Source: Candidatus Poseidoniaceae archaeon
GTDB taxonomy: Archaea; Thermoplasmatota; Poseidoniia; Poseidoniales; Poseidoniaceae
Assembly (NCBI GenBank): GCA_965662895.1
Contig: CBFIJH010000010.1
Coordinates: 9,975-73,974, forward strand
Length of the DNA stretch: 64,000 bases
Direction of reading: 5' to 3'
Shown here: positions 1 through 64,000 of the stretch, in pieces
How the letters are laid out: each line of letters opens with the position of its first letter
Numbering within the stretch: the first letter of the stretch is position 1
Notes under the pieces: generated by a model
Database searches by the model: none
What the model was told of the DNA's origin: nothing
The model's input: the letters and a program-made list of their open reading frames with translations, nothing else
Program-made: the position numbers and the translations under genes

Positions 1-493
1 AGAGGTCATTAACACTGGTTTTTGATGATGCAAATCGCATGATTGCGAGGATAAACAGCACATAGGAGCCAAGCATATAACGAGCATCACGTTGGTAGGC
101 CCCCCAGAAACCAAGGCCAGTCGCCCCGATGATAATTCCAATCTGGAACAACAGGGCAAGGTCTGCACTACCGAGAAGCATGAACCAAATCGTTCCTTCA
201 GGGGGCGAGATGATGTAGGTGAGAAGTGCAAGTCCGACGAGGATGACGTAAACACCGAGTTGCATGTTCTGAACGAACTTGTCCGGAGGAAGGAACTTCA
301 TCTTTGGAACAATCGGTCCACCGATGAGGCTTTCAATGAAGGAAGGCATTTCCAATTCAGGAATCGCATCTTTCGGAATTTCGGAGCCAATACCGGCTTG
401 CCCTGCGATTTTCTTCCGGCTTGGAGCAGATGATCGAACCACTTTACCGTCGTAGAGATGCGCAGTGTCTGAGGATGGTTTTCGCATTGTCAT
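1..493 (-). CDS. Multi-pass membrane protein, partial (runs off the window start); last visible gene of the MoxR/DUF58 operon
   Basis: Translated by hand from ATG at 493 (GGTGAG SD upstream): MTMRKPSSDTAHLYDG...LGVYVILVGLALLTYII...LALLFQIGIIGATGLGFWG...; open to position 1 with hydrophobic segments. Not in the ORF track because it has no stop in the window. Confidence 0.75.
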   Translation of the reverse strand, partial: MTMRKPSSDTAHLYDGKVVRSSAPSRKKIAGQAGIGSEIPKDAIPELEMPSFIESLIGGPIVPKMKFLPPDKFVQNMQLGVYVILVGLALLTYIISPPEGTIWFMLLGSADLALLFQIGIIIGATGLGFWGAYQRDARYMLGSYVLFILAIMRFASSKTSVNDL

Positions 494-502
494 CGTCTCA
501 CC

Positions 503-1816
503 TCAGAATCCTCGTGCACCCGCGAGTGCTGTTGAAAGGAGCATATCAGGCTCCCAATCCATAATGTTGACACCAAGTCCACGAAGTTCACCAATCAGGA
601 CATCACGTTCTGTCTTCATCACTTCGTATCCAGTTCGATCGAGACGCTTTGCATCAAATTCGAACTCAAGCGATGATGGTGTGAGAACGGTAACGTCGAA
701 ATCACGTGCACGGAAATCTCTCAAGGCGTTGACGATGGTTGGGTCATCTTCGAGATTGGACAAGAAGATGATTGGGCTACCCTTGTTGATGTGAGGTAGG
801 ATTCGATTAACAACGACTTGAAGTGGAATGTTTCCACGTGCTACAGCCCCAGCAAGTTTGGTGAGGATGACGTAGAGTTGCTTCTTGCCTGTGTCTCTGT
901 CGACGCTTACGACTTCATCACCGTACACAACCACTCCGACAGAGTCGCGTCGACCCAAGAAGTACTTGGCAAGTGAGGCAGCTGCCCGAGTTGAATACAC
1001 CAACGCATTTCTACTGACTGGTCCGGTTTCACTGACAGCTCGAGAATCGATGATAATGATAACATCGGATACAGCGTCGCGTTCACGCTCGTTGACCATC
1101 AGTTTACCCGAACGTGCATATGCACTCCAGTTGATGGCGCGGAACGAATCGCCTTCGAAATACTCTCGGAGCGAATAGAACTCCGAACCAGGACCAGGTT
1201 GTCGGATGTTGACCGCACCAGTGAAAATCTTCGGCACACGAGACTTAACGAAGGTCTCTTTGAGATCCTCCATCTTCGGGAACACAAGGAAATCGTTGTA
1301 GACATGCATTTCCTTTTCCTTGTGGAACAATCCAAATGGGTCTTGTATTCGTACAGCAACAGGACCTACGCTATAGAAACCTCGAAGGGGACACTCAAGC
1401 GTGTATTCGATGTAGGTCTCGCGACGAGGACCAAGTTCCATCAAAATGTAGTTGGAACCTTCCTTGATTCGCATGACTTCTGGAACGCGATCTCGAACTT
1501 CGAGAATCTTCGCAAGGCCAGAATTATTCTGCATACGTAACGTTACCGTCAATTCACCGTCTTCGAAGATGCGTGAACCTGAGAGCTTGCGCATGGCGAG
1601 AACGCTGCCTAAGGCAACCCCTTCTTCACCTGTCCACTCATCGGCTCGTCGTCCGCTGGAGGCGACGTCAGCATGGCCACCAAACAAGGCAGCCCATGTC
1701 AGGAAGACAAAGATCACAACAGCAATTGTGACCAATTGTGAATTCCTGAGCGTTAGGCCGAGAAGATACATGGCAACCGCCATGCTTCCTAGCATTGCTG
1801 ATTTACGACTCCACAT
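503..1816 (-). CDS. DUF58 domain protein (MoxR-associated, vWA-like) with N-terminal TM hairpin
   Basis: Motifs DPFGLF, EFYSLREYFEGDSFRAINWSAYAR, IIIIDSR; directly downstream of MoxR. Confidence 0.9.
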   Translation of the reverse strand: MWSRKSAMLGSMAVAMYLLGLTLRNSQLVTIAVVIFVFLTWAALFGGHADVASSGRRADEWTGEEGVALGSVLAMRKLSGSRIFEDGELTVTLRMQNNSGLAKILEVRDRVPEVMRIKEGSNYILMELGPRRETYIEYTLECPLRGFYSVGPVAVRIQDPFGLFHKEKEMHVYNDFLVFPKMEDLKETFVKSRVPKIFTGAVNIRQPGPGSEFYSLREYFEGDSFRAINWSAYARSGKLMVNERERDAVSDVIIIIDSRAVSETGPVSRNALVYSTRAAASLAKYFLGRRDSVGVVVYGDEVVSVDRDTGKKQLYVILTKLAGAVARGNIPLQVVVNRILPHINKGSPIIFLSNLEDDPTIVNALRDFRARDFDVTVLTPSSLEFEFDAKRLDRTGYEVMKTERDVLIGELRGLGVNIMDWEPDMLLSTALAGARGF

Positions 1817-1852
1817 CCGTGAACACCTCTATTCAAGTATGATTCAACGATC

Positions 1853-3001
1853 TCAAACGGTAGGTACTGGAACTTCTCGTAGAATGCTTTGCATAACTTC
1901 GCCAGCCTCGAGACCCTTGATTTGGTGCTCAGGCTTGAGGATGATTCTGTGTGCAATCGCAAGTTCTGCAACCGACTTGATGTCATCAGGCGTCACAAAG
2001 TCACGACCGCGCATTGCGGCTGCTGCACGACCAGTCTTGAGCAATGCTTGGGAACCACGAGGCGAGGAGCCAACAAGAACACGAGGATCTTCACGGGTGC
2101 GAGCAACGACTTCAACCATGTACATGCGAAGGGCAGGATCGACGTAGATGTCTTCACAAGCCTGTTGCATAGCGATAACACGTTGTGGGTCGGTAATAAC
2201 GTCAACATCGACGGCGTCCTTACCACGTGTGATACGTCGAGCGAGAATCTCGTCTTCATCAGCACGGTCTGGGTAACCGACACTCATCTTGAACATGAAA
2301 CGGTCAAGTTGAGCTTCAGGAAGTGGGTAGGTACCCTCTTGCTCGACTGGGTTCTGTGTTGCCATAACAATGAACGGAGCAGGGAGTTTGTGCGTAACGG
2401 TACCGATGGTCACTTGCTTCTCTTGCATAGCCTCAAGCAATGCAGCTTGTGTCTTTGGCGGTGCACGGTTAATCTCGTCAGCGAGAAGTAGGTTACAGAA
2501 CAACGGTCCTGGCTTGAACGTAAATTCACCCTTCTTTGCATCGTAGATGTTGGTACCAGTAATGTCGGCAGGGAGCAAGTCAGGCGTGAATTGAACACGC
2601 TTGAAGTCACAACCGAGCGCGTCAGCGAACGTATTGGTCATCAATGTCTTCGCCAATCCAGGATAATCTTCGAAGAGAAGGTTACCGTTGGAGAGAATAT
2701 TGATGAGAACGTTGTCGATGACGTGGCTCTTACCGATAATGACTTTCTGAACCTCAGCGCTGATCGCTTGTGCGATGGCGCCGACGGCGGAAAGTCGCTC
2801 ACGGACTTCTGGGGTGCTTTGGTGCTTCGGCTGGGCCGGAGCGGCCGGTGCTGCAGGAGCGGCAGGCGCTGCTGGTGCTGCAGGTGCTACAGGTGCGGCT
2901 GGTGCCGCAGGCATAGGTGCTGCAGGTGCAGGTGGCGCTGGTGCCGCTGGCGCTGCTGGCGCTGGCGCGGGCGGGGCTGCTGGTGGTGCGGGGGGTTGCA
3001 T
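1853..3001 (-). CDS. moxR: MoxR-family AAA+ ATPase with Pro/Ala-rich N-terminal extension
   Basis: Walker A EDYPGLAKT, RVQFTPDLLPADITG, Walker B LLADEINRAPPKTQAALLEAMQE, ATQNPVEQEGTYPLPEAQLDRF. Confidence 0.95.
   Translation of the reverse strand: MQPPAPPAAPPAPAPAAPAAPAPPAPAAPMPAAPAAPVAPAAPAAPAAPAAPAAPAQPKHQSTPEVRERLSAVGAIAQAISAEVQKVIIGKSHVIDNVLINILSNGNLLFEDYPGLAKTLMTNTFADALGCDFKRVQFTPDLLPADITGTNIYDAKKGEFTFKPGPLFCNLLLADEINRAPPKTQAALLEAMQEKQVTIGTVTHKLPAPFIVMATQNPVEQEGTYPLPEAQLDRFMFKMSVGYPDRADEDEILARRITRGKDAVDVDVITDPQRVIAMQQACEDIYVDPALRMYMVEVVARTREDPRVLVGSSPRGSQALLKTGRAAAAMRGRDFVTPDDIKSVAELAIAHRIILKPEHQIKGLEAGEVMQSILREVPVPTV
2828..2998 (-). repeat. Low-complexity coding repeat (PAPAAPAAP)n in the MoxR N-terminus
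   Basis: Repeated gctggtgc/gcaggtgc units on the + strand; ~57 aa almost entirely P/A. Confidence 0.85.
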
Positions 3002-3022
3002 GTCATTTTCCTCCTTTTTTCT

Positions 3023-4621
3023 TCAGTTTCCCCAACGACGAATCAATGGGATAATGTCCCGTAGTTCTTCGTTGGAATAAGATCTTGCCGAACTTACAAG
3101 TTCGACAAGGCGTGGGTCACGAACCATCTGCATGATTTCAGCAGGGGTCTTTCGGGCGAATTCGTCCCGTGTGAGGTCGTTGAATTGCCGAACCTTTGAG
3201 AGAAAGGCCTCTCTGGTTCGGACTTGGTACAATGAACTGTCAACTTTGTTTGGACGTTCACGGAATCGGGTCAAATCAAAGACATGGCGCCAATTCTCCT
3301 TTTCTGGAACGACCATAATGGCGATAGCGAGGAGGGCAAACAAGTTGAGAATGATCAACCACTTGAGGTATGCGTCACTTGTCAAAAGAACGACTGCTCC
3401 AATGGCTTCTGTAAAGGGTTGTGTTGCAACGCTTGATATGTGGCGGCTTTCATCGAAAACGATGTTGAATTCATCGGTGTTTCTTGTAATTTGGAGCGAC
3501 AATTCATCGTTGTCGAATTCCATCATATCCCGAATAAGCGCTCGGAAATACAGCTGGTTTCCTCTCCAAGCAGTGTCGCCTTGAGCAGCAAGGAGACCGT
3601 CAGGATCTGAATTCCAGCAGGTGTGGCCGTTTTCTTGGTACAGGTCAGAACCACACTGTTGTTTTCCAGTCAAATCTGCATCTCCAGCATCCCAGAGGTG
3701 GTTGGCGAAGACGGAATGGTCTGAGACAAACACAATGCTTCCGGTAACAGAAACTTCTCCGTTGTTACCGTCGGACTTGGTATCGTATGCTTCGATGTTT
3801 GGATAATCAATTCGAACGATGAGGTCTGTTTTTCCTGTCTTTGGATTTGCGACGTTGTTGATGTCGAATCCAGAACGGGCAACGAAGGCTTGATCGCTTG
3901 CAGAGGCAAGGACATTGACGTCTCGTGTATCGTCTTCAATGTCCAGAACTTGAATGGCGGTTGGTGAGTGGAAAAGAACGGGCATCCGGCAGTTGTCGGT
4001 GACGCCTGAGGAGACCTCAGCCTCCGTACACGGTGTTCTTAGCGATGCCTCGTCCATGACATCGATATCTTCGCTTACTGATGCAACGGACCACAAGCGG
4101 GTTTCTTGCGGAGCGAGGCGAGCGCCGGTTTCATCGGTAACTTCGTAGAACCATTTTCCATCAGAAACCGGTGCATCGAAGTACAAGACGCCGAATTCTT
4201 CTGCGACTCGCTTGGCATTGGTTGAATTTGCTGCAAGAATGACTTTACCGCCTTTTTCGGTGACGAAGTCATGAATGGCTTGTGCCTCAGCGGCATCGAA
4301 TGGTTTCTCCGGTGCGGCGATAATTAGCATGGTTCGGTGAGGGTCTTGCCAATCGTTGACAAGCATCGGTGTCGACATTGTGTTGTAGATTGAATATTTC
4401 TCTCCGGTTTTCCCATCTTCGCTTTCTCCAAGCGTGTCTCGCATTTTCGAAAGTTGCTGATACTGATAGTCTCCATCAGCATCTCGAACGTACGGGGAAA
4501 AGACTGTTTCCTTGGATGAGGAAGCAAGAACAATGAGAACAGTTGAGAGGAGAATCGATACGACCAAACCCACCATGAGTTTCTTTTCAACAGAGAGTTT
4601 TGTTTTCTCTGTTTCAGCCAT
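3023..4621 (-). CDS. DUF4350-like membrane-anchored protein (MoxR operon)
   Basis: N-terminal TM; LIIAAPEKPF...FVTEKGGKVILA and GSIVFVSDHSVFANH motifs; second TM near the C-terminus; GAGGTGA SD; typical MoxR/DUF58 context. Confidence 0.7.
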   Translation of the reverse strand: MAETEKTKLSVEKKLMVGLVVSILLSTVLIVLASSSKETVFSPYVRDADGDYQYQQLSKMRDTLGESEDGKTGEKYSIYNTMSTPMLVNDWQDPHRTMLIIAAPEKPFDAAEAQAIHDFVTEKGGKVILAANSTNAKRVAEEFGVLYFDAPVSDGKWFYEVTDETGARLAPQETRLWSVASVSEDIDVMDEASLRTPCTEAEVSSGVTDNCRMPVLFHSPTAIQVLDIEDDTRDVNVLASASDQAFVARSGFDINNVANPKTGKTDLIVRIDYPNIEAYDTKSDGNNGEVSVTGSIVFVSDHSVFANHLWDAGDADLTGKQQCGSDLYQENGHTCWNSDPDGLLAAQGDTAWRGNQLYFRALIRDMMEFDNDELSLQITRNTDEFNIVFDESRHISSVATQPFTEAIGAVVLLTSDAYLKWLIILNLFALLAIAIMVVPEKENWRHVFDLTRFRERPNKVDSSLYQVRTREAFLSKVRQFNDLTRDEFARKTPAEIMQMVRDPRLVELVSSARSYSNEELRDIIPLIRRWGN

Positions 4622-4748
4622 AATATCACCTCATTTTGCGGCAAGCGCAGTATGTTCTTTTCTACGGAATCACGATACACACATAATGATTCTCCCTTGA
4701 CGTTTAGTAGGATTTTTATGTCTCGGAGGACATTTTATCCCTTCCTAT

Positions 4749-5717
4749 TCAGTCAACGCCGAGGTGTTTTCGTCGAAGAAGAGCGACAATTCCAAGCACG
4801 CCAATCAGCGTTTGTGCACCAAGCGAAGGAAGGGCGGATGAATCATCCGAATCGGATGCTGATTCTGATGAGCTCGAACCGGAATCTCCGGAATTCGAAT
4901 CTGTGCTCCCGCCCGATTCATCAACATCAATACTGAACGACGTGCTGCGCTCCAAGCCGTTCCCTTCTGAAGTCACGACGATCGTGACATCACAAGTGCT
5001 GGATGAATGTGCAGTCGAAGGGGCAATTCTGAAACTCACCTCAAATGGCTCATTCCCATTGAGACCTGTTGGTTGGATTTGGGTGTCTTGTCCTGCTTCA
5101 AGACCTTCGATATCGAGAAGTGGGCAACTGCGAACATCGGCTTCAATTGTGGTCGCAGCATCGACAGTGTTGCCCATGTTGTTGAGAAGAAGGGTTTCTT
5201 CAATCCACGTCCCTGCATCAACGTTGCTTGCCACCAGTGTTACTTCTGGGAAGAGATTGTGATACCGAGGAACGTTGAGATTCGCATCGATTTCTTTCGG
5301 CGATACGGGAGCGCCTGCTGCGTTTTCTTCTGCGGTAACTTTGATGGTTATTTTCTCATTTGGATCATGACTTCGCACATCGTCTGCGCTCGATGTCAAA
5401 AGATTGATCGAGAACGTTTCGTTCGATTGGGCACTGACTGTAATGGACTCTTCATAGGACGGTTCGAGGAAATCAATATCGCCATCAAATTCGACAGCAA
5501 TCGTGAGACTGAGATCGTTGACTCGTGGGTTATCAACGAAGAAGACGAGCGTATCCTCGATTTTCCACTTTTCACCATCAAGAGCAAGATCGTAGCTCGG
5601 CTCGACATCAGAATCCCAACCAAATTCCCATTCATTGTTGCCAGGAAACTGCCCCGATGTTGATGGAAGCACAGCACTCACAAGAATCAGAAGAACCAAA
5701 ACTGCTCCTCGTTTCAT
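4749..5717 (-). CDS. Secreted acidic Ig-like protein with Ser-rich linker and C-terminal sorting-signal-like anchor
   Basis: Signal peptide MKRGAVLVLLILVSAVLP; ends with S/D linker-LPSLG-TM-LLRRK. Confidence 0.75.
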   Translation of the reverse strand: MKRGAVLVLLILVSAVLPSTSGQFPGNNEWEFGWDSDVEPSYDLALDGEKWKIEDTLVFFVDNPRVNDLSLTIAVEFDGDIDFLEPSYEESITVSAQSNETFSINLLTSSADDVRSHDPNEKITIKVTAEENAAGAPVSPKEIDANLNVPRYHNLFPEVTLVASNVDAGTWIEETLLLNNMGNTVDAATTIEADVRSCPLLDIEGLEAGQDTQIQPTGLNGNEPFEVSFRIAPSTAHSSSTCDVTIVVTSEGNGLERSTSFSIDVDESGGSTDSNSGDSGSSSSESASDSDDSSALPSLGAQTLIGVLGIVALLRRKHLGVD

Positions 5718-6694
5718 GCTTCATCACCAAGAATTTCTCGAAGACTACGCTTTGTGAGAACTCGGACCATCGATTTACGATACCTTGGAGGCAATGCAGT
5801 GTTGTTGACTGGTTTAACAGATTTCATCACGGCTTCTGAAAGTGGATTGATCAACGTGCTGGAAAATGCTTCATCAAACGCATCAATCTCGGCTTGGTGC
5901 GATTTTGGAATTGATTCCAAAGCAGTCGATGCGATGCGTAGGGACGAAGGGGTGCCAGGAATCCATGACGAGGCCACACCGGCTTCAGGGAAATCCCAAG
6001 ATTCCCGGATTCTCAGTTTTTTGTAGGACCCAATCCGATCTTCAACGCCCTCTGGGAATGTAACTTTGAGCACAAATTCACCGGTTTCAAGAACGTTGCG
6101 AGTTATGCCATCAAGCTGGAAGAATTCATCCACGGGGACCTCACGCTGCCCGTTTGGGCCAATAATGTGAATCGTTCCTTCCAGAACCATAAGTGATGGA
6201 GCAAGGTCGCCCTGATACGTTGCAACACAGAGCGTATTTTGATTCGGAATGACGCGGCAATCCGAGCCTGTTCCACAGTCCTCTTTGTGGCACCAATCGA
6301 TTGATCGTCGCCAGTCTTCGCTTTGGTTGAACCAGAAACACCGCGTATCCAAACAGATGTTTCCACCGAGTGTAGCATTGTTTCGAATTAAGGACGAGGC
6401 GATTTTGCTTGCTGCCTTCGCAATGAGAGGATGAACTGCATCGGACGAGGTCAATGCTCCCAATCGAGCCATAGCACCGATTTCATGCATTGAAATCGTA
6501 TCGATTCCATCGATTTGAGCGAGAGATATAACGTGTTTCTTCACGTTGATGTGCCACTTGTAATTCGGCAACAGGTCGGTTCCTCCTGCAACCCAATCGA
6601 ACGCTTCCTCATTTGCTAGGAAGGTTGCGGCAAGTTCGCATGCCTCCTCAACAGTTTTCGGATGATGCAAATTAAAAGGTGGCATCAGCATCAT
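5714..6694 (-). CDS. FAD-binding subunit of a xanthine-oxidase-family molybdoenzyme with [4Fe-4S] insertion (HcrB/PaoB type)
   Basis: AGGTDL, IRNNATLGGNICLDTRC; Cys-rich insertion CFWFNQSEDWRRSIDWCHKEDCGTGSDCRVIPNQNTLC; ATGA overlaps with both neighbours. Confidence 0.88.
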   Translation of the reverse strand: MMLMPPFNLHHPKTVEEACELAATFLANEEAFDWVAGGTDLLPNYKWHINVKKHVISLAQIDGIDTISMHEIGAMARLGALTSSDAVHPLIAKAASKIASSLIRNNATLGGNICLDTRCFWFNQSEDWRRSIDWCHKEDCGTGSDCRVIPNQNTLCVATYQGDLAPSLMVLEGTIHIIGPNGQREVPVDEFFQLDGITRNVLETGEFVLKVTFPEGVEDRIGSYKKLRIRESWDFPEAGVASSWIPGTPSSLRIASTALESIPKSHQAEIDAFDEAFSSTLINPLSEAVMKSVKPVNNTALPPRYRKSMVRVLTKRSLREILGDEA

Positions 6695-9495
6695 TGATCA
6701 CCTTCCATCTGTCGTTGTTCTTTCTTCAACCAAGCCTTTCCTGCAAGACCGAGTTCTGCCAATTGTTCTGGAACTGGTTCAACTGCGGATTTCCATCCTT
6801 CAACCTGGTCCTCGAGTGGTTGATTGGGGTCAAATCCGAACAATACGCCGTTTACGTAAGCAGTGGTATCTTCGCTTCGTTGCCGGCGACGGTCCCGCTC
6901 TTTGTGCTCTGTACCACGTTCGACCAAGGTTGCTTGAAGAGGACTGTGCTCAAGTCGAGGCGTGGGCAATTCTGCCTCATCAATACCACCAAGTTCCTTG
7001 GTTTTCGCCGATATTGCTTTCCACACAACGTCTGGTGTAAGCGGTAGGCTTCGAATTCGGACACCAATCGCATCGTAGACAGCGTTGACAACAGCCGGTA
7101 GAATCGGTAAGAGTGGTCCTTCGCCCGCTTCTTTTGCTCCGAATGGCCCTTCCGGATCGGAGGATTCGACAATGATTGGCGTCACGTGAGGCATTTCATG
7201 AACGGATGGAATTTTGTATTCTAGGAGATTTGGGTTTTGAAGGTGACCTGTTCGACCATACACCATTTTCTCCGAAAGCACCTGCCCCAATCCCATGTGA
7301 CACGAACCAATAATCTGGCCTTCAACTGCAAGCGGATTCAACGCTTTTCCACAATCGTGAGCAGCCCAGACATTCGTGCACGAGACCAAACCGGTTTCGA
7401 CGTCGACATCGACTTCAGCAACATACGCTGAAAAGGAATATGCAGGGGCGAGGCCAGCCGCAGCACCTTTGTGCACACCACCCATCGGTGGAGAGCGATA
7501 TGCACCGCTCGAAATCAAGGAGCCTTTGTCCTCTTGTGCCTTGTGCAGTGCTTCAAGGTAGGAAACTCCAACGGCAGGGTCGTGTTTGTAATAGATTCGC
7601 CGATCGTTCAAGACCAGAACATCTGGGTGGTAACCCAGTATTTCCCACGCTGCGTTGAGAAGCTTTTCGCGAATGTCAAGCGCAGCACGAATTGCTGCAT
7701 TTGCGTTCATGAAGGTGACTCTGCTCGAATAGGAGCCGAGATCTACCGGACTGGTATCGCTTTCGTGAGAACGGACGTGAATCATCTCAATTGGAAGTGC
7801 GAGGACCTCGGAGACAACTTGAGCCACCGCTGTTGTCGAACCTTGACCGATATCAGCTGCGCCTGTATGAACAGTGACTCCACCGTCCATGTCAATTTGC
7901 ATGTGAACTGTGGCATGAGGGAAACGGTTCGGGTCCCAGTGAATAGGAAGACCCGACCCTGAAATGAAGAAACCACAACCAATTCCTATGCCCTTTCCAA
8001 GAGGCAATTGACGGAATTTCTCATCCCAATTCGAACCTTCTCTCACTCGTTCAAGCGCCTCCCTCATCCCGTTTGAGGTGATGCGGAAACCTGAGATGGT
8101 TCGGCTGTGTGGTGGCAACAAGTTTGCAAGACGCAAATCGATGGGGTCAACCTGCATTTGTTCTGCCATTTCATCGAGACCCACTTCAACAGCACATCGC
8201 GTGTTGACTGCTCCATGGCCTCGCATGGCTCCACTTGCAGGTTTGTTTGTCCAAACTCGAGCACCCGTGTAATGGAACGAACCAAGTTCATATGGAGCGG
8301 TTGCGAGAACGCCGTTGTAATAGGATGTGACGTGTCCGAAGGAAGCAAAACCACCTCCATCGATCAATGCATCGATATCAAAGCCCGATATTCGAGCCTC
8401 TTCGTCAGCTGTCATCTTCACTTCGATGTAACTTGGATGACGTCCACGATTAATCCAATAGACCTCTTCTCGTGTAAAGTTGATTCGAACTGGACGTCCT
8501 GCCTTTCGAGAGAGAATTGCAGCACACATCTCGTGTGGGAATGGGTCCGATTTTCCACCAAAACCTCCGCCAACGAAGGTTCGAATGACGTTGATTTGAT
8601 GCATTGGAACTTCAAGCACAGTCGAAAGTGCTCGATGCGCATAGTGAGGAACTTGCTGGGGCGTGTACAGTTGAAGTCGTCCGTTCGGGTCCCAATGAGC
8701 GACAACAGCATGAGGTTCTGTGAATCCATGATGGACACCCTCCATCCGCCATTTTCCATGCGATGATGCGGTTGGATCGTCAACCAAACTGCGATCACCA
8801 AATTCTTGGAAAACCCGCTTTTGGACGTTGGTTGTACCGACGTGGTATTTTCCACGCCAGTGAATCGGTTCGTCTTGATCTTCAAGTCCTTTTCGCGGGT
8901 CGAAAATAGGATCGAGAACTTCCCATTCAATTTCGAACAGATTGAGCGCTTCCATTGCAGTTGCCTCATCGATAGCTGCAACACATGCGACTAAATCCCC
9001 TACGTGACGAACTTTCTCAACCGCCATTGCATGCTCGTCTTTGGTCACTGGAAGAACTCCGAACGTATTCGGCGCATCCGCTCCAGTGGCGACAGCTAAG
9101 ACGCCCGGCAAGGCTTCAACTTTGGACGTATCAATCGACTTGATCTTTGCATAATGATGCGGAGAACGTAGAATTTTTCCAATAATCTCATTCGGTAATC
9201 GAACATCATCCCCGTACCATGCTTGCCCTGTCACTTTGGCGTGCGAATCGACCAAAGCACGAGGCTTTCCGACTTCCGTTCCCGTTCGGTATCGGTCATG
9301 GATGTGTGAACCTGCGGGTTGGGGTTCTTTTCCTCCAACAGATTCAGGAATCGAGTCAAGGTCTCGAGGAGCCATGTTTGGTCGAGAACCTCCAGAACCA
9401 GGTGGCGGGAATTTCTGTTTCCCTGCAACACGCTTTCCATCCTTTCGGGTCTCACCCGAGGATGCGCCTGGCTGTTGTCGGTAACCCCCTGCCAT
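6691..9495 (-). CDS. Molybdopterin-binding large subunit, 4-hydroxybenzoyl-CoA reductase alpha (HcrA)-like
   Basis: KVTG, ILRSPH, FGVLP, QVPH, GGGFGGK, GAMRGHG, TGAADIGQGS, GSYSSRVTFM, GPFGAKEAGEG. Start reassigned to ATG 9495 (MAGGY), preceded by a GAGGTGA SD that overlaps the upstream stop. Confidence 0.9.
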   Translation of the reverse strand: MAGGYRQQPGASSGETRKDGKRVAGKQKFPPPGSGGSRPNMAPRDLDSIPESVGGKEPQPAGSHIHDRYRTGTEVGKPRALVDSHAKVTGQAWYGDDVRLPNEIIGKILRSPHHYAKIKSIDTSKVEALPGVLAVATGADAPNTFGVLPVTKDEHAMAVEKVRHVGDLVACVAAIDEATAMEALNLFEIEWEVLDPIFDPRKGLEDQDEPIHWRGKYHVGTTNVQKRVFQEFGDRSLVDDPTASSHGKWRMEGVHHGFTEPHAVVAHWDPNGRLQLYTPQQVPHYAHRALSTVLEVPMHQINVIRTFVGGGFGGKSDPFPHEMCAAILSRKAGRPVRINFTREEVYWINRGRHPSYIEVKMTADEEARISGFDIDALIDGGGFASFGHVTSYYNGVLATAPYELGSFHYTGARVWTNKPASGAMRGHGAVNTRCAVEVGLDEMAEQMQVDPIDLRLANLLPPHSRTISGFRITSNGMREALERVREGSNWDEKFRQLPLGKGIGIGCGFFISGSGLPIHWDPNRFPHATVHMQIDMDGGVTVHTGAADIGQGSTTAVAQVVSEVLALPIEMIHVRSHESDTSPVDLGSYSSRVTFMNANAAIRAALDIREKLLNAAWEILGYHPDVLVLNDRRIYYKHDPAVGVSYLEALHKAQEDKGSLISSGAYRSPPMGGVHKGAAAGLAPAYSFSAYVAEVDVDVETGLVSCTNVWAAHDCGKALNPLAVEGQIIGSCHMGLGQVLSEKMVYGRTGHLQNPNLLEYKIPSVHEMPHVTPIIVESSDPEGPFGAKEAGEGPLLPILPAVVNAVYDAIGVRIRSLPLTPDVVWKAISAKTKELGGIDEAELPTPRLEHSPLQATLVERGTEHKERDRRRQRSEDTTAYVNGVLFGFDPNQPLEDQVEGWKSAVEPVPEQLAELGLAGKAWLKKEQRQMEGDQ

Positions 9496-9499
9496 GAAA

Positions 9500-10111
9500 T
9501 CACCTCGCATGTCCTGGGGGCATCGACGGTTCATCTGGCCCTTCAGGATGTGGATTTGGATGCGGGTCAGTTGCAGGCGCAGGTGCAGGCGCATCACCAC
9601 GTTTGATTTCTGCTGCTGCTTCAATCGAATCGAGAATCTGTTGATATCCCGTGCAACGGCAAAGATTTCCTTCGATAGCACATGCGATTTCTTCTCGGGT
9701 TGGATTTTCATTTTCATTGAGAAGCGCCTCAGCGCTCATGAGGAATCCGGGAGTGCAAAATCCACATTGTGAACCACCATGTGTTGCAAAACAGGTCTGG
9801 ATTGGAGCAAGATGGGCGCCGTCGGCAAGACCTTCAACAGTTGTAATTGCTTGCCCTTCGACTTGACCAGCAAGGCAAAGACACGACAGTCTCGGTTCAC
9901 CATCAATCATCACTGCACAACAGCCACAGGTGCCCAAATCACAACCGCGTTTGACACCAAGCATTCCGACTTCGTCTCGCAACACATCAAGAAGAATTGC
10001 ATTTGTTGGTGCAATGGCTTGGACCTCTTGACCGTTCACGACTGCAGACCATATGGACTTTGGAGCGGAAGGGATCATTGTGACGTGTTCTTTTCCAACC
10101 ATACAACGCAC
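9500..10111 (-). CDS. 2x[2Fe-2S] small subunit (HcrC/CoxS type)
   Basis: GCDLGTCGCCAV...SC and QCGFCTPG...GNLCRCTGY; true start may be ATG 10078 or 10102. Confidence 0.92.
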   Translation of the reverse strand: MRCMVGKEHVTMIPSAPKSIWSAVVNGQEVQAIAPTNAILLDVLRDEVGMLGVKRGCDLGTCGCCAVMIDGEPRLSCLCLAGQVEGQAITTVEGLADGAHLAPIQTCFATHGGSQCGFCTPGFLMSAEALLNENENPTREEIACAIEGNLCRCTGYQQILDSIEAAAEIKRGDAPAPAPATDPHPNPHPEGPDEPSMPPGHAR

Positions 10112-10168
10112 CTGTGTTAACCTTGAGAACTCCGTCTATGAATGTAAGGATTCACTCCACTGCAACGA

Positions 10169-12172
10169 TTATGCCTTTTCATCCCAGAATGGATTCTCTG
10201 ACAGGTCTGAATCAACAGCATCAACAATTTGCGCATCAAGATAGGACTTGAGGCCTTTACCAGCGAGGCTGCCTTCTTCGCGTGATGAAATGGTCGAAAC
10301 CAAAAGAAGAACGACGAGGAAGAGGAGAATTCCAGCAACAGAAAAACCGACGATGGCGCCTGTGGAGAATCCGTCTTCTGACGCAGGCATCACCGGGCTC
10401 GTATCGTCACTCATCACCATGATTTCTGCAGTTACAAGTGGTGATGCTGAGGTTGTGCCATCTTGGTACTGGACGCCGCGCAGTGAAATCGTATGGTTGC
10501 CCATGATGGCAATGCCGGGCAAATGCTCGATTTGGTGAATGATGTCAATGATCGACAACTCACCTGTCGGCGATCCTGGTTCGTAGGTGTGAATGTTTGA
10601 CCAATCATCGCGAAGATGATTGCTTCTCCATTGCACTGTTTCCATGTCCTCACTCACCTCAAAAGAGATGCTATCTCCACGCTCAAGATGGATTCGGTTG
10701 TCAAGCGTTGTCGGCGTTGAAATCGTTACACTAAGGTTCGAATTGAACACATAATCACGTTCTGCAGCTTCAAGAAGCGCGTCAAGTGCACGAACTTCTC
10801 CGTGTCCGTATACGTTGTTTTGTCGATTCTTTGGAATCAAATCTTCAGCACAAGGCTCGTTGGCAGCCATGTAGTGACATTGGCGGTATGTCGCTGTTTC
10901 TTGCATAATATTGCGAATGTCAAATGGCGAGAGGTCTGGATTTGCTTGCAACATGAGCGCAGCTACGCCAGCAGCCCCGGGTGTTGCCATGCTGGTACCA
11001 CTGAATGCGACATAACCATCACCGGTATTGTGGGCCACTGACATGACGTCTGAGCCTACATAGGCGATGTTTGGTTTAATTCGACCTTCTTCTGTTGGAC
11101 CTTGACTGCTGTAAATGGCAATGCTTGAGTCTTTGTCCAAAGCTCCGACTGTGATGGCATCTTCTGCGCTTCCGGGAGTACCGATTTGAGCAGAGAAAGC
11201 GCTGTTTCCTGCTGCAATGAAGAGCGCGATGCCGGCGCGAACCATCTCGTTTGCATAACGGTTCACGCTGTCCTCTTCAGAAGATGTCCATTCGATTGCA
11301 CCGGGGCCTCCAAGGCTCATTGATGCAGCGCGAATGTTGAATTCGTATCGCTTCTCAACGGTCCATTCCATTCCGGCCATGACAGTGGCAAACGAACCGC
11401 TTCCACCAGAATCGAGGACCTTAACACCAACCAACGAGGCTTGTGGAGCCATGCCAGGATGTTCGTAAGTTGGTGCACCAGTTCCTGCAGTCGTTCCAGC
11501 ACAGTGCGAACCATGGCCTTGGTCATCGTAAGGGTACACCTCGGTACCGTTGGTCAGGCTAGGATTGTTGACTGGATCGTAGAAGGCGATGACTTTCGGA
11601 TCGTATGTGGCAGGATCATCATCTTGGTCGTCAAGACTGGAATGATTGCCATCGATTCCTGTGTCGATAATCGCTACTGTCGTTCCAGAACCGTCGTATC
11701 CTGTTTGAGCCCATGCGGTATCAACTCCATGAAGCACAGCAGCATCACCGTTTGCAACCGTCAAAATTCCATCAAGTTCGAGCATAACAACCCCAGGTAA
11801 CTGAGAAGTTTCGAGAACATTGCCTACCGGAACACGACCTGCAAGGGCATCAATTCCCTCAAGCGTCCATTGGTGTCGATAGTCAACATGTTCTTGCAGC
11901 ATTGCAATCTCTGCATCACCAGGCGTAAACGAGAAATCGATGATGAGTGGAAGCGTCTTTTCATCATCGAGGAAGAGTGGATTCTTTTGGTGCACCTCGA
12001 TCATGTCACCGATTCCGTTTCCGTCTCGGTCGACGGTCGTCTCTACCCACCAGCCTTCTTCTTCCGATTCTTCAGGGGTTGCAACAGGTACTGTGGCCAA
12101 AACTGTCGGAAGTACAAACATGGCCAGACAGAGAATTGGTAACGTCAAACGTGGCATCTTCATACGGCTCAT
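10169..12172 (-). CDS. Secreted S8 (subtilisin-like) serine peptidase with C-terminal TM anchor
   Basis: Catalytic triad IIDTGID / GHGSHCAGT / SGTSMATP; oxyanion AAGNS; signal peptide and C-terminal TM. Confidence 0.93.
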   Translation of the reverse strand: MSRMKMPRLTLPILCLAMFVLPTVLATVPVATPEESEEEGWWVETTVDRDGNGIGDMIEVHQKNPLFLDDEKTLPLIIDFSFTPGDAEIAMLQEHVDYRHQWTLEGIDALAGRVPVGNVLETSQLPGVVMLELDGILTVANGDAAVLHGVDTAWAQTGYDGSGTTVAIIDTGIDGNHSSLDDQDDDPATYDPKVIAFYDPVNNPSLTNGTEVYPYDDQGHGSHCAGTTAGTGAPTYEHPGMAPQASLVGVKVLDSGGSGSFATVMAGMEWTVEKRYEFNIRAASMSLGGPGAIEWTSSEEDSVNRYANEMVRAGIALFIAAGNSAFSAQIGTPGSAEDAITVGALDKDSSIAIYSSQGPTEEGRIKPNIAYVGSDVMSVAHNTGDGYVAFSGTSMATPGAAGVAALMLQANPDLSPFDIRNIMQETATYRQCHYMAANEPCAEDLIPKNRQNNVYGHGEVRALDALLEAAERDYVFNSNLSVTISTPTTLDNRIHLERGDSISFEVSEDMETVQWRSNHLRDDWSNIHTYEPGSPTGELSIIDIIHQIEHLPGIAIMGNHTISLRGVQYQDGTTSASPLVTAEIMVMSDDTSPVMPASEDGFSTGAIVGFSVAGILLFLVVLLLVSTISSREEGSLAGKGLKSYLDAQIVDAVDSDLSENPFWDEKA

Positions 12173-12277
12173 GTTTAGGCCAAGAATTCCTAAGGTTTGA
12201 ACTCTTTCAATCCGAGTGTTAAAAATTCAATCTGAAATGCTACTTGGGGTATTAATGCTGGGTGTTGTTTTATATCC

Positions 12278-15200
12278 TTGACCTCGGATGTCTTGCCGAT
12301 TCAAATGCCGGCACCACAGAGGAAACCCCAGCAAATGGTCTCAATAGCAAACGACGCTATTTTTGCCAGTGAAGAGGAAGAAATACCGTTCAAGCCCGTC
12401 ATCGTCCGGGCTCCAGGCGATACGAAAGGCGATTCACTCGAACGATTTACTGAAATCATCATGTTTGGCGTTGCAATGCTTGCAATATGGACAGGACTTT
12501 TGGGAATCGCATTCAGTGAGAATGTGGGTGAAGAAAAATTCATGATTCTCTTCATTGGAGGTTTTGCCTCCTCCGCTATTGCTCTGTTTATGGTCGAGTT
12601 GCAAGCAAAGAAGAACGAGTATCGACTCATGATTTCTCAAAATTATCTCTTGGGTGTTTCGTTCTTCTTTATGGCAGTTGGAACACTTTGGGGCCTTCGA
12701 TTCTTGGGAGGATATTTTACCCTACAAGGGTTTGAATTCGATGGAAGTGAATTTACCTTCCTCGGTGATGTTGGTTTCGATGATGCAGAAAACGAGATGT
12801 TCCTTGCCGGCCCGAATATGATTTACGTTCAGGCACTGGGAGCTGCGGCGATGTGGTTCGTGCATCGACGAATCCTTGATCGATACAAAGGTGACACGTC
12901 TTTTGGTTGGGCAGTGGCAAGTTACATCCCACTCGGATTGTTGCTCGTTGGTGTTGGCACTTGGATTGATTGGGCCAATAACGAAGTTTCCTACCCGCTT
13001 GGGATATCGATTGTCGGTTTGTGCGGTCTTGCGATGTACAGCGCATTGATGTCGAATAAATCCATCAATTTCGCAGTCGTTAGCGTCGTTTCAGGATTTA
13101 TTCCCATCCTCTATGAAATCCTCAACGAAAACGCACCTCCTGGCGGCGAAGGTGGCGCAGTTTCGCTGCTTGTTTTCATTATCATCATTCAAGGATATCT
13201 TGCAGGAAATGAACGTTTGAAGCAAACACTGGCTGAGAAAATGTCCTTCTTCATGATTGGAGCTGTTGTCATTGCAATGCTCATCGCGAGCATTCAAAAT
13301 TGGAATCTTATCCTTGGCCCATTCAAACCAAACGAACTTGGAAGCGATGGTTTGGCGTCGTTGGTCACCCTCCCGGTTGCGCTTTGGATTACCGTCTTGT
13401 GCGCCTATTTCCCCGCAACGCACAGAAACAGGGTTCCTGCAATGCCAATTGGACTGGCGTTCTCGTTGTGGACACTCAATGGCGATGAAGCAATTCTTCC
13501 TTGGGTCATCTCCATGGTTATGATATCGTACATGCTCTTTTTTGCCGAAGCAACCCGAAAATGGGTTGCAAACTTTACCATGTCTGCTCTGGCCTTCTCT
13601 TACCTTTTCAGCGACCAGATCGGATACGGTGTTGACCAAGTCGAGATGGATGCTGCGATTGCAATAGGCATCGTCATTATCGCCGAAACGGCTCGGCGAC
13701 TCGAAAAAGTATCAATTTGGAGCAGTGTACAAACCGTCACATTCATCGCACTCAGCAGCACAATTCTCGATTCGCCGTATTGGTTTGTTACCTGGCTGTT
13801 CGTGATTTACCTTCTCGGCATGGTCTACGAGTCAATGCTCAGGGCTCGAAAAGGAGACGATATGGAAAAGCGTAATGCCACGCTTGCACTTCTCACGTCC
13901 CTGATTGTAAGCTCAGGACTGTTGTTGGCCAAGAAACTCGAAATTCCAGATGCGTACCAAATTGCTGGATTGAATGGCCTCTCTCTGGAATACCTGGTCC
14001 TCGGCGTGATTGTATATGCAATCTTCAACACTGTTCGCGATGTCGAAGTCGACATCGGTCGATTGTTATCGCTTCTTGAAACGAAGGCTTCAGGAGCATA
14101 CACCTACGATTCTGAGACAAATGCATGGTACATCAAAGAGAAGCACGTCAAAGAAAAGGATGAAGTGGCAGCGACTGAAGAGGGTTCATTCGGATCGATT
14201 GGCCGTATTTCACTTGCATTTTCGCTGTTGGCAGTAACAATTGGTATCAGCACACTCGATTCCTCCTTGCTGGAAGGTGACACATTCTATCTCGTCGGGT
14301 TGTACATTATACCAATCGGTATCCTGTTTTGGGAAATCAATTCGATGGACGTCCTTTCCTCGCAAAGCCGGATGGTCGGGGCGTTTATGTTGCTCATTGT
14401 TGCTGCCTCATCGATGCCAATGATGCTCCAAGTTGATCCCTCAGATGGGTTGTTTCGGGCAGGTATTTTGTATGACCTCATTTTCTTGTCAGCCCCGATT
14501 GGAGCCTTCGTCCTGATCAACAAACGAGGACTTGACAGAGATCATCTCAGCCGCCCCGCCGATCAGGTCATGCTTTGCGTCCTTTTGGTCATCGGAATGA
14601 TGGACCAATCCGGCGGTTTACTCTTCCTCAGCATGTACGGTCTTGTTGCCTTAGTGGCGCTCCAATACCGACATCATGGCGTGACGATGCTGGCACCAAT
14701 AGCGACCATCTCGATGCATTGGCTAGGAGACCACGGCCTCGTATATTCTTTCTTGGATTCGTTCATTTTCTCAAATCCGGATCACATTTCAGAGATTCGA
14801 GTCCTTTGGTTTACGCGTGTTACTGGGATGCTTGTTGCTGCACACATGTTGATGCCAATGGCATGGAGCATTCTTGACCTTCAAAAGGACGAATATGTGG
14901 AAAACCCATTCCCTTGGTTCTTACCCATGGTCTGGTTCTTGTTTGCAGTGTGGGCTGTTCTCCCAACTGCATCATGGTTGCCTCTCGTCGCATGTATCTT
15001 TGGCCTCCTGAACTCTTGGGTTCGTGGCGACATTAATCTTGTACCACTGCTGTCAGTTGGAATCATTTTCTCGTTCATGATTGGATTTACAGATGGAGGA
15101 TACTTCACTGGAGAAATCTTTGGCTATTCCATGCTCTTCTCTGGCATCATCATTTACCTGCTTTGGTTCGCGAATTCCCGTGGAATAATGGAAATGAACG

Positions 15201-16306
15201 TCGTTGACAAAGCTCGATTGGATGCACTCATGCCTTACTCTCTCGATACGCAATTGCGTTTCCTTACGATTGCCACGCTTCTCCTTTCTTTCGATGTCGT
15301 CAACGGCATGGGTATGCTGGCAGGAAGCGGCTGGGCAACGTATGAAGCCATTCAGAAAGGCGACAAGATATCCATTCTCTTCCTACCACTCATCGACGGT
15401 CTGACAGCTGCGAATCTGATCAATCAGTTTGAAATCGGCTCCGAGTCGATGCAGAGTTTCCTCATCGGTGGAATCTTCTTCATTGAAGGTGCTGTCATGA
15501 TCTATCTCTCTTCGAGAACTGACAGCATCTATGATTCAGAGATCTTCGAATGGAAGGACGATGATGAATTCTTCAACTTCATTGAGTACATGGGATTCTC
15601 GGGCGTTGCGTCGGCATTGACGGGTGTCATTTACGCCTTTGGAGAGGACCAAACAAACCTTGCATTCTTCCTTACAGCATTGATTCTTACAGGACTCGCC
15701 ATCACTGGTTTTGATAAATCACAAGCAGAAGTACGCTGGCGTCGAGGACTCGGCGTGTTTGGTTCAGTCCTCACATTGTTCATGCTGTTTTTGAGATTGG
15801 ATGAGAACTCCGATGATGTATTGTTCAAGTACCTCACACTTGTTATCATCGGCTTGCTTGCGCTTGGATATGGTTTCCTTTACATGCAGCGAAGGTCAAC
15901 TTACGACGTGCGAGATGTTGCCATTCCACAAGTCTTTGGTAATGTTGTTCCGAAAGCTCAACGCCAATCCTCTCCAAAACAGTCGAAAGATGAGGAAGAA
16001 GAGGTTGTTGAAGAGGAAGAAGAGGTTGTTGAAGAAGAAAACAACATGACTGTTGAAGAAAAGGAAATCCTCGAATTGGATGAAGCATTCGAAGACGAAT
16101 TGGATGAAATTATCGAGCCAATTGGTAATGCAACCACGGAAAACATTGGTTACATCGAGACCATGGAAGGATTCGATGTCCGTCTACCAAAGGAATCGAT
16201 CGAACAAATCACTCGAACCATTGCAATGACACCTCATGAAGGGTTCAAACCGGTTGTTCGAGTCAACATGCTCGGACAAATCGTTCTCGACTTTGAACCA
16301 ATTTGA
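12278..16306 (+). CDS. Very large polytopic membrane protein of unknown function (1342 aa)
   Basis: Dozens of consecutive hydrophobic segments; acidic linker then a small soluble C-terminal domain; start uncertain (TTG 12278 or a later ATG). Confidence 0.8.
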   Translation: MTSDVLPIQMPAPQRKPQQMVSIANDAIFASEEEEIPFKPVIVRAPGDTKGDSLERFTEIIMFGVAMLAIWTGLLGIAFSENVGEEKFMILFIGGFASSAIALFMVELQAKKNEYRLMISQNYLLGVSFFFMAVGTLWGLRFLGGYFTLQGFEFDGSEFTFLGDVGFDDAENEMFLAGPNMIYVQALGAAAMWFVHRRILDRYKGDTSFGWAVASYIPLGLLLVGVGTWIDWANNEVSYPLGISIVGLCGLAMYSALMSNKSINFAVVSVVSGFIPILYEILNENAPPGGEGGAVSLLVFIIIIQGYLAGNERLKQTLAEKMSFFMIGAVVIAMLIASIQNWNLILGPFKPNELGSDGLASLVTLPVALWITVLCAYFPATHRNRVPAMPIGLAFSLWTLNGDEAILPWVISMVMISYMLFFAEATRKWVANFTMSALAFSYLFSDQIGYGVDQVEMDAAIAIGIVIIAETARRLEKVSIWSSVQTVTFIALSSTILDSPYWFVTWLFVIYLLGMVYESMLRARKGDDMEKRNATLALLTSLIVSSGLLLAKKLEIPDAYQIAGLNGLSLEYLVLGVIVYAIFNTVRDVEVDIGRLLSLLETKASGAYTYDSETNAWYIKEKHVKEKDEVAATEEGSFGSIGRISLAFSLLAVTIGISTLDSSLLEGDTFYLVGLYIIPIGILFWEINSMDVLSSQSRMVGAFMLLIVAASSMPMMLQVDPSDGLFRAGILYDLIFLSAPIGAFVLINKRGLDRDHLSRPADQVMLCVLLVIGMMDQSGGLLFLSMYGLVALVALQYRHHGVTMLAPIATISMHWLGDHGLVYSFLDSFIFSNPDHISEIRVLWFTRVTGMLVAAHMLMPMAWSILDLQKDEYVENPFPWFLPMVWFLFAVWAVLPTASWLPLVACIFGLLNSWVRGDINLVPLLSVGIIFSFMIGFTDGGYFTGEIFGYSMLFSGIIIYLLWFANSRGIMEMNVVDKARLDALMPYSLDTQLRFLTIATLLLSFDVVNGMGMLAGSGWATYEAIQKGDKISILFLPLIDGLTAANLINQFEIGSESMQSFLIGGIFFIEGAVMIYLSSRTDSIYDSEIFEWKDDDEFFNFIEYMGFSGVASALTGVIYAFGEDQTNLAFFLTALILTGLAITGFDKSQAEVRWRRGLGVFGSVLTLFMLFLRLDENSDDVLFKYLTLVIIGLLALGYGFLYMQRRSTYDVRDVAIPQVFGNVVPKAQRQSSPKQSKDEEEEVVEEEEEVVEEENNMTVEEKEILELDEAFEDELDEIIEPIGNATTENIGYIETMEGFDVRLPKESIEQITRTIAMTPHEGFKPVVRVNMLGQIVLDFEPI

Positions 16307-17683
16307 TTATTCATCCTTGAAGATTGCAATGCGATCTGAGACAAGAGTCTCAACGGTTGCAGTAGGGTAGAGACCCCAGTAGGCTTCACGGGCTTCTTGA
16401 TTGATGTTCATGCAAAGAACAACATCACCGGGCCGGTCATCCATCGCTTGTGTTCCGTTAAGATGCATGAGCATTGGTTCAATGTTGGACATGTTGACAA
16501 CACCCCAACCCACCTGAGTGCATGGAGCAACAGGTGAAACTGGCGTGGTTCCAGACAGGGGATCCCACGTTGCAAACGAAGGATACCATGCAGACAAATT
16601 CAATGCATTACGAACCTCTGCGTTTCGAATGGTGAAGGATTCACCATCACTCGTCGTTCCGTTAACGAGATAACCGCCTCGTTCTGTCGAAGCACCAGAA
16701 CTGACATCATTGAATTCTTCTCGAAGTTCTTGAAGAATGAAGGAGAGAATACCAGCGGTTCGAGGCGTTGCAAAGGACGTCCCTGACGTCTCGTGGTAAC
16801 CGTCTGTATCGTCATGATTTGGCAACACTTGTGTCCAATCGGCTGCAATATCTGGATAGGAACCACTCATGGTCTCTTTCTGGTCGTCGCCTTCCTCAGC
16901 GTATCCTGCAATACCAATGGACCATGGTGGACCCGCAGTTGCATCTTGAACGGCCGGTGAAGGTGTGTTATCAGCGGCACCAGTGTGAATCTTGTTGTTG
17001 CCCACAACTGCTTCGTATGTCCCTGTCTCAATTCCTGGTACTGGAAGCGAACCAATCGCACCAAACGACGTGGAAATGATGTCAACAAGGGGTTGATTCG
17101 AAGCGGCCAGAACGGCTTCGGTTGAGAAACCTTCAACAAAGAAAATGACTGCATCTGGGTTTGCGTCCAAAACTGCACCCGTAACCGCCGTTCCGTGTCC
17201 ATCTGAAGGGTCGTCAAGAATGTGGATATCCGTGCCTCCATCAGGCGATGTTCCAATGATTTTCGTTCCGTAAAAGTACACAATATCGGATGTCGTGATG
17301 TTATCCCAACAGTATTCTTTATCGGCTTGATATCGCTCTTCCCATGAACCTTCGAGCGTGATGTAGCACGTTTTGGTCACACCAAGCGATTCAAGCAACC
17401 AGTTTGGATAGACCTCGTCGGTACGGAAATGATCGTGATAAACGTTGATACCCGTATCAACAGGTGCTACAACAGAGTAGTGCCTCCAATCCGTATCTAA
17501 GTTAGCCTCTCCACTTCTGCTTTGGGTTTCATCCGCATCATCCCATGTCATTTGCCAGTAAACCAATGAGCCCGCAAGACCGAGAAGAATGACAACGAGT
17601 AACGTACGTATTTTAGCAAAGAAAACCCAGAAGTCAAACACTTCAACACCGACATCAAGTAGGACATCAGCAGCATCGACCAT
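16307..17683 (-). CDS. Membrane-anchored S8-family serine peptidase (divergent)
   Basis: APVDTGIN / GHGTAVTG / SGTSFATP triad; N-terminal TM. Confidence 0.85.
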   Translation of the reverse strand: MVDAADVLLDVGVEVFDFWVFFAKIRTLLVVILLGLAGSLVYWQMTWDDADETQSRSGEANLDTDWRHYSVVAPVDTGINVYHDHFRTDEVYPNWLLESLGVTKTCYITLEGSWEERYQADKEYCWDNITTSDIVYFYGTKIIGTSPDGGTDIHILDDPSDGHGTAVTGAVLDANPDAVIFFVEGFSTEAVLAASNQPLVDIISTSFGAIGSLPVPGIETGTYEAVVGNNKIHTGAADNTPSPAVQDATAGPPWSIGIAGYAEEGDDQKETMSGSYPDIAADWTQVLPNHDDTDGYHETSGTSFATPRTAGILSFILQELREEFNDVSSGASTERGGYLVNGTTSDGESFTIRNAEVRNALNLSAWYPSFATWDPLSGTTPVSPVAPCTQVGWGVVNMSNIEPMLMHLNGTQAMDDRPGDVVLCMNINQEAREAYWGLYPTATVETLVSDRIAIFKDE

Positions 17684-17753
17684 GCCAAAGCCTGTGACAT
17701 CACCATCAAGAAGCCTACGCCGACTTCAAGAACCGAATTCTCTTCGCAAAAGC

Positions 17754-18302
17754 ATGGACGACCCCAACAAACGAATGGTATGGATTGACCTTGAAATGAC
17801 TGGTTTGGATTTGGAACGTGAAAGCATTATTGAAATTGCGACAATCATTACCGATTCTGAACTCAACATCATTGTAGAAGGACCAAATCTTGCGATTTCA
17901 GTGTCTGAGGAACTCATTGAAGGGATGGATGAGTGGAATACGCGACATCATTTTGGAAGTGGATTAATCGATCGAGTTCGGAACAATTCCGTCAGTTTGG
18001 AAGAGGCTGAGCGCCAAACACTTGAGTTCATCCAGCAATATGTTCCAAGAAGAACCGCACCACTTTGTGGCAACTCAGTATGGAACGACCGCCAATTTCT
18101 CGCTAAAGAGATGCCCAAGGTAGCGGATTACTTGCATTATCGCATGGTTGATGTCTCAACCATCAAGGAACTGGCTCGACGTTGGTATCCAGAGCTACCC
18201 AAGTTTGAGAAAAAAGGGGCGCATCTTGCTCTCGATGATATCCGAGAATCTGTGTTTGAACTCGTTCACTTCCGAGAACATCTGTTCATCGACCGTCCGT
18301 GA
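17754..18302 (+). CDS. orn: Oligoribonuclease (bacterial/Rexo2-type DEDDh)
   Basis: MVWIDLEMTGL, MDEWNTRHH, PLCGNSV, HYRMVDVSTIKELARRW, HLALDDIRES; start reassigned to MDDPNKR. Confidence 0.95.
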   Translation: MDDPNKRMVWIDLEMTGLDLERESIIEIATIITDSELNIIVEGPNLAISVSEELIEGMDEWNTRHHFGSGLIDRVRNNSVSLEEAERQTLEFIQQYVPRRTAPLCGNSVWNDRQFLAKEMPKVADYLHYRMVDVSTIKELARRWYPELPKFEKKGAHLALDDIRESVFELVHFREHLFIDRP

Positions 18303-19368
18303 CGAAATCTCTCCACCGACGCATGTAGTCAATAAACGTCGGGCTCAAATCGGCTTGTTGCAATTCCTTTGGCGTGAATGGTGGTCGAGAAGGACTGTAT
18401 GTTGGATTGCTGACCATGGAAGCCCAATCCGGATGAGGCAGTGCAACTCGAGCAACGCCGACTGCTTGAGCCCCTTGATCGAGTACGAACTGAGCATCTT
18501 CAGCAGTCCATACTGAACCCGTCGATACGATCGGAATGGATTCGGAATAGATGGAACAAAGTTCCTTCGTAATGGTTTGATTGTTGTCTTGTTTCTCAAA
18601 GACATCCCAGCACGAGATGTGGAGTGCATCGATCTTCTCCTTGATGAGCAGATCAATGACCTGCTTCGTATCTTCCATGGTGATTCCTATTTCATCGGAA
18701 ACTGGTGAAAGACGAACCATGATGGCAAATTCATCCCTAACAACATCCCGAATACCGCGAATAATGCGAAGAAGAAAGGTGCAACGTTGTTCAACATCGC
18801 CTCCAAATGCATCTTGGCGTCGATTGGTCTTTGAACCAAGGAATTGAGCGATAAGGTATCCATGAGCACCATGAAGTTCGACGCCATCAAATCCTGCTTC
18901 TTCACAACGTTTTGCTGCCTGGACAAAGGCGTTGATTGTCTCCTCAACCTCGCTCAATTCAAGGCTTCTCGAAAACCCCTCATGCTCAGAAATAAAATTC
19001 TCACTTGCGGAACAGGCTCGATGCCCAGTTATCGATGAAGGGGCACGCATTCCACCATGGAAGACTTGAACGAACGATTTGCATGGATGTTCTTTCAACT
19101 GAGATGCAAGTAGAGTCAACCTTGGAAGATGGTGGTCGCTCCACACTCCGAACTCCCCTTCCCATCCTTGACCTGATTCTTGGACGTGCGATGCCGCCGT
19201 TGTAATGATGCCAAATCCTCCCTCAGCACGGCGTGTGAGGAAACGGATTTCTTCGTTTGAAAGTGTTCCATCAGCATGACTTTGTTTGTTGGTCATCGCA
19301 GCAAGAACACTACGATTAGGAATCATCAAACCGTTTCGCAGTTTCCATGATTCGTCCATTGCAACCAT
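18286..19368 (-). CDS. NADH:flavin oxidoreductase (Old Yellow Enzyme family)
   Basis: NRSVLAAMT, AGFDGVELHGAHGYLIAQF, NRRQDAFGG. Confidence 0.92.
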   Translation of the reverse strand: MVAMDESWKLRNGLMIPNRSVLAAMTNKQSHADGTLSNEEIRFLTRRAEGGFGIITTAASHVQESGQGWEGEFGVWSDHHLPRLTLLASQLKEHPCKSFVQVFHGGMRAPSSITGHRACSASENFISEHEGFSRSLELSEVEETINAFVQAAKRCEEAGFDGVELHGAHGYLIAQFLGSKTNRRQDAFGGDVEQRCTFLLRIIRGIRDVVRDEFAIMVRLSPVSDEIGITMEDTKQVIDLLIKEKIDALHISCWDVFEKQDNNQTITKELCSIYSESIPIVSTGSVWTAEDAQFVLDQGAQAVGVARVALPHPDWASMVSNPTYSPSRPPFTPKELQQADLSPTFIDYMRRWRDFVTDGR

Positions 19369-19377
19369 ACAATGACC

Positions 19378-20268
19378 TCATTGGTCTCGCCAATTTGGAG
19401 CATGTACGTCGGCATCTTTGTGCATTGCCAATATTTCAGCAAGAACGGCAATGGCAATCTCTTCAGGCGATTCAGCACCAATGTTCAATCCAATTGGGCA
19501 TCGTACTTTGTCAAGCGTTGAGGATTGAATTCCAACTTCGATGCACGATTCCGTGAACGATTTCCACTTTGACCGACTACCGATAGCTCCAATGCGAGGA
19601 AAAGCCTTGCCATCGGGTGAAACGTCCGCAGCCTCTGCAAGTTGGAGTAGCCGTTGCAGTCGATCAAGATCTTCGGAGTAATCGTGCCCAAGCAAAAGAA
19701 CATCTGAAAATCGCATCATTGATTCAACCGTTTCTCCTGAGAAAAATTCATCCACAGTTGAATGAGATCGTTCGATAGCCTCTGGATAGAGTTCACTCGT
19801 TGTGAACGGTTCACGAGTGTCTTGAACAGAGTAATTCCATCCCTTTTTTGGCAAGAGTTTGGTGATGGCTTCTGAGCAGTGTCCCCCTCCCATCAGTAGA
19901 ATGTGTGGCATCGGTAGCATCAACTCAAGAGAAATGGTGACTTGTCCACCACAAAGTGAGTCGAGTGGTTGCACTTCATAGCCCTTCGCCCCTTTATTCA
20001 GACCAAAGGTGTGGACCTCAGATGTCGATTTTGATTGATGGATTAATTCTTTGCAGCGAGTGAGAATTCGATGTTCCAAACCGGCCCCTCCCACAGTTCC
20101 TACCCAGTTCTCGGACCGATTCATGGCCAAGCGTGCTCCAGATTTCCCAGGCACACTTCCTTTGGTCGCAACAACGGTAGCGAGAACAACGGGCGAATTG
20201 TTTTGCAGTTGTTCCAACATCCATGCTAGAACCCTCGCCGTCATGGTAGCGCCTCCATGAACACACAC
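19378..20268 (-). CDS. xdhC: XdhC/CoxI-family molybdenum-cofactor chaperone
   Basis: GSVPGKSGA, GTVGG, LCGG, MGGGH, GAIGSRSK, CPIGLNIGAESPEEIAIAVLAE. Confidence 0.9.
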   Translation of the reverse strand: MCVHGGATMTARVLAWMLEQLQNNSPVVLATVVATKGSVPGKSGARLAMNRSENWVGTVGGAGLEHRILTRCKELIHQSKSTSEVHTFGLNKGAKGYEVQPLDSLCGGQVTISLELMLPMPHILLMGGGHCSEAITKLLPKKGWNYSVQDTREPFTTSELYPEAIERSHSTVDEFFSGETVESMMRFSDVLLLGHDYSEDLDRLQRLLQLAEAADVSPDGKAFPRIGAIGSRSKWKSFTESCIEVGIQSSTLDKVRCPIGLNIGAESPEEIAIAVLAEILAMHKDADVHAPNWRDQ

Positions 20269-20280
20269 ATACGATTTGCG

Positions 20281-20865
20281 CTAGAACCAATCTTCCTCTG
20301 ATGCGGCGAGAAGGGCCGTCAAGTCAGGCTCAGTGTCGATGTTGAGGTGAAGCCACTTGAACTCGACAAGTAGAGGCTCTCTTCGGACCAAAGAGGAGAG
20401 TGGGGCATCACGTTCAGCCAGATAAACGGTATTGATGTCCTCTCCTACAAGAACAAGTGGATGGCCGCCGCGTTGGTTCCATACTGGACAAGCGCTGATG
20501 TCCGACTTCAACAGGTCTTGAACTAGTTCAATACTCCAACCTGGTCGATCTACAGGTGCGATGAGCACCTTTCGGGGCAATCGGCCATTTCGCTCGAGAA
20601 TGCTTGCAAGTCCGCATTGAATCGACCCTGTTCGACCTTTTTCAGGGTCAGGGTTCAGAACAACTTGAGCAGAGGGACATTGAAGCACAATGTCTGCAAG
20701 AAGGTCGGTGTTGGTCACGATTGTCACCTCAACATACTTCAGACGAAGCAATCTGCTCACAAGTCGTTGAATCAAGGACTGGCCATGGACATCGACAAGA
20801 GCCTTTGGTTGACCGAGACGAGAAGAGCGACCAGCCGCTATGAGAATCACATCGATGGCGCCCAT
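20281..20865 (-). CDS. Molybdenum cofactor cytidylyltransferase (MocA-like NTP transferase)
   Basis: ILIAAGRSSRLGQPKAL, PVDRP, GGHP, NIDT; adjacent to xdhC; start reassigned to MGAID. Confidence 0.82.
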   Translation of the reverse strand: MGAIDVILIAAGRSSRLGQPKALVDVHGQSLIQRLVSRLLRLKYVEVTIVTNTDLLADIVLQCPSAQVVLNPDPEKGRTGSIQCGLASILERNGRLPRKVLIAPVDRPGWSIELVQDLLKSDISACPVWNQRGGHPLVLVGEDINTVYLAERDAPLSSLVRREPLLVEFKWLHLNIDTEPDLTALLAASEEDWF

Positions 20866-20931
20866 GTTCCAACGATGAACGGAACGATGTTGACAATTTC
20901 GGTTCATATACCGTGGGTATGAGATGGAATT

Positions 20932-21576
20932 GTGCTTCAAGACATCGAACCTACTCCACATGAGAAATCTCTGCGGTTTCTTCGCGATGTTTGCGCAATG
21001 GATGGCATTGAGTTAACCGAATCAGAATCGACTCCAAGCATCACGGTTCGAGTGAGAGGACGTTCAAGACGTCATTATGAGATTTTAGCCTCACGTCAAG
21101 TCGGAATCCTCGTCGATGAACCGTGGACGACGGAAATCACAGCTGCAGCATGGAAAAGTGACTTGATGTCGGAGCAGTCGCGTGCTTACACGGCAAAGCT
21201 GTGTCTGAATATCCATCGCGAAAAGGAGCATCTCCCATTAGGGGATCAACTCGCTGCCCTCGCACTTAGCCTCCATAACGACATTCAATTGGCAATGGAC
21301 ATTGCACTCGTCGCTCAGTTTATTGTTTGCCCAAGGGACGAACTCCTGAATGTCCATATCTTTCAAGATGAAATGGTTGTGACTGAAGAAATGATTGAAA
21401 ATGGTGGTCCAAGTATTGATGTGAGTTTTGATGAAGGATTCGAATACGAGGATTTTTTCCAACACCTTTGCCCAGTCCATGAGCCTGAACATCTTGACCT
21501 TGAATTGGGCAGCAGTAATTGGGCTCAAGACTTGGAAGATGATCTTATGCAGCGTTACGAACGAATGAACATCTAA
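20932..21576 (+). CDS. Hypothetical acidic protein
   Basis: 214-aa ORF filling the gap between two minus-strand genes; no motif recognised. Confidence 0.6.
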   Translation: MLQDIEPTPHEKSLRFLRDVCAMDGIELTESESTPSITVRVRGRSRRHYEILASRQVGILVDEPWTTEITAAAWKSDLMSEQSRAYTAKLCLNIHREKEHLPLGDQLAALALSLHNDIQLAMDIALVAQFIVCPRDELLNVHIFQDEMVVTEEMIENGGPSIDVSFDEGFEYEDFFQHLCPVHEPEHLDLELGSSNWAQDLEDDLMQRYERMNI

Positions 21577-22725
21577 TCACAAATTTTTGGTGATTTCTCG
21601 ACCAATAATCATACGTTGAACTTGACTGCTTCCCTCGTAAATCTGCATCACCTTTGCACCGCGCATAAGTCGCGCAACGGGATACTCCTCTGAATATCCA
21701 TATCCACCATAGACTTGGACTGCATCGGTAGCGATCTGCATGGCAGTATCGGCTGCAAATCGTTTTGCGTGGGCTGCAGACTCAGTGTTTTTGACACCTG
21801 CATCTGCATCCGCTGCAGATTTCCAGGTTAGCATACGGCTTGCTTCGATGTTGGTCTTCATATCTGCAAGCATGAATTGAATCGCCTGATGTTTATGCAA
21901 AGGCTTCCCAAACGTTTGGCGCTCGTGACTGTACTGTAGCGCATGCTCGTAAGCTGCACGTGAAAGCCCGGTTGCATGGGCTGCGATGTTGGGTCGGCTC
22001 AAATCAAATGCATTCATTGCATTCATCCATCCACCTGATTCACTCTCTCCGACCAGTTGGTTCGCAGGGACCCGAACGTTGTTGAAGGTTATACTGCGTG
22101 TGTCACTGCAACGTTGCCCCATATTGGTCTCTTTCTTACCAAGCGAAAGTCCTTCAGCATTGGACTCTACAATGAATCCGGACATGCCTCGATATCCTGC
22201 ATCAGGATCGGTTTTGGCCAGTACGAAGAAGAAATCTGCGTATCCGGCTCCAGTAATCCACATCTTCGATCCATTGATGATATAATCATCTCCGTCACGA
22301 ACCGCCGTAGTCTGAATTGCTGCAACATCTGAACCAGCGCCTGGCTCTGTAACGGCGTACGAAGCGAGCGCTCCTTCTTCTGCAACTTTGCGTAACCAGA
22401 CGTTCTTTTGCTCCTCTGTTGCTCCGGTAATAATCGGAGCGCATGCAAGGGCTGTAGCGTAAGCAGCGGTGGCGAACCCTGGATCGCCCCAAGCCAATTC
22501 CTCATTGACGAGCACTTCTTCCATGCAACCGAGACCAGGCCCTCCATATGCTTCAGGAATATGGAGATTGAGAAGACCCAATTCATGGGCCATTTGTATA
22601 GCCTCTTTCGGATAGATGGATTCCTCATCCCAATGTTCTGCATGTGGGCGGATTTCGTCCCGTGCAAATTCGCGAGCAAGTTCACGCAACATCTCTTGCA
22701 TCTCATCCAATTGGAAGTCGACCAT
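21577..22725 (-). CDS. Acyl-CoA dehydrogenase (medium-chain-like)
   Basis: YAVTEPGAGSDV, INGSKMWIT, ERQTFGK, QVYGGYGYSEEYPV, IYEGSSQVQR. Confidence 0.95.
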   Translation of the reverse strand: MVDFQLDEMQEMLRELAREFARDEIRPHAEHWDEESIYPKEAIQMAHELGLLNLHIPEAYGGPGLGCMEEVLVNEELAWGDPGFATAAYATALACAPIITGATEEQKNVWLRKVAEEGALASYAVTEPGAGSDVAAIQTTAVRDGDDYIINGSKMWITGAGYADFFFVLAKTDPDAGYRGMSGFIVESNAEGLSLGKKETNMGQRCSDTRSITFNNVRVPANQLVGESESGGWMNAMNAFDLSRPNIAAHATGLSRAAYEHALQYSHERQTFGKPLHKHQAIQFMLADMKTNIEASRMLTWKSAADADAGVKNTESAAHAKRFAADTAMQIATDAVQVYGGYGYSEEYPVARLMRGAKVMQIYEGSSQVQRMIIGREITKNL

Positions 22726-22772
22726 ACCATGCCCACATGGAAGTCGGACATAAGTCTTGATTTGGAATCAAG

Positions 22773-23876
22773 TCAACGATTCAGTTGCAAAACGACCAAG
22801 AAGATGAGATAAAACAAAACCATACAGGCACCTTCCCAGCGTTCGAACCTGTACGTTCGCCGCATGAAAAACAATGCGAGGAGTACACCGAGAACGGTTG
22901 CAGGAGCGATAATGTCCATGGTCAAACCATTGTCTGACGGCGAGATAGATAAAGGATGAATCATCGAAGCGATACCAACGGAAAGAAGCGGATCGGTAAT
23001 GTTCGACCCAATCAGTGTACCAATAGCAACGCCTTTGCTTCGTTTTGCGGCCATAATAGCGATTGTTAATTCTGGGAGAGAGGTTCCAATTCCAGACACT
23101 GTTGTTCCGATAACAGAATGTGGAACCTTCAGTCGCTCTGCGAGCTCATAGGCTTGTTCAACGAGGATGTTCGCAGAATAGACAGCGAAAGCAAGTCCAA
23201 GAAAAATCATAATCATGTAAGCAGTTGAACTCCAGTTTGACCCTCGAACTTCGTATTCACCCGCTTCTTCAACCTCTTCCTGACGGATTGCCTCTCGCTT
23301 CATCAATAACCAAACAATGTACACGACATAGAGCGATGCAAGGATGGCTCCTTCCCATCGCTCGAGCGAGTTGTTTGTCCAGACAAAAAACAGCATGAGG
23401 ATGACCGCAAGCAGCATGATTACGCCATCGCGATTCAGCCACGATGGTCGAACTTTCACCGCTCGAGTCATGACAACGATACCCAGGATAAGTGTGATTT
23501 GAACCAGAACTGAACCCAGAATACTTCCTATTGCAAAGTCAGCCGCTCCTTGTTTTCCTTGGCTTGCTTCGTATGCTGCACTTCCAGAGACAAGGATTTC
23601 GGGAAGGGAAGTCCCGATTGAAACAATTGTTAACCCGATGACGATTTCTGCTATACCTGCGCGACGTGCAAGCCCTTTCGCCCCCTCGATGAAAAAATCA
23701 GCACTCGTGATGAGCAAACCGAGGGAAAGCAGAAGAATGATGCTCACAACAAGCATTGAGTTTGATTGTCCAAGATATTTGAGAAGGACAATCGCAAAGA
23801 AGAGAGCACCAGTGATTAACATAGCGTTGAAGTGTATGAGTTGAGGAATTCCCATCAACTCATCCTTCTGCTCCAT
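22773..23876 (-). CDS. Ca2+/Na+ antiporter (CaCA, YrbG-like)
   Basis: Two alpha-repeats with GTSLPE; GS..(N/V) motifs. Confidence 0.92.
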   Translation of the reverse strand: MEQKDELMGIPQLIHFNAMLITGALFFAIVLLKYLGQSNSMLVVSIILLLSLGLLITSADFFIEGAKGLARRAGIAEIVIGLTIVSIGTSLPEILVSGSAAYEASQGKQGAADFAIGSILGSVLVQITLILGIVVMTRAVKVRPSWLNRDGVIMLLAVILMLFFVWTNNSLERWEGAILASLYVVYIVWLLMKREAIRQEEVEEAGEYEVRGSNWSSTAYMIMIFLGLAFAVYSANILVEQAYELAERLKVPHSVIGTTVSGIGTSLPELTIAIMAAKRSKGVAIGTLIGSNITDPLLSVGIASMIHPLSISPSDNGLTMDIIAPATVLGVLLALFFMRRTYRFERWEGACMVLFYLIFLVVLQLNR

Positions 23877-23956
23877 AATCCTCCCATGGGTTATGGGTTT
23901 TGATGCTTCTGTCCTTCTATGGAGGTAAGATGATGTTCTGATTTGTTTTCGATAGA

Positions 23957-24568
23957 ATGATGTGGAAACGCGGAAGCATCGAAGCCTTTGGAACCCTCAT
24001 CATGGTTCTTGCTGGATGTGGAAGCGTTGCATTAGAACGATCAAGTGTTGAGGTTTCACTTGCCTTTGGAGCCTCTGTAGCCATCGTCATCTTAACCATC
24101 GGACGATGGACGGGAGCGCACATTAATCCTGCAGTATCCATTGCATTCTGGTACAGAGGAGACCTTGCTTCGAAGGATGCAACAGCCCACGTGTTGGGTC
24201 AATTGATTGGTGCACTTTGTGCCGCTTTGATTCTTCAAGGTGCGGGTCCTACCACGCGAAATACATCGTGGATGAACCTAATTGGCATTGAAGTTCTCAT
24301 CACCTTTGTTCTGATGGCATCGATTTTATGGATCATTCGTCAAACGGATGAATGGTTTCCAATTGCTGTTGTCGTTGGTTCAACCGTAGCAGTTCTTGCC
24401 TTTGTTTTTGGAAAATATACGGGTGCAAGTATGAATCCAGCTCGAACTTTTGGTCCAAATCTCATATCTGGTGATGTGACAATTATACCCATCTACTTTG
24501 TCTGCACGATAGTTGGGGCTTTGCTTGCAGTTGCAGCAGAGCGGTTCATTGCACCAAGTTCTGAATGA
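23957..24568 (+). CDS. MIP-family channel (aquaporin/aquaglyceroporin)
   Basis: GAHINPAVS and TGASMNPARTFGP NPA boxes. Confidence 0.92.
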   Translation: MMWKRGSIEAFGTLIMVLAGCGSVALERSSVEVSLAFGASVAIVILTIGRWTGAHINPAVSIAFWYRGDLASKDATAHVLGQLIGALCAALILQGAGPTTRNTSWMNLIGIEVLITFVLMASILWIIRQTDEWFPIAVVVGSTVAVLAFVFGKYTGASMNPARTFGPNLISGDVTIIPIYFVCTIVGALLAVAAERFIAPSSE

Positions 24569-27170
24569 CTCGTGTTACGTGTTCAACCGAAGGAATGGTG
24601 TGGTTTTCAAGTGGTGGAGAAAATGGTACTGGTGTATCTAAAGCACCAATAACGACCGGTTGGGCTTCGAGTTGGTAAAACGTCGATTCGAGAATCCGGG
24701 ATTGAATGGTATGACCCAAACCTCCGTGCCATTGTCCTTCTTGCAGGACAACGAGTCGGCCAGTCTTTTGCACAGAGGCAATACAAGACGCTGCATCAAA
24801 CGGCAAAAGGGTTCGCAAATCGAGAATTTCAACCTCAATCCCACTTTTGCTAAGTTCTTCAGCGGCCTCTGCAGCAAGGTGTACCATCGCACCCCACGTG
24901 ACAAGGGTTACGTCATCACCTTCACGACGAAGGGACGCTCGACCAATTGAATGACGTTCCCCTTTCTCAATCGAATCGTGGACAGATTTTGTATCGACCT
25001 TTTGGTTGATGTTTTGGCCCCAACCCGTTTTTCCACCTCGCAATCCGTACAATCCAATATGTTCGAGAAACAAGACCGGATCATCAAGATGTGCTGCTTC
25101 AATCAACAAATCGTATGCATCCTGAGGAGTTGCAGGTGCAAGCACAACCAAACCTGGGTCATTTGCAAACCATGATTCAATCATGTTCGCATGAAATGGT
25201 CCTGAACGCGTTTTTGCTCCAAGTGGAATTCGAATGGTCATGGGACAGTCTGCGCCCCAACGCCATCTCAACATCGCTGCATTGTTGATGAGGGCATTGA
25301 ATCCGAGTGCAGCAAAGCCTCCAAATTGTATCTCGACCATGGGGCGCATACCCGACAAGGCTGCTCCAACCCCAGCATGAACGATGATCGCTTCGCAAAG
25401 AGGCATATCAACAAGTTTCTCTTGATGACCTGCATTTTTGAGAGCCATATTCATTCCAAAGGCCCCTGCAACTTCCATATCTTCACCAATAAAGACGCAA
25501 TCCTCTCCATAGGAATGCGCAATATCGACCATCGCTTGTTGAATCGCACGAGCATATGTCCATCCTCCGGTTTCGACATAATCGAGTGGATTGAAAGATG
25601 CGATGGATGCAACATCCGTGCTTATTTCCATTGCAGCAAGATGGTCCTCGTGGGTTCGTGCATCATGAAGCGAAGTGATTCCTTTGGTAACAGTCTCAGG
25701 TTTTGGCCATTCCATCTGCTCAACAATTGTTCGTGCTTCATCAACAAGTTCTTGCTCTTCAGATTCCATTTGAGCAAGTTCTTCTTCGGTTATTCCGAGT
25801 GTCATTAACAGGGTTCGATGCGATGGAATCGGATCCTTATCGGCCCAATATTCCAATAAATCACGATCAACATATCCAGGTGGCGTACCTGTTTCAGAAC
25901 CAAGATAGAGATCGTCATGGTGATGGGCGTGACCGCACCCACGCATGGTTTCGACATGGATCATGGTTGGCCCACCTCCTTCAAGTCCAAATTCACGAGC
26001 TGTCGCGACACTTGCATGCCATGCTGCTGGATCTGAACCGTCAATTGTCCATGAAGGGAAACCCATCGCCACAGCTTTGTCAGCCCACAATTCGACGCCG
26101 GACTGATGCGCTGGTGGCGTATCGAGTGCAATCTGATTGTTCTGAAGAATGTAGCAGATTGGTAGTCCTCGTGCACCCGCTAAGTTGATCGCTTCCCAAT
26201 ACTCACCAGAGGATGAGGCTCCTTCTCCAATGCATGCAACGTGGAAGCGGTCAAGCGATTGTTTCCAGCCCGCAAAAGCAAGACCTGTCATGGTTGCACT
26301 GGCAATGGGAAGAGGTGCTGTAGGTGGAAGTACACCAACGTGCCAAGCACCAATGTGAAGATCTCGTCCACCCGCTCCTTCGTGACCACCGTTCTGATTC
26401 GATCCTGCTTTACCCATCTGGGCGGCCATCACATCAACCACTGTATCACCCATCGCAAGACCAAGTCCGACATCTCGAATCATGGGTGCAACCAAGTCCC
26501 CATCGTATCCATTTCCAGGGGTATGCGCCTTGTTTGGTTCTTCAGTTCGCTTCAATGCGGTTGCAACAGCGACCACACCCTCTTGCCAAGTTGATCGAAA
26601 TCCTTTACCCCCAAATCGAGAACCATCGGGAGTTTCCATGCCGGAAAAAAACACCTCTTTCAGGTGCGCATCCATCGCCCGTGTACGGGTCATGAGCCTC
26701 TGCCACTCAAGACGATGGTCCATCGTTGTCGACATGTAGTGAGCAAGACGACGGAGACAAAGCCGAAGATCAACGATGAGATGCGAAATTCGGCGTTCAA
26801 GATGCTCAGTTATGCTACGTCGCGGCATAACTTCTGCATCGAGAATGGTTGAGATCTTGTGCGAATTTTGGGCTTCAAATCCCCGTTTGAATGCATCAAC
26901 AAACCGTTCACTAAACGCATGCCATGATTCACCATCGAAAGAATGTTGACCATCGGCGTGGAGATGATCCCATATGTTTGCAGCAAGGAAAACGTGCCCT
27001 TCATGGCGCTCCGCAAAAAAACGCATAACTTCAGCTCGTGCAGCATCAAAAAGAAGAGGTTGGCTGAAGGTTAACGCCACACGAGGCTTCCAGTCCGCTC
27101 CATGAATTTCCGGCTGTGCACCCTGTGTCATAGCCCCGCCCCGTTCTTGCGAAGAAGCCCCTTGTTTCAA
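24546..27170 (-). CDS. Fused 2-oxoacid dehydrogenase E1 alpha+beta (branched-chain/pyruvate type) with N-terminal extension
   Basis: TPP motif IGEGASSSGE...QNNQIA, RGCGH; beta part GEDME, DMPLCE, EIQF, DLRTLLPFD, DTPVPFSPPLE; start possibly ATG 27131. Confidence 0.88.
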   Translation of the reverse strand: MKQGASSQERGGAMTQGAQPEIHGADWKPRVALTFSQPLLFDAARAEVMRFFAERHEGHVFLAANIWDHLHADGQHSFDGESWHAFSERFVDAFKRGFEAQNSHKISTILDAEVMPRRSITEHLERRISHLIVDLRLCLRRLAHYMSTTMDHRLEWQRLMTRTRAMDAHLKEVFFSGMETPDGSRFGGKGFRSTWQEGVVAVATALKRTEEPNKAHTPGNGYDGDLVAPMIRDVGLGLAMGDTVVDVMAAQMGKAGSNQNGGHEGAGGRDLHIGAWHVGVLPPTAPLPIASATMTGLAFAGWKQSLDRFHVACIGEGASSSGEYWEAINLAGARGLPICYILQNNQIALDTPPAHQSGVELWADKAVAMGFPSWTIDGSDPAAWHASVATAREFGLEGGGPTMIHVETMRGCGHAHHHDDLYLGSETGTPPGYVDRDLLEYWADKDPIPSHRTLLMTLGITEEELAQMESEEQELVDEARTIVEQMEWPKPETVTKGITSLHDARTHEDHLAAMEISTDVASIASFNPLDYVETGGWTYARAIQQAMVDIAHSYGEDCVFIGEDMEVAGAFGMNMALKNAGHQEKLVDMPLCEAIIVHAGVGAALSGMRPMVEIQFGGFAALGFNALINNAAMLRWRWGADCPMTIRIPLGAKTRSGPFHANMIESWFANDPGLVVLAPATPQDAYDLLIEAAHLDDPVLFLEHIGLYGLRGGKTGWGQNINQKVDTKSVHDSIEKGERHSIGRASLRREGDDVTLVTWGAMVHLAAEAAEELSKSGIEVEILDLRTLLPFDAASCIASVQKTGRLVVLQEGQWHGGLGHTIQSRILESTFYQLEAQPVVIGALDTPVPFSPPLENHTIPSVEHVTRVIQNLVQ

Positions 27171-27197
27171 GGCTATGGATTCAAAATTGTGGAAGAA

Positions 27198-28004
27198 TTA
27201 CTCATCCTCTCCAATGGTTTGTTTAAGGACACGAATTGAAGTTCTCGTGACAAGAACCGTCACGATGACAGTAGCGAGAATCCCAACCAGAAGCAAAACA
27301 AGGCCGCTATTTGATTGCGTTAATCCACTCATTCCTGACTGACCAAGAGCAAGAGAACCGAGCGCATGTCCATAATATGCATAAATCAGACAGTAGATCA
27401 AACTCGAGGTGTTTGAAATCAAGAACACCCTTAGCGACACGGGTGTTGCTGACATAATGTAATTCAGCCATTCATCAGGAAGGATTGGTGAGAGACGGAC
27501 CAGTACAGAAATACGCATCGCATCCTCTTCCAAAGCAGATTCAATGCTCAACATACGCTGGTCGTTCTGTATGGCTTCTCGAATCGAATCACGAAACAAC
27601 CATCTTCCCAGAACAAAGGCCAAGAAACCGCCAACCATCGATGCGACAAAGTTCACTGCCACTGCAATCCAGAAGGGGAAAATGGCTCCTGCTCCAACCT
27701 TAACGAATGGTGTTGGAAGCAAAAGAACAATTCCAAGAGAAAGGGCAACCGTAAACAAGACTGGAGACCAAATTCCAAATCCCTTGAACCAGTCAATGAT
27801 GTTGGAAGCATCTTGGAACAGGAAGTACCCAGCAGTTCCACACAACATGAGTGCGATTAAACCAAACGCTGCACGCCATTGATACACGCCGACCTTCTGT
27901 TGTTTCATCTGCTGAAGATTCTTCCGACCATCGATGAGGTGGAGTTCGGAGGGACGTGGAAATTGAGGTACAGAGGATTGTGAACGTTTGTTCAAACTTT
28001 TCAC
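27198..28004 (-). CDS. VTT/TVP38 (DedA superfamily) membrane protein
   Basis: LLLPTP...GAIF, GRWLFR, RLSPILP, NY motifs. Confidence 0.85.
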   Translation of the reverse strand: MKSLNKRSQSSVPQFPRPSELHLIDGRKNLQQMKQQKVGVYQWRAAFGLIALMLCGTAGYFLFQDASNIIDWFKGFGIWSPVLFTVALSLGIVLLLPTPFVKVGAGAIFPFWIAVAVNFVASMVGGFLAFVLGRWLFRDSIREAIQNDQRMLSIESALEEDAMRISVLVRLSPILPDEWLNYIMSATPVSLRVFLISNTSSLIYCLIYAYYGHALGSLALGQSGMSGLTQSNSGLVLLLVGILATVIVTVLVTRTSIRVLKQTIGEDE

Positions 28005-29035
28005 TCCTCTTCTGATTCAGGTAAAGAAGAAAGAACATCACCAAGCATTTCTGCTGCGTCTTCGATTCGTGTCATGAGCGTCGTATCAGCAACTGCACCT
28101 GGGCGCCCAAGATCCCACATCAATTCGTGAACCATTTCGGTCGTCAACCGAGTCATTCGAAGAACTTGCGGATCGATTCTCTCCAAATCATCATCCGGCA
28201 GGAGTGCAACCTGTTCAGGAGCTTCATCGAGAATGTCGTCCATCTTTGCTTCAATTTCATCAGCGATGTTCGCAGCTTGTTGTTCAAGAATGGATTCCAT
28301 TCCACCTTGCGAAAGCGGTGTTGGTTGTTCGTTGAGATTACCGAGCGATTTTTTCTTCTTCAAGTCTTCAAACGAAGGTCCTTTGGCATCGCCAGTTTCG
28401 CTCCCATCTTGTACCAATTGATTCAGTGCAACTCGCAACAGATTGGAGAGATCTGTTGCTTCCAAGTCAAGATCGACCTCCATTCCTTGCTCTCCCATTT
28501 GTGCAAGAATATCGTTGATGAATGATTCATTGATTCGATCGGGTCCGACAAGACCCTTGAGCATGGGAAGAGCCCATCCTCCTCCACCCGCCATAACTGC
28601 AACATCAAACGAGCCCCCTCCGGATTCGAGTGTCACATCTGCTGGCGGCGGGACAAATTGTTTGCGAGCATGTTTCCAAAGTTGTTCGGTCAGTGCCTTC
28701 ATATCAACTGGTTTACCGATGACCTCGTGGATTCCTGCCTTCGCAGCGACGAGCATAAAGTCAGGACTTGTGGAACGTGAAAGGAGGACGATGCGACATT
28801 TGAAAGCAAACTCGGGGTCGCCCATCAATCGTTGAGCTGCATCAATCGCATCACCTGATTTCCACTCACCATCAAGCAAAACAACCTCTGGCATAACCGC
28901 AAGCGCTGTACCTTCCGCTTGTCGCAAGGTACCTGCTCGCGTTACGTCAAATCCTTCACGTTCAAGTGTTGATGCGAGAAGGGTTCGACGGCCCTGGTTC
29001 TCGTCAGCAACAATGACTTTGCCCATGATGACCAA
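28001..29035 (-). CDS. Response-regulator receiver-domain protein with unknown acidic C-terminal region
   Basis: VIVADE, LEREGFDV, PEVVLLDG (phospho-acceptor D), IVLLS, IGKP. Confidence 0.8.
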   Translation of the reverse strand: MVIMGKVIVADENQGRRTLLASTLEREGFDVTRAGTLRQAEGTALAVMPEVVLLDGEWKSGDAIDAAQRLMGDPEFAFKCRIVLLSRSTSPDFMLVAAKAGIHEVIGKPVDMKALTEQLWKHARKQFVPPPADVTLESGGGSFDVAVMAGGGGWALPMLKGLVGPDRINESFINDILAQMGEQGMEVDLDLEATDLSNLLRVALNQLVQDGSETGDAKGPSFEDLKKKKSLGNLNEQPTPLSQGGMESILEQQAANIADEIEAKMDDILDEAPEQVALLPDDDLERIDPQVLRMTRLTTEMVHELMWDLGRPGAVADTTLMTRIEDAAEMLGDVLSSLPESEEE

Positions 29036-29076
29036 TATGAAACGAAGAGTCCGGCTCTTTGAACCTCACCCTCAAT

Positions 29077-30231
29077 TCAGCCATGAACAACGTCTTCTGG
29101 AGCCATCTGACTCCATGCCATGATTCCACCCGTGAGATTGTACAATCGGCTTGGGTCAATACCCGATTGGTTGAGCAACAAAATTGCCATTTGAGAACGC
29201 ATGCCGCTACGACACATGACGACGACGTCACGGTCGTGAGGAATGCTATCAATTGCGGAATTCGCAACATCGTGGACAACATGCAAATCAAAGGTTGCAA
29301 GACGGATCTGTTCGAGTTCTTCGTCACTACGCACATCAATAATGAATGGTTCCCATCCTGTTTGTTGTTTGGATTTCAATTCAGGTACGGTCATGGATTG
29401 CATCATAATTTTCCCTGTCACATCGTCTTCTTGAACTTGCTGAGGGCGAGGAGTGCAGTAAGCAGGGTCATCAAACAACGCTTGTGCGAACGATAAATCT
29501 GTGATTTCGGGTTTTGAATCCAAAGCCCCAAATTGCAACGATTGCATGGTCATCGATTCGGCATCGTACAAGAGCAAGCGACCGATGAGGCTTGATTTCA
29601 TGCCAACAATATGTTTGATCACCTCCGTCGCTTGAAGACTACCAACAACACCGGGAAGAACACCAAACACACCCGCTTCGGCACAGTTTTGCAGCGCTCC
29701 AGCCGGAGGTGCATCAGGAAACAAATCTCGATAGCGACGATCTTCTTTTGTCGAGAAAAACGAGACTTGGCCTTCAAATCGATGGATTGAACCATACACC
29801 CAAGGAATCGAAAGCAGATGGCAAGCATCGTCGATGAGATATCGAGTTGGAATGTTGTCGGTTCCATCGACAATCACGTCCCAACCGTTGAACAATTCAA
29901 GTGCATTTTCAGGGCTGAGTCGTTGCTTATATTCGAGGATGGTTACGTTTGGATCGAGATCGAGAAGTTTCTCCTTTGCAGATTCCACTTTCATCCGACC
30001 AACGTCTTCGGTTCGATGGAGGACTTGTCGCTGAAGATTCGAAATATCGACTCGATCATCGTCGATGATACCAATCGTACCAATGCCCGCTGCAGCAAGA
30101 TAGAGGAGAACAGGGCTACCAAGTCCACCCGCACCAACAACGAAGACCTTGGCCTTCGCCAACTTCTCTTGCCCTTCAACTCCAACCTGCGGTAGGACAA
30201 GATGACGAGCGTGTCGTTGCATATCGACCAT
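29077..30231 (-). CDS. moeB: Molybdopterin-synthase adenylyltransferase MoeB/MoeZ (ThiF + rhodanese)
   Basis: RHARHLVLP, GAGGLGSP, SNLQRQ, DGTDN, NCAEAGVFGVLPG; C-terminal rhodanese CRSGMRS; start reassigned to MVDMQR. Confidence 0.88.
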   Translation of the reverse strand: MVDMQRHARHLVLPQVGVEGQEKLAKAKVFVVGAGGLGSPVLLYLAAAGIGTIGIIDDDRVDISNLQRQVLHRTEDVGRMKVESAKEKLLDLDPNVTILEYKQRLSPENALELFNGWDVIVDGTDNIPTRYLIDDACHLLSIPWVYGSIHRFEGQVSFFSTKEDRRYRDLFPDAPPAGALQNCAEAGVFGVLPGVVGSLQATEVIKHIVGMKSSLIGRLLLYDAESMTMQSLQFGALDSKPEITDLSFAQALFDDPAYCTPRPQQVQEDDVTGKIMMQSMTVPELKSKQQTGWEPFIIDVRSDEELEQIRLATFDLHVVHDVANSAIDSIPHDRDVVVMCRSGMRSQMAILLLNQSGIDPSRLYNLTGGIMAWSQMAPEDVVHG

Positions 30232-30271
30232 GTTGATGCGTATTGATGCTTCATCAAATAGACATCGTTGC

Positions 30272-31201
30272 TCAATGAACATTTTCTTCAAGCCACTTTT
30301 CAGCATCCATAGCGGCTTGGCATCCCATTCCAGCAGCCGTGATGGCTTGCTTGTATCGGGTATCAACAACATCGCCTGCTGCAAACACACCATCGACCGA
30401 AGTCATGGTGTGGCTCTTGTGAAGGATGTAGCCGTTTTCATCGGTTTCAACTTGTCCACCAAGGAAGCTTGTAATGGGTTTGTGACCGATGGCAATGAAT
30501 GCCCCTGTGGCAGCGATTTCTTCTGTAGAGCCATCTCTTGGATCTTCAAGAATTGCCCCAGTCAATCCCTTTTCATCGCTCAGCCACTCCTTAACTTGGC
30601 GGAAGGTTTTAATCTCGATTTTGGGATGATTTGCAGCACGCTCGTACATGATTGTCGAGGCTCGGAAGACATCTCGACGATGAACCAGTGTCACCTTTGA
30701 AGCAAAACGTGTGAGGAACGTTGCTTCTTCGCAAGCAGAATCGCCACCGCCCACAACGAGGACTTCTTCATTCCGGAAGAAAGCACCATCACAAGTTGCA
30801 CACGTCGATATTCCACGACCTTTTTGTTCCGCCTCACCCGGAGCATCAAGCCAAATGGATTCTGCTCCTGTACAAACAATAAGAGAATGGGCGAAGAAAT
30901 CCTCACCTTCAACCGTGACCTTGAACGGTCGAGAGGATGTGTCAACGGATTCGACATTTTTGTCCTGAACGTTCAAACCGAATCGTTCTGCTTGCTCACG
31001 GAGTTGCATCATCATTTCAGGGCCACCGATTCCTTCTGGATAGCCGGGGAAGTTCTCGATATCACTGGTCAGCATCAATTGGCCGCCAGACATGTATCCA
31101 GCAAACATGAGCGGTTCGAGCATGGCTCGAGCAGCGTACAAACCGGCAGTGTATCCAGCAGGTCCTGAACCGATAACAATGACATTGTGAACATCCGACA
31201 T
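30272..31201 (-). CDS. trxB: Thioredoxin-disulfide reductase
   Basis: GSGPAGYTA, GGQL, CATCDG, GGGDSACEEA, HRRD, GVFAAGDV; start reassigned to MSDVHN. Confidence 0.95.
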   Translation of the reverse strand: MSDVHNVIVIGSGPAGYTAGLYAARAMLEPLMFAGYMSGGQLMLTSDIENFPGYPEGIGGPEMMMQLREQAERFGLNVQDKNVESVDTSSRPFKVTVEGEDFFAHSLIVCTGAESIWLDAPGEAEQKGRGISTCATCDGAFFRNEEVLVVGGGDSACEEATFLTRFASKVTLVHRRDVFRASTIMYERAANHPKIEIKTFRQVKEWLSDEKGLTGAILEDPRDGSTEEIAATGAFIAIGHKPITSFLGGQVETDENGYILHKSHTMTSVDGVFAAGDVVDTRYKQAITAAGMGCQAAMDAEKWLEENVH

Positions 31202-31328
31202 TTGACTCACTCTACGACCAACACCCCGATGGACTTGAACATTATCCCTGTGTTTTCTCGACCTCGAACTCGACTCTTGTATCTCAGTCATAGGTGATGT
31301 CACAATTTATCGTTGCCCATCTCTCCCA

Positions 31329-31880
31329 TTGCTCATGGATGTCGCATCACACTGGTTGATGGGTTCGGGTGCCACGAACGGGCGGACAAAGTTCTGGGTA
31401 GCAGGACTCATGGGCGTCCTTCCAGATCTTTTGGTTTTCATTCCAAATTCCTTCTTGTTGGATGAGCGACCTGAAATAACCGATGAAACTATAACTGCAG
31501 ATTTTGGTTGGTATGCTTGGGAAGCATACCAAGTCACACATAGCCTTGTTTGGGCAACGATTGGATTTCTTTTCACATGGATTTTCTTCGAGAAGAGAGG
31601 CGTATCCCAGCGATTGTTCACCAACGATGCACTCTCGGCGCGAGATGCGGCAATCTGGCTTTGGCTTCCCTGGTTTATTCATATTTTCAACGACATTCCG
31701 ACACACACTGCGAAGTTCTTCCCAACCCCCTTCTTGGCGCCGTTTAGTGACGTACGAGTTGATGGATATCGCTGGAGTACACCTTGGGTTTGGTTCACGA
31801 ATCTTGCGATCATCCTCGCAATATGGTCGTATGTGTTTTACAAGAAACGAAAGCAATCACTCGTCGAGAAAGGGACGTAG
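31329..31880 (+). CDS. Membrane-bound metal-dependent hydrolase-like protein (YdjM/DUF457-like)
   Basis: SH..., LPD, THSL, HIFNDIPTH motifs with TM segments. Confidence 0.7.
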   Translation: MLMDVASHWLMGSGATNGRTKFWVAGLMGVLPDLLVFIPNSFLLDERPEITDETITADFGWYAWEAYQVTHSLVWATIGFLFTWIFFEKRGVSQRLFTNDALSARDAAIWLWLPWFIHIFNDIPTHTAKFFPTPFLAPFSDVRVDGYRWSTPWVWFTNLAIILAIWSYVFYKKRKQSLVEKGT

Positions 31881-32258
31881 TGCGTCCACTGCAGCTGTTG
31901 CATGTGGCCCAATTCGAGGGTTGATGTGTTCAGGTAATGCACCTGGTCCGATAATACCCAAACCGATTGGTTTGTTGTGAACCAATTGCAATTCAAGAAT
32001 CGTCTTGACAACGCCTTGGCCCATCACGAGACCATGGTCTGTCTCGCCCTTTTCGATAATCCCGAGACAAAATGCACCATCGATGTCCTCACTCGAGAGG
32101 ACTCTGTCGAGTGCCAGAGGAATCTCCATACAGCCTGGAACTCGAACAACATCGACAAGGTTGTACCCCAAATCTTCTGCTTGAGAGCTAGCGATTGTCA
32201 ACATTCTCTCCATTTCATCCAAGTGGTACATTGCACATACTGCTACGATATTTGTCAT
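31857..32258 (-). CDS. ribH: 6,7-dimethyl-8-ribityllumazine synthase (archaeal-type)
   Basis: VPGCMEIP, LGIIEKGETDH, KPIGLGIIGPG; rib operon. Confidence 0.88.
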   Translation of the reverse strand: MTNIVAVCAMYHLDEMERMLTIASSQAEDLGYNLVDVVRVPGCMEIPLALDRVLSSEDIDGAFCLGIIEKGETDHGLVMGQGVVKTILELQLVHNKPIGLGIIGPGALPEHINPRIGPHATAAVDALRPFLDE

Positions 32259-32260
32259 GT

Positions 32261-32860
32261 TTATTTCTCCTTCATCATTCGTTCAACGGTTTCAACAATC
32301 ATCATGGTTGTTGAATCGATTTCAAGATTGACTGCGTCACCGATTTGTTTCTCACCGATGGTCGTCAGTCGAAGCGTTTCTGGAATCAAATGCAAGTCAA
32401 AGTGGTTCTCTGAAACTTCGCCTATGGTCAGAGAAATACCGTCGATTCCAATGTACCCTTTGCTGACGATGTACTTTCGGACATCTGGAGGTACAATAAT
32501 CGAATACTGGGCACCATCACCAACACCGTCCGCTTTGCTGATGAGACCTCGTCCAATGATGTGTCCTGAAAGCAGATGTCCTCCAATCTCGTCTCCATAT
32601 CGCAATGATCGCTCCACATTCACAGAATGGCCTTGTTCAAGTTGGCCCAAGGTTGTCTTTTCGAGGGTTTCTGGGATGACGTCGAACGAAACAATGTTGT
32701 CTGAGAATTCTGTTGCTGTTAAGCAAACACCATCGATGGAAATACTTGCTCCAATCTGCAATCCTTCCGTTGATGGGACGCGAATTCGAAGCGTTGTAAT
32801 CTCGTTTCCAGTTTCGATGGAAACGATTTCACCCCGGCCCTGAACGATACCCGTGAACAT
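32261..32860 (-). CDS. ribE: Riboflavin synthase (bacterial-type alpha chain)
   Basis: N-terminal MFTGIV, DGVCLT, GGHLLSGH, DGISLT, LIPET, VNLEID. Confidence 0.95.
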   Translation of the reverse strand: MFTGIVQGRGEIVSIETGNEITTLRIRVPSTEGLQIGASISIDGVCLTATEFSDNIVSFDVIPETLEKTTLGQLEQGHSVNVERSLRYGDEIGGHLLSGHIIGRGLISKADGVGDGAQYSIIVPPDVRKYIVSKGYIGIDGISLTIGEVSENHFDLHLIPETLRLTTIGEKQIGDAVNLEIDSTTMMIVETVERMMKEK

Positions 32861-33312
32861 CAGAATTCACCGCCTTTCGCTCGCTCAACAATACGAGCAA
32901 TAATCTTCCGCGTACCATCCAAATCATCGCTCAGACCTTCAACCCGAACGACATCAATCGATGAATAGCCTCGTTCTTCCAAGGCTGTGCGGATTCGATC
33001 TTCTGCATGTTCTTGGTCGTATCCTAAAGCAATCACCGAAGGTTGGATTTCTGGAAGAATATCGAAAATGGGGACATCGGGTGGGTTCCCAACGCAAGCA
33101 ACATCAACTGGCTTCAAACCTTCAACCATTCGACGTCGCAAGTCTTGGTTGGTGACAGGTTCGTGTTTTCGCTTACGAACTGTATCGTCGTGCGCAACGA
33201 CCACAGTCAAGTGGTCCCCGAGATTTTTGGCTTGTTCCAAATAATGTAAGTGGCCAGCGTGAAGGAGGTCAAAAACTCCAACTGCCATGACCTTACGCAT
33301 CGTGTCCACCAA
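32860..33312 (-). CDS. ribL: FAD synthetase (archaeal RibL, cytidylyltransferase fold)
   Basis: GVFDLLHAGH, VVVAHD, ALGYDQ; located in the rib operon. Confidence 0.88.
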   Translation of the reverse strand: MVDTMRKVMAVGVFDLLHAGHLHYLEQAKNLGDHLTVVVAHDDTVRKRKHEPVTNQDLRRRMVEGLKPVDVACVGNPPDVPIFDILPEIQPSVIALGYDQEHAEDRIRTALEERGYSSIDVVRVEGLSDDLDGTRKIIARIVERAKGGEF

Positions 33313-33341
33313 AGTACAGCAATTGAATCATGTTCTTGATG

Positions 33342-34049
33342 TTAACCGTGCAATGCTGCGATGACTTCTGCACCTTCCAAAAATGGAATTCCACGTTCGT
33401 TCGCCCATGCACGGGCATCACCAACTGAGAGTGCACCATCTCCATCTGGTTGCAACATTTCTGCACCAATAACAACAGGCGTAAGCCCCGCAAGTCGGGC
33501 AATACCGACTGCAAGTTCAGTATGACCCTGACGGGTTAGCAAACCACCTTCGGATTCTCGACAGACCGGAATATGACCAGGTGTTCGAAACTCCGCACCC
33601 ATGCGACGCTGAGCCTCGCTCTTTGGAAGGTTGTCCTCAAAAACAATTGATGTTAATTCAGCAAAACGCCGGGTTGTAAGCGCACGGTCATGATCGGTAA
33701 TGCCGGTGTATGTTTCACGATGATTAAGCGAAAGTGTGAATGCTGACCGTGAATCATAGCGCAAATCATTTGTTTTCAGTTCAGCGAGAACTGGGTATTC
33801 CGTGGTCAAGGCATCATGCGTGTGCAGATCTTGCAAAAACGGCAATCCAAATGCTTCGCCAACGTCGTGGCCGATTGCAAGGAAGAGGAGCCCCCCGCAA
33901 TCTTGGCGAAGTTGTCGCATGGTTGCAGGCTTAGCAAATGAAGCCGGGAACAGAAGGTCGGTTTCTCCTTCTCGTTTGTCCGAGTCAAACAAACAGACCG
34001 GGTCGCCTCGACGGAAAGCTTCGATTGCTGCTTTCACCGTTTCCGCCAT
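33342..34049 (-). CDS. ribB: 3,4-dihydroxy-2-butanone-4-phosphate synthase (archaeal-type)
   Basis: DSDKREGETD, YDSRSAFTLSLNHRETYTGITDHDRALT, FRTPGH, RQGHTE, EML; start reassigned to MAETVK. Confidence 0.93.
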   Translation of the reverse strand: MAETVKAAIEAFRRGDPVCLFDSDKREGETDLLFPASFAKPATMRQLRQDCGGLLFLAIGHDVGEAFGLPFLQDLHTHDALTTEYPVLAELKTNDLRYDSRSAFTLSLNHRETYTGITDHDRALTTRRFAELTSIVFEDNLPKSEAQRRMGAEFRTPGHIPVCRESEGGLLTRQGHTELAVGIARLAGLTPVVIGAEMLQPDGDGALSVGDARAWANERGIPFLEGAEVIAALHG

Positions 34050-34173
34050 AGTCCGTGCTTTTGTTTCACCTTCATGAACCGTCGTATTGCAATGTATGTA
34101 CAGAATTCCGGCAAACGATTGACGGAAAGGGGTTAATGTAGGGAACGGCTTGGCTTGTACTCGCGGGGGTGGA

Positions 34174-35322
34174 ATGATGGGTGTAAAACTAGGTCCAGCG
34201 GGCGTACCTTTGTCTTGTAAAGGACGTACAATCGTCGAAGGCATGGACGACATTATTGCTCTCGGACTCGAAACAATGGAAGCGCAAACGGTCCGACTCA
34301 TCCAACCTCAACACTTCGAACAATACTGGCAAGCAGGCGTGCTCGCCAACAAAGCAGATTTTGAGATGAACATTCACGGACCATACTATTCGGAACTCCT
34401 TGGTAATCGAGTTGAACGAGGTCGATCTCTTGCCAAAATAGAAGCGACATTGCAAGCAGCAAGGACCATTAACGCACGACATGTTACATTGCACACTGGA
34501 CACTACGGTGATTTTGGGCGAGGCACTGCTGCGAACGAACAACTTGCCAACATCTTCTCCAGTATTGTTGAACGTGTTCACGATATTTGGCACGATGATG
34601 AGGACGAATTTCCCGTATTCCCTTGGATAAAAAACGGAACGCCCTCGAAAATTGGCATTGAAACATCCGGTCGCCAGGAATTGTGGGGTACCCTCGAAGA
34701 AGTCATCGAAGTGGTTAATCACGTTGAAGGGACCATTCCCGTTCTCAACATCGCCCACATTCACGCCCGTGGCCACGGACGAATGAAGACCTCCGAAGAC
34801 TATGGCGAGTTGTTTGACATGGTTCGAGAGTCGATTGGTACCAAGGAATTCTATTGCCACTTCTCAGGTGTTGAGCACCGAACTGGAAATGCAATGCATT
34901 ACACGCAGATTAAGAAATCTGACCTAAATTTTGAACCGTTAGCGGAGTTCATTGTCGAGGACGGTGGGTGGTTGGACATCACCCTGATATCAGATTCACC
35001 TCTCTTGGAACACGATGCAATGTATATGCTACAAAACATCGACAAAGCCAAACACAAGCAACTTGAACGCAAGGCTCGAGAGGATCGTCGCCGTGCGCTC
35101 GCTGCTCAAACAGGAACATCGGTCGAAGATCTTCAACGTCGTGAAGAAGAAATGGCGAAATTGCGAACACAAGGTGCACCTGAAGAAAAGCCGGCTGAAA
35201 AAGCAAAACCTGAACCTGTCAAGGAAAAGAAACAGGCAAAAAAGAAGACGGCCGCTTCAAAGAAGAAAGAAGAAGAAGACGTCTTCTCGTTTGATGAAGA
35301 AGACGATGACGACTTATTTTGA
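34174..35322 (+). CDS. Archaeal endonuclease IV-like TIM-barrel protein with charged C-terminal tail
   Basis: LGPAGVP, HGPYY, HTG, IETSGR...GTLEE, HIHAR, HFSG, ISDSPLLEHDA. Confidence 0.82.
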   Translation: MMGVKLGPAGVPLSCKGRTIVEGMDDIIALGLETMEAQTVRLIQPQHFEQYWQAGVLANKADFEMNIHGPYYSELLGNRVERGRSLAKIEATLQAARTINARHVTLHTGHYGDFGRGTAANEQLANIFSSIVERVHDIWHDDEDEFPVFPWIKNGTPSKIGIETSGRQELWGTLEEVIEVVNHVEGTIPVLNIAHIHARGHGRMKTSEDYGELFDMVRESIGTKEFYCHFSGVEHRTGNAMHYTQIKKSDLNFEPLAEFIVEDGGWLDITLISDSPLLEHDAMYMLQNIDKAKHKQLERKAREDRRRALAAQTGTSVEDLQRREEEMAKLRTQGAPEEKPAEKAKPEPVKEKKQAKKKTAASKKKEEEDVFSFDEEDDDDLF

Positions 35323-35412
35323 GTCGGCGATTCAATTCTTGAGCAAAAAAGAGGATTTCTCCCTTCCAATTAGGGAATGCACATAAGGACAAAGAGTTCG
35401 AAGTCCCGAGTC

Positions 35413-36411
35413 ATGGCACACATCGCGGTGTTAGGATTGGGAAATTGGGGGACTGCAATTGGTCGACTCTGGTTGATGGAAGGCCATCATGTCAAAGGGT
35501 GGACGATTGAGCAAGAAGTGTATGAATCGATTACAATGGATGGAGTCAATCGAAAGTACCTTCCACAACATTCAGTCGAGGGCATGGAAGTAACAATGCA
35601 TCTGGAAGAGGCAGTGGATGGTGTCGAAATCGTTGTTTTGGCCATTCCATCTTCCGTCATCTTGGATGTCGTTCACGATGTCATCCCATATCTTCGTCCG
35701 GGGCATGTCTTGCTCGATTTAGCAAAAGGTCTTGCCCCAGGTAAACGGCTCATCTCACAGGCGATTCATCAAGCTCTGAGAGAAGCTGATTGCTCAAACC
35801 CAATGGCGGTCCTTACCGGTCCGACGATTGCACCAGAAGCCGCTGGAGGAGTTATGACAACTGCTCTGGTCGCATCAGAAGACCTTTCCGTTGCTGAACG
35901 TCTTGCAGATACCCTGTCGACTCCAACACTCCTCCTTCATGCTGCATCAGATCCAGAAGGTGCTGAATTATGGGGTGCATTCAAGAATGTCGTTGCCCTT
36001 GCATGTGGACTAGTTGACGGATTGAAAACGATAGGAACGCTCGGAGGAGACAATCTGAAGGCAGCAATTTTCAGTGCAGGATTCAAGGAAGGATGCATCC
36101 TTTTGCCCTTACTCGGAGCTCGAGCAGAGGTTGCATTTGGCCCTGCAGGCCTCGGCGACCTCTACGTAACCGCCACGTCCCCTTATGGTAGGAACAGGAC
36201 GATGGGTGAGAAACTTGGAACTGGTAAGAATTTGGAGCAAGCACTCGCTGAAATGACCATGGTGGCTGAAGGCGTACGGGCTGCGAGAATGTTCCGAGAC
36301 CGCGCAATCGATCAAGGAATTGAGATTCCGTTTACGAAAGCGCTCAATACCCTTCTTGATGGGGCAATCGAAGCAGAAGAATGCTGTCGCCGTATGGTTC
36401 TCTTGGGATAA
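35413..36411 (+). CDS. gpsA: NAD(P)H-dependent glycerol-3-phosphate dehydrogenase (bacterial GpsA type)
   Basis: VLGLGNWGTA, NRKYLP, AKGL, LTGPTIA, GAFKNVVALACG, GLGDLYVT, RNRTMG, AEGV. Confidence 0.92.
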   Translation: MAHIAVLGLGNWGTAIGRLWLMEGHHVKGWTIEQEVYESITMDGVNRKYLPQHSVEGMEVTMHLEEAVDGVEIVVLAIPSSVILDVVHDVIPYLRPGHVLLDLAKGLAPGKRLISQAIHQALREADCSNPMAVLTGPTIAPEAAGGVMTTALVASEDLSVAERLADTLSTPTLLLHAASDPEGAELWGAFKNVVALACGLVDGLKTIGTLGGDNLKAAIFSAGFKEGCILLPLLGARAEVAFGPAGLGDLYVTATSPYGRNRTMGEKLGTGKNLEQALAEMTMVAEGVRAARMFRDRAIDQGIEIPFTKALNTLLDGAIEAEECCRRMVLLG

Positions 36412-36426
36412 GGCCGATTTCCTCAT

Positions 36427-36678
36427 ATGGAGGTAGGATATCCTCCAAACATGTCAGATGACGACTCCTCTGATTTGACCGATTTTGAAGAGGGCCTGCT
36501 TGAATGGTTGTGTGAAAACAACTTCCATGTTGAACCTTGGTCAACAAAGAAGGCTGCAAAGCAATTCTACGTTGAAGAAGAAGCAATTTACGAAGCAATT
36601 GCTGCTTTGACACGAAAGGTTCCACTGCGGATTCAAGTCTTTTACAAGAATGGGGCACTTCACATCGCTGCAGATTAG
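36427..36678 (+). CDS. Small hypothetical protein (possible winged-helix)
   Basis: 83-aa ORF; GGAGG SD suggests a start at MSDDD (36451). Confidence 0.6.
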   Translation: MEVGYPPNMSDDDSSDLTDFEEGLLEWLCENNFHVEPWSTKKAAKQFYVEEEAIYEAIAALTRKVPLRIQVFYKNGALHIAAD

Positions 36679-36682
36679 AAAA

Positions 36683-37558
36683 TTACTCCGAAGCCTCATC
36701 TGCCGTTCTAGACTTCATCAGAAAGTTCAGCCATTTTGGTTGGCGTACTTCTCCGTCATCCGTCACGAATGAACGAATCATTAACGAAAGCAAGTCAATG
36801 ATGATGACCACAATAAAGATGAGAATGAGTAAAGCAAGCACCTTGTCGTATTGTAAGAGTTTGAGATACGTATTGATGTAGAAACCAATACCCCCTGCTC
36901 CAACAAGACCAATCACTGTACCATGTCGAACATTGTATTCAAACATAAACATGAGTTGGCTAAGCAGATGATTCCCCGTCTCGGGAATGACGACGGAAGT
37001 GAAGATGGTTGGATGAGAAATGCCCATCGCTTTGCTGACATCAAGAGAATCACTGGGCATGCCCTCAAAGGCCTCGTACTGTAATTTTCCAAGATAGCCA
37101 ACCGTGTAGAAGGTCATGGCGAGAACACCCGCCAAAGGACCGACGCCGATAACGATGACGAAGATTATTGCCCAGATGAGTGACGGGAGGCTTCGGATGG
37201 CCGATAGCACAATTCGGAATACTAGAGCAATGGGCATAGGCATCAGGTTTTTTGCTGCAAAAGAGGAAAGAGAAAGTGCTCCAATGAACCCAAGAATTGT
37301 GGCAACAAAGGCGATTTTGATTGTTTCAACCATGCCTACGTATCCAACCGAACAAAGCAATTCAATGTCTTTCTCACAAACGGGATACGATTGTGCTTCC
37401 AAAACAGACCAGTTCGGCGGCCACATGCTGTCATGAATGAAGGTTGACAGGTTGTCAAATCCTCCACCTAATCGCCCCCAATCACCAGCCAAATCGCTGA
37501 GAACGAGAAGAGTAAGGAACAACAAACCGCCGGCAGCGGCGATGAAGCCCTTTCTCAT
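36683..37558 (-). CDS. ABC transporter permease, PhnE/PtxC family
   Basis: MWPP, ETIKIA, RSLPSLIWA, GVGPLAGVLA, GKL..E, FEYNVR...IGLVGAGGIG; ATGA overlap with the ATPase fixes the start at 37558. Confidence 0.9.
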   Translation of the reverse strand: MRKGFIAAAGGLLFLTLLVLSDLAGDWGRLGGGFDNLSTFIHDSMWPPNWSVLEAQSYPVCEKDIELLCSVGYVGMVETIKIAFVATILGFIGALSLSSFAAKNLMPMPIALVFRIVLSAIRSLPSLIWAIIFVIVIGVGPLAGVLAMTFYTVGYLGKLQYEAFEGMPSDSLDVSKAMGISHPTIFTSVVIPETGNHLLSQLMFMFEYNVRHGTVIGLVGAGGIGFYINTYLKLLQYDKVLALLILIFIVVIIIDLLSLMIRSFVTDDGEVRQPKWLNFLMKSRTADEASE

Positions 37559-38232
37559 TCCTCTTCCTCCTGCATTTTCTGCCATTGTTCGATGGACATG
37601 TCGAGAAGTTGTTTGTCTTCGATCAACCAAATTCTTGTGGCAATCATCTCAACATTCTCTTCATGATGCTCAACCATTATGATCGAATTTCCTGATTCGA
37701 TGAGGGTTTGTACTGCTTCGGTAACAACGTCCACGGTTGAATGATCGAGTTCGCTCAAAAATTCGTCAGCCAACAAGAGCTTTGGCCGTTGTGCCAAAGC
37801 ACGAGCTGTTGCAACCCTTCGCATTTGCCCACCTGATAATCGCCGAATAGGCTCACGGATTTTCTCTTTCAAGCCGACCGCGGAAAGAGCTGACACAACT
37901 CGTTCCATTCGCTCTTCTCGCTTCCCTTTCAGCAGTGGAAGACTGGCTCGTGCCCCCAGATTTACATTGTGATAGACGCTTGCGTGACGAACCAAACCAA
38001 GTCGTTGTGGAATGTAGCCCAGTCCACCTTGTGATGAAAGTTGAAGTTCCAACGTACCCTGTCGTGGAGGAACCAAGCCTGCAATGGTTCGAACAAGCGT
38101 GGTCTTTCCGATGCCTGATGGGCCGAGAACAGCGATAATCTCACCAGAGTGAACCTCCAATGAAATATCCCGAACCAAATCTTCCTTGAATCCGATGCTC
38201 AAATCCGAAATGGTGAGGAGTGGTTCAGCCAT
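37555..38232 (-). CDS. ABC transporter ATP-binding subunit, PhnC-like
   Basis: GPSGIGKTT, LSGGQMRRV, LLADE, H-loop; start MAEPLL. Confidence 0.92.
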   Translation of the reverse strand: MAEPLLTISDLSIGFKEDLVRDISLEVHSGEIIAVLGPSGIGKTTLVRTIAGLVPPRQGTLELQLSSQGGLGYIPQRLGLVRHASVYHNVNLGARASLPLLKGKREERMERVVSALSAVGLKEKIREPIRRLSGGQMRRVATARALAQRPKLLLADEFLSELDHSTVDVVTEAVQTLIESGNSIIMVEHHEENVEMIATRIWLIEDKQLLDMSIEQWQKMQEEEE

Positions 38233-38249
38233 GTGCATCAACCTCTTGT

Positions 38250-39398
38250 TCATGATGAGATGTCGTATTTCGTATCGAAATAGTTCGAAATTCCAGGTAT
38301 TGAACCGATGAGTGAACCATATATTCCGAGGTGTGTTTCCGTATCTGCTTGAACCAAACCATTCGTATTGAGGATGTTCGAAAGGATGTAATCGCCACAT
38401 TGTGAGCGAGATGTGTCTTCATCAACGTTGTTCTCATTCACATCAAGGCATCCAGTAACAATGGAATCACCAACGACGCCATCTTCGATGTACGTCTCAT
38501 TGTTGAGTGCAAGTAGGGCATCAAGTACGAGACGTTGCTCATCTTCATCGAGGAAATCAGGATTAAACATAACTGGATGCGAAGGCGCTTGACCATAGGA
38601 CGGTAAGAGGATGTACTCATCCAAACCAAGACACCAATCCTCGTTCGCAGCAGGGTCGTCGAATCCACAATAGGTCGAAACCGATGAATCCTTGACAAAC
38701 GCAACATCACCTGTCCCATCCGACAAACAGTGAAGGGCACCACCATAGGACGAATATGGTGTGCCCGAATCCGGAATGCTTGCATCCTCACTGAAGTACG
38801 AAAAGATGGTTGATCTGAGCGATTCAATGTCATCTTCAGGACCGACAACAGGTGCGTATCCTTCCGAGATAAGGAAACCCATTGGAAGCAACATTCCCGC
38901 CGACTTCAGCCATCCTGTATGGCAAGGCGTTGTTCCTTCCAGTGTTGCAAACGGGTCTGTTGAAGCGTTGTCATCGAGGTAAGCGTTTGCTGCATCTGAA
39001 CCGTTGAGAACAACTGCATGCGCATTGTAATAGCTACGGCCATCGGATTTTGTATCGGCTGCGAGAACTTCCAATCCATATTGTTGCCAACCCATCCATG
39101 CAGCTCCTGCATCCATGAACGCTATATCCGCATGGCCAAAGCGCAATGCTTCAATGATTGCTCCCTCTGAAGTGATCGGATAGAGTTCAACTTCAAGACC
39201 GGTCTGTTCGCTCACAAAATCTGCAAAAATTTGTGGGTTGGCATCGACATTTGTATAGTCGTCTTTTATTTCAAATGCGATTCGGAGGGTTTCAAGTTCG
39301 GAATCTTGACCGTCGTCCCCAATGCAGCCAGCAAGCGATCCTAAAACAATCAAGAAGGCGAGCAGTATCGATATTTTTGCCGTTTTCCACATCATCAC
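38250..39398 (-). CDS. Substrate-binding lipoprotein (PhnD/SsuA/transferrin superfamily) with a complete transferrin-type Fe(III)/carbonate site
   Basis: Lipobox LAGC; motifs MDAG, YYNAHAVV, CHTGWLKSAG, YSSYGGALHCL, GDVAFVK, APSHPV match a transferrin lobe; lacks the PhnD STSG motif. Confidence 0.85.
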   Translation of the reverse strand: MMMWKTAKISILLAFLIVLGSLAGCIGDDGQDSELETLRIAFEIKDDYTNVDANPQIFADFVSEQTGLEVELYPITSEGAIIEALRFGHADIAFMDAGAAWMGWQQYGLEVLAADTKSDGRSYYNAHAVVLNGSDAANAYLDDNASTDPFATLEGTTPCHTGWLKSAGMLLPMGFLISEGYAPVVGPEDDIESLRSTIFSYFSEDASIPDSGTPYSSYGGALHCLSDGTGDVAFVKDSSVSTYCGFDDPAANEDWCLGLDEYILLPSYGQAPSHPVMFNPDFLDEDEQRLVLDALLALNNETYIEDGVVGDSIVTGCLDVNENNVDEDTSRSQCGDYILSNILNTNGLVQADTETHLGIYGSLIGSIPGISNYFDTKYDISS

Positions 39399-39405
39399 CT
39401 CACCG

Positions 39406-39423
39406 TTTTCGGTCGCCCTAAAA
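39406..39423. promoter_or_regulatory. Imperfect DtxR-family-like operator 2 (TTTTCGG-TCGC-CCTAAAA)
   Basis: One mismatch to TTTTAGG-N4-CCTAAAA; lies between the TATA box and the SD of the binding-protein gene. Confidence 0.65.
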
Positions 39424-39430
39424 AACTGAA

Positions 39431-39438
39431 GTATATAA
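39431..39438 (-). promoter_or_regulatory. Archaeal TATA box (TTATATAC on minus strand) for the transferrin-like ABC operon
   Basis: + strand gtatataa, ~35 bp upstream of the start codon. Confidence 0.65.
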
Positions 39439-39456
39439 TTTTAGGGTTCCCTAAAA
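39439..39456. promoter_or_regulatory. Perfect palindrome TTTTAGGG-TT-CCCTAAAA, DtxR-family-like operator 1
   Basis: 8-bp perfect inverted repeat (TTAGG-N4-CCTAA core) abutting the TATA box at the BRE position. Confidence 0.75.
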
Positions 39457-40398
39457 CTACGCATCAATCCACGCATTCACCAAGGATTCTGCGTATGGGT
39501 CCGTGGTGAGACCGTCGTGGAAAGACGGGCGAACAACAACCAGCATCTCGACGGTGCCACCCCAATTCGGTTGCCCGACGACGACAACCTCAGCAACTCT
39601 GGTTCCATCTGGATCTGTTCCTGAAGTGGTGTAACAATCGTACACCCAAACGTTGAGTTCGACATCGCCTGAACTTGGCCGGAACGTATGTGGCTGAGCA
39701 TCCTCTTTTTGATCAAGTCGGAAGGCTTCGCTATCGATACGAATCGGAACGCGCTCATCGACCAAATCGATGGCTAGACGCATTCTTGATTCTTGCATGC
39801 CAAGTAGAGAAGAAATCCAGATTGATGATTCAACTTGGAGGAACGAGTTTTGTTGATGAGGCGTGCGTAAAGAAAGACTCTGAACAACCTCGAAATTTGT
39901 CGGATCTAATGGTTCCACGAAGATCCATGTGTATTGTTCACTGCTTGGCCAAGCAGGTGCATAGGGGTTCTCTGTTGCGAACGGTTCGCCCCATTGTTCT
40001 GGAGCTCTAGGGGATTCAGCAGGTATCAATCCAGAGGCGCCGAGCATCAACAAGACCAACATTCCAGTGATGATTCGCCGATTCCGGAATTCGCTCCAAT
40101 CCATCCTTCCAGCAGGACTTGCGAAGGAGAGCGCAACAACGACTGGGAGAACGACAAGTGTTCCATATGGAACAACGAGCAAAAGAATGAGACTAAGAAA
40201 TGCGTACCTGGTAGTTTTTTCTCCCAAGAACGATGACATCTCGAGAGATTCGTCTTTCACTCGAAGCCGGATGACGCCATATGCGAGGGGAATCGAAACG
40301 AGAATGAGGAGAAAGCCAACTGCATCAAGAGCCACTCCCATGCCGATTGAACGAAAATCAACCATCATATGCGTTTGGGAGTACGCCGTGAAAAACAA
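39457..40398 (-). CDS. Membrane protein, hypothetical (divergent from the ABC-2 exporter)
   Basis: ~3-4 TM segments plus a soluble C-terminal domain; start probably ~40365. Confidence 0.7.
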   Translation of the reverse strand: MFFTAYSQTHMMVDFRSIGMGVALDAVGFLLILVSIPLAYGVIRLRVKDESLEMSSFLGEKTTRYAFLSLILLLVVPYGTLVVLPVVVALSFASPAGRMDWSEFRNRRIITGMLVLLMLGASGLIPAESPRAPEQWGEPFATENPYAPAWPSSEQYTWIFVEPLDPTNFEVVQSLSLRTPHQQNSFLQVESSIWISSLLGMQESRMRLAIDLVDERVPIRIDSEAFRLDQKEDAQPHTFRPSSGDVELNVWVYDCYTTSGTDPDGTRVAEVVVVGQPNWGGTVEMLVVVRPSFHDGLTTDPYAESLVNAWIDA

Positions 40399-40410
40399 AG
40401 CATTTGAGAC

Positions 40411-41442
40411 ATGTGGCTCCTAAGCCGTAGCATGGGGGATGGTATTGCTTTGCAGTTTACCTCCATCGGGTACCGCCATGAAATTTCAGATCCAACATGG
40501 TACGATCCGTTCAAGAAACGCAAAGGGGCAGGCATCTCACATGTCGATTTGTCCATCCACAAGGGAAGTATTGTAGGACTGGTTGGCACAAACGGAGCGG
40601 GAAAAACCACGCTCTTGCGAATGATTTCAGGCATATTACCGCTTGAAGAGGGGAACGCTTCCAAAAACGACCTCCCTCTTGAAGTCGAAACATTACGTTC
40701 AATCGTTGGGTTCATGCCTGAACAAGTTCGCTGGTCAGGCCAACAGACCGTGCGTCAGACAATTATCGAATTCGCACATTTACGTGGCTGCTCAGTCCAA
40801 TCAGCGACGGATGTCCTCAACGTTGTTGGATTAAAGAACCGAGCCGACGTTTCGCTTGATTCACTGAGCCAAGGAATGCGACAACGCCTCTCGCTTGGGG
40901 TCGCATTGCTCGGGTCGCCTGAACTCCTCGTACTTGACGAACCGTTTAACGGAATGGATCCAGTGGCGATTGATGCGTTCAAACGATTGTTACGAACCAT
41001 GGCGAAAAAAGGGATATCCATCGCCATTTCAAGCCACCACTTGACCGAATTGGATGGTCTCGTGGATACGATTGCTTTGCTTCATCGTGGCCAATTGTTG
41101 GCCCATGAAACGGTTGAATCGCTTCAACAATCGCTTGGTTTTGATCGTGTGACTGAACTGGTTCTTGATAGAAAAATCCCATCCGAAATGGAGAATACAC
41201 TGAATGTACTCGATTACAGCGAGACTACAAAGCAGCATCGCTACATCATCAAGTCAGCACATCCAGAACTTCTCAACCAATTGGTGGAAGATGGTTTTCA
41301 TATCTCCACATGGCGGGTTGTTCCTCCAACACTGATTGAATTGCTCTGTGCTGCAACCGGACTTGATCGAGAATCGATTGGCATGGATGTTGAACAAAGC
41401 AGTATGATTCCATTGAGGCCCGTCGGAGGTGAAGAAGAATGA
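40411..41442 (+). CDS. ABC transporter ATP-binding protein (ABC-2 export type)
   Basis: GTNGAGKTT, LSQGMRQR, LVLDEPFNGMDP, SSHHL. Confidence 0.92.
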   Translation: MWLLSRSMGDGIALQFTSIGYRHEISDPTWYDPFKKRKGAGISHVDLSIHKGSIVGLVGTNGAGKTTLLRMISGILPLEEGNASKNDLPLEVETLRSIVGFMPEQVRWSGQQTVRQTIIEFAHLRGCSVQSATDVLNVVGLKNRADVSLDSLSQGMRQRLSLGVALLGSPELLVLDEPFNGMDPVAIDAFKRLLRTMAKKGISIAISSHHLTELDGLVDTIALLHRGQLLAHETVESLQQSLGFDRVTELVLDRKIPSEMENTLNVLDYSETTKQHRYIIKSAHPELLNQLVEDGFHISTWRVVPPTLIELLCAATGLDRESIGMDVEQSSMIPLRPVGGEEE

Positions 41443-42269
41443 CCCCCACGAAACGGATGTTTTCCCTCACCTATGCGCTGGCAAGGGAGCGTTTCTTCTC
41501 AACACGGATGCTCATCATGTTGCCGATTCTTCTCCTCTTTATTCCTGGGATGGCTTGGGGATTTTCGGACCCAAACATCCAACTGCCTGCGGATCAAATC
41601 CCTGAAAATGCGACGGAAACGATGTTCCTTGCAAGCATAGGCATTGTGTTCGCAGGAACGATGGCTGCGGTTCTGATCGCACATGATGGCATAAGTCGAG
41701 ATCGAGCAAGTGGTGTCCTCGAAATCCGCCTCTCGCAACCTATGCCTCGTTGGCGACAGGGATTCACTTTGATTGCAGGCCACTGGATGAGTATTGCAGC
41801 CCCCGTAACGGGACTTCTTGTCATCTCAATGCTTCTCGTTGGCTACCGTAGTGGAATGTACATCCCACTTCTTGATGCTGTCGTCTACATCGTCGCAGCA
41901 ATGTTGATCTTGCTGTGGTACACGGTATTTGCTCTACTTGCCTCAAGTATTGCAAGAGAGCAGGGTTCAGCAATCGCTTTCTCGATTGGGCTTTGGTTTC
42001 TTTTTACATTACTATGGGTTCTTTTCACAACACTTCTCGCAGCCCTCAATGGCGTACCTGTAGGGGACAGTCAAGACCAGAGTTTCCTCGCATTTGAGGG
42101 TCGATTGGACCTTCTTTCTCCAAATGGTGTGTATCATCACCTGCTTGAGACCCGTTTGGATGGCGTGGAACGTGGCGTCTCCGCCTTCGGAGCCTACATT
42201 GCTGCTGTCCTTTGGACACTACTTCCACTTTACTTCTTCCAGCGAAGGATGAATCGGCTCGTTCCATGA
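41439..42269 (+). CDS. ABC-2 type permease (NosY-like)
   Basis: DGISRDRASGVLEIRLSQP motif, ~6 TM segments, ATGA overlap. Confidence 0.85.
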   Translation: MTPTKRMFSLTYALARERFFSTRMLIMLPILLLFIPGMAWGFSDPNIQLPADQIPENATETMFLASIGIVFAGTMAAVLIAHDGISRDRASGVLEIRLSQPMPRWRQGFTLIAGHWMSIAAPVTGLLVISMLLVGYRSGMYIPLLDAVVYIVAAMLILLWYTVFALLASSIAREQGSAIAFSIGLWFLFTLLWVLFTTLLAALNGVPVGDSQDQSFLAFEGRLDLLSPNGVYHHLLETRLDGVERGVSAFGAYIAAVLWTLLPLYFFQRRMNRLVP

Positions 42270-42315
42270 CGATTCGTAACCAAGCATTGATGAACAAAGT
42301 CGTTGTCGTACAACC

Positions 42316-44232
42316 ATGATACCAGTTCTCATCATGATGCTCCTTGCTCTAATGAGCCCATCGATTGAAATGTCCACTTTGGAAGATGGCGACGCTGTAC
42401 AAAACACATCCGGACGTCAAGGAAGTCTCGATGTTGATTGCAGTGGATACACATTTGAGGACCTGTTTGAATACAATTTTGCGCTCTTCACTCTTGACGT
42501 CAACGACGATTGGGCGACTGGCGTAATGGATGCGAAAGCCTGGGTCAACGGGAGTAAATCTGCCATTGTACGAGATAACCTCGACAGCCTCTTCGAAGGC
42601 GTTCCCGGTGGCGATGATGACTGGATTTCCACCGACGAGCGAGAGGCAGTACGCCAGATTGGCCCGAGATGTATTGCTGACATGGAAACACGGCTTGGAA
42701 TCCGTGAGGGGCCATCTCATCGAGGCAATGTCGATTGGAATGACCTTGAGTTCGTTGAAGACGGTATTGCACTTGACGAAGTAAACCTCGTTCCTGCAGG
42801 ACACGAGCAAGAACGAGATTGTACTGCCCTACTTTCCGATGATGGATGCAAAGAGGTTCCAGTATCCATAACAGATGATCTTGAGATTCATCTCCTCCTT
42901 GCAGACGATCAAAACAACAACGTGCGATTTGACCAACTTCCGAATCAAGGGAGTTCGAATTTTACGCTTGCGATGAACATTACCAACATTACCGACGCAC
43001 GATTGGTCATGACCTTCCCTGTTCAGCAAGGCCTTCGAGTTGCCGAAATGGGTTTCTTTGATGACGGAGTGCTCAACGAAAACCTTGCAGCTCCTGTTAG
43101 CGAATTCCTTCCTGATGGAAGACTACGTATCGTAGCGGATGTTGATTACCCTCTTGGCTCCTATCCAATGATACGAAATCTCTTCGTTGACTTTACAACA
43201 ATGGCGCCATTCACGAACGATAACCCAGTGTGGAGTGCTACGGCTCCTGCCGATGGGACAATCATCCCTGTCGGAACAACCAATGGCGAGATGCTTGCAA
43301 CTGAAGCTGCAGGCATGTGGGTGATCGATGAAAGTGGTTGGAGTTTGCAATGCGACTTCGCAGATGCAGGTTGGGATGTTCGAATGGATGAAAATGCCGC
43401 ACTGTTCGTAACGGCAAACGGTGATTCAGCCGTAGCCCAATGCGCAGGTGTTGATGCGTATGGTGCCGAAACAGAAGAACATCGGAACTACACGTTTGGC
43501 AAAGTGATGGACGCGAGTGCAGTCTTGTCAACCGATGGAGATGTCATTGAGTTTTCGCCAACCTCGACAGGTCTTGTTCCCAGCGTGACCGTAACGGCAC
43601 ATGCTCACCAGATGTCAAAGACAGGACCTGATGCAACCGCTGTTGCAAATGCGAACGGTGTGGTCATGGAACTGTCCATGTCTGGTCTTTCACCCGGAGA
43701 TGTCATGATCATGGGCACGGCTACCGCAAATGGTATGCTTGACTACAACTTCATGCTCGACTTAGGAATCGAAAAAATGAACAAACCTCCTGCCATTACC
43801 ATCAACACAAACCTTCAGGGAGAAGAAGCTGAATGGGAACTCGATGGATTGAAGTTTACACTCAATGGAAATGTGATTGATCCAGACGGCCAGGACGTAA
43901 CCATGACGCTCAGTATTTGCAACGGTCAAACTTCGAATTTCAATCGAGACAATCTTGCATGGGAAATTCAAGTTTCGATTGCAAATTGCATCCAGAATAA
44001 TGTTGAATCACCATACACAGTTACCATCATCGCAGAGGATGAGTCACTGGAAAAAACCACCCTCACCATCGAAGTTGCTGATCCAAACACAGGAGGCAGT
44101 GATGCGAGCGATGACTCAAGCAATTCCGATACTGATGCAGAGGGGGGTAACATCCTCCCTGCACCGGGATTAATTGCAACCCTCATGATTGGATTTTTAG
44201 CGGCAGGATGGGTTTCATCCCGCCGAACTTGA
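42316..44232 (+). CDS. Secreted acidic Ig-like surface protein with C-terminal LPAPG-TM-RR sorting-like signal
   Basis: Signal peptide; NDNPVW and NKPPAI...DPDG Ig/cadherin-like starts; S/D linker + LPAPG + TM + SRR. Confidence 0.78.
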
Positions 44233-44269
44233 CCAACAGACTCAAACATGGTTGGCAGACAGAGCGGGA

Positions 44270-45238
44270 ATGAGGGCTATGTTTCGAGGCACTGTTGACC
44301 GCTCAAGCCATGAAGGTGGCCTCCTCGTGAAATTCAGTGGTTCATCACCCGCTCTCGGATCAATTATCGTTCGTGAAGAGGATGGCCATTACATTGGCAA
44401 AATTGATGCTGTTCTCGGTTCAACAGACTCACCATTAGCGCATGTTGCTCACCTCGATCGTAAGCAGGACAATGCATCCTTCTTGGGTTCAACTGTCATC
44501 GTTCGAGCCAAGAAAGAACGTGAAGAACGCCCTCCTCGTCATGAGCAACGAAACGATCGTCGACAAGAACGAAATGAGCGTTCCTTTGACCGTCGAGATG
44601 GCCGTTCAAGAAATGACGCTCAAAAAGACGATTGGGTATGTGCATCGTGTGAAAATGTCAACTTCTCATGGAGAAAGGAATGCAACAGTTGCGGTAAATC
44701 CAAAGATGGTAATGTGAAAGAATACAAGTCATCGTTCAGAAATGACAACCATTCCAACAATCGCCGTGAACGGCCTCGTCAGGAAAACCATGGCCGGAAC
44801 GACTGGGAATGCCCTGCATGCAACAATATCAATTTCTCATTCCGAACGGAATGCAACAAATGTGGAAAACCGAAACCAGGGGGTCGAGGCGGTGGACATT
44901 CACGTGGAGGACGTGATTCCAACCGTCGTGGTGGTTTCCGTGGAGGACGTGATTCTAACCGACGTGGTGGAAACCGAGACAGAGGGCGAAACTTTGGAGG
45001 AAATCGAGACGGTCGTGATTCCGACCGTCGTGGTGGAAACCGAGACAGAGGGCGAAACTCTGGAGAAAACAGAGGTGATCGAGATTCAGGACGAGGTCGG
45101 TCAAATCGTGATCGTGACAATCAACGTCCGAATGAGCGCTATCGAAAGGCTCGAGGAAAGCGACCTGGACATGCACACAATCGAGGTCCACAACCTATCC
45201 GGCCGCGGCGATATCAACGAAGAGATCAAGACGATTGA
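44270..45238 (+). CDS. Gar1/Naf1-like domain + two RanBP2-type zinc fingers + RGG/RD-rich disordered tail (putative RNA-binding protein)
   Basis: N-terminal GTV...GLLVK...PALGSIIV...[18 protein letters not shown]...LGSTVIV resembles archaeal Gar1; two W-x-C-x2-C-x3-N-F-x2-R-x2-C-x2-C fingers; RGG repeats. Confidence 0.82.
44904..45090 (+). repeat. Coding tandem repeats: 36-bp [10 protein letters not shown] unit x2 and 66-bp [11 protein letters not shown] unit x2
   Basis: cgtggtggaaaccgagacagagggcgaaact at ~44963 and ~45029; ggaggacgtgatt at ~44906 and ~44942. Confidence 0.8.
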
Positions 45239-45249
45239 GGTGAAAAAAC

Positions 45250-46287
45250 GTGACAGCAGAATCACACTATCTCGATGCACTCGAAGCACTGGAAGCGGAT
45301 GAACGAGATGAAGCATTGAAGCATGCTCGAAAAGCTGTCAAGCTCGATTCGGAGCATGCTGATGCTTGGAGAATCATCTCTGATGCAAGCCTTCCTGGTC
45401 AACGGAAACAGCCAACACTGAAGCAGGCGGCTTCTTCTCTTTCTGCCGCAAAAAAAGTTGTCGCCCTTCAACCTGATGATTTGGCTATGTGGGTTCGCGG
45501 TGGGCGTTTGCTCTCAGATGAACTTGGCCTGTATATGGACGCCCTTCAGTGGTGGCAGGATGCTCGACATCATGCACCTGACGAAGTAACACCCATCGTT
45601 GAGCAAGCAGCAATATTGGCAGATATGGGACTTTACGGAGAAGCGAGTGAACGACTTCAATCCATCTTCGATGAGAATATGGATCTTGCTACAACACAAT
45701 ACGCACGGGTCGCTCGTTTGCATCAAATGTGTCAATTGGCCAGTGAGCAACCCTCCTCTGAGCACTTCAAACCGTGGGAAAAGCATCACGATGGTTGGGA
45801 AGCAATCAAATTGCGAATGAACAAACCTCCGATTAGTGAATCGAAGATTTTCCTTCTTGTTACAACACCTATTCTGATGCTTGAAGTCATCATGGCGCCT
45901 CAAGTCTTTGGTTCGAGTTTTGGAGGATTCTGTTTAACATCCGCACTTATTTTGTTCACGGTTATCATCGGAATGCGAATCTCACGACGATGGTTCCAAC
46001 GACTGAATCGTCCTGCATTCAATCTCCTACGGGCCATGGACTTCGAAACCGCAACCGGATACGTCGTCATTCCTGAAGAAATCCGTATCTCCAAACTGTC
46101 CATGTTTATCTTGAGCAGAAGACCACCTGCGTTTCAAGAACGCATGCTGAAGATTGTAGAATCGAAAGAGACATTCAAGGGAGATTGGAAACCAAAACTC
46201 CCCGATTTTTCTTCCCATATTACGGATATGGAACCTTTCTGGGAAGAAGACTCTGAGGATGAACTCAGTTCATTCGAAGAGGAATAA
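45250..46287 (+). CDS. TPR-containing membrane protein
   Basis: TPR-like helices (ALKHARKAVKLDSEHADAW; VVALQPDD), two TM segments, acidic C-terminus. Confidence 0.72.
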   Translation: MTAESHYLDALEALEADERDEALKHARKAVKLDSEHADAWRIISDASLPGQRKQPTLKQAASSLSAAKKVVALQPDDLAMWVRGGRLLSDELGLYMDALQWWQDARHHAPDEVTPIVEQAAILADMGLYGEASERLQSIFDENMDLATTQYARVARLHQMCQLASEQPSSEHFKPWEKHHDGWEAIKLRMNKPPISESKIFLLVTTPILMLEVIMAPQVFGSSFGGFCLTSALILFTVIIGMRISRRWFQRLNRPAFNLLRAMDFETATGYVVIPEEIRISKLSMFILSRRPPAFQERMLKIVESKETFKGDWKPKLPDFSSHITDMEPFWEEDSEDELSSFEEE

Positions 46288-46313
46288 TCCTCTCATGCTT
46301 TGGTTGCTCGCAT

Positions 46314-47561
46314 TCAGAGCGCAGCTTGGAATGCATCGATGACTTCTTGTTTTAGTTTCTCCCAAGGAAAGGTCGCTCCCGAAGGTTGACGGCCGAAGTG
46401 ACCACCTGCAGCAGTAACACCGTAGATAGGTGCTGCGAGCCCGAGATCACGAATGATATGCCCCGGTTTGAACGAAAAGTGCGCATCAACAAGTTGAGCG
46501 ATGGCATCGTCTGAGATTCTACCACTTCCAAAGGTGTCAACACGGATACTAACAGGGTCTGCAACACCAATCGCATAAGCCAGTTGAATCTCGCATTCTG
46601 TCGATAGCCCTGCGGCTACGACGTGTTTCGCTGCCCAGCGGGCAGCATAAGCAGCAGAACGATCGACCTTTGTCGGGTCCTTGCCAGAAAACGCTCCACC
46701 ACCATGCCGTCCACGACCACCGTACGTATCGACAATGATTTTTCGTCCAGTTAGGCCTGCATCTGCATAAGGACCACCTGGATCTGCGAACCGACCGGTT
46801 GAATTTACGTGAATTGTCGTCTTCTCTTCAAGGATGAGAGTTGATGGGACAACAGGTTCGATGATGTGTTGAATGACTTGTTCACGTATCCAAGCCTGTT
46901 CTGCCTGCTCTGAGCCAAATTCTGCAATCATATCTTGATGCTGAACTGCAATAACGATGTTATCGGCATAAAGCGGTTGACCGTCCGTGCCATGCATCAG
47001 TGTCACCTGAGATTTCGCATCAGGTCGAGCCCATGGAAGTGTTCCATCGAGACCCGCTTTGCTCACTTTACGAGTTAACGCTTGAGAGAGTGCAATAGCC
47101 AAAGGCATCCAACGTCCTTGATGTTCGGGATAAGATTCGGTCTCATCGCATGCATAACCGAACATGAGTCCTTGATCGCCAGCACCTTGCTCATCAATGG
47201 ACTGAACAACACCACGGTTGATATGAGCAGATTGATTTGTGATTAATTCCGTCACCTCGCACAGTTCTTCTGATGTTGCATCCATACCAATACTGTGCGA
47301 TGTGTATCCAATGTTGGCTGCAGTTTTTCGGGCGATGGCGACATAATCTGGAGCATCGATACCGGTTGCAAGTTTCACCTCACCAGCAAGCACAATGTGT
47401 GAACGATCTTCTCGACCTTTTACGAGAGTTTCAACAGCAACCTTCGCTTTTGGGTCAAGTGAGAGACAAGCATCAACAATGGCATCAGAAATAGCATCGC
47501 ATAATTTGTCAGGGTGGCCTGCAGCCACTGACTCAGAGGTAAACAACCAGTTTTGTGCCAT
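46314..47561 (-). CDS. metK: S-adenosylmethionine synthetase (bacterial/eukaryotic type)
   Basis: FTSESVAAGHPDK, GAGDQGLMFG, PDAKSQV, DAGLTGRKIIVDTYGG, HGGGAFSGKDPTKVDRS. Confidence 0.96.
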   Translation of the reverse strand: MAQNWLFTSESVAAGHPDKLCDAISDAIVDACLSLDPKAKVAVETLVKGREDRSHIVLAGEVKLATGIDAPDYVAIARKTAANIGYTSHSIGMDATSEELCEVTELITNQSAHINRGVVQSIDEQGAGDQGLMFGYACDETESYPEHQGRWMPLAIALSQALTRKVSKAGLDGTLPWARPDAKSQVTLMHGTDGQPLYADNIVIAVQHQDMIAEFGSEQAEQAWIREQVIQHIIEPVVPSTLILEEKTTIHVNSTGRFADPGGPYADAGLTGRKIIVDTYGGRGRHGGGAFSGKDPTKVDRSAAYAARWAAKHVVAAGLSTECEIQLAYAIGVADPVSIRVDTFGSGRISDDAIAQLVDAHFSFKPGHIIRDLGLAAPIYGVTAAGGHFGRQPSGATFPWEKLKQEVIDAFQAAL

Positions 47562-47621
47562 AAATGGCCCCTATCCCATCCGCTATTCAAGACTTGCTGT
47601 AGGTGTACTCTTCGATACTGC

Positions 47622-47660
47622 TCCACATCCAGGATGAATCCAAACTTCATCGGATGCGGA
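47622..47660 (-). other. Stem-loop in the ahcY-metK intergenic region (terminator or processing element?)
   Basis: Minus strand TCCGCATCC-GATGAA-gtttgga-TTCATC-ct-GGATGTGGA: 15-bp stem with a 2-nt bulge and one G-U pair. Confidence 0.5.
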
Positions 47661-47690
47661 TTGATGGTAGGTTCGGACAACAACTGAACA

Positions 47691-48965
47691 TCAGGTTCCG
47701 ATGGTGTAATCATCCTGATAGGCGATTTGGGCATCGGTTAGTTTGTCGATTCGGAAGCCAAGTGTTGCGAGTTTTGTTGTTGCAAGTTCTTCATCTTGCT
47801 CTCTGGTAATATCGTAGACTTCAGGACCCATCGAACTCCCGTCTTTTGCGAGACGGCAAAGAGAGAGGAACTGATTTGCAAACGACATGTCCATCACCTC
47901 TGAAGGATGTCCTTCAGCAGCGGCAAGATTGACCAGACGACCCCGTGCAAGCAAGAAGATTCGACGACCATCAGGCATGAGGAATTCTTCGTTATCTTGT
48001 CGAATGGTGCGGACAGATTCAGCCTGTGCTTCCAAATCTGTAATTTTTATTTCACAATCGTAATGCCCTGTATTGCAGACAATTGCTCCGTCTTTCATAA
48101 CGGCAAAGTGACGATCAACAATGATGTCTTCCATACCGGTTGCTGTACAGAAGATGTCACCCAAGGCTGCTGCTTCATCCATTGGCATAACACGGTATCC
48201 GTCCATAACAGCACGTAGTGCTGCAAGGGGGTCAACTTCAGTGACAATCACGTTCGCTCCAAGCCCTTGAGCACGCATAGCAACACCTTTTGCACAATGC
48301 CCATATCCTGCAACAACCATGGTTTTTCCTGCAATCAATACTGAGGTCGCTCGCAAGATACCGTCCATTGTTGATTGGCCTGTCCCATAGACGTTATCAA
48401 AATCCCATTTTGTAATGGCGTCATTGACAGCTATGACAGGGTACTTGAGATCACCTGCAGCAGCCATAGCTCGAAGACGATGTACACCAGTTGTTGTCTC
48501 TTCAGTTCCACCGATGACACCTTCAGCATATTCTGAGCGGTCACCATGAACCCGAACAATCAAGTCTGCACCATCATCAAGAGTCAGCGTCGGTTTGAAC
48601 TCGAGCGTCTTATCGATGCACCAATAGAAGTCATCAACACTTTGTCCGTGCCATGCATAAACTGAGTATCCTTCACGAGCAAGCCAAGCAGCGACGTCAT
48701 CTTGTGTCGAGAGAGGGTTGCAGCCAGACCAGGAGAGTTCCGCACCTGCTGCTGCTATCGTCTCGATGAGGACAGCCGTTTCTTTGGTCACGTGAAGGCA
48801 TCCAGCCACTCGCATGCCAGCGAGCGGCTTGCTTCGTTCTGCTTCTTCTCTTAAGGCAGAAAGCACCGGCATTCTTGAGCGTGCCCAGTCAACTCTCAGT
48901 GATCCTTCTTCAGCAAGCTCAATGTCTCGGACAGCGTAGCCGTCACCGGTATCCAAACCTTCCAT
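47691..48965 (-). CDS. ahcY: Adenosylhomocysteinase
   Basis: GCLHVT, CNPLSTQD, DDGADL, GGTEETTTGV, KWDFDNVYGTGQS, GRLVNL, GHPSEVMDMSF. Confidence 0.96.
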   Translation of the reverse strand: MEGLDTGDGYAVRDIELAEEGSLRVDWARSRMPVLSALREEAERSKPLAGMRVAGCLHVTKETAVLIETIAAAGAELSWSGCNPLSTQDDVAAWLAREGYSVYAWHGQSVDDFYWCIDKTLEFKPTLTLDDGADLIVRVHGDRSEYAEGVIGGTEETTTGVHRLRAMAAAGDLKYPVIAVNDAITKWDFDNVYGTGQSTMDGILRATSVLIAGKTMVVAGYGHCAKGVAMRAQGLGANVIVTEVDPLAALRAVMDGYRVMPMDEAAALGDIFCTATGMEDIIVDRHFAVMKDGAIVCNTGHYDCEIKITDLEAQAESVRTIRQDNEEFLMPDGRRIFLLARGRLVNLAAAEGHPSEVMDMSFANQFLSLCRLAKDGSSMGPEVYDITREQDEELATTKLATLGFRIDKLTDAQIAYQDDYTIGT

Positions 48966-49026
48966 AACCTGCCCGGTCGTTTGGGGTTTTTCAACCCATC
49001 TTCACGACCATGGGGCTTTGGGGAGG

Positions 49027-52000
49027 CTATTGTTGCTGTTGCGCTTGAGCAGCATATTGTTGAGCATACTGTGCAGCCGTTGCCTCATCGTAACCTTGCG
49101 CTACGAACTGTTGGTAGTACTGATTGTAGTATTGCGTGTACAAATCATTGCTCGCAGCGGGTGCAGCAGCAGCGGCAGGAGCCGCAGCAGCCTGTCCAAC
49201 ATACTGAGCGGCATAAGCTCGTGCGGTTTCCTCAGGATATCCTTGAGCAATCAATTGTTGCACATACTGTTCAGTCATGTCCATCTCTTGTCCATAACCA
49301 GCAGCAGCTGCACTCAAGTTGTCGATCTTCTCGCCGCTACCTCCACGGAGGAAGAGTACGGAAACAACGAGGAGCACCAAGACTGAGGCGATGATTCCTA
49401 TGATGAGCATCATGCTATCGTCTTCTGTTTCTTCGCTTGATTGTTCGTTGTTTGACTGTTCAGTCCACTCGCCGGTTTCTGGGTCGTAGGTCCAATCACC
49501 ATTTTCTGAAATCCAATCACACTGCAAGGTGGTAGTGTTCCAAACGAAACCACCGCCGGCAAGGGCAGCGCTTGAATTGGCAAGAACGCCACGACAGATA
49601 CTCAATTTCACTCCTACCGACTTGGTAAGGTTGTCCGACCAACGCTCGTCATCACCTTCGTACACTCGAACCCAAATCTCTACTACTTCGCTTGTGTTGC
49701 TGTATCGGTCGCCGATGAAGAGCGACAATTCGAACGATTCTGAGTCGGAAAGAGCTTCCGTTCGGTCAAATCTGTTGTTGGATTGAAGATTGTACTTCTC
49801 AATTGCAGATGCTTTGAAATCATCCTTGTTGAATGCTGCTTCAACATAGACTTCACCAGTTTCAGAACCTGAGAGTATGGTTCCAGTAATGGTGTAGGTT
49901 TGATCGGAAACAAATCCGGACTCATTTGAGAAATCATCGTATTGGACTTCAGGCATTTCATCACCAAAACCATCAGGAACGACGACGAAATACATTCTGT
50001 ATTTGTCAGAGAATTTGCCGGATGCGTCGTAAACGCGCAGTTCCATACGGATTTGAGACTCCGCTGTTCCTGAATCATCGACGGTTACGTTCTTGAATCT
50101 GTAGGAGAAGAGTCCATTGCTTGCAGCGGTTTCCTCGAATGTGTGACCTTCCAAATTGAACGATGTGTCACCATAAGGCGCATCAAAGAAGATCTTCCAT
50201 TCGTAGGTGACAATACCGTTGCTTCCGTCGATAGCGTCCGCATCGAAGGATTCACTAGCATCAAAGTGAACAACAAGTTCACCAGATTCAGGTAAAATGA
50301 TTCGGTTGACGTCCCATTCCGCGCTCGATACGGTCTTCGTTCCAGTGAACTCAATGTTGTCAACATACTCATCTCGCATGTCAATGCTCATGTTTGCTTC
50401 AGGTGCAAATGCATCGGCCAGTACATCGTTTGTTTCAACAACTACCGAGATGATTCGAGCGTGACCTGCCTCATCATGAAGCATGAGCGTCACAGTCCAT
50501 TGCGCACCCTGGAGACAACCTGTTGCTGAAGACAGGTCGGTCTTACAGAAGGTTGCTGTCGGGGACGCTTCGGAGATATGATCGGTTCCAGTCGCCATCG
50601 TCTGTCCCATCCAGTCGGTTGGGCCATCAAGAATCCAGTCTGCAGTTAATGGTACAGAGGTCCCTGTCATGTAAGCGAAATTGACCGTCGCATCGCTCTT
50701 CATGTAATGCGTTGCGTATCCACCGGTCGATGGGTCGATACCTGGCATCTCATCGTCAATTTTGAGGCCAAGATCTTGTCCCATCGAGCCAAAGCCTTCA
50801 GGATACGGCGTTACTGAGAATTCCAACATGTTTCCGAGAAGCGGGAAGGTTGTGCTGTCGGCTCGTGAGGAATACGTTGCAACATCGATGGTCGAGACAA
50901 TCATACCACCTTGGTAGTAGCTGCACGTACCCATAATGACGTCTTTGCTGTTTTCGCTTGTTCTCAAGAGGCTCTGGAAGTATCCACCGTCCTCCATGTA
51001 ACCGTTGCAAACACCAGGAACATTCTGTGTGCTGACCGAGTTCGTATTGAGAACCGCAGTTGCAACCGTTCCATCGCCCTCAAATCCTTGGAAGGCTGTC
51101 GTTGAAACGTTGTCCATGATTGGGTGGAACGGATCAGCGATGTCGAGACCTGTGTACAGAATCTTCGTTCCGGGTGTGTCTCGGCTCTGAACGTCCATTC
51201 CGAACGGCAATCGACCGTTCAATCCGACATCAAGACCGTAAATTTGCGTACCTTGTGGACCAAGGTGTGCTTGGACGGTACCACCAGCGGACATGAACGA
51301 CTCGAGAGTCTGTCGGTTGGCAGTTGACCCCAATTTTTGATAATAGCCACGGCCACCGCTTTCAACGTCTTTCGCTGCTACATCATCCTGCCATGGAAGG
51401 AGAATCTTGTCGTAATGCGTCATCCATCCAGAATCGAGATACGTGGTCCAATCGTTGATTGCAAACTGTGTGTAACTCATTCCTAGCGTTTGCAAGTCTT
51501 CCTTGATGGTGGAGGTTCGAGCGGTTGAATCGCTTAGGATAGCAACATCGATCTGATCGGCAAAGGTCGCGTGGAAATAACGAACGTTTCCACTCGGGTT
51601 TCCGTTTGCAAGTTCTGCGTGGAAGCTGATGTTGTAGGTATGGCCATCCATCCAATTGTTGAAGGAAGGGAACGTCAAATCAATTCGTTCGTTTGAGGCA
51701 AGTGCCGTGGTCGTCGAAGAGGATGATGCTTGATGGACTTGCATTCCGTCAGTTTCGTCAAAGACCGTCATGTAGAACATGTAATCTCCGCCGAGCACTC
51801 CGTTTGTTGCCCTGAGGTCCCAACTGTGGGCTAGACTACCATCGATTGGTAGAACACACTCGTAGGTACCATCATCAAGACATGCAAGTGTGCTCGGTTT
51901 ACCGAGCGTGATGTCGACAGATTCGACGTTGAAAATCACCTGTTCGATGTTGTTCGAATCGCTCAACTCATTGTCACCAAACCAAGGGACTCCCGCTGTC

Positions 52001-55000
52001 GTGTTGTCAAAAATCGTTTCAGCACGAATCATGTAAACGCCTGAGAAGAATTCGTGGTTTGCAACGGTTGTGGTCGCAACGTCTTCTGCATCAACGTTGG
52101 TGCGGGACGTGGTGTAGGAGGCTTCTTCAAAGAACGTAAATTCTTGCAGTGTGATGTTGTTAAACGCCACACCCTTGAAGCCATCGTTGACCCCGTTTCG
52201 ACCATCGCCATCGCTCTGGAATTCAAAGTTGATGTCAACCGTTGAACCTGCTAATGAGATGCACTCGCGGAACCACTGTAGGCTGTCGGCGGCTGTGTTG
52301 TTGAGAACATAAAGATGCGTCAAGTCAATGCTTCTGGTAAGTACAAGATCGTCTGTGTTGAAGAAAACGTTGTAATTTCCACCGGAGCCATCCGTGCTTG
52401 ATGAATCGCCAATGAATGAGATTTCTGCTTGATTGACGGATTCGCTTGAGTTTGTTACCCCATCATCGTTGTCGTCGTTTCGGCATGTGCCATCCTCGTC
52501 GTAATCGTTCCACTGTCCGAGAAGAACCGCTGAGTACGAATCTGAACCCTTGGTGAAGTCGACGTTAATCGATGCGTAGTCGTTCACGTCGACAATCGAG
52601 GTTCCATCGACATCGATACCATAGAAGGTGTCAGCGTAGTACTCGAAGTTCAACGAAACGAAATCTCCGGACATTCCTGTCAAATCGACGTTCGGAATTG
52701 TGAGCGTTTCATTTTCCCAGAGGTCGCCATAACCTTGCGTAGCAGTATCACAGGGGTGGCCAAACCAATACGCATTGTTGTTGAAGATTGGATCGTTGCA
52801 CGTGGCTTCGTTGTAGATTGCTCCTTGTGGGTTGCCATCATCGCTGTAGACGTATCCTTCAGCTCCACCTTCGAACGATTCCTTACAGATAACCGCTGGT
52901 GCGCTACACAACACATCGGACGGTGTTGCAGAGAAGACTGTCGCTTCAATGTCAAAGTCAACCATGGTATTGCCCCAGTTGTTGGTGACAACATCGATGT
53001 CAAACAGCCCTTCAGCATACAATCCACCAGGATTGAAGTACTCGATTCCTTCGATGGTAGGGTCGTAGAGGTTGAACGGTTGTACGTAGCCGATGATGTC
53101 ATCGTTAACGGATTGCTCATCCCATGCATGATTGCTCAGTGTTGCTGAAATTCGGTAGATTGTATCGTTGAGTAGATTTGCAGAAATGTTTGCAGTCTCT
53201 GTTTCACCCGGCCCAAGATTCTGGAGACTGAGTTGGCGCTGAAGCGTTTGTGGGTTCGGGAAATATGCAGTGTTCTGTTTGTAGATGGTAACGTTATCAA
53301 TGGCATATCCATCACGACCGGTCCACAGCGACTCGTTATCATCAGCGATGGAACCTTCAAACCCGGAACGGAGTCGGAAACGAATGTCGACCGTTTCACC
53401 GGCCCATGGTGAAAGATCGAATTCACCGACGCCATCTTGCGTAAAGTTGTCCCATCCATAATATGTACCGGAGCTGTAGAGGCCGTAATAGTAGACACCT
53501 TCGGCGACACCTCCGATGCCGTTGATCTTGAACGCCCGATCGTTGTCGTACCCGCCCCAAAGAGTGGAGCCTGAAAGACAAGCACCAGCAACTTGTGCAG
53601 AGGTTGGACATGCGATGACCGACCATCCAGTTTCGTCAGACCCGACTTCAATCATCGCCACATCGTCCCATAGTTCTCCAATGAGCCATTGTCCAGTTGT
53701 AGCGTCAACAGAACCCAAGGCTCCAAAGCCAAGGTGGCGGAACAACTCAACGCTGAGGAAGGCTCGGTCAGAGCCAGTCAAATCAACATCTGTCAATGTC
53801 AAGGCATCGTCCCAATGTCGGCCGTAACCAGACCAGAGGTCTCCACTGCTGTTGGTCTTGTATTCCCCTGCCCACATGAAGTCGGTTGGGTTCTGGTAGT
53901 TCGCAGATAGGTTCGGCGCGTTGTTTCCGTCGGTTGCACCCACGGAATTGTTCGTTTCAAGAATCCAGCTCGAGGATTGATCGACATACTCGTCAAAGGA
54001 CCACGTACATCCTCCACCGCAACCTGTTGCATCTGCAGGAGTATCGAAGTCGTGCGTAAATACTGTGGAATTCGATGAGTTGGCTTCGTCGACGACCTTG
54101 AGTTCAACATCGAGCGTCGCTGTTTGTGTGAGCGTGTCCATTCCAGTGTTTGTGACGGTGACATTGATTTCACGAGTACCTTCACCGACTGCACCAAAGA
54201 AACGGTCAACAGGATTGATGTCTATGCCAGTAATCGCAATGTCTTTGTTGTCCATTTCGACAACAGTGACATAGTCGTACTGACCATCCCATCCAAGGTT
54301 ATCAATCCAACTTCCGAAACTGTAGGACGCATGTCCAACAACGATATCAGGTGCAGAGTTCGAAGCACCCGCAAGTTGTCCAACAACGGCGATGTTTGGT
54401 CGACGGCCGGCCTCGTAGGAGAGTGGTGTCACGTAGCCACCCGATCCATCGGAGAGGGTGACTTGAACAGTTGTTGGGAAGTTGAGCCAGAAGGAGGATG
54501 TTGAACCCCCAGCTGAGTCCGATGTGTTTTGTTGGTAAGCAACGGTTGGGTTGACGAAGTCTGGTTCGCCATCGCCGTTGATGTCTGCGACAGTGACGTC
54601 ATAGGAGATGTACGGCCCAAAGTAAGCAAGTGTGGGATTCGACCAGGTTCCAACCGTTGATGATGTTGAATACGTGATGTTCTCCAGATTCCCTTGCGTC
54701 ATAGCGATGGTGTCGATTGTTCCATCGTCATCGATATCACCGATGTCGAATGCTCCAAACGTGTTGGCCATGTTCACGACGTGAGTGTCGATTTGATTGG
54801 TTCCGTAAGCATAGGTTGTTGGGAATTGGTTTGAAAGACAATTGAATTCGATGATTGTAACGTTGTCGTCGTTACCCGGGTTTGTGGTTTGACCGGTCGT
54901 GTAGTCAACACCTTCGCTCCTTAGGAGCCAAATGTCCTCGTCGACGCAGGTGGTTCCAATCCCTTGTGTTTCGCCCCAATCGCCGATTTCGAGATCTCTG

Positions 55001-55692
55001 TAGGCGTTCGTGTTCGACGTTCCCAACGATGTTGTCAGTGGCGTTGTACTCGCTCCGATTGGGCCGAGGTAGGTGACGACACGTTGATTTGAGATATCGT
55101 TGAGCAGGTCGAGGATAACGACGTCATCGTTTCCATCCTGGTTAACGTCCCCGACGGCGAGGTCCCATGCCCAAAAGTGGGTGAATCGTTGGCCGATGGT
55201 GAAGGAGTTGCTGCTGCACCCATCGTTTTCAAGGATGGTCAAGTTACCTGGTTCGCCAGCCGGCGCACCGTTATCGTCTCTCTTGAACGGGTTGTTTCTC
55301 TGGAAAATGACGATGTCTGCCACACCATCGCCATCGAAATCACCGACTTCGAGGAATTGAACGTTGGAGAACTCATCCCATTCTGCGTTACGCGAGGTGT
55401 TCTTCGAAACCCATACGTCGTAGCGCTCAGAGAAATCTCCGTTACCATCGTTGAGGAGAATGGAGATGGTGTGCGTACCGTCTGTTGCAATCGCCATGTC
55501 GTTGTGACCATCGCAATTGAAGTCGGCAATACCGATGTCAATCGGATCACGATTTGTTGTGTAATTTCGGGCAGCGGAGGCGCTTGCATTGGTTGCAAAT
55601 GCAGCCGTCGTCGATAGAACCATAATGAGAACGAGGAAAATACTCTGAAGTTTTGACCCGATTTGGTTTGTCTTTGTTTGCATCAATATCAC
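49027..55692 (-). CDS. Giant (2221 aa) cell-surface protein: FG-GAP/VCBS repeats, jelly-roll and Ig/PKD-like domains, C-terminal TM and Q/Y/A-rich cytoplasmic tail
   Basis: Signal peptide; DFNCDGHND, DFDGDGVAD, DVNQDGNDD, DIDDDGTID, DINGDGEPD; FDLSPWAGETVDIRFR; FDASESFDAD...YEW; TM IIGIIASVLVLLVVSVLFL. Confidence 0.85.
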   Translation of the reverse strand: MILMQTKTNQIGSKLQSIFLVLIMVLSTTAAFATNASASAARNYTTNRDPIDIGIADFNCDGHNDMAIATDGTHTISILLNDGNGDFSERYDVWVSKNTSRNAEWDEFSNVQFLEVGDFDGDGVADIVIFQRNNPFKRDDNGAPAGEPGNLTILENDGCSSNSFTIGQRFTHFWAWDLAVGDVNQDGNDDVVILDLLNDISNQRVVTYLGPIGASTTPLTTSLGTSNTNAYRDLEIGDWGETQGIGTTCVDEDIWLLRSEGVDYTTGQTTNPGNDDNVTIIEFNCLSNQFPTTYAYGTNQIDTHVVNMANTFGAFDIGDIDDDGTIDTIAMTQGNLENITYSTSSTVGTWSNPTLAYFGPYISYDVTVADINGDGEPDFVNPTVAYQQNTSDSAGGSTSSFWLNFPTTVQVTLSDGSGGYVTPLSYEAGRRPNIAVVGQLAGASNSAPDIVVGHASYSFGSWIDNLGWDGQYDYVTVVEMDNKDIAITGIDINPVDRFFGAVGEGTREINVTVTNTGMDTLTQTATLDVELKVVDEANSSNSTVFTHDFDTPADATGCGGGCTWSFDEYVDQSSSWILETNNSVGATDGNNAPNLSANYQNPTDFMWAGEYKTNSSGDLWSGYGRHWDDALTLTDVDLTGSDRAFLSVELFRHLGFGALGSVDATTGQWLIGELWDDVAMIEVGSDETGWSVIACPTSAQVAGACLSGSTLWGGYDNDRAFKINGIGGVAEGVYYYGLYSSGTYYGWDNFTQDGVGEFDLSPWAGETVDIRFRLRSGFEGSIADDNESLWTGRDGYAIDNVTIYKQNTAYFPNPQTLQRQLSLQNLGPGETETANISANLLNDTIYRISATLSNHAWDEQSVNDDIIGYVQPFNLYDPTIEGIEYFNPGGLYAEGLFDIDVVTNNWGNTMVDFDIEATVFSATPSDVLCSAPAVICKESFEGGAEGYVYSDDGNPQGAIYNEATCNDPIFNNNAYWFGHPCDTATQGYGDLWENETLTIPNVDLTGMSGDFVSLNFEYYADTFYGIDVDGTSIVDVNDYASINVDFTKGSDSYSAVLLGQWNDYDEDGTCRNDDNDDGVTNSSESVNQAEISFIGDSSSTDGSGGNYNVFFNTDDLVLTRSIDLTHLYVLNNTAADSLQWFRECISLAGSTVDINFEFQSDGDGRNGVNDGFKGVAFNNITLQEFTFFEEASYTTSRTNVDAEDVATTTVANHEFFSGVYMIRAETIFDNTTAGVPWFGDNELSDSNNIEQVIFNVESVDITLGKPSTLACLDDGTYECVLPIDGSLAHSWDLRATNGVLGGDYMFYMTVFDETDGMQVHQASSSSTTTALASNERIDLTFPSFNNWMDGHTYNISFHAELANGNPSGNVRYFHATFADQIDVAILSDSTARTSTIKEDLQTLGMSYTQFAINDWTTYLDSGWMTHYDKILLPWQDDVAAKDVESGGRGYYQKLGSTANRQTLESFMSAGGTVQAHLGPQGTQIYGLDVGLNGRLPFGMDVQSRDTPGTKILYTGLDIADPFHPIMDNVSTTAFQGFEGDGTVATAVLNTNSVSTQNVPGVCNGYMEDGGYFQSLLRTSENSKDVIMGTCSYYQGGMIVSTIDVATYSSRADSTTFPLLGNMLEFSVTPYPEGFGSMGQDLGLKIDDEMPGIDPSTGGYATHYMKSDATVNFAYMTGTSVPLTADWILDGPTDWMGQTMATGTDHISEASPTATFCKTDLSSATGCLQGAQWTVTLMLHDEAGHARIISVVVETNDVLADAFAPEANMSIDMRDEYVDNIEFTGTKTVSSAEWDVNRIILPESGELVVHFDASESFDADAIDGSNGIVTYEWKIFFDAPYGDTSFNLEGHTFEETAASNGLFSYRFKNVTVDDSGTAESQIRMELRVYDASGKFSDKYRMYFVVVPDGFGDEMPEVQYDDFSNESGFVSDQTYTITGTILSGSETGEVYVEAAFNKDDFKASAIEKYNLQSNNRFDRTEALSDSESFELSLFIGDRYSNTSEVVEIWVRVYEGDDERWSDNLTKSVGVKLSICRGVLANSSAALAGGGFVWNTTTLQCDWISENGDWTYDPETGEWTEQSNNEQSSEETEDDSMMLIIGIIASVLVLLVVSVLFLRGGSGEKIDNLSAAAAGYGQEMDMTEQYVQQLIAQGYPEETARAYAAQYVGQAAAAPAAAAAPAASNDLYTQYYNQYYQQFVAQGYDEATAAQYAQQYAAQAQQQQ

Positions 55693-55786
55693 TCATCTAA
55701 GCCAGCCATACTTCCACTATAACCCCTTTGATGCCACGCTTCGCAAAAAGGGAGGCGAATGTGCGATAATGCTCGCCAATTCTAAC

Positions 55787-56446
55787 TTAACCAAGCCACC
55801 GAGGAGAAGGACCCCAACCGGTTGCATCTCCACCGTGAATCTTGACAAGTTTACCCGCAGCAAAAAGCGAATCGAGCCATACGCTGAGTTCAACACCGGA
55901 ACGCCCACCGAGCTTGGCTCCTGCGACCTCTTCGATGGTCTCGGTTGCAAGAGCGGTTCGACCCCCTTCTCGCACAACAAGTCGCATCAATTCCTTCAGC
56001 CATGCCTCCGCCATCGGATCGACGCTCATCTCGCCTTGGATTGGACGCGGCTCATCAAGTTCTGAGAAAGCATCCATCAGTTCGAAAACGTCGTTCGCAC
56101 TTGGTGGTTCAAGCCCTATTTTCTCGATTTCGAGTTCGATGTTCAAAGCCCCGATTGGGCGTTTTACGACAGGAATACGGCTTGGATCTGGCTCTGGCCC
56201 CATATCGCTTGGAGGAGCGAGCATTGCCCCCTCGCTTTCGTCGTTTTCTGAATCCCCAGCGATCTCATTTGAGGACGGTTTTCCAAGAGACATCATCGTG
56301 CCGACATCCGACAGACCAAGATCATCGACAATGGATTGGACCCAAGCTTTCTTGCCTTCAATGGTCACATTCACATCGAGTTCATCGGAGCGAAAGGTGT
56401 ATTGAACATCGTTGGATGACACGTCACCGACTCCATTTGGTTTCAT
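55787..56446 (-). CDS. Hypothetical protein downstream of acnA
   Basis: ORF trimmed to ATG 56446, immediately after the acnA stop; acidic, Pro-rich linker, possible C-terminal winged helix. Confidence 0.65.
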   Translation of the reverse strand: MKPNGVGDVSSNDVQYTFRSDELDVNVTIEGKKAWVQSIVDDLGLSDVGTMMSLGKPSSNEIAGDSENDESEGAMLAPPSDMGPEPDPSRIPVVKRPIGALNIELEIEKIGLEPPSANDVFELMDAFSELDEPRPIQGEMSVDPMAEAWLKELMRLVVREGGRTALATETIEEVAGAKLGGRSGVELSVWLDSLFAAGKLVKIHGGDATGWGPSPRWLG

Positions 56447-56447
56447 T

Positions 56448-59153
56448 TCAAGATGTCGATTCCGAGGTCGCCGCGAGCTGTCGCAGGACGGTGTGAAGGA
56501 TTCCACCATTGCGATAGTATTCGACTTCAACCGGTGTATCAAGCCGCACAGATGCGTTGAAATCGACGGTTGTACCATCGATGCGTGTTGCCGTGATTGT
56601 AAGTTCTTGGAGAGGTTGCACGTCGTTTGTAATTGGAATCGAAAACGATTCCGTTCCGTCCAGTCCAAGGGTTTCATGCGATTCCCCTTCATTAAACGTC
56701 AGCGGTAAAACACCCATTCCGACGAGGTTGGATCGGTGGATACGTTCGAACGATGTTGCAAGAACGGCCTTAACACCCAAAAGATAGGTCCCTTTTGCAG
56801 CCCAATCGCGTGAAGAGCCTGTTCCATACTGCGAGCCTGCTAAGACGACCATTGGGCCATCGTGGCTCATTGCGGCATCGTACACTGAGGTCACTTCACC
56901 GGTCGCATGGTTGAGAGCATAACCGCCCTCAGTTCCAGGTGCGAGTTGGTTTCGTATTCGCACGTTGGCAAACGTTCCACGCATCATGATTTCATGATTG
57001 CCTCGGCGACTACCAAATGAATTGAAATCGGCTTTTGCTACTCCGCGCTCGACCAGCCACTGCCCCGCAGGCCCGCTTTCTGGGAAAGAGCCAGCAGGCG
57101 ATATGTGGTCTGTGGTTATGGAATCACCAAGTTTCAGCAAGACCTTTGCATCGGTGATCGGTTCGATCGGGTCGGCTTCAGCAGAGAGATTCTGGAAGAA
57201 TGTCGGCAGACGAATGTAGGTCGAATCTTCATCCCATGGATAAAGCGGGCTTGGTTCGGAAGGAATTGAATCCCATCGTGGCTCATTCATTGCATCGGCA
57301 TAACGTTGTTTGAACATCTCTGGCGTAATCGCAGAGCGGGCCGCTTCAATCTCCGCAGTTGATGGCCATAGATCTGAAAGCATGACTGGAGATCCATCGG
57401 TTGCTGTACCAATTGGTTCAGTTGTCAAATCGATTTCAAGCGTTCCTGCCAAAGCATAAGCAACGACAAGAGGCGGGGAAGCAAGATAGGATGCTTTGAC
57501 TTTCCCGTGGACTCGTCCCTCGAAATTTCTGTTTCCGGACAAGACGCTTCCAACAATTAAGTTCCCTTCATCAATAGCCGCATCAACTTCCTCGGGGAGA
57601 GGTCCTGAATTTCCGATACAGGTCGTGCATCCGTAACCAACGACGTTGAAGCCGAGGGCGTTTAGGTCGTCCTGGAGGCCGGTCGCCTCGTAGTATTCGG
57701 TGACAACTCGGCTACCTGGGGCTAGTGAGGTGCGAACCCAAGGCTTGACGCTGAGACCAAAGGAACGTGCTTTTCGGGCGACAAGCCCTGCTGCAAGCAT
57801 AACGTCTGGATTTGAGGTGTTCGTACAGGAGGTTATCGCTGCAATCACAACATCACCATGATTCAAATCATAGATTTCTCCATCGTGTTCAACAATGGCA
57901 CCGTTGTTTAATTCCGACGCATCAAGGCCATGTCCTTCAAATCCGAGATCGTTGGTGAGGGAGTGAATGAAATGGGATTTCATATCTTTCAGATCAACTC
58001 GATCCTGCGGACGCTTCGGTCCTGCAAGAGCAGGAAGGATTGTACCCAAATCCAATTCAAGAACATCCGTATAGGATTTTTCAGCATCGCTTGCATCGTA
58101 CCATAGACCTTGAGCCTTGGAGAATGCTTCAACACCAGCAAGCGCTTCTTCATCACGACCCGTCAATCGAAGGTACTCGATGGTTCGTTCATCGACTGGG
58201 AAAAATCCACAGGTTGCACCATATTCAGGCGCCATGTTTGCGATGGTGGCTCGATCCGCAAGAGAAAGCGCAGCCATTCCTTCACCAAAGAATTCAACGA
58301 ATTTTCCGACAACACCGTGTTCCCGAAGCATTTCAACGATTCGAAGTGTCATGTCGGTCGCGGTAACACCTTCATTGAGTGTTCCAGTCAAGCGTACACC
58401 AACAACGTCCGGCGAGAGCATGTAGATTGGTTGCCCGAGCATCACTGCTTCGGCCTCAATTCCACCAACACCCCATCCAAGGACACCGAGTCCGTTGACC
58501 ATGGTCGTATGCGAATCGGTTCCGACAAGCGTATCGGCAAGCCAGATGTTGTTTTCAGCTCGTGCTACGCTGGCGAGGAATTCAAGATTCACTTGGTGGA
58601 CAATTCCTCGAGAAGGAGGTACTGCTTGGAAATTGGCAAGTGATTGTTGACCCCATTTGAGGAATGTGTATCGCTCCATATTTCGGTGGTATTCAATGTC
58701 GAGATTGAGTTGCAAAGCATCTGGATTTGCACCGGAGACATCGACTTGCACCGAGTGATCGATGACCAAATCAACAGGGACCTGTGGATTTACTTTCTCA
58801 GGGTCTCCACCCATCTGAACCATCGCATCACGAAGAGCAGCAAGGTCAACGACGGCAGGGACACCAGTGAAATCTTGCAAAATGACACGAGAAGGACGGA
58901 ATGGAATTTCTCCACGCTCACCAGTGGCTTCCCATCCAGCAATAGCCTTGACGTCTTCTTCTCGAATCAAAAAGCCATCACAATTACGCAGAGCGCCTTC
59001 CAATAAGACACGCATTGAGTATGGAAGATGCTTGGTGGGAATTCCACCATCGTCAAGGGCTGAAAGGGCGTAATATGTGCCGCCCACGGCAAGTTCTCGC
59101 TTCGCTAAAAACGGGTCCAATTCGCTCATCATTCCAAGGGACTCGCGCCCCAT
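56448..59153 (-). CDS. acnA: Aconitate hydratase A
   Basis: [62 protein letters not shown]. Confidence 0.97.
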
Positions 59154-59187
59154 TAATCAACCGAACTGTTCAATTTTCTGTAAGGCT

Positions 59188-60234
59188 TCACCAGAATTTG
59201 TACCATGGATCGACTTCTTCCGAACCGACAAAAGTAGCCGACACCAACGTGACTTCTTCAATCGGGCGATCACTGCCATCTGTTGGCACCTCTGCGATAT
59301 TTGAGACATGGTCGCAGCCGCTTGTGATTTGGCCGAATACTGTGTGAACTCCATCCAACCAATTCGGAGCGCTTTGTCTTGGAATGAGGAAAAATTGACT
59401 ACCACCGGTGTGTGGGTTTGAGGTTTTGGCCATTGAAATTGTGCACTCTTCATGGAGTAAGCCATTGTCTGCTTCGTCAGGAATGGTGTAAGCAGTTTCA
59501 CCTTGCGTGCATTCAGTCTCGGATGTCATCTTCGTACCGTCACAATAGCCAAACCACTTCGCAGCGTGACCACCAGTACCGTCACCTCGTGTGAAATCAC
59601 CACCTTGAATCATGAAGGGATCAAAGGCAGGAGTGTCTTGATTATCACCGATGACGCGGTGAAACGCTGTGTCATCGTAATCTCCATTCTGGACAAGTAG
59701 CTTGAAGTTCTCAACATGGACTGGAGCAGCGTCAGGATACAGTTCTATGGTGACTTTTCCGCTCTTTGCCGCACCATTTTCACTCCAAGAAACATCGAAC
59801 TCGACAATGTCTGTCGCCGTCGATTCTGTGTTTGCAATCGTAATCAATCCAAGAACAAGGAGGAATCCACCGAAGATTGCAAAAATACCTGCAGGGGTTG
59901 GTCCCCCATTGTTGAACATTCTTGGAATTACAGTTTCACTGATGCGCTTGTCTTGCATTTCATTGAGAAGTTTGTTGTAAAGAGAACCCGTTTTCTTGTC
60001 TTTTGGGTTTTTCTTGCTCGCTTCTCGCAAAAACATTGCAGCTGTTCGATAGTCGGATTTCGAGCCCGTCGATTTTGCGATGTTCCATGTTGCTTCACCG
60101 ACCAACCGAGCGGTCATTGGTTCGATGGCTTGAGGATCGGCTGCCCTCAAGGTTTGAAGGGCGCCCTCGTTCTTTCCTTTCGTGATGTCTTTCGCTGCTT
60201 TTTCCCAAGCCTCGTTCAACGCATCGTCCGCCAT
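59188..60234 (-). CDS. Membrane-anchored cyclophilin-type peptidyl-prolyl isomerase with N-terminal helical domain
   Basis: FHRVI, FMIQGGDF, ISMAK, GSQFF, WLDGVHTVFGQ; TM IFAIFGGFLLVLGLI; start MADDAL. Confidence 0.9.
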   Translation of the reverse strand: MADDALNEAWEKAAKDITKGKNEGALQTLRAADPQAIEPMTARLVGEATWNIAKSTGSKSDYRTAAMFLREASKKNPKDKKTGSLYNKLLNEMQDKRISETVIPRMFNNGGPTPAGIFAIFGGFLLVLGLITIANTESTATDIVEFDVSWSENGAAKSGKVTIELYPDAAPVHVENFKLLVQNGDYDDTAFHRVIGDNQDTPAFDPFMIQGGDFTRGDGTGGHAAKWFGYCDGTKMTSETECTQGETAYTIPDEADNGLLHEECTISMAKTSNPHTGGSQFFLIPRQSAPNWLDGVHTVFGQITSGCDHVSNIAEVPTDGSDRPIEEVTLVSATFVGSEEVDPWYKFW

Positions 60235-60378
60235 GGTCGTCCTGAACCGACTTCTATTTTTGACCTTCACGGATAAGAACAATGAGGTTTTTACTACAAC
60301 ATATTGAAGTGATGAAAGCGATGGGCGTTAACTAAGAGGCCGCGACATGGGTCGCAGTAGCCTCAGGAGACACACGAG

Positions 60379-62166
60379 ATGGAAACCATCGCCAACGACT
60401 TCACCATCAACATCGCAACCGCCAACGGAACTGGCTCTCAATCAGCCAACTTGATTCTCTTACAATCCCTTTTCGATATGGGCGTTCCAGTCTCTGGTAA
60501 GAACCTCTTCCCATCAAACATCTCAGGTCTACCGACGTGGTACATTGTTCGTCTTTCCGATGAAGGGTACCAAGCACCTGGCGACCGAACGCACATTCAG
60601 GTTCTTGTCAATAAGGCAACTTGGGCTGAGGATCTTGCAGCACTCGAACCTGGCTCTGTTGTCGTATGGAACATGGACTCGAAAATGCCAATGGATCGTG
60701 AAGACGTGGTCTCCTATCCGGTCCCAATGACGAAACTTGCTCGTTCACTCAGTCCAAAACTCGCCAAACTCGTGACCAACATTGTCTACGTTGGAGTGCT
60801 TGCTGAACTTCTTGGCATCACAGACGAAGCCTTGCACAAGGCCGTTGCTGGTCAATTCAAAGGAAAAGCATCGGCGATTGAACTCAACACGACTGCGCTT
60901 GGACTTGGACGTGAATATGCACAAGAGAATTTTACCAAGAGCGACCCTTACGTCGTCGAATCACGTGCTATTGAACAAAAGCGGTTTTTCATGGAAGGGA
61001 ACGAAGCCGTCGCACTTGGTTGCATCTTTGGTGGTGTTCAACTTCTTGCATGGTATCCAATCACACCATCATCAAGTCTTGCTGAGGGCATCATTGGTTG
61101 GTTGCCTCGACTGCGAAGCAATGATGAGGGTGAATCGACCTGTGCAGTCATACAAGCAGAAGACGAACTCGCTGCTGCAGGTATGGTCCTTGGTGCAGGC
61201 TGGGCAGGTGGCCGAGGAATGACCGCAACCTCGGGACCAGGTATCTCATTGATGCAGGAATTCATCGGTCTTGCTTACTTTGCTGAGATTCCATCCGTCT
61301 TTTGGGACGTCAACCGTGTCGGACCATCGACGGGGCTCCCTACACGAACGCAACAATCCGATCTTTCGATGCTTTACGAGGGAAGCCATGGTGATACGCA
61401 ACACATTGTTATCATTCCTGGAACGATTGAAGAGTGTTTTGAATTTGGCTGGAGGGCTTTCGATATCGCTGAACGCTATCAAACGCCAGTTTTCGGACTT
61501 TCCGACCTTGATTTGGGTATGAACCGCTGGGCATGCGAAGGTTTCACCTATCCGGACACACCCATGGACCGAGGCAAGACCATTCGAGAACAGGATGTCT
61601 TTGATGCCATGGAGAATTTCGGCCGATACCGTGATCTTGACGGTGATGGCATCCCCTACAGAACGCTACCTGGAAGCGGAATGGCTCCCATTCTCTACCG
61701 TGGAACTGGCCACAACCCAGACGGTGTTTATTCCGAAAAGCCCGACGACTATTTCGCCCTTATGAAGCGACTAAAGGACAAAATCAACGGTGCTCGTGAC
61801 AACCTTCCTGAGCCATTGCTACGCGAGGAAGTTGAAGGCGATGTTGGTGTCATCTACTACGGTAGCATGGAGAACACAATCCAAGAAATCGATGATATTC
61901 TTGAAGCAACTGGCTTGAAGGTCAGTCAATGCCGTGTTCGATCGCTTCCAATCCACAGCGAGGTTGAAGCATTCATTCGCCGCCATCGAATGACCATTGT
62001 CCTGGAAATTAACCGCGATGGCCAACTTTGGGGTATCTTGCGACGCGAACTTCCCAACGACATTGTTGGACAGGTCCATTCCGTGGCGTATTCGGACGGT
62101 ATGCCCCCAAGGGCTCGAATCTACGCTGAAAAAATCCTTGAAACAATTGAGGGGGCGAGCCAATGA
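60379..62166 (+). CDS. korA: 2-oxoacid:ferredoxin oxidoreductase alpha subunit (gamma-alpha fusion)
   Basis: NGTGSQS, GNEAVALG, YPITPSS, QAEDELAA, TATSGPG, GPSTGLPT. Confidence 0.92.
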   Translation: METIANDFTINIATANGTGSQSANLILLQSLFDMGVPVSGKNLFPSNISGLPTWYIVRLSDEGYQAPGDRTHIQVLVNKATWAEDLAALEPGSVVVWNMDSKMPMDREDVVSYPVPMTKLARSLSPKLAKLVTNIVYVGVLAELLGITDEALHKAVAGQFKGKASAIELNTTALGLGREYAQENFTKSDPYVVESRAIEQKRFFMEGNEAVALGCIFGGVQLLAWYPITPSSSLAEGIIGWLPRLRSNDEGESTCAVIQAEDELAAAGMVLGAGWAGGRGMTATSGPGISLMQEFIGLAYFAEIPSVFWDVNRVGPSTGLPTRTQQSDLSMLYEGSHGDTQHIVIIPGTIEECFEFGWRAFDIAERYQTPVFGLSDLDLGMNRWACEGFTYPDTPMDRGKTIREQDVFDAMENFGRYRDLDGDGIPYRTLPGSGMAPILYRGTGHNPDGVYSEKPDDYFALMKRLKDKINGARDNLPEPLLREEVEGDVGVIYYGSMENTIQEIDDILEATGLKVSQCRVRSLPIHSEVEAFIRRHRMTIVLEINRDGQLWGILRRELPNDIVGQVHSVAYSDGMPPRARIYAEKILETIEGASQ

Positions 62167-63212
62167 GCAACAAACCTGCACGAGCCATTAAATTGAACGT
62201 TATCAACGAGCCAAAGGACAGTTACACTGGCGGTCCTTCGTCCCTTTGTCCTGGTTGTGGCCACGACCAAATTTCCAATGTCATTGTGACCGCTGCTTGG
62301 GAGAATGGAATCAAACCTCATCGAATTGCGAAGATGTCGGGCATTGGATGCTCTTCAAAAACACCGGCCTATTATTTGGGCCAATCCCACGGGTTCAACA
62401 CCGTACACGGCCGTATGCCATCGGTGACAACGGGAGCTTATGCGATCAACAAAGACCTCCTCTATCTCGGAGTTTCAGGCGATGGTGATTCCGCTTCGAT
62501 TGGTATCGGACAATTAATCCACGCCATCCGTCGAAACATGGACATGGTCTACATCGTCGAAAATAACGGTGTTTATGGATTGACCAAGGGACAATATTCG
62601 GCAACGGCAGATATAGGTTCCAAGAAGAAAAAAGGAAAAGTCAACGAAACGCAACCCATCGATTTGTGTGCACTTGCCATCAATCTTGGTTGCACCTTTG
62701 TTGCTCGTTCCTTCTCCGGTTCGAAGAAACAACTGACATCGCTCTTGAAGGCTGCAATGTCGCACAAAGGATTTGCATTAATCGACGTCATCTCACCGTG
62801 TGTTACGTTCAACAACAACGACGAATCCATGCGCTCCTACCAATACGTCAAAGAGAACGAAATTACCCTCCACATGGCGGATTACATCCCACACTTCGAG
62901 CCAATGGCTGAAGTTGAGGTTCCCGAAGGCCACTTCACGGATATTACCTTGCATGATGGATCAACGATTCGTCTTGAAACGATTTCATCGGATCATGACC
63001 CAAGCGATTCAATGGCCGCTCTGACCGCTCTCCATCAAGCAGAAGTTGACAAAAAGCACGTGACTGGGCTTCTCTACTTTGATGCAACCAAGCCTTCCCT
63101 CGCCGAAGACCTTGGGCTCGTTGAAACACCGCTTCTCGATGTTGGTGATGATGAACTCCGACCATCAAAAGCGATGCTTGAAACCATTAACGCAGAATTC
63201 TTGAATCAATGA
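62163..63212 (+). CDS. korB: 2-oxoacid:ferredoxin oxidoreductase beta subunit
   Basis: CPGCGH, SGIGCSSK, HGR, GDGD, NNGVYGLTKGQ, SPCVTFN; ATGA overlap. Confidence 0.93.
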   Translation: MSNKPARAIKLNVINEPKDSYTGGPSSLCPGCGHDQISNVIVTAAWENGIKPHRIAKMSGIGCSSKTPAYYLGQSHGFNTVHGRMPSVTTGAYAINKDLLYLGVSGDGDSASIGIGQLIHAIRRNMDMVYIVENNGVYGLTKGQYSATADIGSKKKKGKVNETQPIDLCALAINLGCTFVARSFSGSKKQLTSLLKAAMSHKGFALIDVISPCVTFNNNDESMRSYQYVKENEITLHMADYIPHFEPMAEVEVPEGHFTDITLHDGSTIRLETISSDHDPSDSMAALTALHQAEVDKKHVTGLLYFDATKPSLAEDLGLVETPLLDVGDDELRPSKAMLETINAEFLNQ

Positions 63213-63254
63213 TGCAACGAATCTCCTAAAAGGGAGCAGGAAGAAGTGAGGATT

Positions 63255-64000
63255 GTGGACGAGAATATCCTCTTAGGAATTATCATCGCAGGTGGCTCAG
63301 CACTCTTTTTCTTGATTCTGTATCTCGTTAACCGATTTCGAAAACGACGAGAATTGAAACAACAACTTGCCCTTCAAAATGCGAGTCGTGCTCCGTTGTC
63401 GAGCATGCGGTCTCAACGAAACGATCGTCGAAATGCCCGTCGGCATGTCGTTTCTCGCGGTTTGCAACTGGACCAACTCAGCGATACAGCGAAACAAGCC
63501 TATGCGCAACGACAACAGCGTCGTGTGTCCCAGTACACAGATTTGCAGTTGGTAATGGATGAACTGTTCATTCCAGAACGAGACGCTGTCGAAACAGAAG
63601 ATGAGGAAGAAGAGTCGGTCGAAGATCGATCGACTTGGATTGCCGAGAACGAAGACAATCTCAACACGCATGCAGACCTTGTCGCTCAAGAAGAAGTAGG
63701 AACTGGAATTTCTGTACGCCTTACGGATGAGGAAGACCGCGAATTAATGGACCGACTCGCTCGTGAAGGAGGGAAATCCGGTGTTGTTCAGATCAGCCTT
63801 GCGTGGGACGATTACAACGATTTGGATATGCACGTCTTTTGTCCATCAGGCGAACGCATTTATTTCAACAACCGAAAAAGTGCTTGTGGAGGCGAATTGG
63901 ATGTTGACATGAACGTCCGCCCGAAGTCAAAGAAGCCGATTGAAAACGTTGTTTGGACCGATCATGCCCCGGATGGAGAATACAAGATAGGAGTCCATTT
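63255..64000 (+). CDS. Membrane-anchored protein with YfaP/DUF2135-like domain, partial (runs off the window end)
   Basis: Translated by hand from GTG 63255: TM LLGIIIAGGSALFFLILYLV, then VQISLAWDDYNDLDMHVFCPSGERIYF...GGELDVDMN...ENVVW...PDGEYKIGVH. Confidence 0.75.
   Translation, partial: MDENILLGIIIAGGSALFFLILYLVNRFRKRRELKQQLALQNASRAPLSSMRSQRNDRRNARRHVVSRGLQLDQLSDTAKQAYAQRQQRRVSQYTDLQLVMDELFIPERDAVETEDEEEESVEDRSTWIAENEDNLNTHADLVAQEEVGTGISVRLTDEEDRELMDRLAREGGKSGVVQISLAWDDYNDLDMHVFCPSGERIYFNNRKSACGGELDVDMNVRPKSKKPIENVVWTDHAPDGEYKIGVH

What the first reader, a model, noticed from the sequence alone, without database searches (positions are those of the whole stretch)
36683..39456. Candidate archaeal transferrin: a single-lobe Fe(III)-carbonate-binding lipoprotein feeding a PhnCE-type ABC importer
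Seen in sequence: the 382-aa lipoprotein (lipobox LAGC, C25) carries, in order, ADIAFMDAG (D96), SYYNAHAVV (Y124), PCHTGWLKSAG (C159, T161, K165), YSSYGGALHCL (Y218, C224), GDVAFVK (K236) and APSHPV (H274). Established knowledge: the human serum transferrin N-lobe has ADAVTLDAG (D63), FYYAVAVV (Y95), SCHTGLGRSAG (C118, T120, R124 carbonate site), [11 protein letters not shown] (Y188, C194), GDVAFVK (K206) and VPSHTV (H249). By eye, all four iron ligands, the anion helix (R to K) and the C118-C194 disulfide pair are kept, while the PhnD phosphonate-binding STSG motif is absent. No C-P lyase or phosphite dehydrogenase gene lies in the window. Inference: this operon would be auto-annotated phnDCE but is likely an Fe(III)/carbonate uptake system. 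It could be a prokaryotic relative or evolutionary intermediate of animal transferrins, with implications for iron acquisition by marine archaea and its sensitivity to carbonate/pH. A distant PhnD-transferrin relationship is already known, so novelty should be checked against the literature.
Basis: partly seen in the sequence, partly recalled or inferred. Interest (0 to 1): 0.95.

Follow-up and report, generated by a model that had tools for sequence, protein, structure and literature searches.

The report
Archaeal transferrin-like iron-uptake ABC operon
A marine archaeon's so-called phosphonate transporter uses a binding protein that is a true one-lobe relative of animal transferrin with the iron and carbonate site intact, so it probably imports iron and looks like the prokaryotic stock from which transferrins arose.

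Summary
In detail: every motif and residue number is exact. The 382-aa lipoprotein passes Pfam's Transferrin cut-off as well as Phosphonate-bd. It fails both PhnD NCBIfam cut-offs. Its listed solved relatives by sequence are all transferrin-family proteins.

D96, Y124, Y218, H274, T161, K165 and the C159-C224 pair are invariant in 38 homologues and align with transferrin's ligands.

In a PhnD-rooted tree it falls in a 100/99-supported clade with eukaryotic transferrins.

The family occurs in 83 of 101 Poseidoniales (Marine Group II) genomes sampled; PhnJ occurs in 0 of 101. The operon order, binding protein then ATPase then PhnE-like permease, is conserved. It sits behind a conserved double palindromic operator. 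In 50 of 78 related loci the binding protein has two lobes.

No other recognised iron importer was found in this 92%-complete genome.

Iron binding itself is untested. One caveat: H274, and possibly both tyrosines, also occur in true PhnD. The discriminating features are therefore D96, K165 and the loss of the (S/T)TSG motif. I found no paper describing this.

The parts
39439..39456 (.). Operator 1: an 18-bp perfect palindrome, TTTTAGGGAACCCTAAAA (core TTTAGG-N4-CCTAAA), directly upstream of the TATA-like box.
   Evidence: Sequence read. It is the only perfect match to TTTAGGNNNNCCTAAA in the 1.86-Mb genome. Sites with at most 1 mismatch lie upstream of the binding-protein gene in 74 of 78 related loci.
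39432..39438 (-). TATA-like box TTATATA between the two operators (inferred archaeal promoter).
   Evidence: The same arrangement, operator then (T/A)TATA(T/A) then operator, appears in the upstream alignments. Assignment as the promoter is inference.
39407..39422 (.). Operator 2: TTTAGGGCGACCGAAA (1 mismatch), 33 nt from operator 1, over the expected transcription start.
   Evidence: It forms the only pair of such sites in the genome. At least two sites occur in 61 of 78 related loci.
38250..39398 (-). Single-lobe transferrin-family substrate-binding lipoprotein, 382 aa from the GTG start. It has lipobox LAGC with C25, metal ligands D96, Y124, Y218 and H274, anion site T161, K165, A167 and G168, and cysteine pairs C159-C224, C244/C256 and C317/C334.
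39324..39398 (-). Signal peptide and lipobox (residues 1-25; the C25 codon is 39324-39326).
   Evidence: G24 and C25 are nearly invariant in 38 homologues. The AF2 model shows an N-terminal helix at 3-25 followed by a low-confidence linker at 24-33.
37555..38253 (-). ABC ATPase, 232 aa from the ATG at 38253. Its start overlaps the binding protein's TGA stop as ATGA.
   Evidence: ABC_tran 99.9 bits. PhnC TIGR02315 scores 115.4 bits against a cut-off of 266.1. The junction was read. A match to it is present in 77 of 78 loci, directly downstream of the binding-protein gene in most; in 2 truncated loci (L075, L076) the only match lies upstream on the opposite strand and is probably a cross-hit to the neighbouring ABC gene.
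36683..37558 (-). PhnE-type ABC permease, 291 aa from the ATG at 37558. Its start overlaps the ATPase stop as ATGA.
   Evidence: TIGR01097 PhnE scores 213.7 bits against a cut-off of 216.7. BPD_transp_1 scores 58.4 bits. The junction was read. The gene is present after the ATPase in 69 of 78 loci; most of the rest are cut contigs.

Best explanation
This is a three-gene, translationally coupled ABC importer of a Marine Group II (Poseidoniales) archaeon. Its membrane-anchored binding protein is a single-lobe transferrin.

Proposed mechanism:
- The lipoprotein sits on the outer face of the cytoplasmic membrane and captures dissolved inorganic Fe(III).
- Iron is held in the cleft between its two subdomains by D96, Y124, Y218 and H274.
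- Carbonate acts as synergistic anion, held by T161, K165 and the N-terminus of the helix beginning S166-A167-G168.
- The closed protein docks on the PhnE-type permease, and ATP hydrolysis by the PhnC-like ATPase opens it and drives iron inward.
- Transcription is probably repressed by a dimeric factor bound to two TTTAGG-N4-CCTAAA palindromes that flank the TATA box. This may be the genome's single DtxR-family regulator.

Shown here: homology to transferrins, conservation of the site residues, operon structure, conservation of the operator, phylogenetic position, distribution, and the lack of phosphonate-lyase genes and of other known iron importers.

Inferred: iron and carbonate as ligands, transport through the PhnE-type permease, and the regulator and its signal.
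For: 1. Family. Pfam Transferrin scores 64 bits against a cut-off of 20.3. All 60 listed PDB sequence hits, of 98 in total, are transferrin-family, best E 1.1e-20. With a family profile the same holds (the listed rows include one transferrin-like Inhibitor of Carbonic Anhydrase, 3mc2), best E 3.6e-36. A search of 1.84 billion cluster representatives found only 357 at E<=1e-3. Those I had named are archaeal proteins of this family, ichthyosporean, green-algal and animal transferrins.

2. Pairwise BLASTP. Against Amoebidium transferrin: 133 bits, 33% identity. Against Trichoplax melanotransferrin: 63 bits. Against a true PhnD of the same phylum: 51 bits.

3. Site. D96, Y124, T161, K165, A167, G168, Y218, H274, C159 and C224 are invariant in 38 homologues. 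Of 131 lobes from the Poseidoniales hit set, 127 read D-Y-T-K-Y-H. The columns coincide with D/Y/T/(K,R)/Y/H of named animal and ichthyosporean transferrins. The five true PhnD have G/S at the Asp column and (S/T)TSG where the query has KSAG.

4. Loss in concert. Of 240 lobes with all six columns aligned, 185 keep all four metal ligands and 22 keep none. These rows are not independent.

5. Fold. The AF2 model has pLDDT 86. VIA-align Z is 23.3 to diferric human transferrin (272 residues, rmsd 3.5, 28% identity) and 22.6 to ovotransferrin N-lobe.

6. Tree. In the careful, PhnD-rooted tree the query lies in a 100/99 clade of 44 Cys-bearing lobes that includes a 99/97 eukaryote clade.

7. Not a phosphonate system by context. 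PhnD equivalog scores 33.6 against 261.1 and TIGR01098 scores 52.4 against 112.05. PhnJ is in 0 of 101 Poseidoniales genomes, while the family is in 83 of 101. The genome has five PstS-type matches for phosphate.

8. Orphan need. The own genome, 92% complete, gave no FeoB_C, FecCD, Nramp, Zip, FTR1 or Fur match. Its one SBP_bac_6 protein lies beside ThiN.

9. Dedicated control. Operator sites lie upstream in 74 of 78 loci. The motif is rarer in the genome than in shuffles: 3 sites with at most 1 mismatch against 1-7, and 18 with at most 2 mismatches against 71-85. One DtxR-family gene is present.
Against: - No binding or transport experiment exists.
- Pfam Phosphonate-bd scores higher (73 bits) than Transferrin (64 bits).
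- The permease is almost an equivalog of PhnE, at 213.7 against 216.7 bits.
- The fold does not discriminate: PtxB Z 22.4 and HtxB Z 21.7 tie with transferrins.
- H274 lies in a PSH motif that true PhnD share. The two tyrosines also align with PhnD tyrosines in MAFFT, though not in BLASTP. Only D96, K165 and the lost (S/T)TSG separate the site from PhnD.
- 3D clustering of the ligands could not be measured, as no coordinates are available.
- The other phosphonate routes (PhnW, PhnZ/PhnY*, PhnA, PtxD) were not searched. The PhnX search had an uninformative control.
- The genome is 92% complete, and an orphan Peripla_BP_2 protein exists.
- The link of the operator to DtxR rests on a half-site (TTAGG) that I recall, not on a test. 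One 2-mismatch site lies about 330 nt upstream of a PstS-type ORF.
Confidence: 0.6

Rival explanations
1. It is what it is annotated as: a PhnCDE-type importer of phosphonate, phosphite or another phosphorus oxyanion. The transferrin-like residues would be ancestral features of a PhnD subfamily.
For: - Phosphonate-bd is the top Pfam hit at 73 bits.
- The permease scores 213.7 bits to PhnE TIGR01097, cut-off 216.7.
- The gene order is the classical binding protein, ATPase, permease.
- H274/PSH, and in MAFFT both tyrosines, are present in true PhnD.
- Sources name relatives 'ABC-type phosphate/phosphonate transport system substrate-binding protein'.
- Tully 2019 lists phosphonate transport as a core MGII trait (passages read).
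Against: - PhnD equivalog and subfamily models are far below their cut-offs: 33.6 against 261.1 and 52.4 against 112.05.
- The (S/T)TSG phosphonate-binding turn is replaced by KSAG, and the G/S column is replaced by Asp.
- By phmmer the protein finds transferrins: all 60 listed PDB rows (of 98 hits) are transferrin-family and none is a PhnD-family structure. Only 357 clusters match in 1.84 billion.
- PhnJ is in 0 of 101 genomes of the order, and PhnX is over its cut-off in 0 of 101, although that control was uninformative.
- The genome has separate PstS-type systems.
- Lockwood 2022 does not mention Poseidoniales, Euryarchaeota or MGII among phosphonate catabolisers in its main text (term search).
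Confidence: 0.15
2. It is a transferrin-type binding protein for something other than Fe(III)-carbonate. Candidates are another hard metal ion (for example Mn(III), Al, Ga, Ti or V), iron with a different synergistic anion, or an anion alone.
For: Solved transferrin structures among the matches hold Bi, Yb, Ti, Cr, Ru, Al, Cu and Ce, with oxalate, malonate, citrate or pyrophosphate as anions (entry titles). The site is therefore chemically permissive. Paralogous archaeal lobes with altered sets exist, such as D-Y-T-K-F-D and D-Y-T-G-Y-H.
Against: The complete D/Y/Y/H plus T/K set is the one used for Fe(III)-carbonate in every characterised transferrin (established knowledge). Iron is the metal for which the genome otherwise lacks an importer. 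Seawater supplies carbonate in excess (established knowledge).
Confidence: 0.15
3. The gene is a eukaryotic transferrin lobe that marine archaea captured by horizontal transfer and wired to a PhnCE transporter. It would then not be a prokaryotic ancestor-like form.
For: Branching inside the 100/99 Cys-bearing clade is unresolved, drawn as an open fork. The best non-archaeal hits are ichthyosporean transferrins at 33% identity.
Against: - Rooted on PhnD, Cys-less archaeal forms (Nitrosopumilus, Heimdallarchaeota) that already carry D, Y, Y and H branch between PhnD and the Cys-bearing clade, with supports 99/93, 99/92 and 100/99.
- Eukaryotes form one 99/97 clade.
- The archaeal proteins lack the Cys-rich insert shared by ichthyosporean, algal and animal lobes.
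- The archaeal proteins retain the ABC operon.
- 331-aa forms occur in other Thermoplasmatota families.
Confidence: 0.07

Closest known systems
Eukaryotic transferrins (serotransferrin, lactoferrin, ovotransferrin, melanotransferrin; Pfam PF00405)
   Same: - It passes the Pfam gathering score.
- Identity in structure-based alignments is 25-28%.
- The same Asp, Tyr, Tyr and His columns are kept, with Thr plus Lys/Arg and the helix N-terminus for the anion, the CHTG and GDVAFVK motifs, and the cysteine pair equivalent to C118-C194.
- Two-lobed versions exist in relatives (50 of 78 loci).
   Different: - It has one lobe.
- It is lipid-anchored through a lipobox.
- It is encoded in an operon with an ABC ATPase and permease, rather than being secreted and taken up through a receptor.
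- It lacks the Cys-rich insert before the second Tyr and the insert before the His.
- It carries its own 30-residue insert at 300-330 with C317/C334.
- The archaeal duplications are separate from the eukaryotic one.
PhnD, PtxB and HtxB phosphonate, phosphite and hypophosphite binding proteins (PF12974, TIGR03431)
   Same: It has the same class II binding-protein fold (PtxB Z 22.4, HtxB Z 21.7). It passes the PF12974 gathering score. It has the same operon type with a PhnE-like permease. It shares the PSH histidine.
   Different: The equivalog and subfamily cut-offs are not met. Structural-alignment identity is 16-18%, against 25-28% to transferrins. Asp stands in place of G/S, KSAG in place of (S/T)TSG, and a disulfide is added. 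No C-P lyase occurs in the order.
FbpA/FutA 'bacterial transferrins' with FbpBC ABC importers
   Same: The proposed working principle is the same: a periplasmic-type binding protein holds Fe(III) with Tyr, His and carboxylate ligands and a synergistic anion, and hands it to an ABC importer (established knowledge).
   Different: It is a different binding-protein family. The query has no SBP_bac_6/8/11 match: only two Pfam families were found at E<=1. The anion in FbpA is phosphate, not carbonate (recalled).
Diatom phytotransferrin ISIP2a (McQuaid et al. 2018, Nature 555:534; not held, recalled, and as cited in PMC7676907)
   Same: It is a proposed carbonate-dependent capture of inorganic Fe(III) at the surface of a marine microbe. 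Its descent from phosphonate-binding periplasmic proteins is shared with transferrin (passage read).
   Different: ISIP2a is internalised by endocytosis, not by an ABC importer. No Fea1/ISIP2a-type Pfam match was found in the query. Phytotransferrins were not in my trees.

Membership tests
Transferrin family (Pfam PF00405) | Sequence passes the curated family model | tested here: met
   64 bits, E 1.8e-17, against a gathering cut-off of 20.3, in two stretches. The precomputed PF00405 label is on all 120 listed homologues.
Transferrin family (Pfam PF00405) | Four metal ligands Asp, Tyr, Tyr, His at the homologous positions | tested here: met
   D96, Y124, Y218 and H274 are invariant in 38 sequences. 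They align with the ligand columns of lactoferrin, Trichoplax melanotransferrin, skate serotransferrin and Ciona transferrin. This was tested by alignment only, not by 3D distance.
Transferrin family (Pfam PF00405) | Synergistic-anion site: Thr, Arg (or Lys) and the N-terminus of the following helix | tested here: met
   CHTGWLKSAG lies opposite CHTGLGRSAG. T161, K165, A167 and G168 are invariant. K is frequent in ichthyosporean and invertebrate lobes.
Transferrin family (Pfam PF00405) | Two-subdomain class II binding-protein fold of one lobe | tested here: met
   AF2 pLDDT 86. Foldseek's top hit is ovotransferrin N-lobe at E 2.3e-15. VIA Z is 23.3 to 3qyt over 272 residues at rmsd 3.5. The fold is shared with PtxB and HtxB, so it is not discriminating.
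Transferrin family (Pfam PF00405) | Two homologous lobes in one chain | tested here: not met
   The window's protein has one lobe. Relatives in 50 of 78 loci have two. Those duplications are separate from the eukaryotic one.
Transferrin family (Pfam PF00405) | Reversible Fe(III) binding that depends on carbonate | not testable with these tools
   This needs purified protein, tested by UV-visible spectroscopy, ITC and metal analysis.
PhnD phosphonate-binding protein (TIGR03431; PF12974) | Passes the equivalog or subfamily model | tested here: not met
   TIGR03431 scores 33.6 bits against 261.1. TIGR01098 scores 52.4 against 112.05. The broad Pfam model PF12974 is passed at 73 against 27.
PhnD phosphonate-binding protein (TIGR03431; PF12974) | (S/T)TSG turn that holds the phosphonate group | tested here: not met
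   Five true PhnD of the phylum read T/S-(T/G)-S-G. The query reads L-K-S-A-G at the same columns. That this turn binds the phosphonate is recalled from the E. coli PhnD structure, not tested.
PhnD phosphonate-binding protein (TIGR03431; PF12974) | Operon partners PhnC and PhnE | tested here: inconclusive
   PhnE scores 213.7 against 216.7, just under. PhnC scores 115.4 against 266.1, no better than many other ABC ATPase models.
PhnD phosphonate-binding protein (TIGR03431; PF12974) | Co-occurrence with a phosphonate or phosphite catabolic route | tested here: inconclusive
   PhnJ is in 0 of 101 genomes, with the E. coli control positive. PhnX is over its cut-off in 0 of 101, but no control genome passed either. 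PhnW, PhnZ/PhnY*, PhnA and PtxD were not searched.
FbpA/FutA ferric binding proteins | Membership of the SBP_bac_6/8/11 families | tested here: not met
   Only PF12974 and PF00405 were found at E<=1.

The most novel reading that the evidence does not exclude
Crown-group transferrins are an archaeal invention. By this I mean lobes with Asp/Tyr/Tyr/His, the Thr-Lys/Arg carbonate site and the C118-C194-type disulfide. They arose from PhnD as binding proteins of ABC importers in marine archaea, through Cys-less D/Y/Y/H intermediates still found in Nitrosopumilus and Heimdallarchaeota. A single transfer then seeded the eukaryotic transferrins.

On this reading the 'phosphonate transporter' counted as a core trait of Marine Group II archaea is their main, carbonate-dependent iron-uptake system. 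It is often two-lobed by convergent duplication and is controlled by a dedicated metal-responsive operator. Iron acquisition by one of the most abundant archaeal groups of the surface ocean would then depend on seawater carbonate chemistry, as it does in diatoms.
Probability: 0.35. Interest if true: 0.9.

Novelty: new variant of a known kind. Interest (0 to 1): 0.8.

Why it matters
1. Metabolic models. It would reassign a gene set present in about four fifths of sampled Marine Group II genomes from phosphorus to iron acquisition. It would also fill the gap that no other recognised iron importer was found in this genome.

2. Ocean chemistry. It would extend carbonate-dependent, transferrin-type capture of inorganic iron from diatoms and animals to abundant planktonic archaea. 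That bears on how ocean acidification affects iron supply to heterotrophs.

3. Evolution of transferrin. It provides living single-lobe, ABC-coupled relatives of transferrin with the full ligand set, plus Cys-less intermediates. The long-proposed descent of transferrin from PhnD-like binding proteins could then be tested step by step.

4. Convergent architecture. The archaeal two-lobed forms are an independent replay of the lobe duplication that defines animal transferrins.

Tried and rejected
- **3D check of the ligand cluster.** Not possible. Structure prediction returns no coordinates and /data holds none.
- **Fold comparison.** It does not separate transferrin from PtxB and HtxB: Z 23.3, 22.4 and 21.7 are tied.
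- **Regulon search.** The palindrome is confined to this operon. The only other site with at most 1 mismatch (contig C19, position 17428) lies among overlapping ORFs and gave no lead. Extra sites in MGIII loci lie between an S15 peptidase and a DUF454 gene, or precede a second two-lobed binding-protein gene. The operator could therefore not be tied to iron or phosphate genes.
- **FeoB_N matches.** The four matches cover only the generic GTPase part. FeoB_C found nothing.
- **SBP_bac_6 protein.** I rejected it as a ferric binding protein because it sits beside ThiN.
- **McQuaid 2018.** Could not be read by DOI or PubMed id. Its tree or extended data may already show these archaeal sequences.
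- **Paper searches.** Searches found nothing on an archaeal or MGII transferrin. Several hits were matches to the word 'transferring'. Supplements were not open.
- **Bacterial record titles.** Two of the 78 loci carry bacterial titles: L011, a Salipiger bermudensis MAG, and L070, a Flavobacteriaceae MAG. I take these as binning errors, because their sequences and neighbours match the archaeal loci. This was not tested further.

Full report
**Observation**

The minus strand of 36683-39456 holds three ORFs:
- a 382-aa protein at 38250..39398;
- an ABC ATPase;
- a permease.

Numbering uses the GTG at 39398. Two ATG codons follow at once, so the true N-terminus may be 1-2 residues shorter.

The stop of the binding-protein gene overlaps the ATPase start as ATGA (38250-38253). 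The ATPase stop overlaps the permease start in the same way (37555-37558). The three genes are therefore a translationally coupled operon. The ATPase is 232 aa and the permease 291 aa, shorter than the mechanical ORFs.

**Which family**

Pfam finds two families above their curated cut-offs: Phosphonate-bd (73 bits) and Transferrin (64 bits against 20.3, E 1.8e-17).

NCBI's narrower models are not met:

| Model | Score (bits) | Cut-off (bits) |
|---|---|---|
| PhnD equivalog TIGR03431 | 33.6 | 261.1 |
| Phosphate/phosphite/phosphonate subfamily TIGR01098 | 52.4 | 112.05 |
| PhnE TIGR01097 (permease) | 213.7 | 216.7 |
| PhnC TIGR02315 (ATPase) | 115.4 | 266.1 |

The permease is nearly a PhnE equivalog. 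The ATPase matches PhnC no better than many other ABC models.

Against all PDB sequences the protein finds 98 distinct sequences at E<=1. All 60 listed are lactoferrins, ovotransferrins, serotransferrins or melanotransferrin, the best at E 1.1e-20, and no PhnD-family structure is among them. A profile of 38 homologues (alignment A1) raises this to E 3.6e-36, with again only transferrin-family rows listed.

Against 1.84 billion cluster representatives only 357 proteins match at E<=1e-3. That is a small set for a protein supposed to belong to the very large PhnD family.

Pairwise BLASTP gives the following:

| Compared with | Score (bits) | Identity |
|---|---|---|
| Amoebidium (ichthyosporean) transferrin, each lobe | 133 | 33% |
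| Trichoplax melanotransferrin | 63 | 27% |
| True PhnD of the same phylum | 51 | 26% |

**Fold**

An AlphaFold2 model built on A1 has mean pLDDT 86 and pTM 0.78.

Foldseek ranks ovotransferrin N-lobe first (E 2.3e-15), followed mostly by human transferrin and lactoferrins. PtxB is at rank 9.

VIA-align gives the following:

| Structure | Z | Identity |
|---|---|---|
| Diferric human transferrin (272 residues, rmsd 3.5) | 23.3 | 28% |
| Ovotransferrin N-lobe | 22.6 | 28% |
| PtxB | 22.4 | 16% |
| HtxB | 21.7 | 18% |

The fold is thus shared and does not discriminate. The identities in these alignments favour transferrin. I could not measure whether the four ligand side chains converge, because no coordinates are returned.

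**The site**

In A1 (38 sequences, 54-85% identical to the query) these residues are invariant: D96, Y124, C159, H160, T161, G162, K165, S166, A167, G168, Y218, C224, K236 and H274.

HMM-based and MAFFT L-INS-i alignments put them in the same columns as D/Y/C/T/(K or R)/A/G/Y/C/K/H of named transferrins. These include Trichoplax and Antedon melanotransferrin, skate serotransferrin, Ciona, and several Ichthyosporea (names).

Lysine at the anion position is not a departure. It is the commoner residue in the ichthyosporean and invertebrate lobes tabulated.

Five true PhnD proteins of other Thermoplasmatota families match Pfam Phosphonate-bd at 127-159 bits and the A1 profile at only 19-40 bits. 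They differ at just these points:
- G or S in place of D96;
- (S/T)(T/G)SG in place of K-S-A-G;
- no cysteine pair.

The histidine sits in a PSH motif that these PhnD share in both MAFFT and BLASTP alignments. The two tyrosines also align with PhnD tyrosines in MAFFT, though not in BLASTP.

The ligand set behaves as a unit. Of 131 lobes from the Poseidoniales hit set, 127 read D-Y-T-K-Y-H. Of all 240 lobes with the six columns aligned, 185 keep four metal ligands and 22 keep none. These rows include cluster members and are not independent. Second lobes of some two-lobed archaeal paralogues (P0122, P0123, P0125, P0126, P0129) have lost most of the set at once. This recalls the degenerate lobes known in melanotransferrin (established knowledge).

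**Distribution and architecture**

A word-indexed search found 592 homologues. All 120 listed carry both Pfam labels. The names given by sources are 'PhnD/SsuA/transferrin family substrate-binding protein' from Euryarchaeota, Thermoplasmatota or Ca. Thalassarchaeum, 'ABC-type phosphate/phosphonate transport system substrate-binding protein' and, once, 'melanoma-associated antigen p97'.

In one genome per species, 399 stretches encode a relative. The 78 best loci are almost all Poseidoniales (MGIIa and MGIIb) or MGIII assemblies, including the original MG-II chromosome record.

With the A1 profile the family is present in 83 of 101 Poseidoniales genomes sampled, and in 41 of 55 of those at least 90% complete.

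The order binding protein, ATPase, permease holds in 69 of 78 loci. Most of the others are cut contigs.

In 50 of 78 loci the binding protein has two lobes in one ORF of about 700 aa; in 28 it has one lobe, as here. In the forms closest to the query both lobes keep the full site (P0001, P0005, P0121).

The query groups with lobe 2 of P0001 (100/99), and the two lobes of P0121 are sisters (100/99). Duplication, or loss or conversion, has therefore happened within the archaea, apart from the eukaryotic duplication.

**Phylogeny**

A careful IQ-TREE analysis used 53 lobes and 261 columns, with LG+C20+F+G4 by PMSF, rooted on the five PhnD. It gives the following order:
1. PhnD (100/100).
2. A Cys-less group containing a Nitrosopumilus protein (99/93).
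3. A Heimdallarchaeota protein.
4. A 100/99 clade of 44 Cys-bearing lobes.

Inside that last clade the branching is unresolved among:
- three groups of 317-338-aa prokaryotic forms, which include other Thermoplasmatota families;
- the Poseidoniales group (85/71);
- a single eukaryote clade (99/97).

The eukaryote clade consists of Ichthyosporea (98/93) and animals plus green algae (100/100).

A quick tree of 72 lobes agrees. For the careful tree I dropped 19 rows: degenerate or long-branched lobes and redundant algal or unnamed lobes. For the quick tree I dropped 14 of the 86 lobes.

The Cys-less archaeal forms already have D, Y, Y and H but keep a PhnD-like T-G-(S/T)-(S/A)-G turn.

The archaeal proteins lack the Cys-rich insert before the second tyrosine that Ichthyosporea, algae and animals share.

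The simplest reading is a prokaryotic series from PhnD to a full transferrin site, with eukaryotic transferrins as one offshoot.

Limits:
- the outgroup is small and comes from one phylum;
- several prokaryotic rows are unnamed metagenomic proteins;
- phytotransferrins and bacterial PhnD, PtxB and HtxB were not included;
- the direction within the crown clade is not resolved.

**Context for phosphorus against iron**

No phosphonate, phosphorus or iron gene lies near the operon. Its neighbours are housekeeping genes: DHBP synthase, glycerol-3-phosphate dehydrogenase, an ABC-2 exporter, SAM synthetase, aconitase and others.

For phosphonate use:
- PhnJ was found in 0 of 101 Poseidoniales genomes, with the E. 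coli control positive, and not in the own genome.
- PhnX passes its cut-off in 0 of 101, but no control genome passed either.
- In the phylum-wide Pfam search, the hits in the two Poseidoniales families scored 36-108 bits (bulk 57-108). The five canonical PhnD of other families that I took as outgroup scored 127-159 bits (separated from the transferrin-like forms by the A1 profile).

For phosphate, the genome has five PstS-type matches.

For iron, the own genome (92% complete) gave no match for FeoB_C, FecCD, Nramp, Zip, FTR1 or Fur. Its single SBP_bac_6 protein lies beside ThiN and is probably for thiamine. One orphan 255-aa Peripla_BP_2 protein exists.

Tully 2019 (PMC6336850, passages read) lists 'the transport of phosphonates' among core MGII traits. 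That presumably refers to this operon.

**Regulation**

Upstream of the gene lies an 18-bp perfect palindrome, TTTTAGGGAACCCTAAAA (39439-39456). It is followed by TTATATA and then a second copy with one mismatch (39407-39422).

Sites with at most one mismatch to TTTAGG-N4-CCTAAA occur in 74 of 78 related loci (161 sites in all), nearly all of them just upstream of the binding-protein gene. The four loci without a site are contigs cut at the gene's 5' end. 61 loci have two or more sites.

The arms are conserved while the central four bases vary, as expected of a dimeric DNA-binding protein.

In the own genome this is the only perfect site and the only pair. The motif is rarer than in shuffled genomes: 3 sites with at most 1 mismatch against 1-7, and 18 with at most 2 mismatches against 71-85.

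The TTAGG/CCTAA half-sites resemble those of DtxR/IdeR iron boxes as I recall them. The genome has one DtxR-family gene and no Fur. This link is a hypothesis only.

**Literature**

Ten searches were run. None found a paper describing an archaeal or Marine Group II transferrin.

[quoted passage not shown] This comes from McQuaid 2018, as cited in PMC7676907 (passage read). The original is not held, so I cannot exclude that its trees already contain these archaeal sequences. Supplements were closed.

**Verdict**

The protein is a member of the transferrin family by sequence, site and tree, while working in a PhnCDE-type operon.

The most likely function is Fe(III) uptake with carbonate as synergistic anion (about 0.6). 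Phosphorus-oxyanion uptake and another metal or anion are the main rivals, at about 0.15 each. The functional claim needs the binding experiment.

Noticed in passing
window 39407-39456; loci L007-L084 upstream of the binding-protein gene: A double palindromic operator, TTTAGG-N4-CCTAAA, flanks the TATA-like box. It is conserved across MGIIa, MGIIb and MGIII (74 of 78 loci) and is almost unique to this operon in the genome. The binding factor is unknown; the genome's single DtxR-family protein is a candidate.
   Followed up: partly
loci L016-L084 (50 of 78); proteins P0001, P0005, P0026, P0121, P0122: Two-lobed archaeal transferrin-like binding proteins of about 700 aa are commoner than the one-lobe form. 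Some keep both sites. Some paralogues have a degenerate second lobe. P0034 looks like a recombinant of the two lobes of P0001.
   Followed up: partly
proteins P0219 (Heimdallarchaeota), P0242 (Nitrosopumilus), P0227, P0245: These are Cys-less PhnD-like binding proteins of other marine archaea. They already carry the Asp, Tyr, Tyr and His columns but keep a PhnD-like anion turn. They may be intermediates, or iron binders in their own right.
   Followed up: partly
own genome G000, contig C2, 38732-41608 (outside the window): One open frame of 1086 aa holds three PstS-type (PBP_like_2) domains in tandem. A 2-mismatch copy of the operator motif lies about 330 nt upstream (C2:38400).
   Followed up: no
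window 36427-36678 (+): An 83-aa acidic ORF with no Pfam match converges on the permease gene. A homologue is present in 49 of 78 related loci at the same place.
   Followed up: no
window 39457-40398 (-): A 313-aa predicted membrane protein with no Pfam match lies directly upstream on the same strand. It is conserved in 37 of 78 loci, and its stop lies one base from operator 1.
   Followed up: no
L047:8802-9734 and L051:6258-7193 (MGIII loci): A 311-312-aa protein just after the permease gene gives a weak, below-cut-off match to the haem-binding HmuY family (23.6 bits against 27).
   Followed up: no
L045, L050, L055, L063-L065, L067, L069, L070, L073, L074 (about 60-110 nt after the binding-protein gene): In many MGIIb loci a third GC-centred copy of the palindrome (for example TTAGGGGCCCCTAA) lies between the binding-protein and ATPase genes. 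It could be an internal operator, or a hairpin that sets the ratio of binding protein to transporter.
   Followed up: no
L053:7364-9481: A second two-lobed transferrin-like gene is inserted between the first binding-protein gene and the ATPase. An operator copy precedes the ATPase gene.
   Followed up: partly
window 49027-55692 (-) and 12278-16306 (+): These are very large ORFs of 2221 aa (FG-GAP repeats only at the N-terminus) and 1342 aa (no Pfam match). They are probably surface proteins.
   Followed up: no

Follow-up and report, generated by a model that had tools for sequence, protein, structure and literature searches.

The Gar1-like gene at 44279..45238 on the plus strand of the window (the whole 64,000-nucleotide stretch of DNA analysed here) raises the question of what a Gar1-type barrel does when it is joined to RanBP2-type zinc fingers and an Arg/Gly-rich tail in an archaeon outside the Asgard group. 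Sequence comparison and structure modelling suggest that the gene is probably a divergent Poseidoniales Gar1 orthologue, which would give the H/ACA RNP its own single-stranded RNA-binding arm.

The gene occupies a single open reading frame (44252..45238, plus strand) that would encode 328 aa if started at TTG 44252. The preliminary description had placed the start at ATG 44270, yielding 322 aa; the second ATG, at 44279, gives 319 aa and lies three codons downstream, where M-F-x-G forms the first column of the family alignment. A 98% identical database protein is likewise 319 aa long. Residue numbers are counted throughout from ATG 44270 (the 322-aa version). From N to C terminus, the gene encodes an 82-aa barrel, a pair of zinc fingers of the RanBP2 type, an R/G/D/N-rich tail and a basic C-terminal motif, arranged as follows.

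44279..45238 (+), coding sequence of the Gar1-like protein, 319 aa plus stop
44279..44524 (+), Gar1-type beta-barrel core domain, residues 4-85 (AF2, Foldseek, VIA, hhalign)
44525..44626 (+), Arg-rich linker 1, residues 86-119, R 32% (composition; pLDDT <50)
44627..44710 (+), RanBP2-type zinc finger 1, residues 120-147 (Pfam PF00641; pLDDT about 91)
44711..44797 (+), N/R-rich linker 2, residues 148-176 (composition; pLDDT <50)
44798..44884 (+), RanBP2-type zinc finger 2, residues 177-205 (Pfam PF00641, best stretch 178-204)
44885..45139 (+), R/G/D/N-rich disordered tail, residues 206-290 (composition; pLDDT 32-37)
44951..45087 (+), tandem duplication in the tail, 66-bp unit, 2.1 copies, 84% identity (Tandem Repeats Finder)
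45140..45235 (+), conserved basic C-terminal motif, residues 291-322, core R-G-K-x-x-G-H-A-H-N (family alignment)

The region 44100-45400 was also recovered in contigs from three other studies. Their long pieces differed from it by 0-3 letters apiece with zero indels, and breaks in these contigs fell solely within the 66-bp repeat. One RNA run contributed a single 157-nt contig (44301-44453) with zero differences, which is too little for an expression claim.

The sequence pattern by which the N-terminal domain had been recognized as Gar1 is real but weak. The domain reached E 0.0088 and 16.2 bits with Pfam PF04410 (cut-off 29.3) and E 0.0026-0.0043 and 17-18 bits with the NCBIfam Gar1 equivalogs NF009631 and NF009629 (cut-offs 132-139), thus falling below curated thresholds that are operational detection criteria for Gar1 and not biological ones. 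The fingers scored above their own Pfam cut-off (43.9 versus 27 bits). Weak Gar1 matches of this kind occurred in 19 of 26 family members (best E 3.7e-4), and the Pfam model is insensitive in Thermoplasmatota, where its cut-off was passed in just 26 of 201 genomes. Searching PDB sequences with the full-length profile did not find Gar1; the N-domain profile alone matched P. furiosus Gar1 at E 0.015-0.11.

Structure modelling gave a clearer assignment. AF2 modelled residues 1-85 with confidence, giving six strands (block-mean pLDDT 78-92), and the top three Foldseek matches of this model were the P. furiosus Gar1 chains 2ey4_D/C and 2hvy_B (E 4e-5 to 2e-4, TM 0.83-0.87, rmsd 1.5-1.7). P. furiosus Gar1 was also the best match in VIA (Z 12.2 over 73/73 residues and Z 11.4 over 74/74; about 19% identity and an rmsd of 1.4 Å for the top match), followed by yeast Gar1 and Naf1 at Z 9.3-9.4 and unrelated barrels at 8.6 or less. 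When the N-domain alignment was compared with 22 canonical Thermoplasmatota Gar1 sequences, hhalign returned 97.6% probability (E 3e-12) over 78 columns. An N-domain HMM retrieved the Gar1 ORF at 29 of 30 canonical loci, with zero other matches among 923 ORFs. The N-domain profile also retrieved 133 proteins from 1.84 billion representatives; at the low end of these stood six proteins of 75-103 aa, five of which matched Pfam Gar1, two above the cut-off. The N-terminal Gar1 barrel proposed in the preliminary description is thus borne out by a model whose closest match is the P. furiosus Gar1 fold and by the hhalign result, and we conclude from profiles and predicted fold that the N-domain is a Gar1 homologue despite its sub-cut-off Pfam score.

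This homologue has its own features. The canonical G-P-V-x-x-P-Y is replaced by G-S-T-x-x-P-L-A-H in the alignment of the Poseidoniales family, an extra S-H-E-G-G stretch that is invariant and family-specific lies inside the barrel, and in the tree the N-domains form one clade (100/100 support) with a long branch to canonical Gar1. The altered motif and the long branch make a change of partner or function possible.

Both zinc fingers were detected with Pfam PF00641 (Zn_ribbon_RanBP; E 1.4e-11, two stretches), and the two finger strings quoted in the preliminary description are present verbatim in the translation. They follow the zinc-knuckle pattern W-x-C-x2-C-x10-C-x2-C, as do 277 fingers from 120 homologues that carry one to five fingers each. 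The closest solved relatives in a PDB profile search were FUS (E 1.7e-9) and RanBP2/Nup358 (2.6e-8, six finger stretches), followed by ZRANB2 (8e-8) and RBM10 (1.6e-6), with RBM5 also among the best named matches. Finger 1 carries a FUS-like N-F-S-W-R signature, and the invariant family columns of finger 2 are D, W, C, N, N, F, R, C, N and C.

Conservation across the 277 fingers points to RNA binding. Trp, the second Asn, the aromatic residue (F/Y) and Arg are present in all 277, the first Asn in 270 and the Cys-Asn pair in 269; in 270, the conserved Arg is preceded by F, R or W. The Asp that precedes Trp is invariant at the finger 2 position of the family alignment and at least 90% conserved at the finger 1 position. 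As described in the relevant portion of PMC6384913, these Arg positions bind two guanines in RanBP2-type RNA-binding fingers, the Asp is important, and FUS and EWS keep GGU specificity with Trp at the first Arg position. Judged by sequence, the residues with which FUS/ZRANB2-class fingers contact RNA are retained, namely Asp-Trp, N-x-N-aromatic, (Arg/Trp)-Arg and Cys-Asn. Placement in this RNA-binding class of RanBP2 fingers, as first suggested, agrees with Pfam, the PDB profile search and the 277-finger conservation alike. In a protein atlas search, the finger region scored 0.76-0.77, below the 0.9 level, against small clusters that contain Zn_ribbon_RanBP proteins (two clusters are largely eukaryotic, and one has no recorded taxa); a search for finger-region homologues among proteins of 565-2000 aa found none.

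The fingers are embedded in strongly basic sequence, the whole arm (residues 86-322) having a net charge of +30. Mean identity within the family is 33% for linker 1 and 34% for the tail, compared with 71% for the C-terminal motif. The tail is composed of 32% R, 26% G, 13% D and 13% N, with six RGG, two Phe per 85 residues as its aromatics and a net charge of +14. Because Tandem Repeats Finder detected a 66-bp unit repeated at 84% identity (44951..45087), the earlier statement that the tail contains recently duplicated RGG units is correct.

The C-terminal motif was absent from the preliminary description. G300, H301 and P307 are invariant, their neighbours nearly so, and the motif occurs in 99 of 120 homologues. 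It was not found elsewhere in the genome, and searching shorter proteins returned just two fragments of the same Gar1-like family. Two possible affinities were considered and set aside: the short G-K-x-K-R-R-type tail found on canonical Gar1 of Thermoplasmatota is a suggestive source, although so short a motif offers little to compare, and its ending, which resembles a PY-type nuclear import signal like that of FUS, lacks the P-Y dipeptide.

The gene is the sole Gar1-like match in this 92%-complete genome, in which Cbf5 (312 bits), Nop10 and L7Ae-family genes are all present; the early question of whether this is the only Gar1, and whether it has its partners Cbf5 and Nop10, is thereby answered in the affirmative. 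The catalytic motif G-H-G-G-T-L-D-P of Cbf5 is unchanged in every one of 24 sequences of this protein from Poseidoniales. Among 36 Poseidoniales genomes, all weak Pfam Gar1 matches (17/17) fell on the Gar1-like gene, and no second, canonical Gar1 was seen. No RNA-modification gene adjoins it, no genomic linkage with Cbf5, Nop10 or L7Ae was seen, and Rfam at gathering thresholds gave zero matches in the 64-kb window.

The named homologues and the genome records belong to Poseidoniales, which confirms a non-Asgard archaeal host. Poseidoniales are among the most abundant planktonic archaea. The N-domain was detected in 142 of 151 of their genomes and in 22 of 22 genera. Within the family to which the window belongs (f1), 40 of 41 genomes have fingers; the second large family (f3) has them in 14 of 22 genomes and the sister family in 0 of 8, and both examined f2 loci are fingerless. 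Elsewhere in the phylum Thermoplasmatota they appeared once, in an unrelated protein. The architecture is not limited to one genome and is typical of the order. The upstream neighbour gene is conserved at 29 of 29 f1 loci and the downstream neighbour at 23 of 29 f1 and 17 of 20 f2/f3 loci. At this conserved locus, fingerless orthologues retain the barrel; many f3 orthologues are fingerless and have short K/R-rich tails. As 8 of 22 f3 genomes and both examined f2 loci lack fingers, these are not essential for the core role of the protein. In a strict scan for the finger pattern, the prokaryotic finger belonged to the Gar1-like gene in 79 of 80 genome records among the matches listed. A viral contig scan, run with N-domain-derived patterns only, found no relative.

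Where Gar1 has been studied, it is seated on the Cbf5 catalytic domain and holds the thumb loop, through which substrate loading and product release are governed. We propose that the Poseidoniales barrel would likewise bind Cbf5 as an archaeal H/ACA subunit. It carries a long C-terminal arm made of one to five GG(U)-class RanBP2-type fingers, fast-evolving Arg/Gly/Asp/Asn-rich spacers and a conserved basic end motif. The fingers would bind single-stranded RNA with a GG(U) preference. With this arm, the Cbf5-Nop10-L7Ae-guide complex could be brought or anchored to G-rich single-stranded parts of the substrate or of precursor rRNA, or could keep hold of these RNAs. Domain identities, conservation, genome gene content and distribution are direct observations from which this model starts. 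PMC7991803 and PMC8096250 describe Gar1 as the sole H/ACA protein without RNA contact and its RGG regions as eukaryotic and unclear in role; for yeast, PMC8096250 adds in part that the Gar1 RGG domains alter RNP dynamics and turnover and probably contact substrate RNA. An effect of the archaeal arm on pseudouridylation would parallel this supposed role of the eukaryotic GAR/RGG regions.

Other readings of the locus differ in what they make of the barrel, the arm or the fusion itself. The barrel may have drifted away from Cbf5, leaving a protein that uses its fingers and RG-rich tail on its own account, as a general RNA chaperone, in ribosome assembly or in mRNA binding. Sub-threshold Gar1 scores, the altered G-P-V-x-x-P-Y with the long branch from canonical Gar1, the invariant S-H-E-G-G added to the barrel and the lack of a genomic link to Cbf5, Nop10 and L7Ae would all suit such repurposing. 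We nevertheless consider it unlikely: genomes with intact Cbf5 and Nop10 would be left Gar1-less, the structural match spans the entire P. furiosus Gar1 at 1.4 Å rmsd, and the barrel is kept in fingerless orthologues at the conserved locus. RanBP2 fingers are overwhelmingly eukaryotic, and a 'bacterial' MAG contig with such a finger resembles eukaryotic contamination, both of which could suggest that the fused frame is a chimeric assembly or contamination joined to an archaeal gene. However, the identical fused frame occurs in 66 of 80 genome records among the matches listed, in 28 of 30 f1 loci and in the contigs of the three other studies; neighbouring genes are conserved, and GC is 0.50 for the gene against 0.49 for the window. 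Recurrence, synteny and GC thus refute an artefact, to which we attach virtually no probability.

The arm could instead recruit a protein partner through protein-binding (NZF-like) fingers, or the fingers could be structural zinc modules, with the tail as a spacer. Many RanBP2-type fingers do bind proteins, for example ubiquitin or RanGDP, and fingers of the Nup153, TAB2 and HOIL type appear lower in the PDB search (E 0.003 or weaker). What makes this very improbable is that the best named matches besides multi-finger Nup358 are RNA-binding (FUS, ZRANB2, RBM10 and RBM5), that the ZRANB2/FUS RNA-contact residues, as given in that portion of PMC6384913, are almost invariant in 277 fingers and that the sequence around the fingers has a large positive charge (+30 net for residues 86-322). 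In addition to a Gar1 role, the fingers and RG-rich tail might form a scaffold for RNA-dependent phase separation and thereby a nucleolus-like ribosome-biogenesis compartment. Consistent with this are the multivalency of one to five fingers per protein, about 150 residues predicted to be disordered with six RGG and 18 RG/GR dipeptides, the rapid change in repeat number and the link between eukaryotic RGG domains and phase separation drawn in part of PMC8096250. Set against it, the tail is broken up by Asp, Asn and Ser and nearly devoid of aromatics (2 Phe/85 residues), and many f3 orthologues are fingerless with short K/R-rich tails, so that we rate the scaffold as quite improbable. Aromatic residues help FET-type RGG regions to condense. 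A bolder proposal, distinctly unlikely in our estimation, is that a eukaryote-style Gar1 evolved independently in these non-Asgard archaea, where captured FUS/ZRANB2-type fingers and an RGG-rich tail would draw the H/ACA RNP and nascent rRNA into an RNA-dependent, nucleolus-like condensate; the fingers might then reflect gene transfer between these archaea and a marine eukaryote, in either direction, or be an ancient module that was retained.

Under the reading we favour, a Gar1 with an RNA-binding arm, a whole archaeal order would have added a predicted RNA-binding arm to Gar1 by a route other than the eukaryotic RGG. In the literature searched, neither a Gar1-RanBP2 fusion nor a Gar1 from Marine Group II/Poseidoniales is described. 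The locus would offer a simple natural system for the role of an RNA-binding arm on Gar1 in guide-RNA-directed pseudouridylation. It would also be a clear example of RNP subunits evolving in parallel in archaea and eukaryotes, and its FUS-like fingers, confined to a well-delimited group of prokaryotes, would allow the origin of the module to be studied. It would also correct database names, which now read 'zinc finger Ran-binding domain-containing protein', 'hypothetical protein' or 'rRNA processing protein Gar1'.

Among known systems, archaeal Gar1 is represented by the P. furiosus protein in Cbf5-Nop10-Gar1 and full H/ACA RNP structures (2EY4, 2HVY and 3HAY). The Poseidoniales protein shares its six-stranded barrel (Z 12.2, rmsd 1.4 Å, 73/73 residues) and, like archaeal Gar1, is a sole copy beside Cbf5, Nop10 and L7Ae-family genes. 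It differs in its ~19% identity, sub-cut-off scores and altered G-P-V-x-x-P-Y, and in adding an arm of ~235 aa in which RG-rich spacers separate two zinc fingers and the end motif. That archaeal Gar1 is otherwise a bare core, as the preliminary description held, is the textbook view in the pertinent part of PMC7991803, but basic and R/K/G-rich tails within Thermoplasmatota qualify it. Canonical Gar1 proteins of this phylum measure 69-104 aa and often end in a short basic tail, and one family (f19) has R/K/G-rich tails of 60-70 aa. Naf1 shares the Gar1-fold barrel (2v3m, Z 9.3) and long disordered flanks but scores below true Gar1. It coexists with Gar1 and is later replaced by it, whereas the Poseidoniales genome has a single gene.

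With the FET proteins FUS, EWS and TAF15, the Poseidoniales protein shares the finger class, FUS being the best PDB match (E 1.7e-9), as well as RGG-type flanks and, in finger 1, the Trp-Arg pair of FUS and EWS. It also resembles ZRANB2, which has two fingers and an Arg-rich tail. The first knuckle is C-x2-C in the Poseidoniales fingers, compared with C-x4-C in the aligned FUS and ZNF265 fingers; finger 2 of ZRANB2 likewise has C-x2-C. FET proteins combine an N-terminal low-complexity domain, an RRM, RGG regions and a single RanBP2 finger. The FET likeness noted at the outset extends to the finger-plus-RGG module, but Pfam detects neither an RRM nor any further domain, and the N terminus is a Gar1 barrel in place of a low-complexity domain, which sets the protein outside the FET family. 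Unlike those of FET proteins and ZRANB2, its fingers are attached to an H/ACA subunit in a prokaryotic host.

Eukaryotic Gar1 (yeast Gar1p and human GAR1) shares with it the Gar1 core, to which the yeast structures match at Z 9.3-9.4, and Arg/Gly-rich disorder. In the eukaryotic proteins, GAR regions flank the core on both sides (PMC7991803, in part), whereas the Poseidoniales extension is C-terminal only and the protein begins at the barrel, so that it lacks the two-sided GAR arrangement. Zinc fingers are not mentioned for eukaryotic Gar1 in the corresponding portions of PMC7991803 and PMC8096250. The Poseidoniales tail is R/G/D/N-rich with few aromatics and, in contrast to its eukaryotic counterparts, is part of an extension that arose within an archaeal order.

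The single long ORF at 44252..45238 (+ strand) in our ORF listing encodes a Gar1-like barrel, two RanBP2-type zinc fingers, an R/G/D/N-rich tail and a basic C-terminal motif. The preliminary description chose the ATG at 44270 as the start; because the family alignment starts at a second ATG (44279, M-F-x-G), three codons further on, and a database protein 98% identical to this one has 319 aa, we take the gene as 44279..45238. Residue numbers follow the 322-aa version. Both finger strings quoted in that description match the translation exactly. Its suggested profile check recovered the two fingers (PF00641, E = 1.4e-11, 43.9 bits against a cut-off of 27) but not Gar1, for which the Pfam match was weak (PF04410, E = 0.0088, 16.2 bits against 29.3) and the NCBIfam equivalogs gave 17–18 bits against cut-offs of 132–139. 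Tail residues 206–290 comprise 32% R, 26% G, 13% D and 13% N with six RGG, and the duplicated units reported for the tail are visible in the DNA:

44951..45087, tandem repeat in the tail: 66-bp unit, 2.1 copies, 84% identity

Mean identity to the window protein was 67% for the barrel, 56–73% for the fingers and 71% for the C-terminal motif, and the linkers and tail are poorly kept within the family (30–34%). Contigs from other studies, conserved flanks and the fused frame across loci exclude an assembly artefact. According to a sequencing-run index, at least half of the sampled words of the stretch are present in 19 runs, and 20 holders of its words span eight studies. Contigs in three runs of other studies cover 44100–45400, the long pieces with 0–3 differing letters and zero indels, and are interrupted only within the 66-bp repeat.

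AlphaFold2, provided with a 26-member family alignment, modelled residues 1–85 with confidence (block means 78–92) and both fingers at approximately 91, with the rest disordered. Searching the PDB with Foldseek placed P. furiosus Gar1 chains on top (2ey4_D at E = 4.3e-5, then 2ey4_C and 2hvy_B; target TM-scores 0.83–0.87, rmsd 1.5–1.7 Å). An independent all-against-representatives alignment of the modelled barrel yielded 2ey4_C at Z = 12.2 (73 of 73 residues, rmsd 1.4 Å) and 3hay_B at 11.4, compared with 9.4 and 9.3 for yeast Gar1, 9.3 for Naf1 and values from 8.6 for unrelated small barrels. Profile evidence agrees with these fold matches: when an 18-member N-domain alignment was compared with 22 canonical Gar1 proteins by hhalign, the probability was 97.6% (E = 3e-12, 78 columns), and an HMM of the Poseidoniales N-domain found the Gar1 ORF in 29 of 30 canonical Thermoplasmatota Gar1 loci, with no match besides Gar1 ORFs among the 923 ORFs of these loci. 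The initial reading of the N-terminal domain as a Gar1 barrel is upheld.

Only 133 of 1.84 billion representative proteins matched the N-domain profile at E values up to 0.001; at the low end were six proteins of 75–103 aa, five of them matched by Pfam Gar1 and two above its cut-off. Against PDB sequences, P. furiosus Gar1 supplied the top four hits, yet only at E = 0.015–0.11. In sequence the domain is divergent: the canonical G-P-V-x-x-P-Y is replaced by G-S-T-x-x-P-L-A-H in the Poseidoniales family, to which an invariant S-H-E-G-G stretch is peculiar.

The window's genome (1.86 Mb, 92% complete) contains this ORF as its sole Gar1-like match and encodes both Cbf5 and Nop10, the combination that the preliminary description had proposed to look for. 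The Cbf5 gene (312 bits) lies directly 3' of an ORF of 180 aa whose sequence suggests a nucleotide (cytidylate) kinase, and the catalytic motif G-H-G-G-T-L-D-P is unchanged in all 24 Poseidoniales Cbf5 sequences. Nop10 is an 83-aa zinc-ribbon ORF, directly preceded by what we read as aIF2-alpha; two L7Ae-family genes are also present. In a 201-genome sample of the phylum, other Thermoplasmatota mostly carry a short stand-alone Gar1 (trimmed ORFs 69–104 aa). Among the 36 Poseidoniales genomes of this sample, the extended gene accounted for 17 of 17 weak Gar1 hits and no second Gar1 was detected. The extended gene is probably the genome's Gar1.

The N-domain was detected in 142 of the 151 Poseidoniales genomes surveyed, including 56 of the 58 of high quality, and in every one of the 22 genera; by family, the counts are 72/74 for the window's own family (f1), 2/2 for f2 and 67/74 for the second large family (f3). 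It lies between two genes:

42316..44232, + strand, upstream neighbour: 638 aa, hydrophobic C-terminal anchor, no Pfam match
45250..46287, + strand, downstream neighbour: 345 aa, no Pfam match

The 345-aa protein has a helical N-terminal part, a hydrophobic, possibly membrane-spanning stretch and an acidic end. The upstream gene is kept at 29 of 29 f1 loci, and the downstream gene at 23 of 29 f1 and 17 of 20 f2/f3 loci, with absences mostly at locus ends. Given this conserved gene order, the Gar1-like genes across Poseidoniales are positional orthologues. Only 12 bp separate the gar1 stop from the start of the 345-aa gene, so both may be co-transcribed. In a midpoint-rooted tree from a short alignment, Poseidoniales N-domains grouped in a single clade (100/100) that excluded eight canonical Gar1 proteins. 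Further along the window, S-adenosylmethionine synthetase adjoins S-adenosylhomocysteine hydrolase (46314..47561 and 47691..48965, both −), followed by an ORF of 2221 aa (49027..55692, −). The synthetase has the three-domain architecture PF00438, PF02772 and PF02773, which is the bacterial/eukaryotic type; most archaea use another MAT family.

Compared with solved structures, the family profile matched the FUS finger first (6g99, E = 1.7e-9), followed by the multi-finger RanBP2/Nup358 (2.6e-8), ZNF265/ZRANB2 (8e-8 and 4.8e-7), RBM10 (1.6e-6) and RBM5; the protein-binding fingers of Nup153, TAB2, HOIL-1 and Mdm2 ranked lower (0.001 or weaker). Passages of PMC6384913 describe two Arg positions that hydrogen-bond both guanines in the ZRANB2–RNA structure, FUS and EWS fingers that keep GGU/GGG specificity with Trp at the first of these, an Asp that adds to affinity, and a non-RNA-binding finger in which Lys and Ser occupy the Arg positions. 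At the Arg pair, finger 1 (residues 120–147) has the FUS-type Trp-Arg and finger 2 (177–205) Phe-Arg. Across 277 fingers in the 120 homologues listed, the Trp, second Asn, Phe/Tyr and Arg are each present in all 277, the first Asn in 270, the Asn following the third Cys in 269 and a Phe/Arg/Trp preceding the Arg in 270; the Asp preceding the Trp shows little or no variation in the family alignment. This pattern bears out the FUS-like assignment and points to fingers of the RNA-binding class.

Surveying the fusion across the order, as had been suggested, we detected Pfam fingers (E up to 1e-4; sample of 301 genomes) in 40 of 41 f1 and 14 of 22 f3 genomes, and in none of eight genomes of a sister family in the same class. 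The other 229 genomes produced just one match above the cut-off, a C-terminal RanBP-like zinc ribbon (32.5 bits) in a 465-aa frame of another Thermoplasmatota family (L130, G173:C2); this proline-rich membrane protein lacks the N-F + Arg signature and RNA-contact residues. By a strict pattern, 28 of 30 f1 loci have 1–4 fingers, the remaining two being interrupted by a contig end or masked bases. Only 7 of 20 f2/f3 loci have strict fingers; the others have K/R/G-rich tails of 60–130 aa or variant fingers overlooked by the pattern. Variant fingers in some members of the protein family (P0152, P0160, P0161, P0193, P0205, P0209 and P0210) show N-H-N-Y-A with C-N-R-x-x-C, or L-P-T-W-V-C without the N-F + Arg signature, and may differ in binding target. 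Presence in both large families, patchiness in f3 and absence at the two f2 loci would be expected if the fingers were gained early and then lost in places, and equally if they were gained several times; transfer from or to eukaryotes and an independent origin are both compatible with the data.

Scanning one genome per species (185,579 prokaryotic species) with the strict back-translated finger pattern returned at least 119 stretches. Among the 80 matches listed, titles named Poseidoniales, Poseidoniaceae, Thalassarchaeaceae, Poseidonia or Marine Group II in 41, a generic archaeon in 38 and a 'Fretibacterium' MAG in one, and finger and N-domain shared one open frame at 66. Thirteen other listed loci appear to hold the same gene in truncated, masked or frame-shifted form, and ten of these show the barrel end or a C-terminal end known from the family. 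The only non-archaeal record among those listed (L214, a 2640-bp contig of an uncultured Fretibacterium sp. MAG) has an AT-rich, Asn/Lys-rich ORF of 345 aa, eukaryotic in appearance, and is probably eukaryotic contamination of the bin. Within the window's own genome, no other gene has RanBP2 fingers or the C-terminal motif, and none has comparable RG density except a DEAD-box helicase (L138, G000:C3:67-1827, −) with a DbpA RNA-binding domain, whose Gly/Arg-rich tail of ~60 aa is the sole other RG-rich protein tail there. Databases hold hundreds of Poseidoniales Gar1-like proteins, named 'zinc finger Ran-binding domain-containing protein', hypothetical or, by JGI, 'rRNA processing protein Gar1'. 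Our literature search found no description of a Gar1–RanBP2 finger fusion. The fusion should clearly interest those who study RNA modification or archaeal cell biology.

Sections of PMC7991803 and PMC8096250 place Gar1 on the Cbf5 catalytic domain, without guide RNA contact, where it governs the thumb loop and, through it, the release of product. We infer that the Poseidoniales barrel retains this role and binds Cbf5, and that it has acquired an arm, flexible and strongly basic (net +30 in the window protein), with one to five sequence-reading fingers. Through this arm, the H/ACA particle itself would be able to bind single-stranded RNA that contains G-G, for example unfolded pre-rRNA, directly and specifically, with whatever catalytic effect this might bring. 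Because the barrel has diverged in sequence, it is possible that it departed from Cbf5 and that the protein acts alone, but the genome would then keep intact genes for Cbf5 and Nop10 and have no Gar1. That the fingers bind protein is unlikely because their RNA-contact residues are conserved. A condensate-forming scaffold would be compatible with the anatomy of the protein, although the tail has only two Phe and zero Tyr or Trp in 85 residues.

The core of the C-terminal motif, R-G-K-x-x-G-H-A-H-N, occurs in 99 of the 120 homologues listed, with related endings in some f3 genera. Many Thermoplasmatota Gar1 proteins finish in a short basic tail, and those of another family (f19; L131–L136) are otherwise canonical and fingerless with an R/K/G-rich C-terminal tail of 60–70 aa; thus, tails on archaeal Gar1 are not restricted to Poseidoniales. 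The notion of archaeal Gar1 as a bare core agrees with the literature but calls for some qualification even beyond Poseidoniales: in the same sections of PMC7991803 and PMC8096250, the GAR regions of eukaryotic Gar1 are described as absent from archaeal Gar1, and the RGG regions of yeast Gar1 as changing RNP dynamics and turnover and probably contacting substrate RNA.
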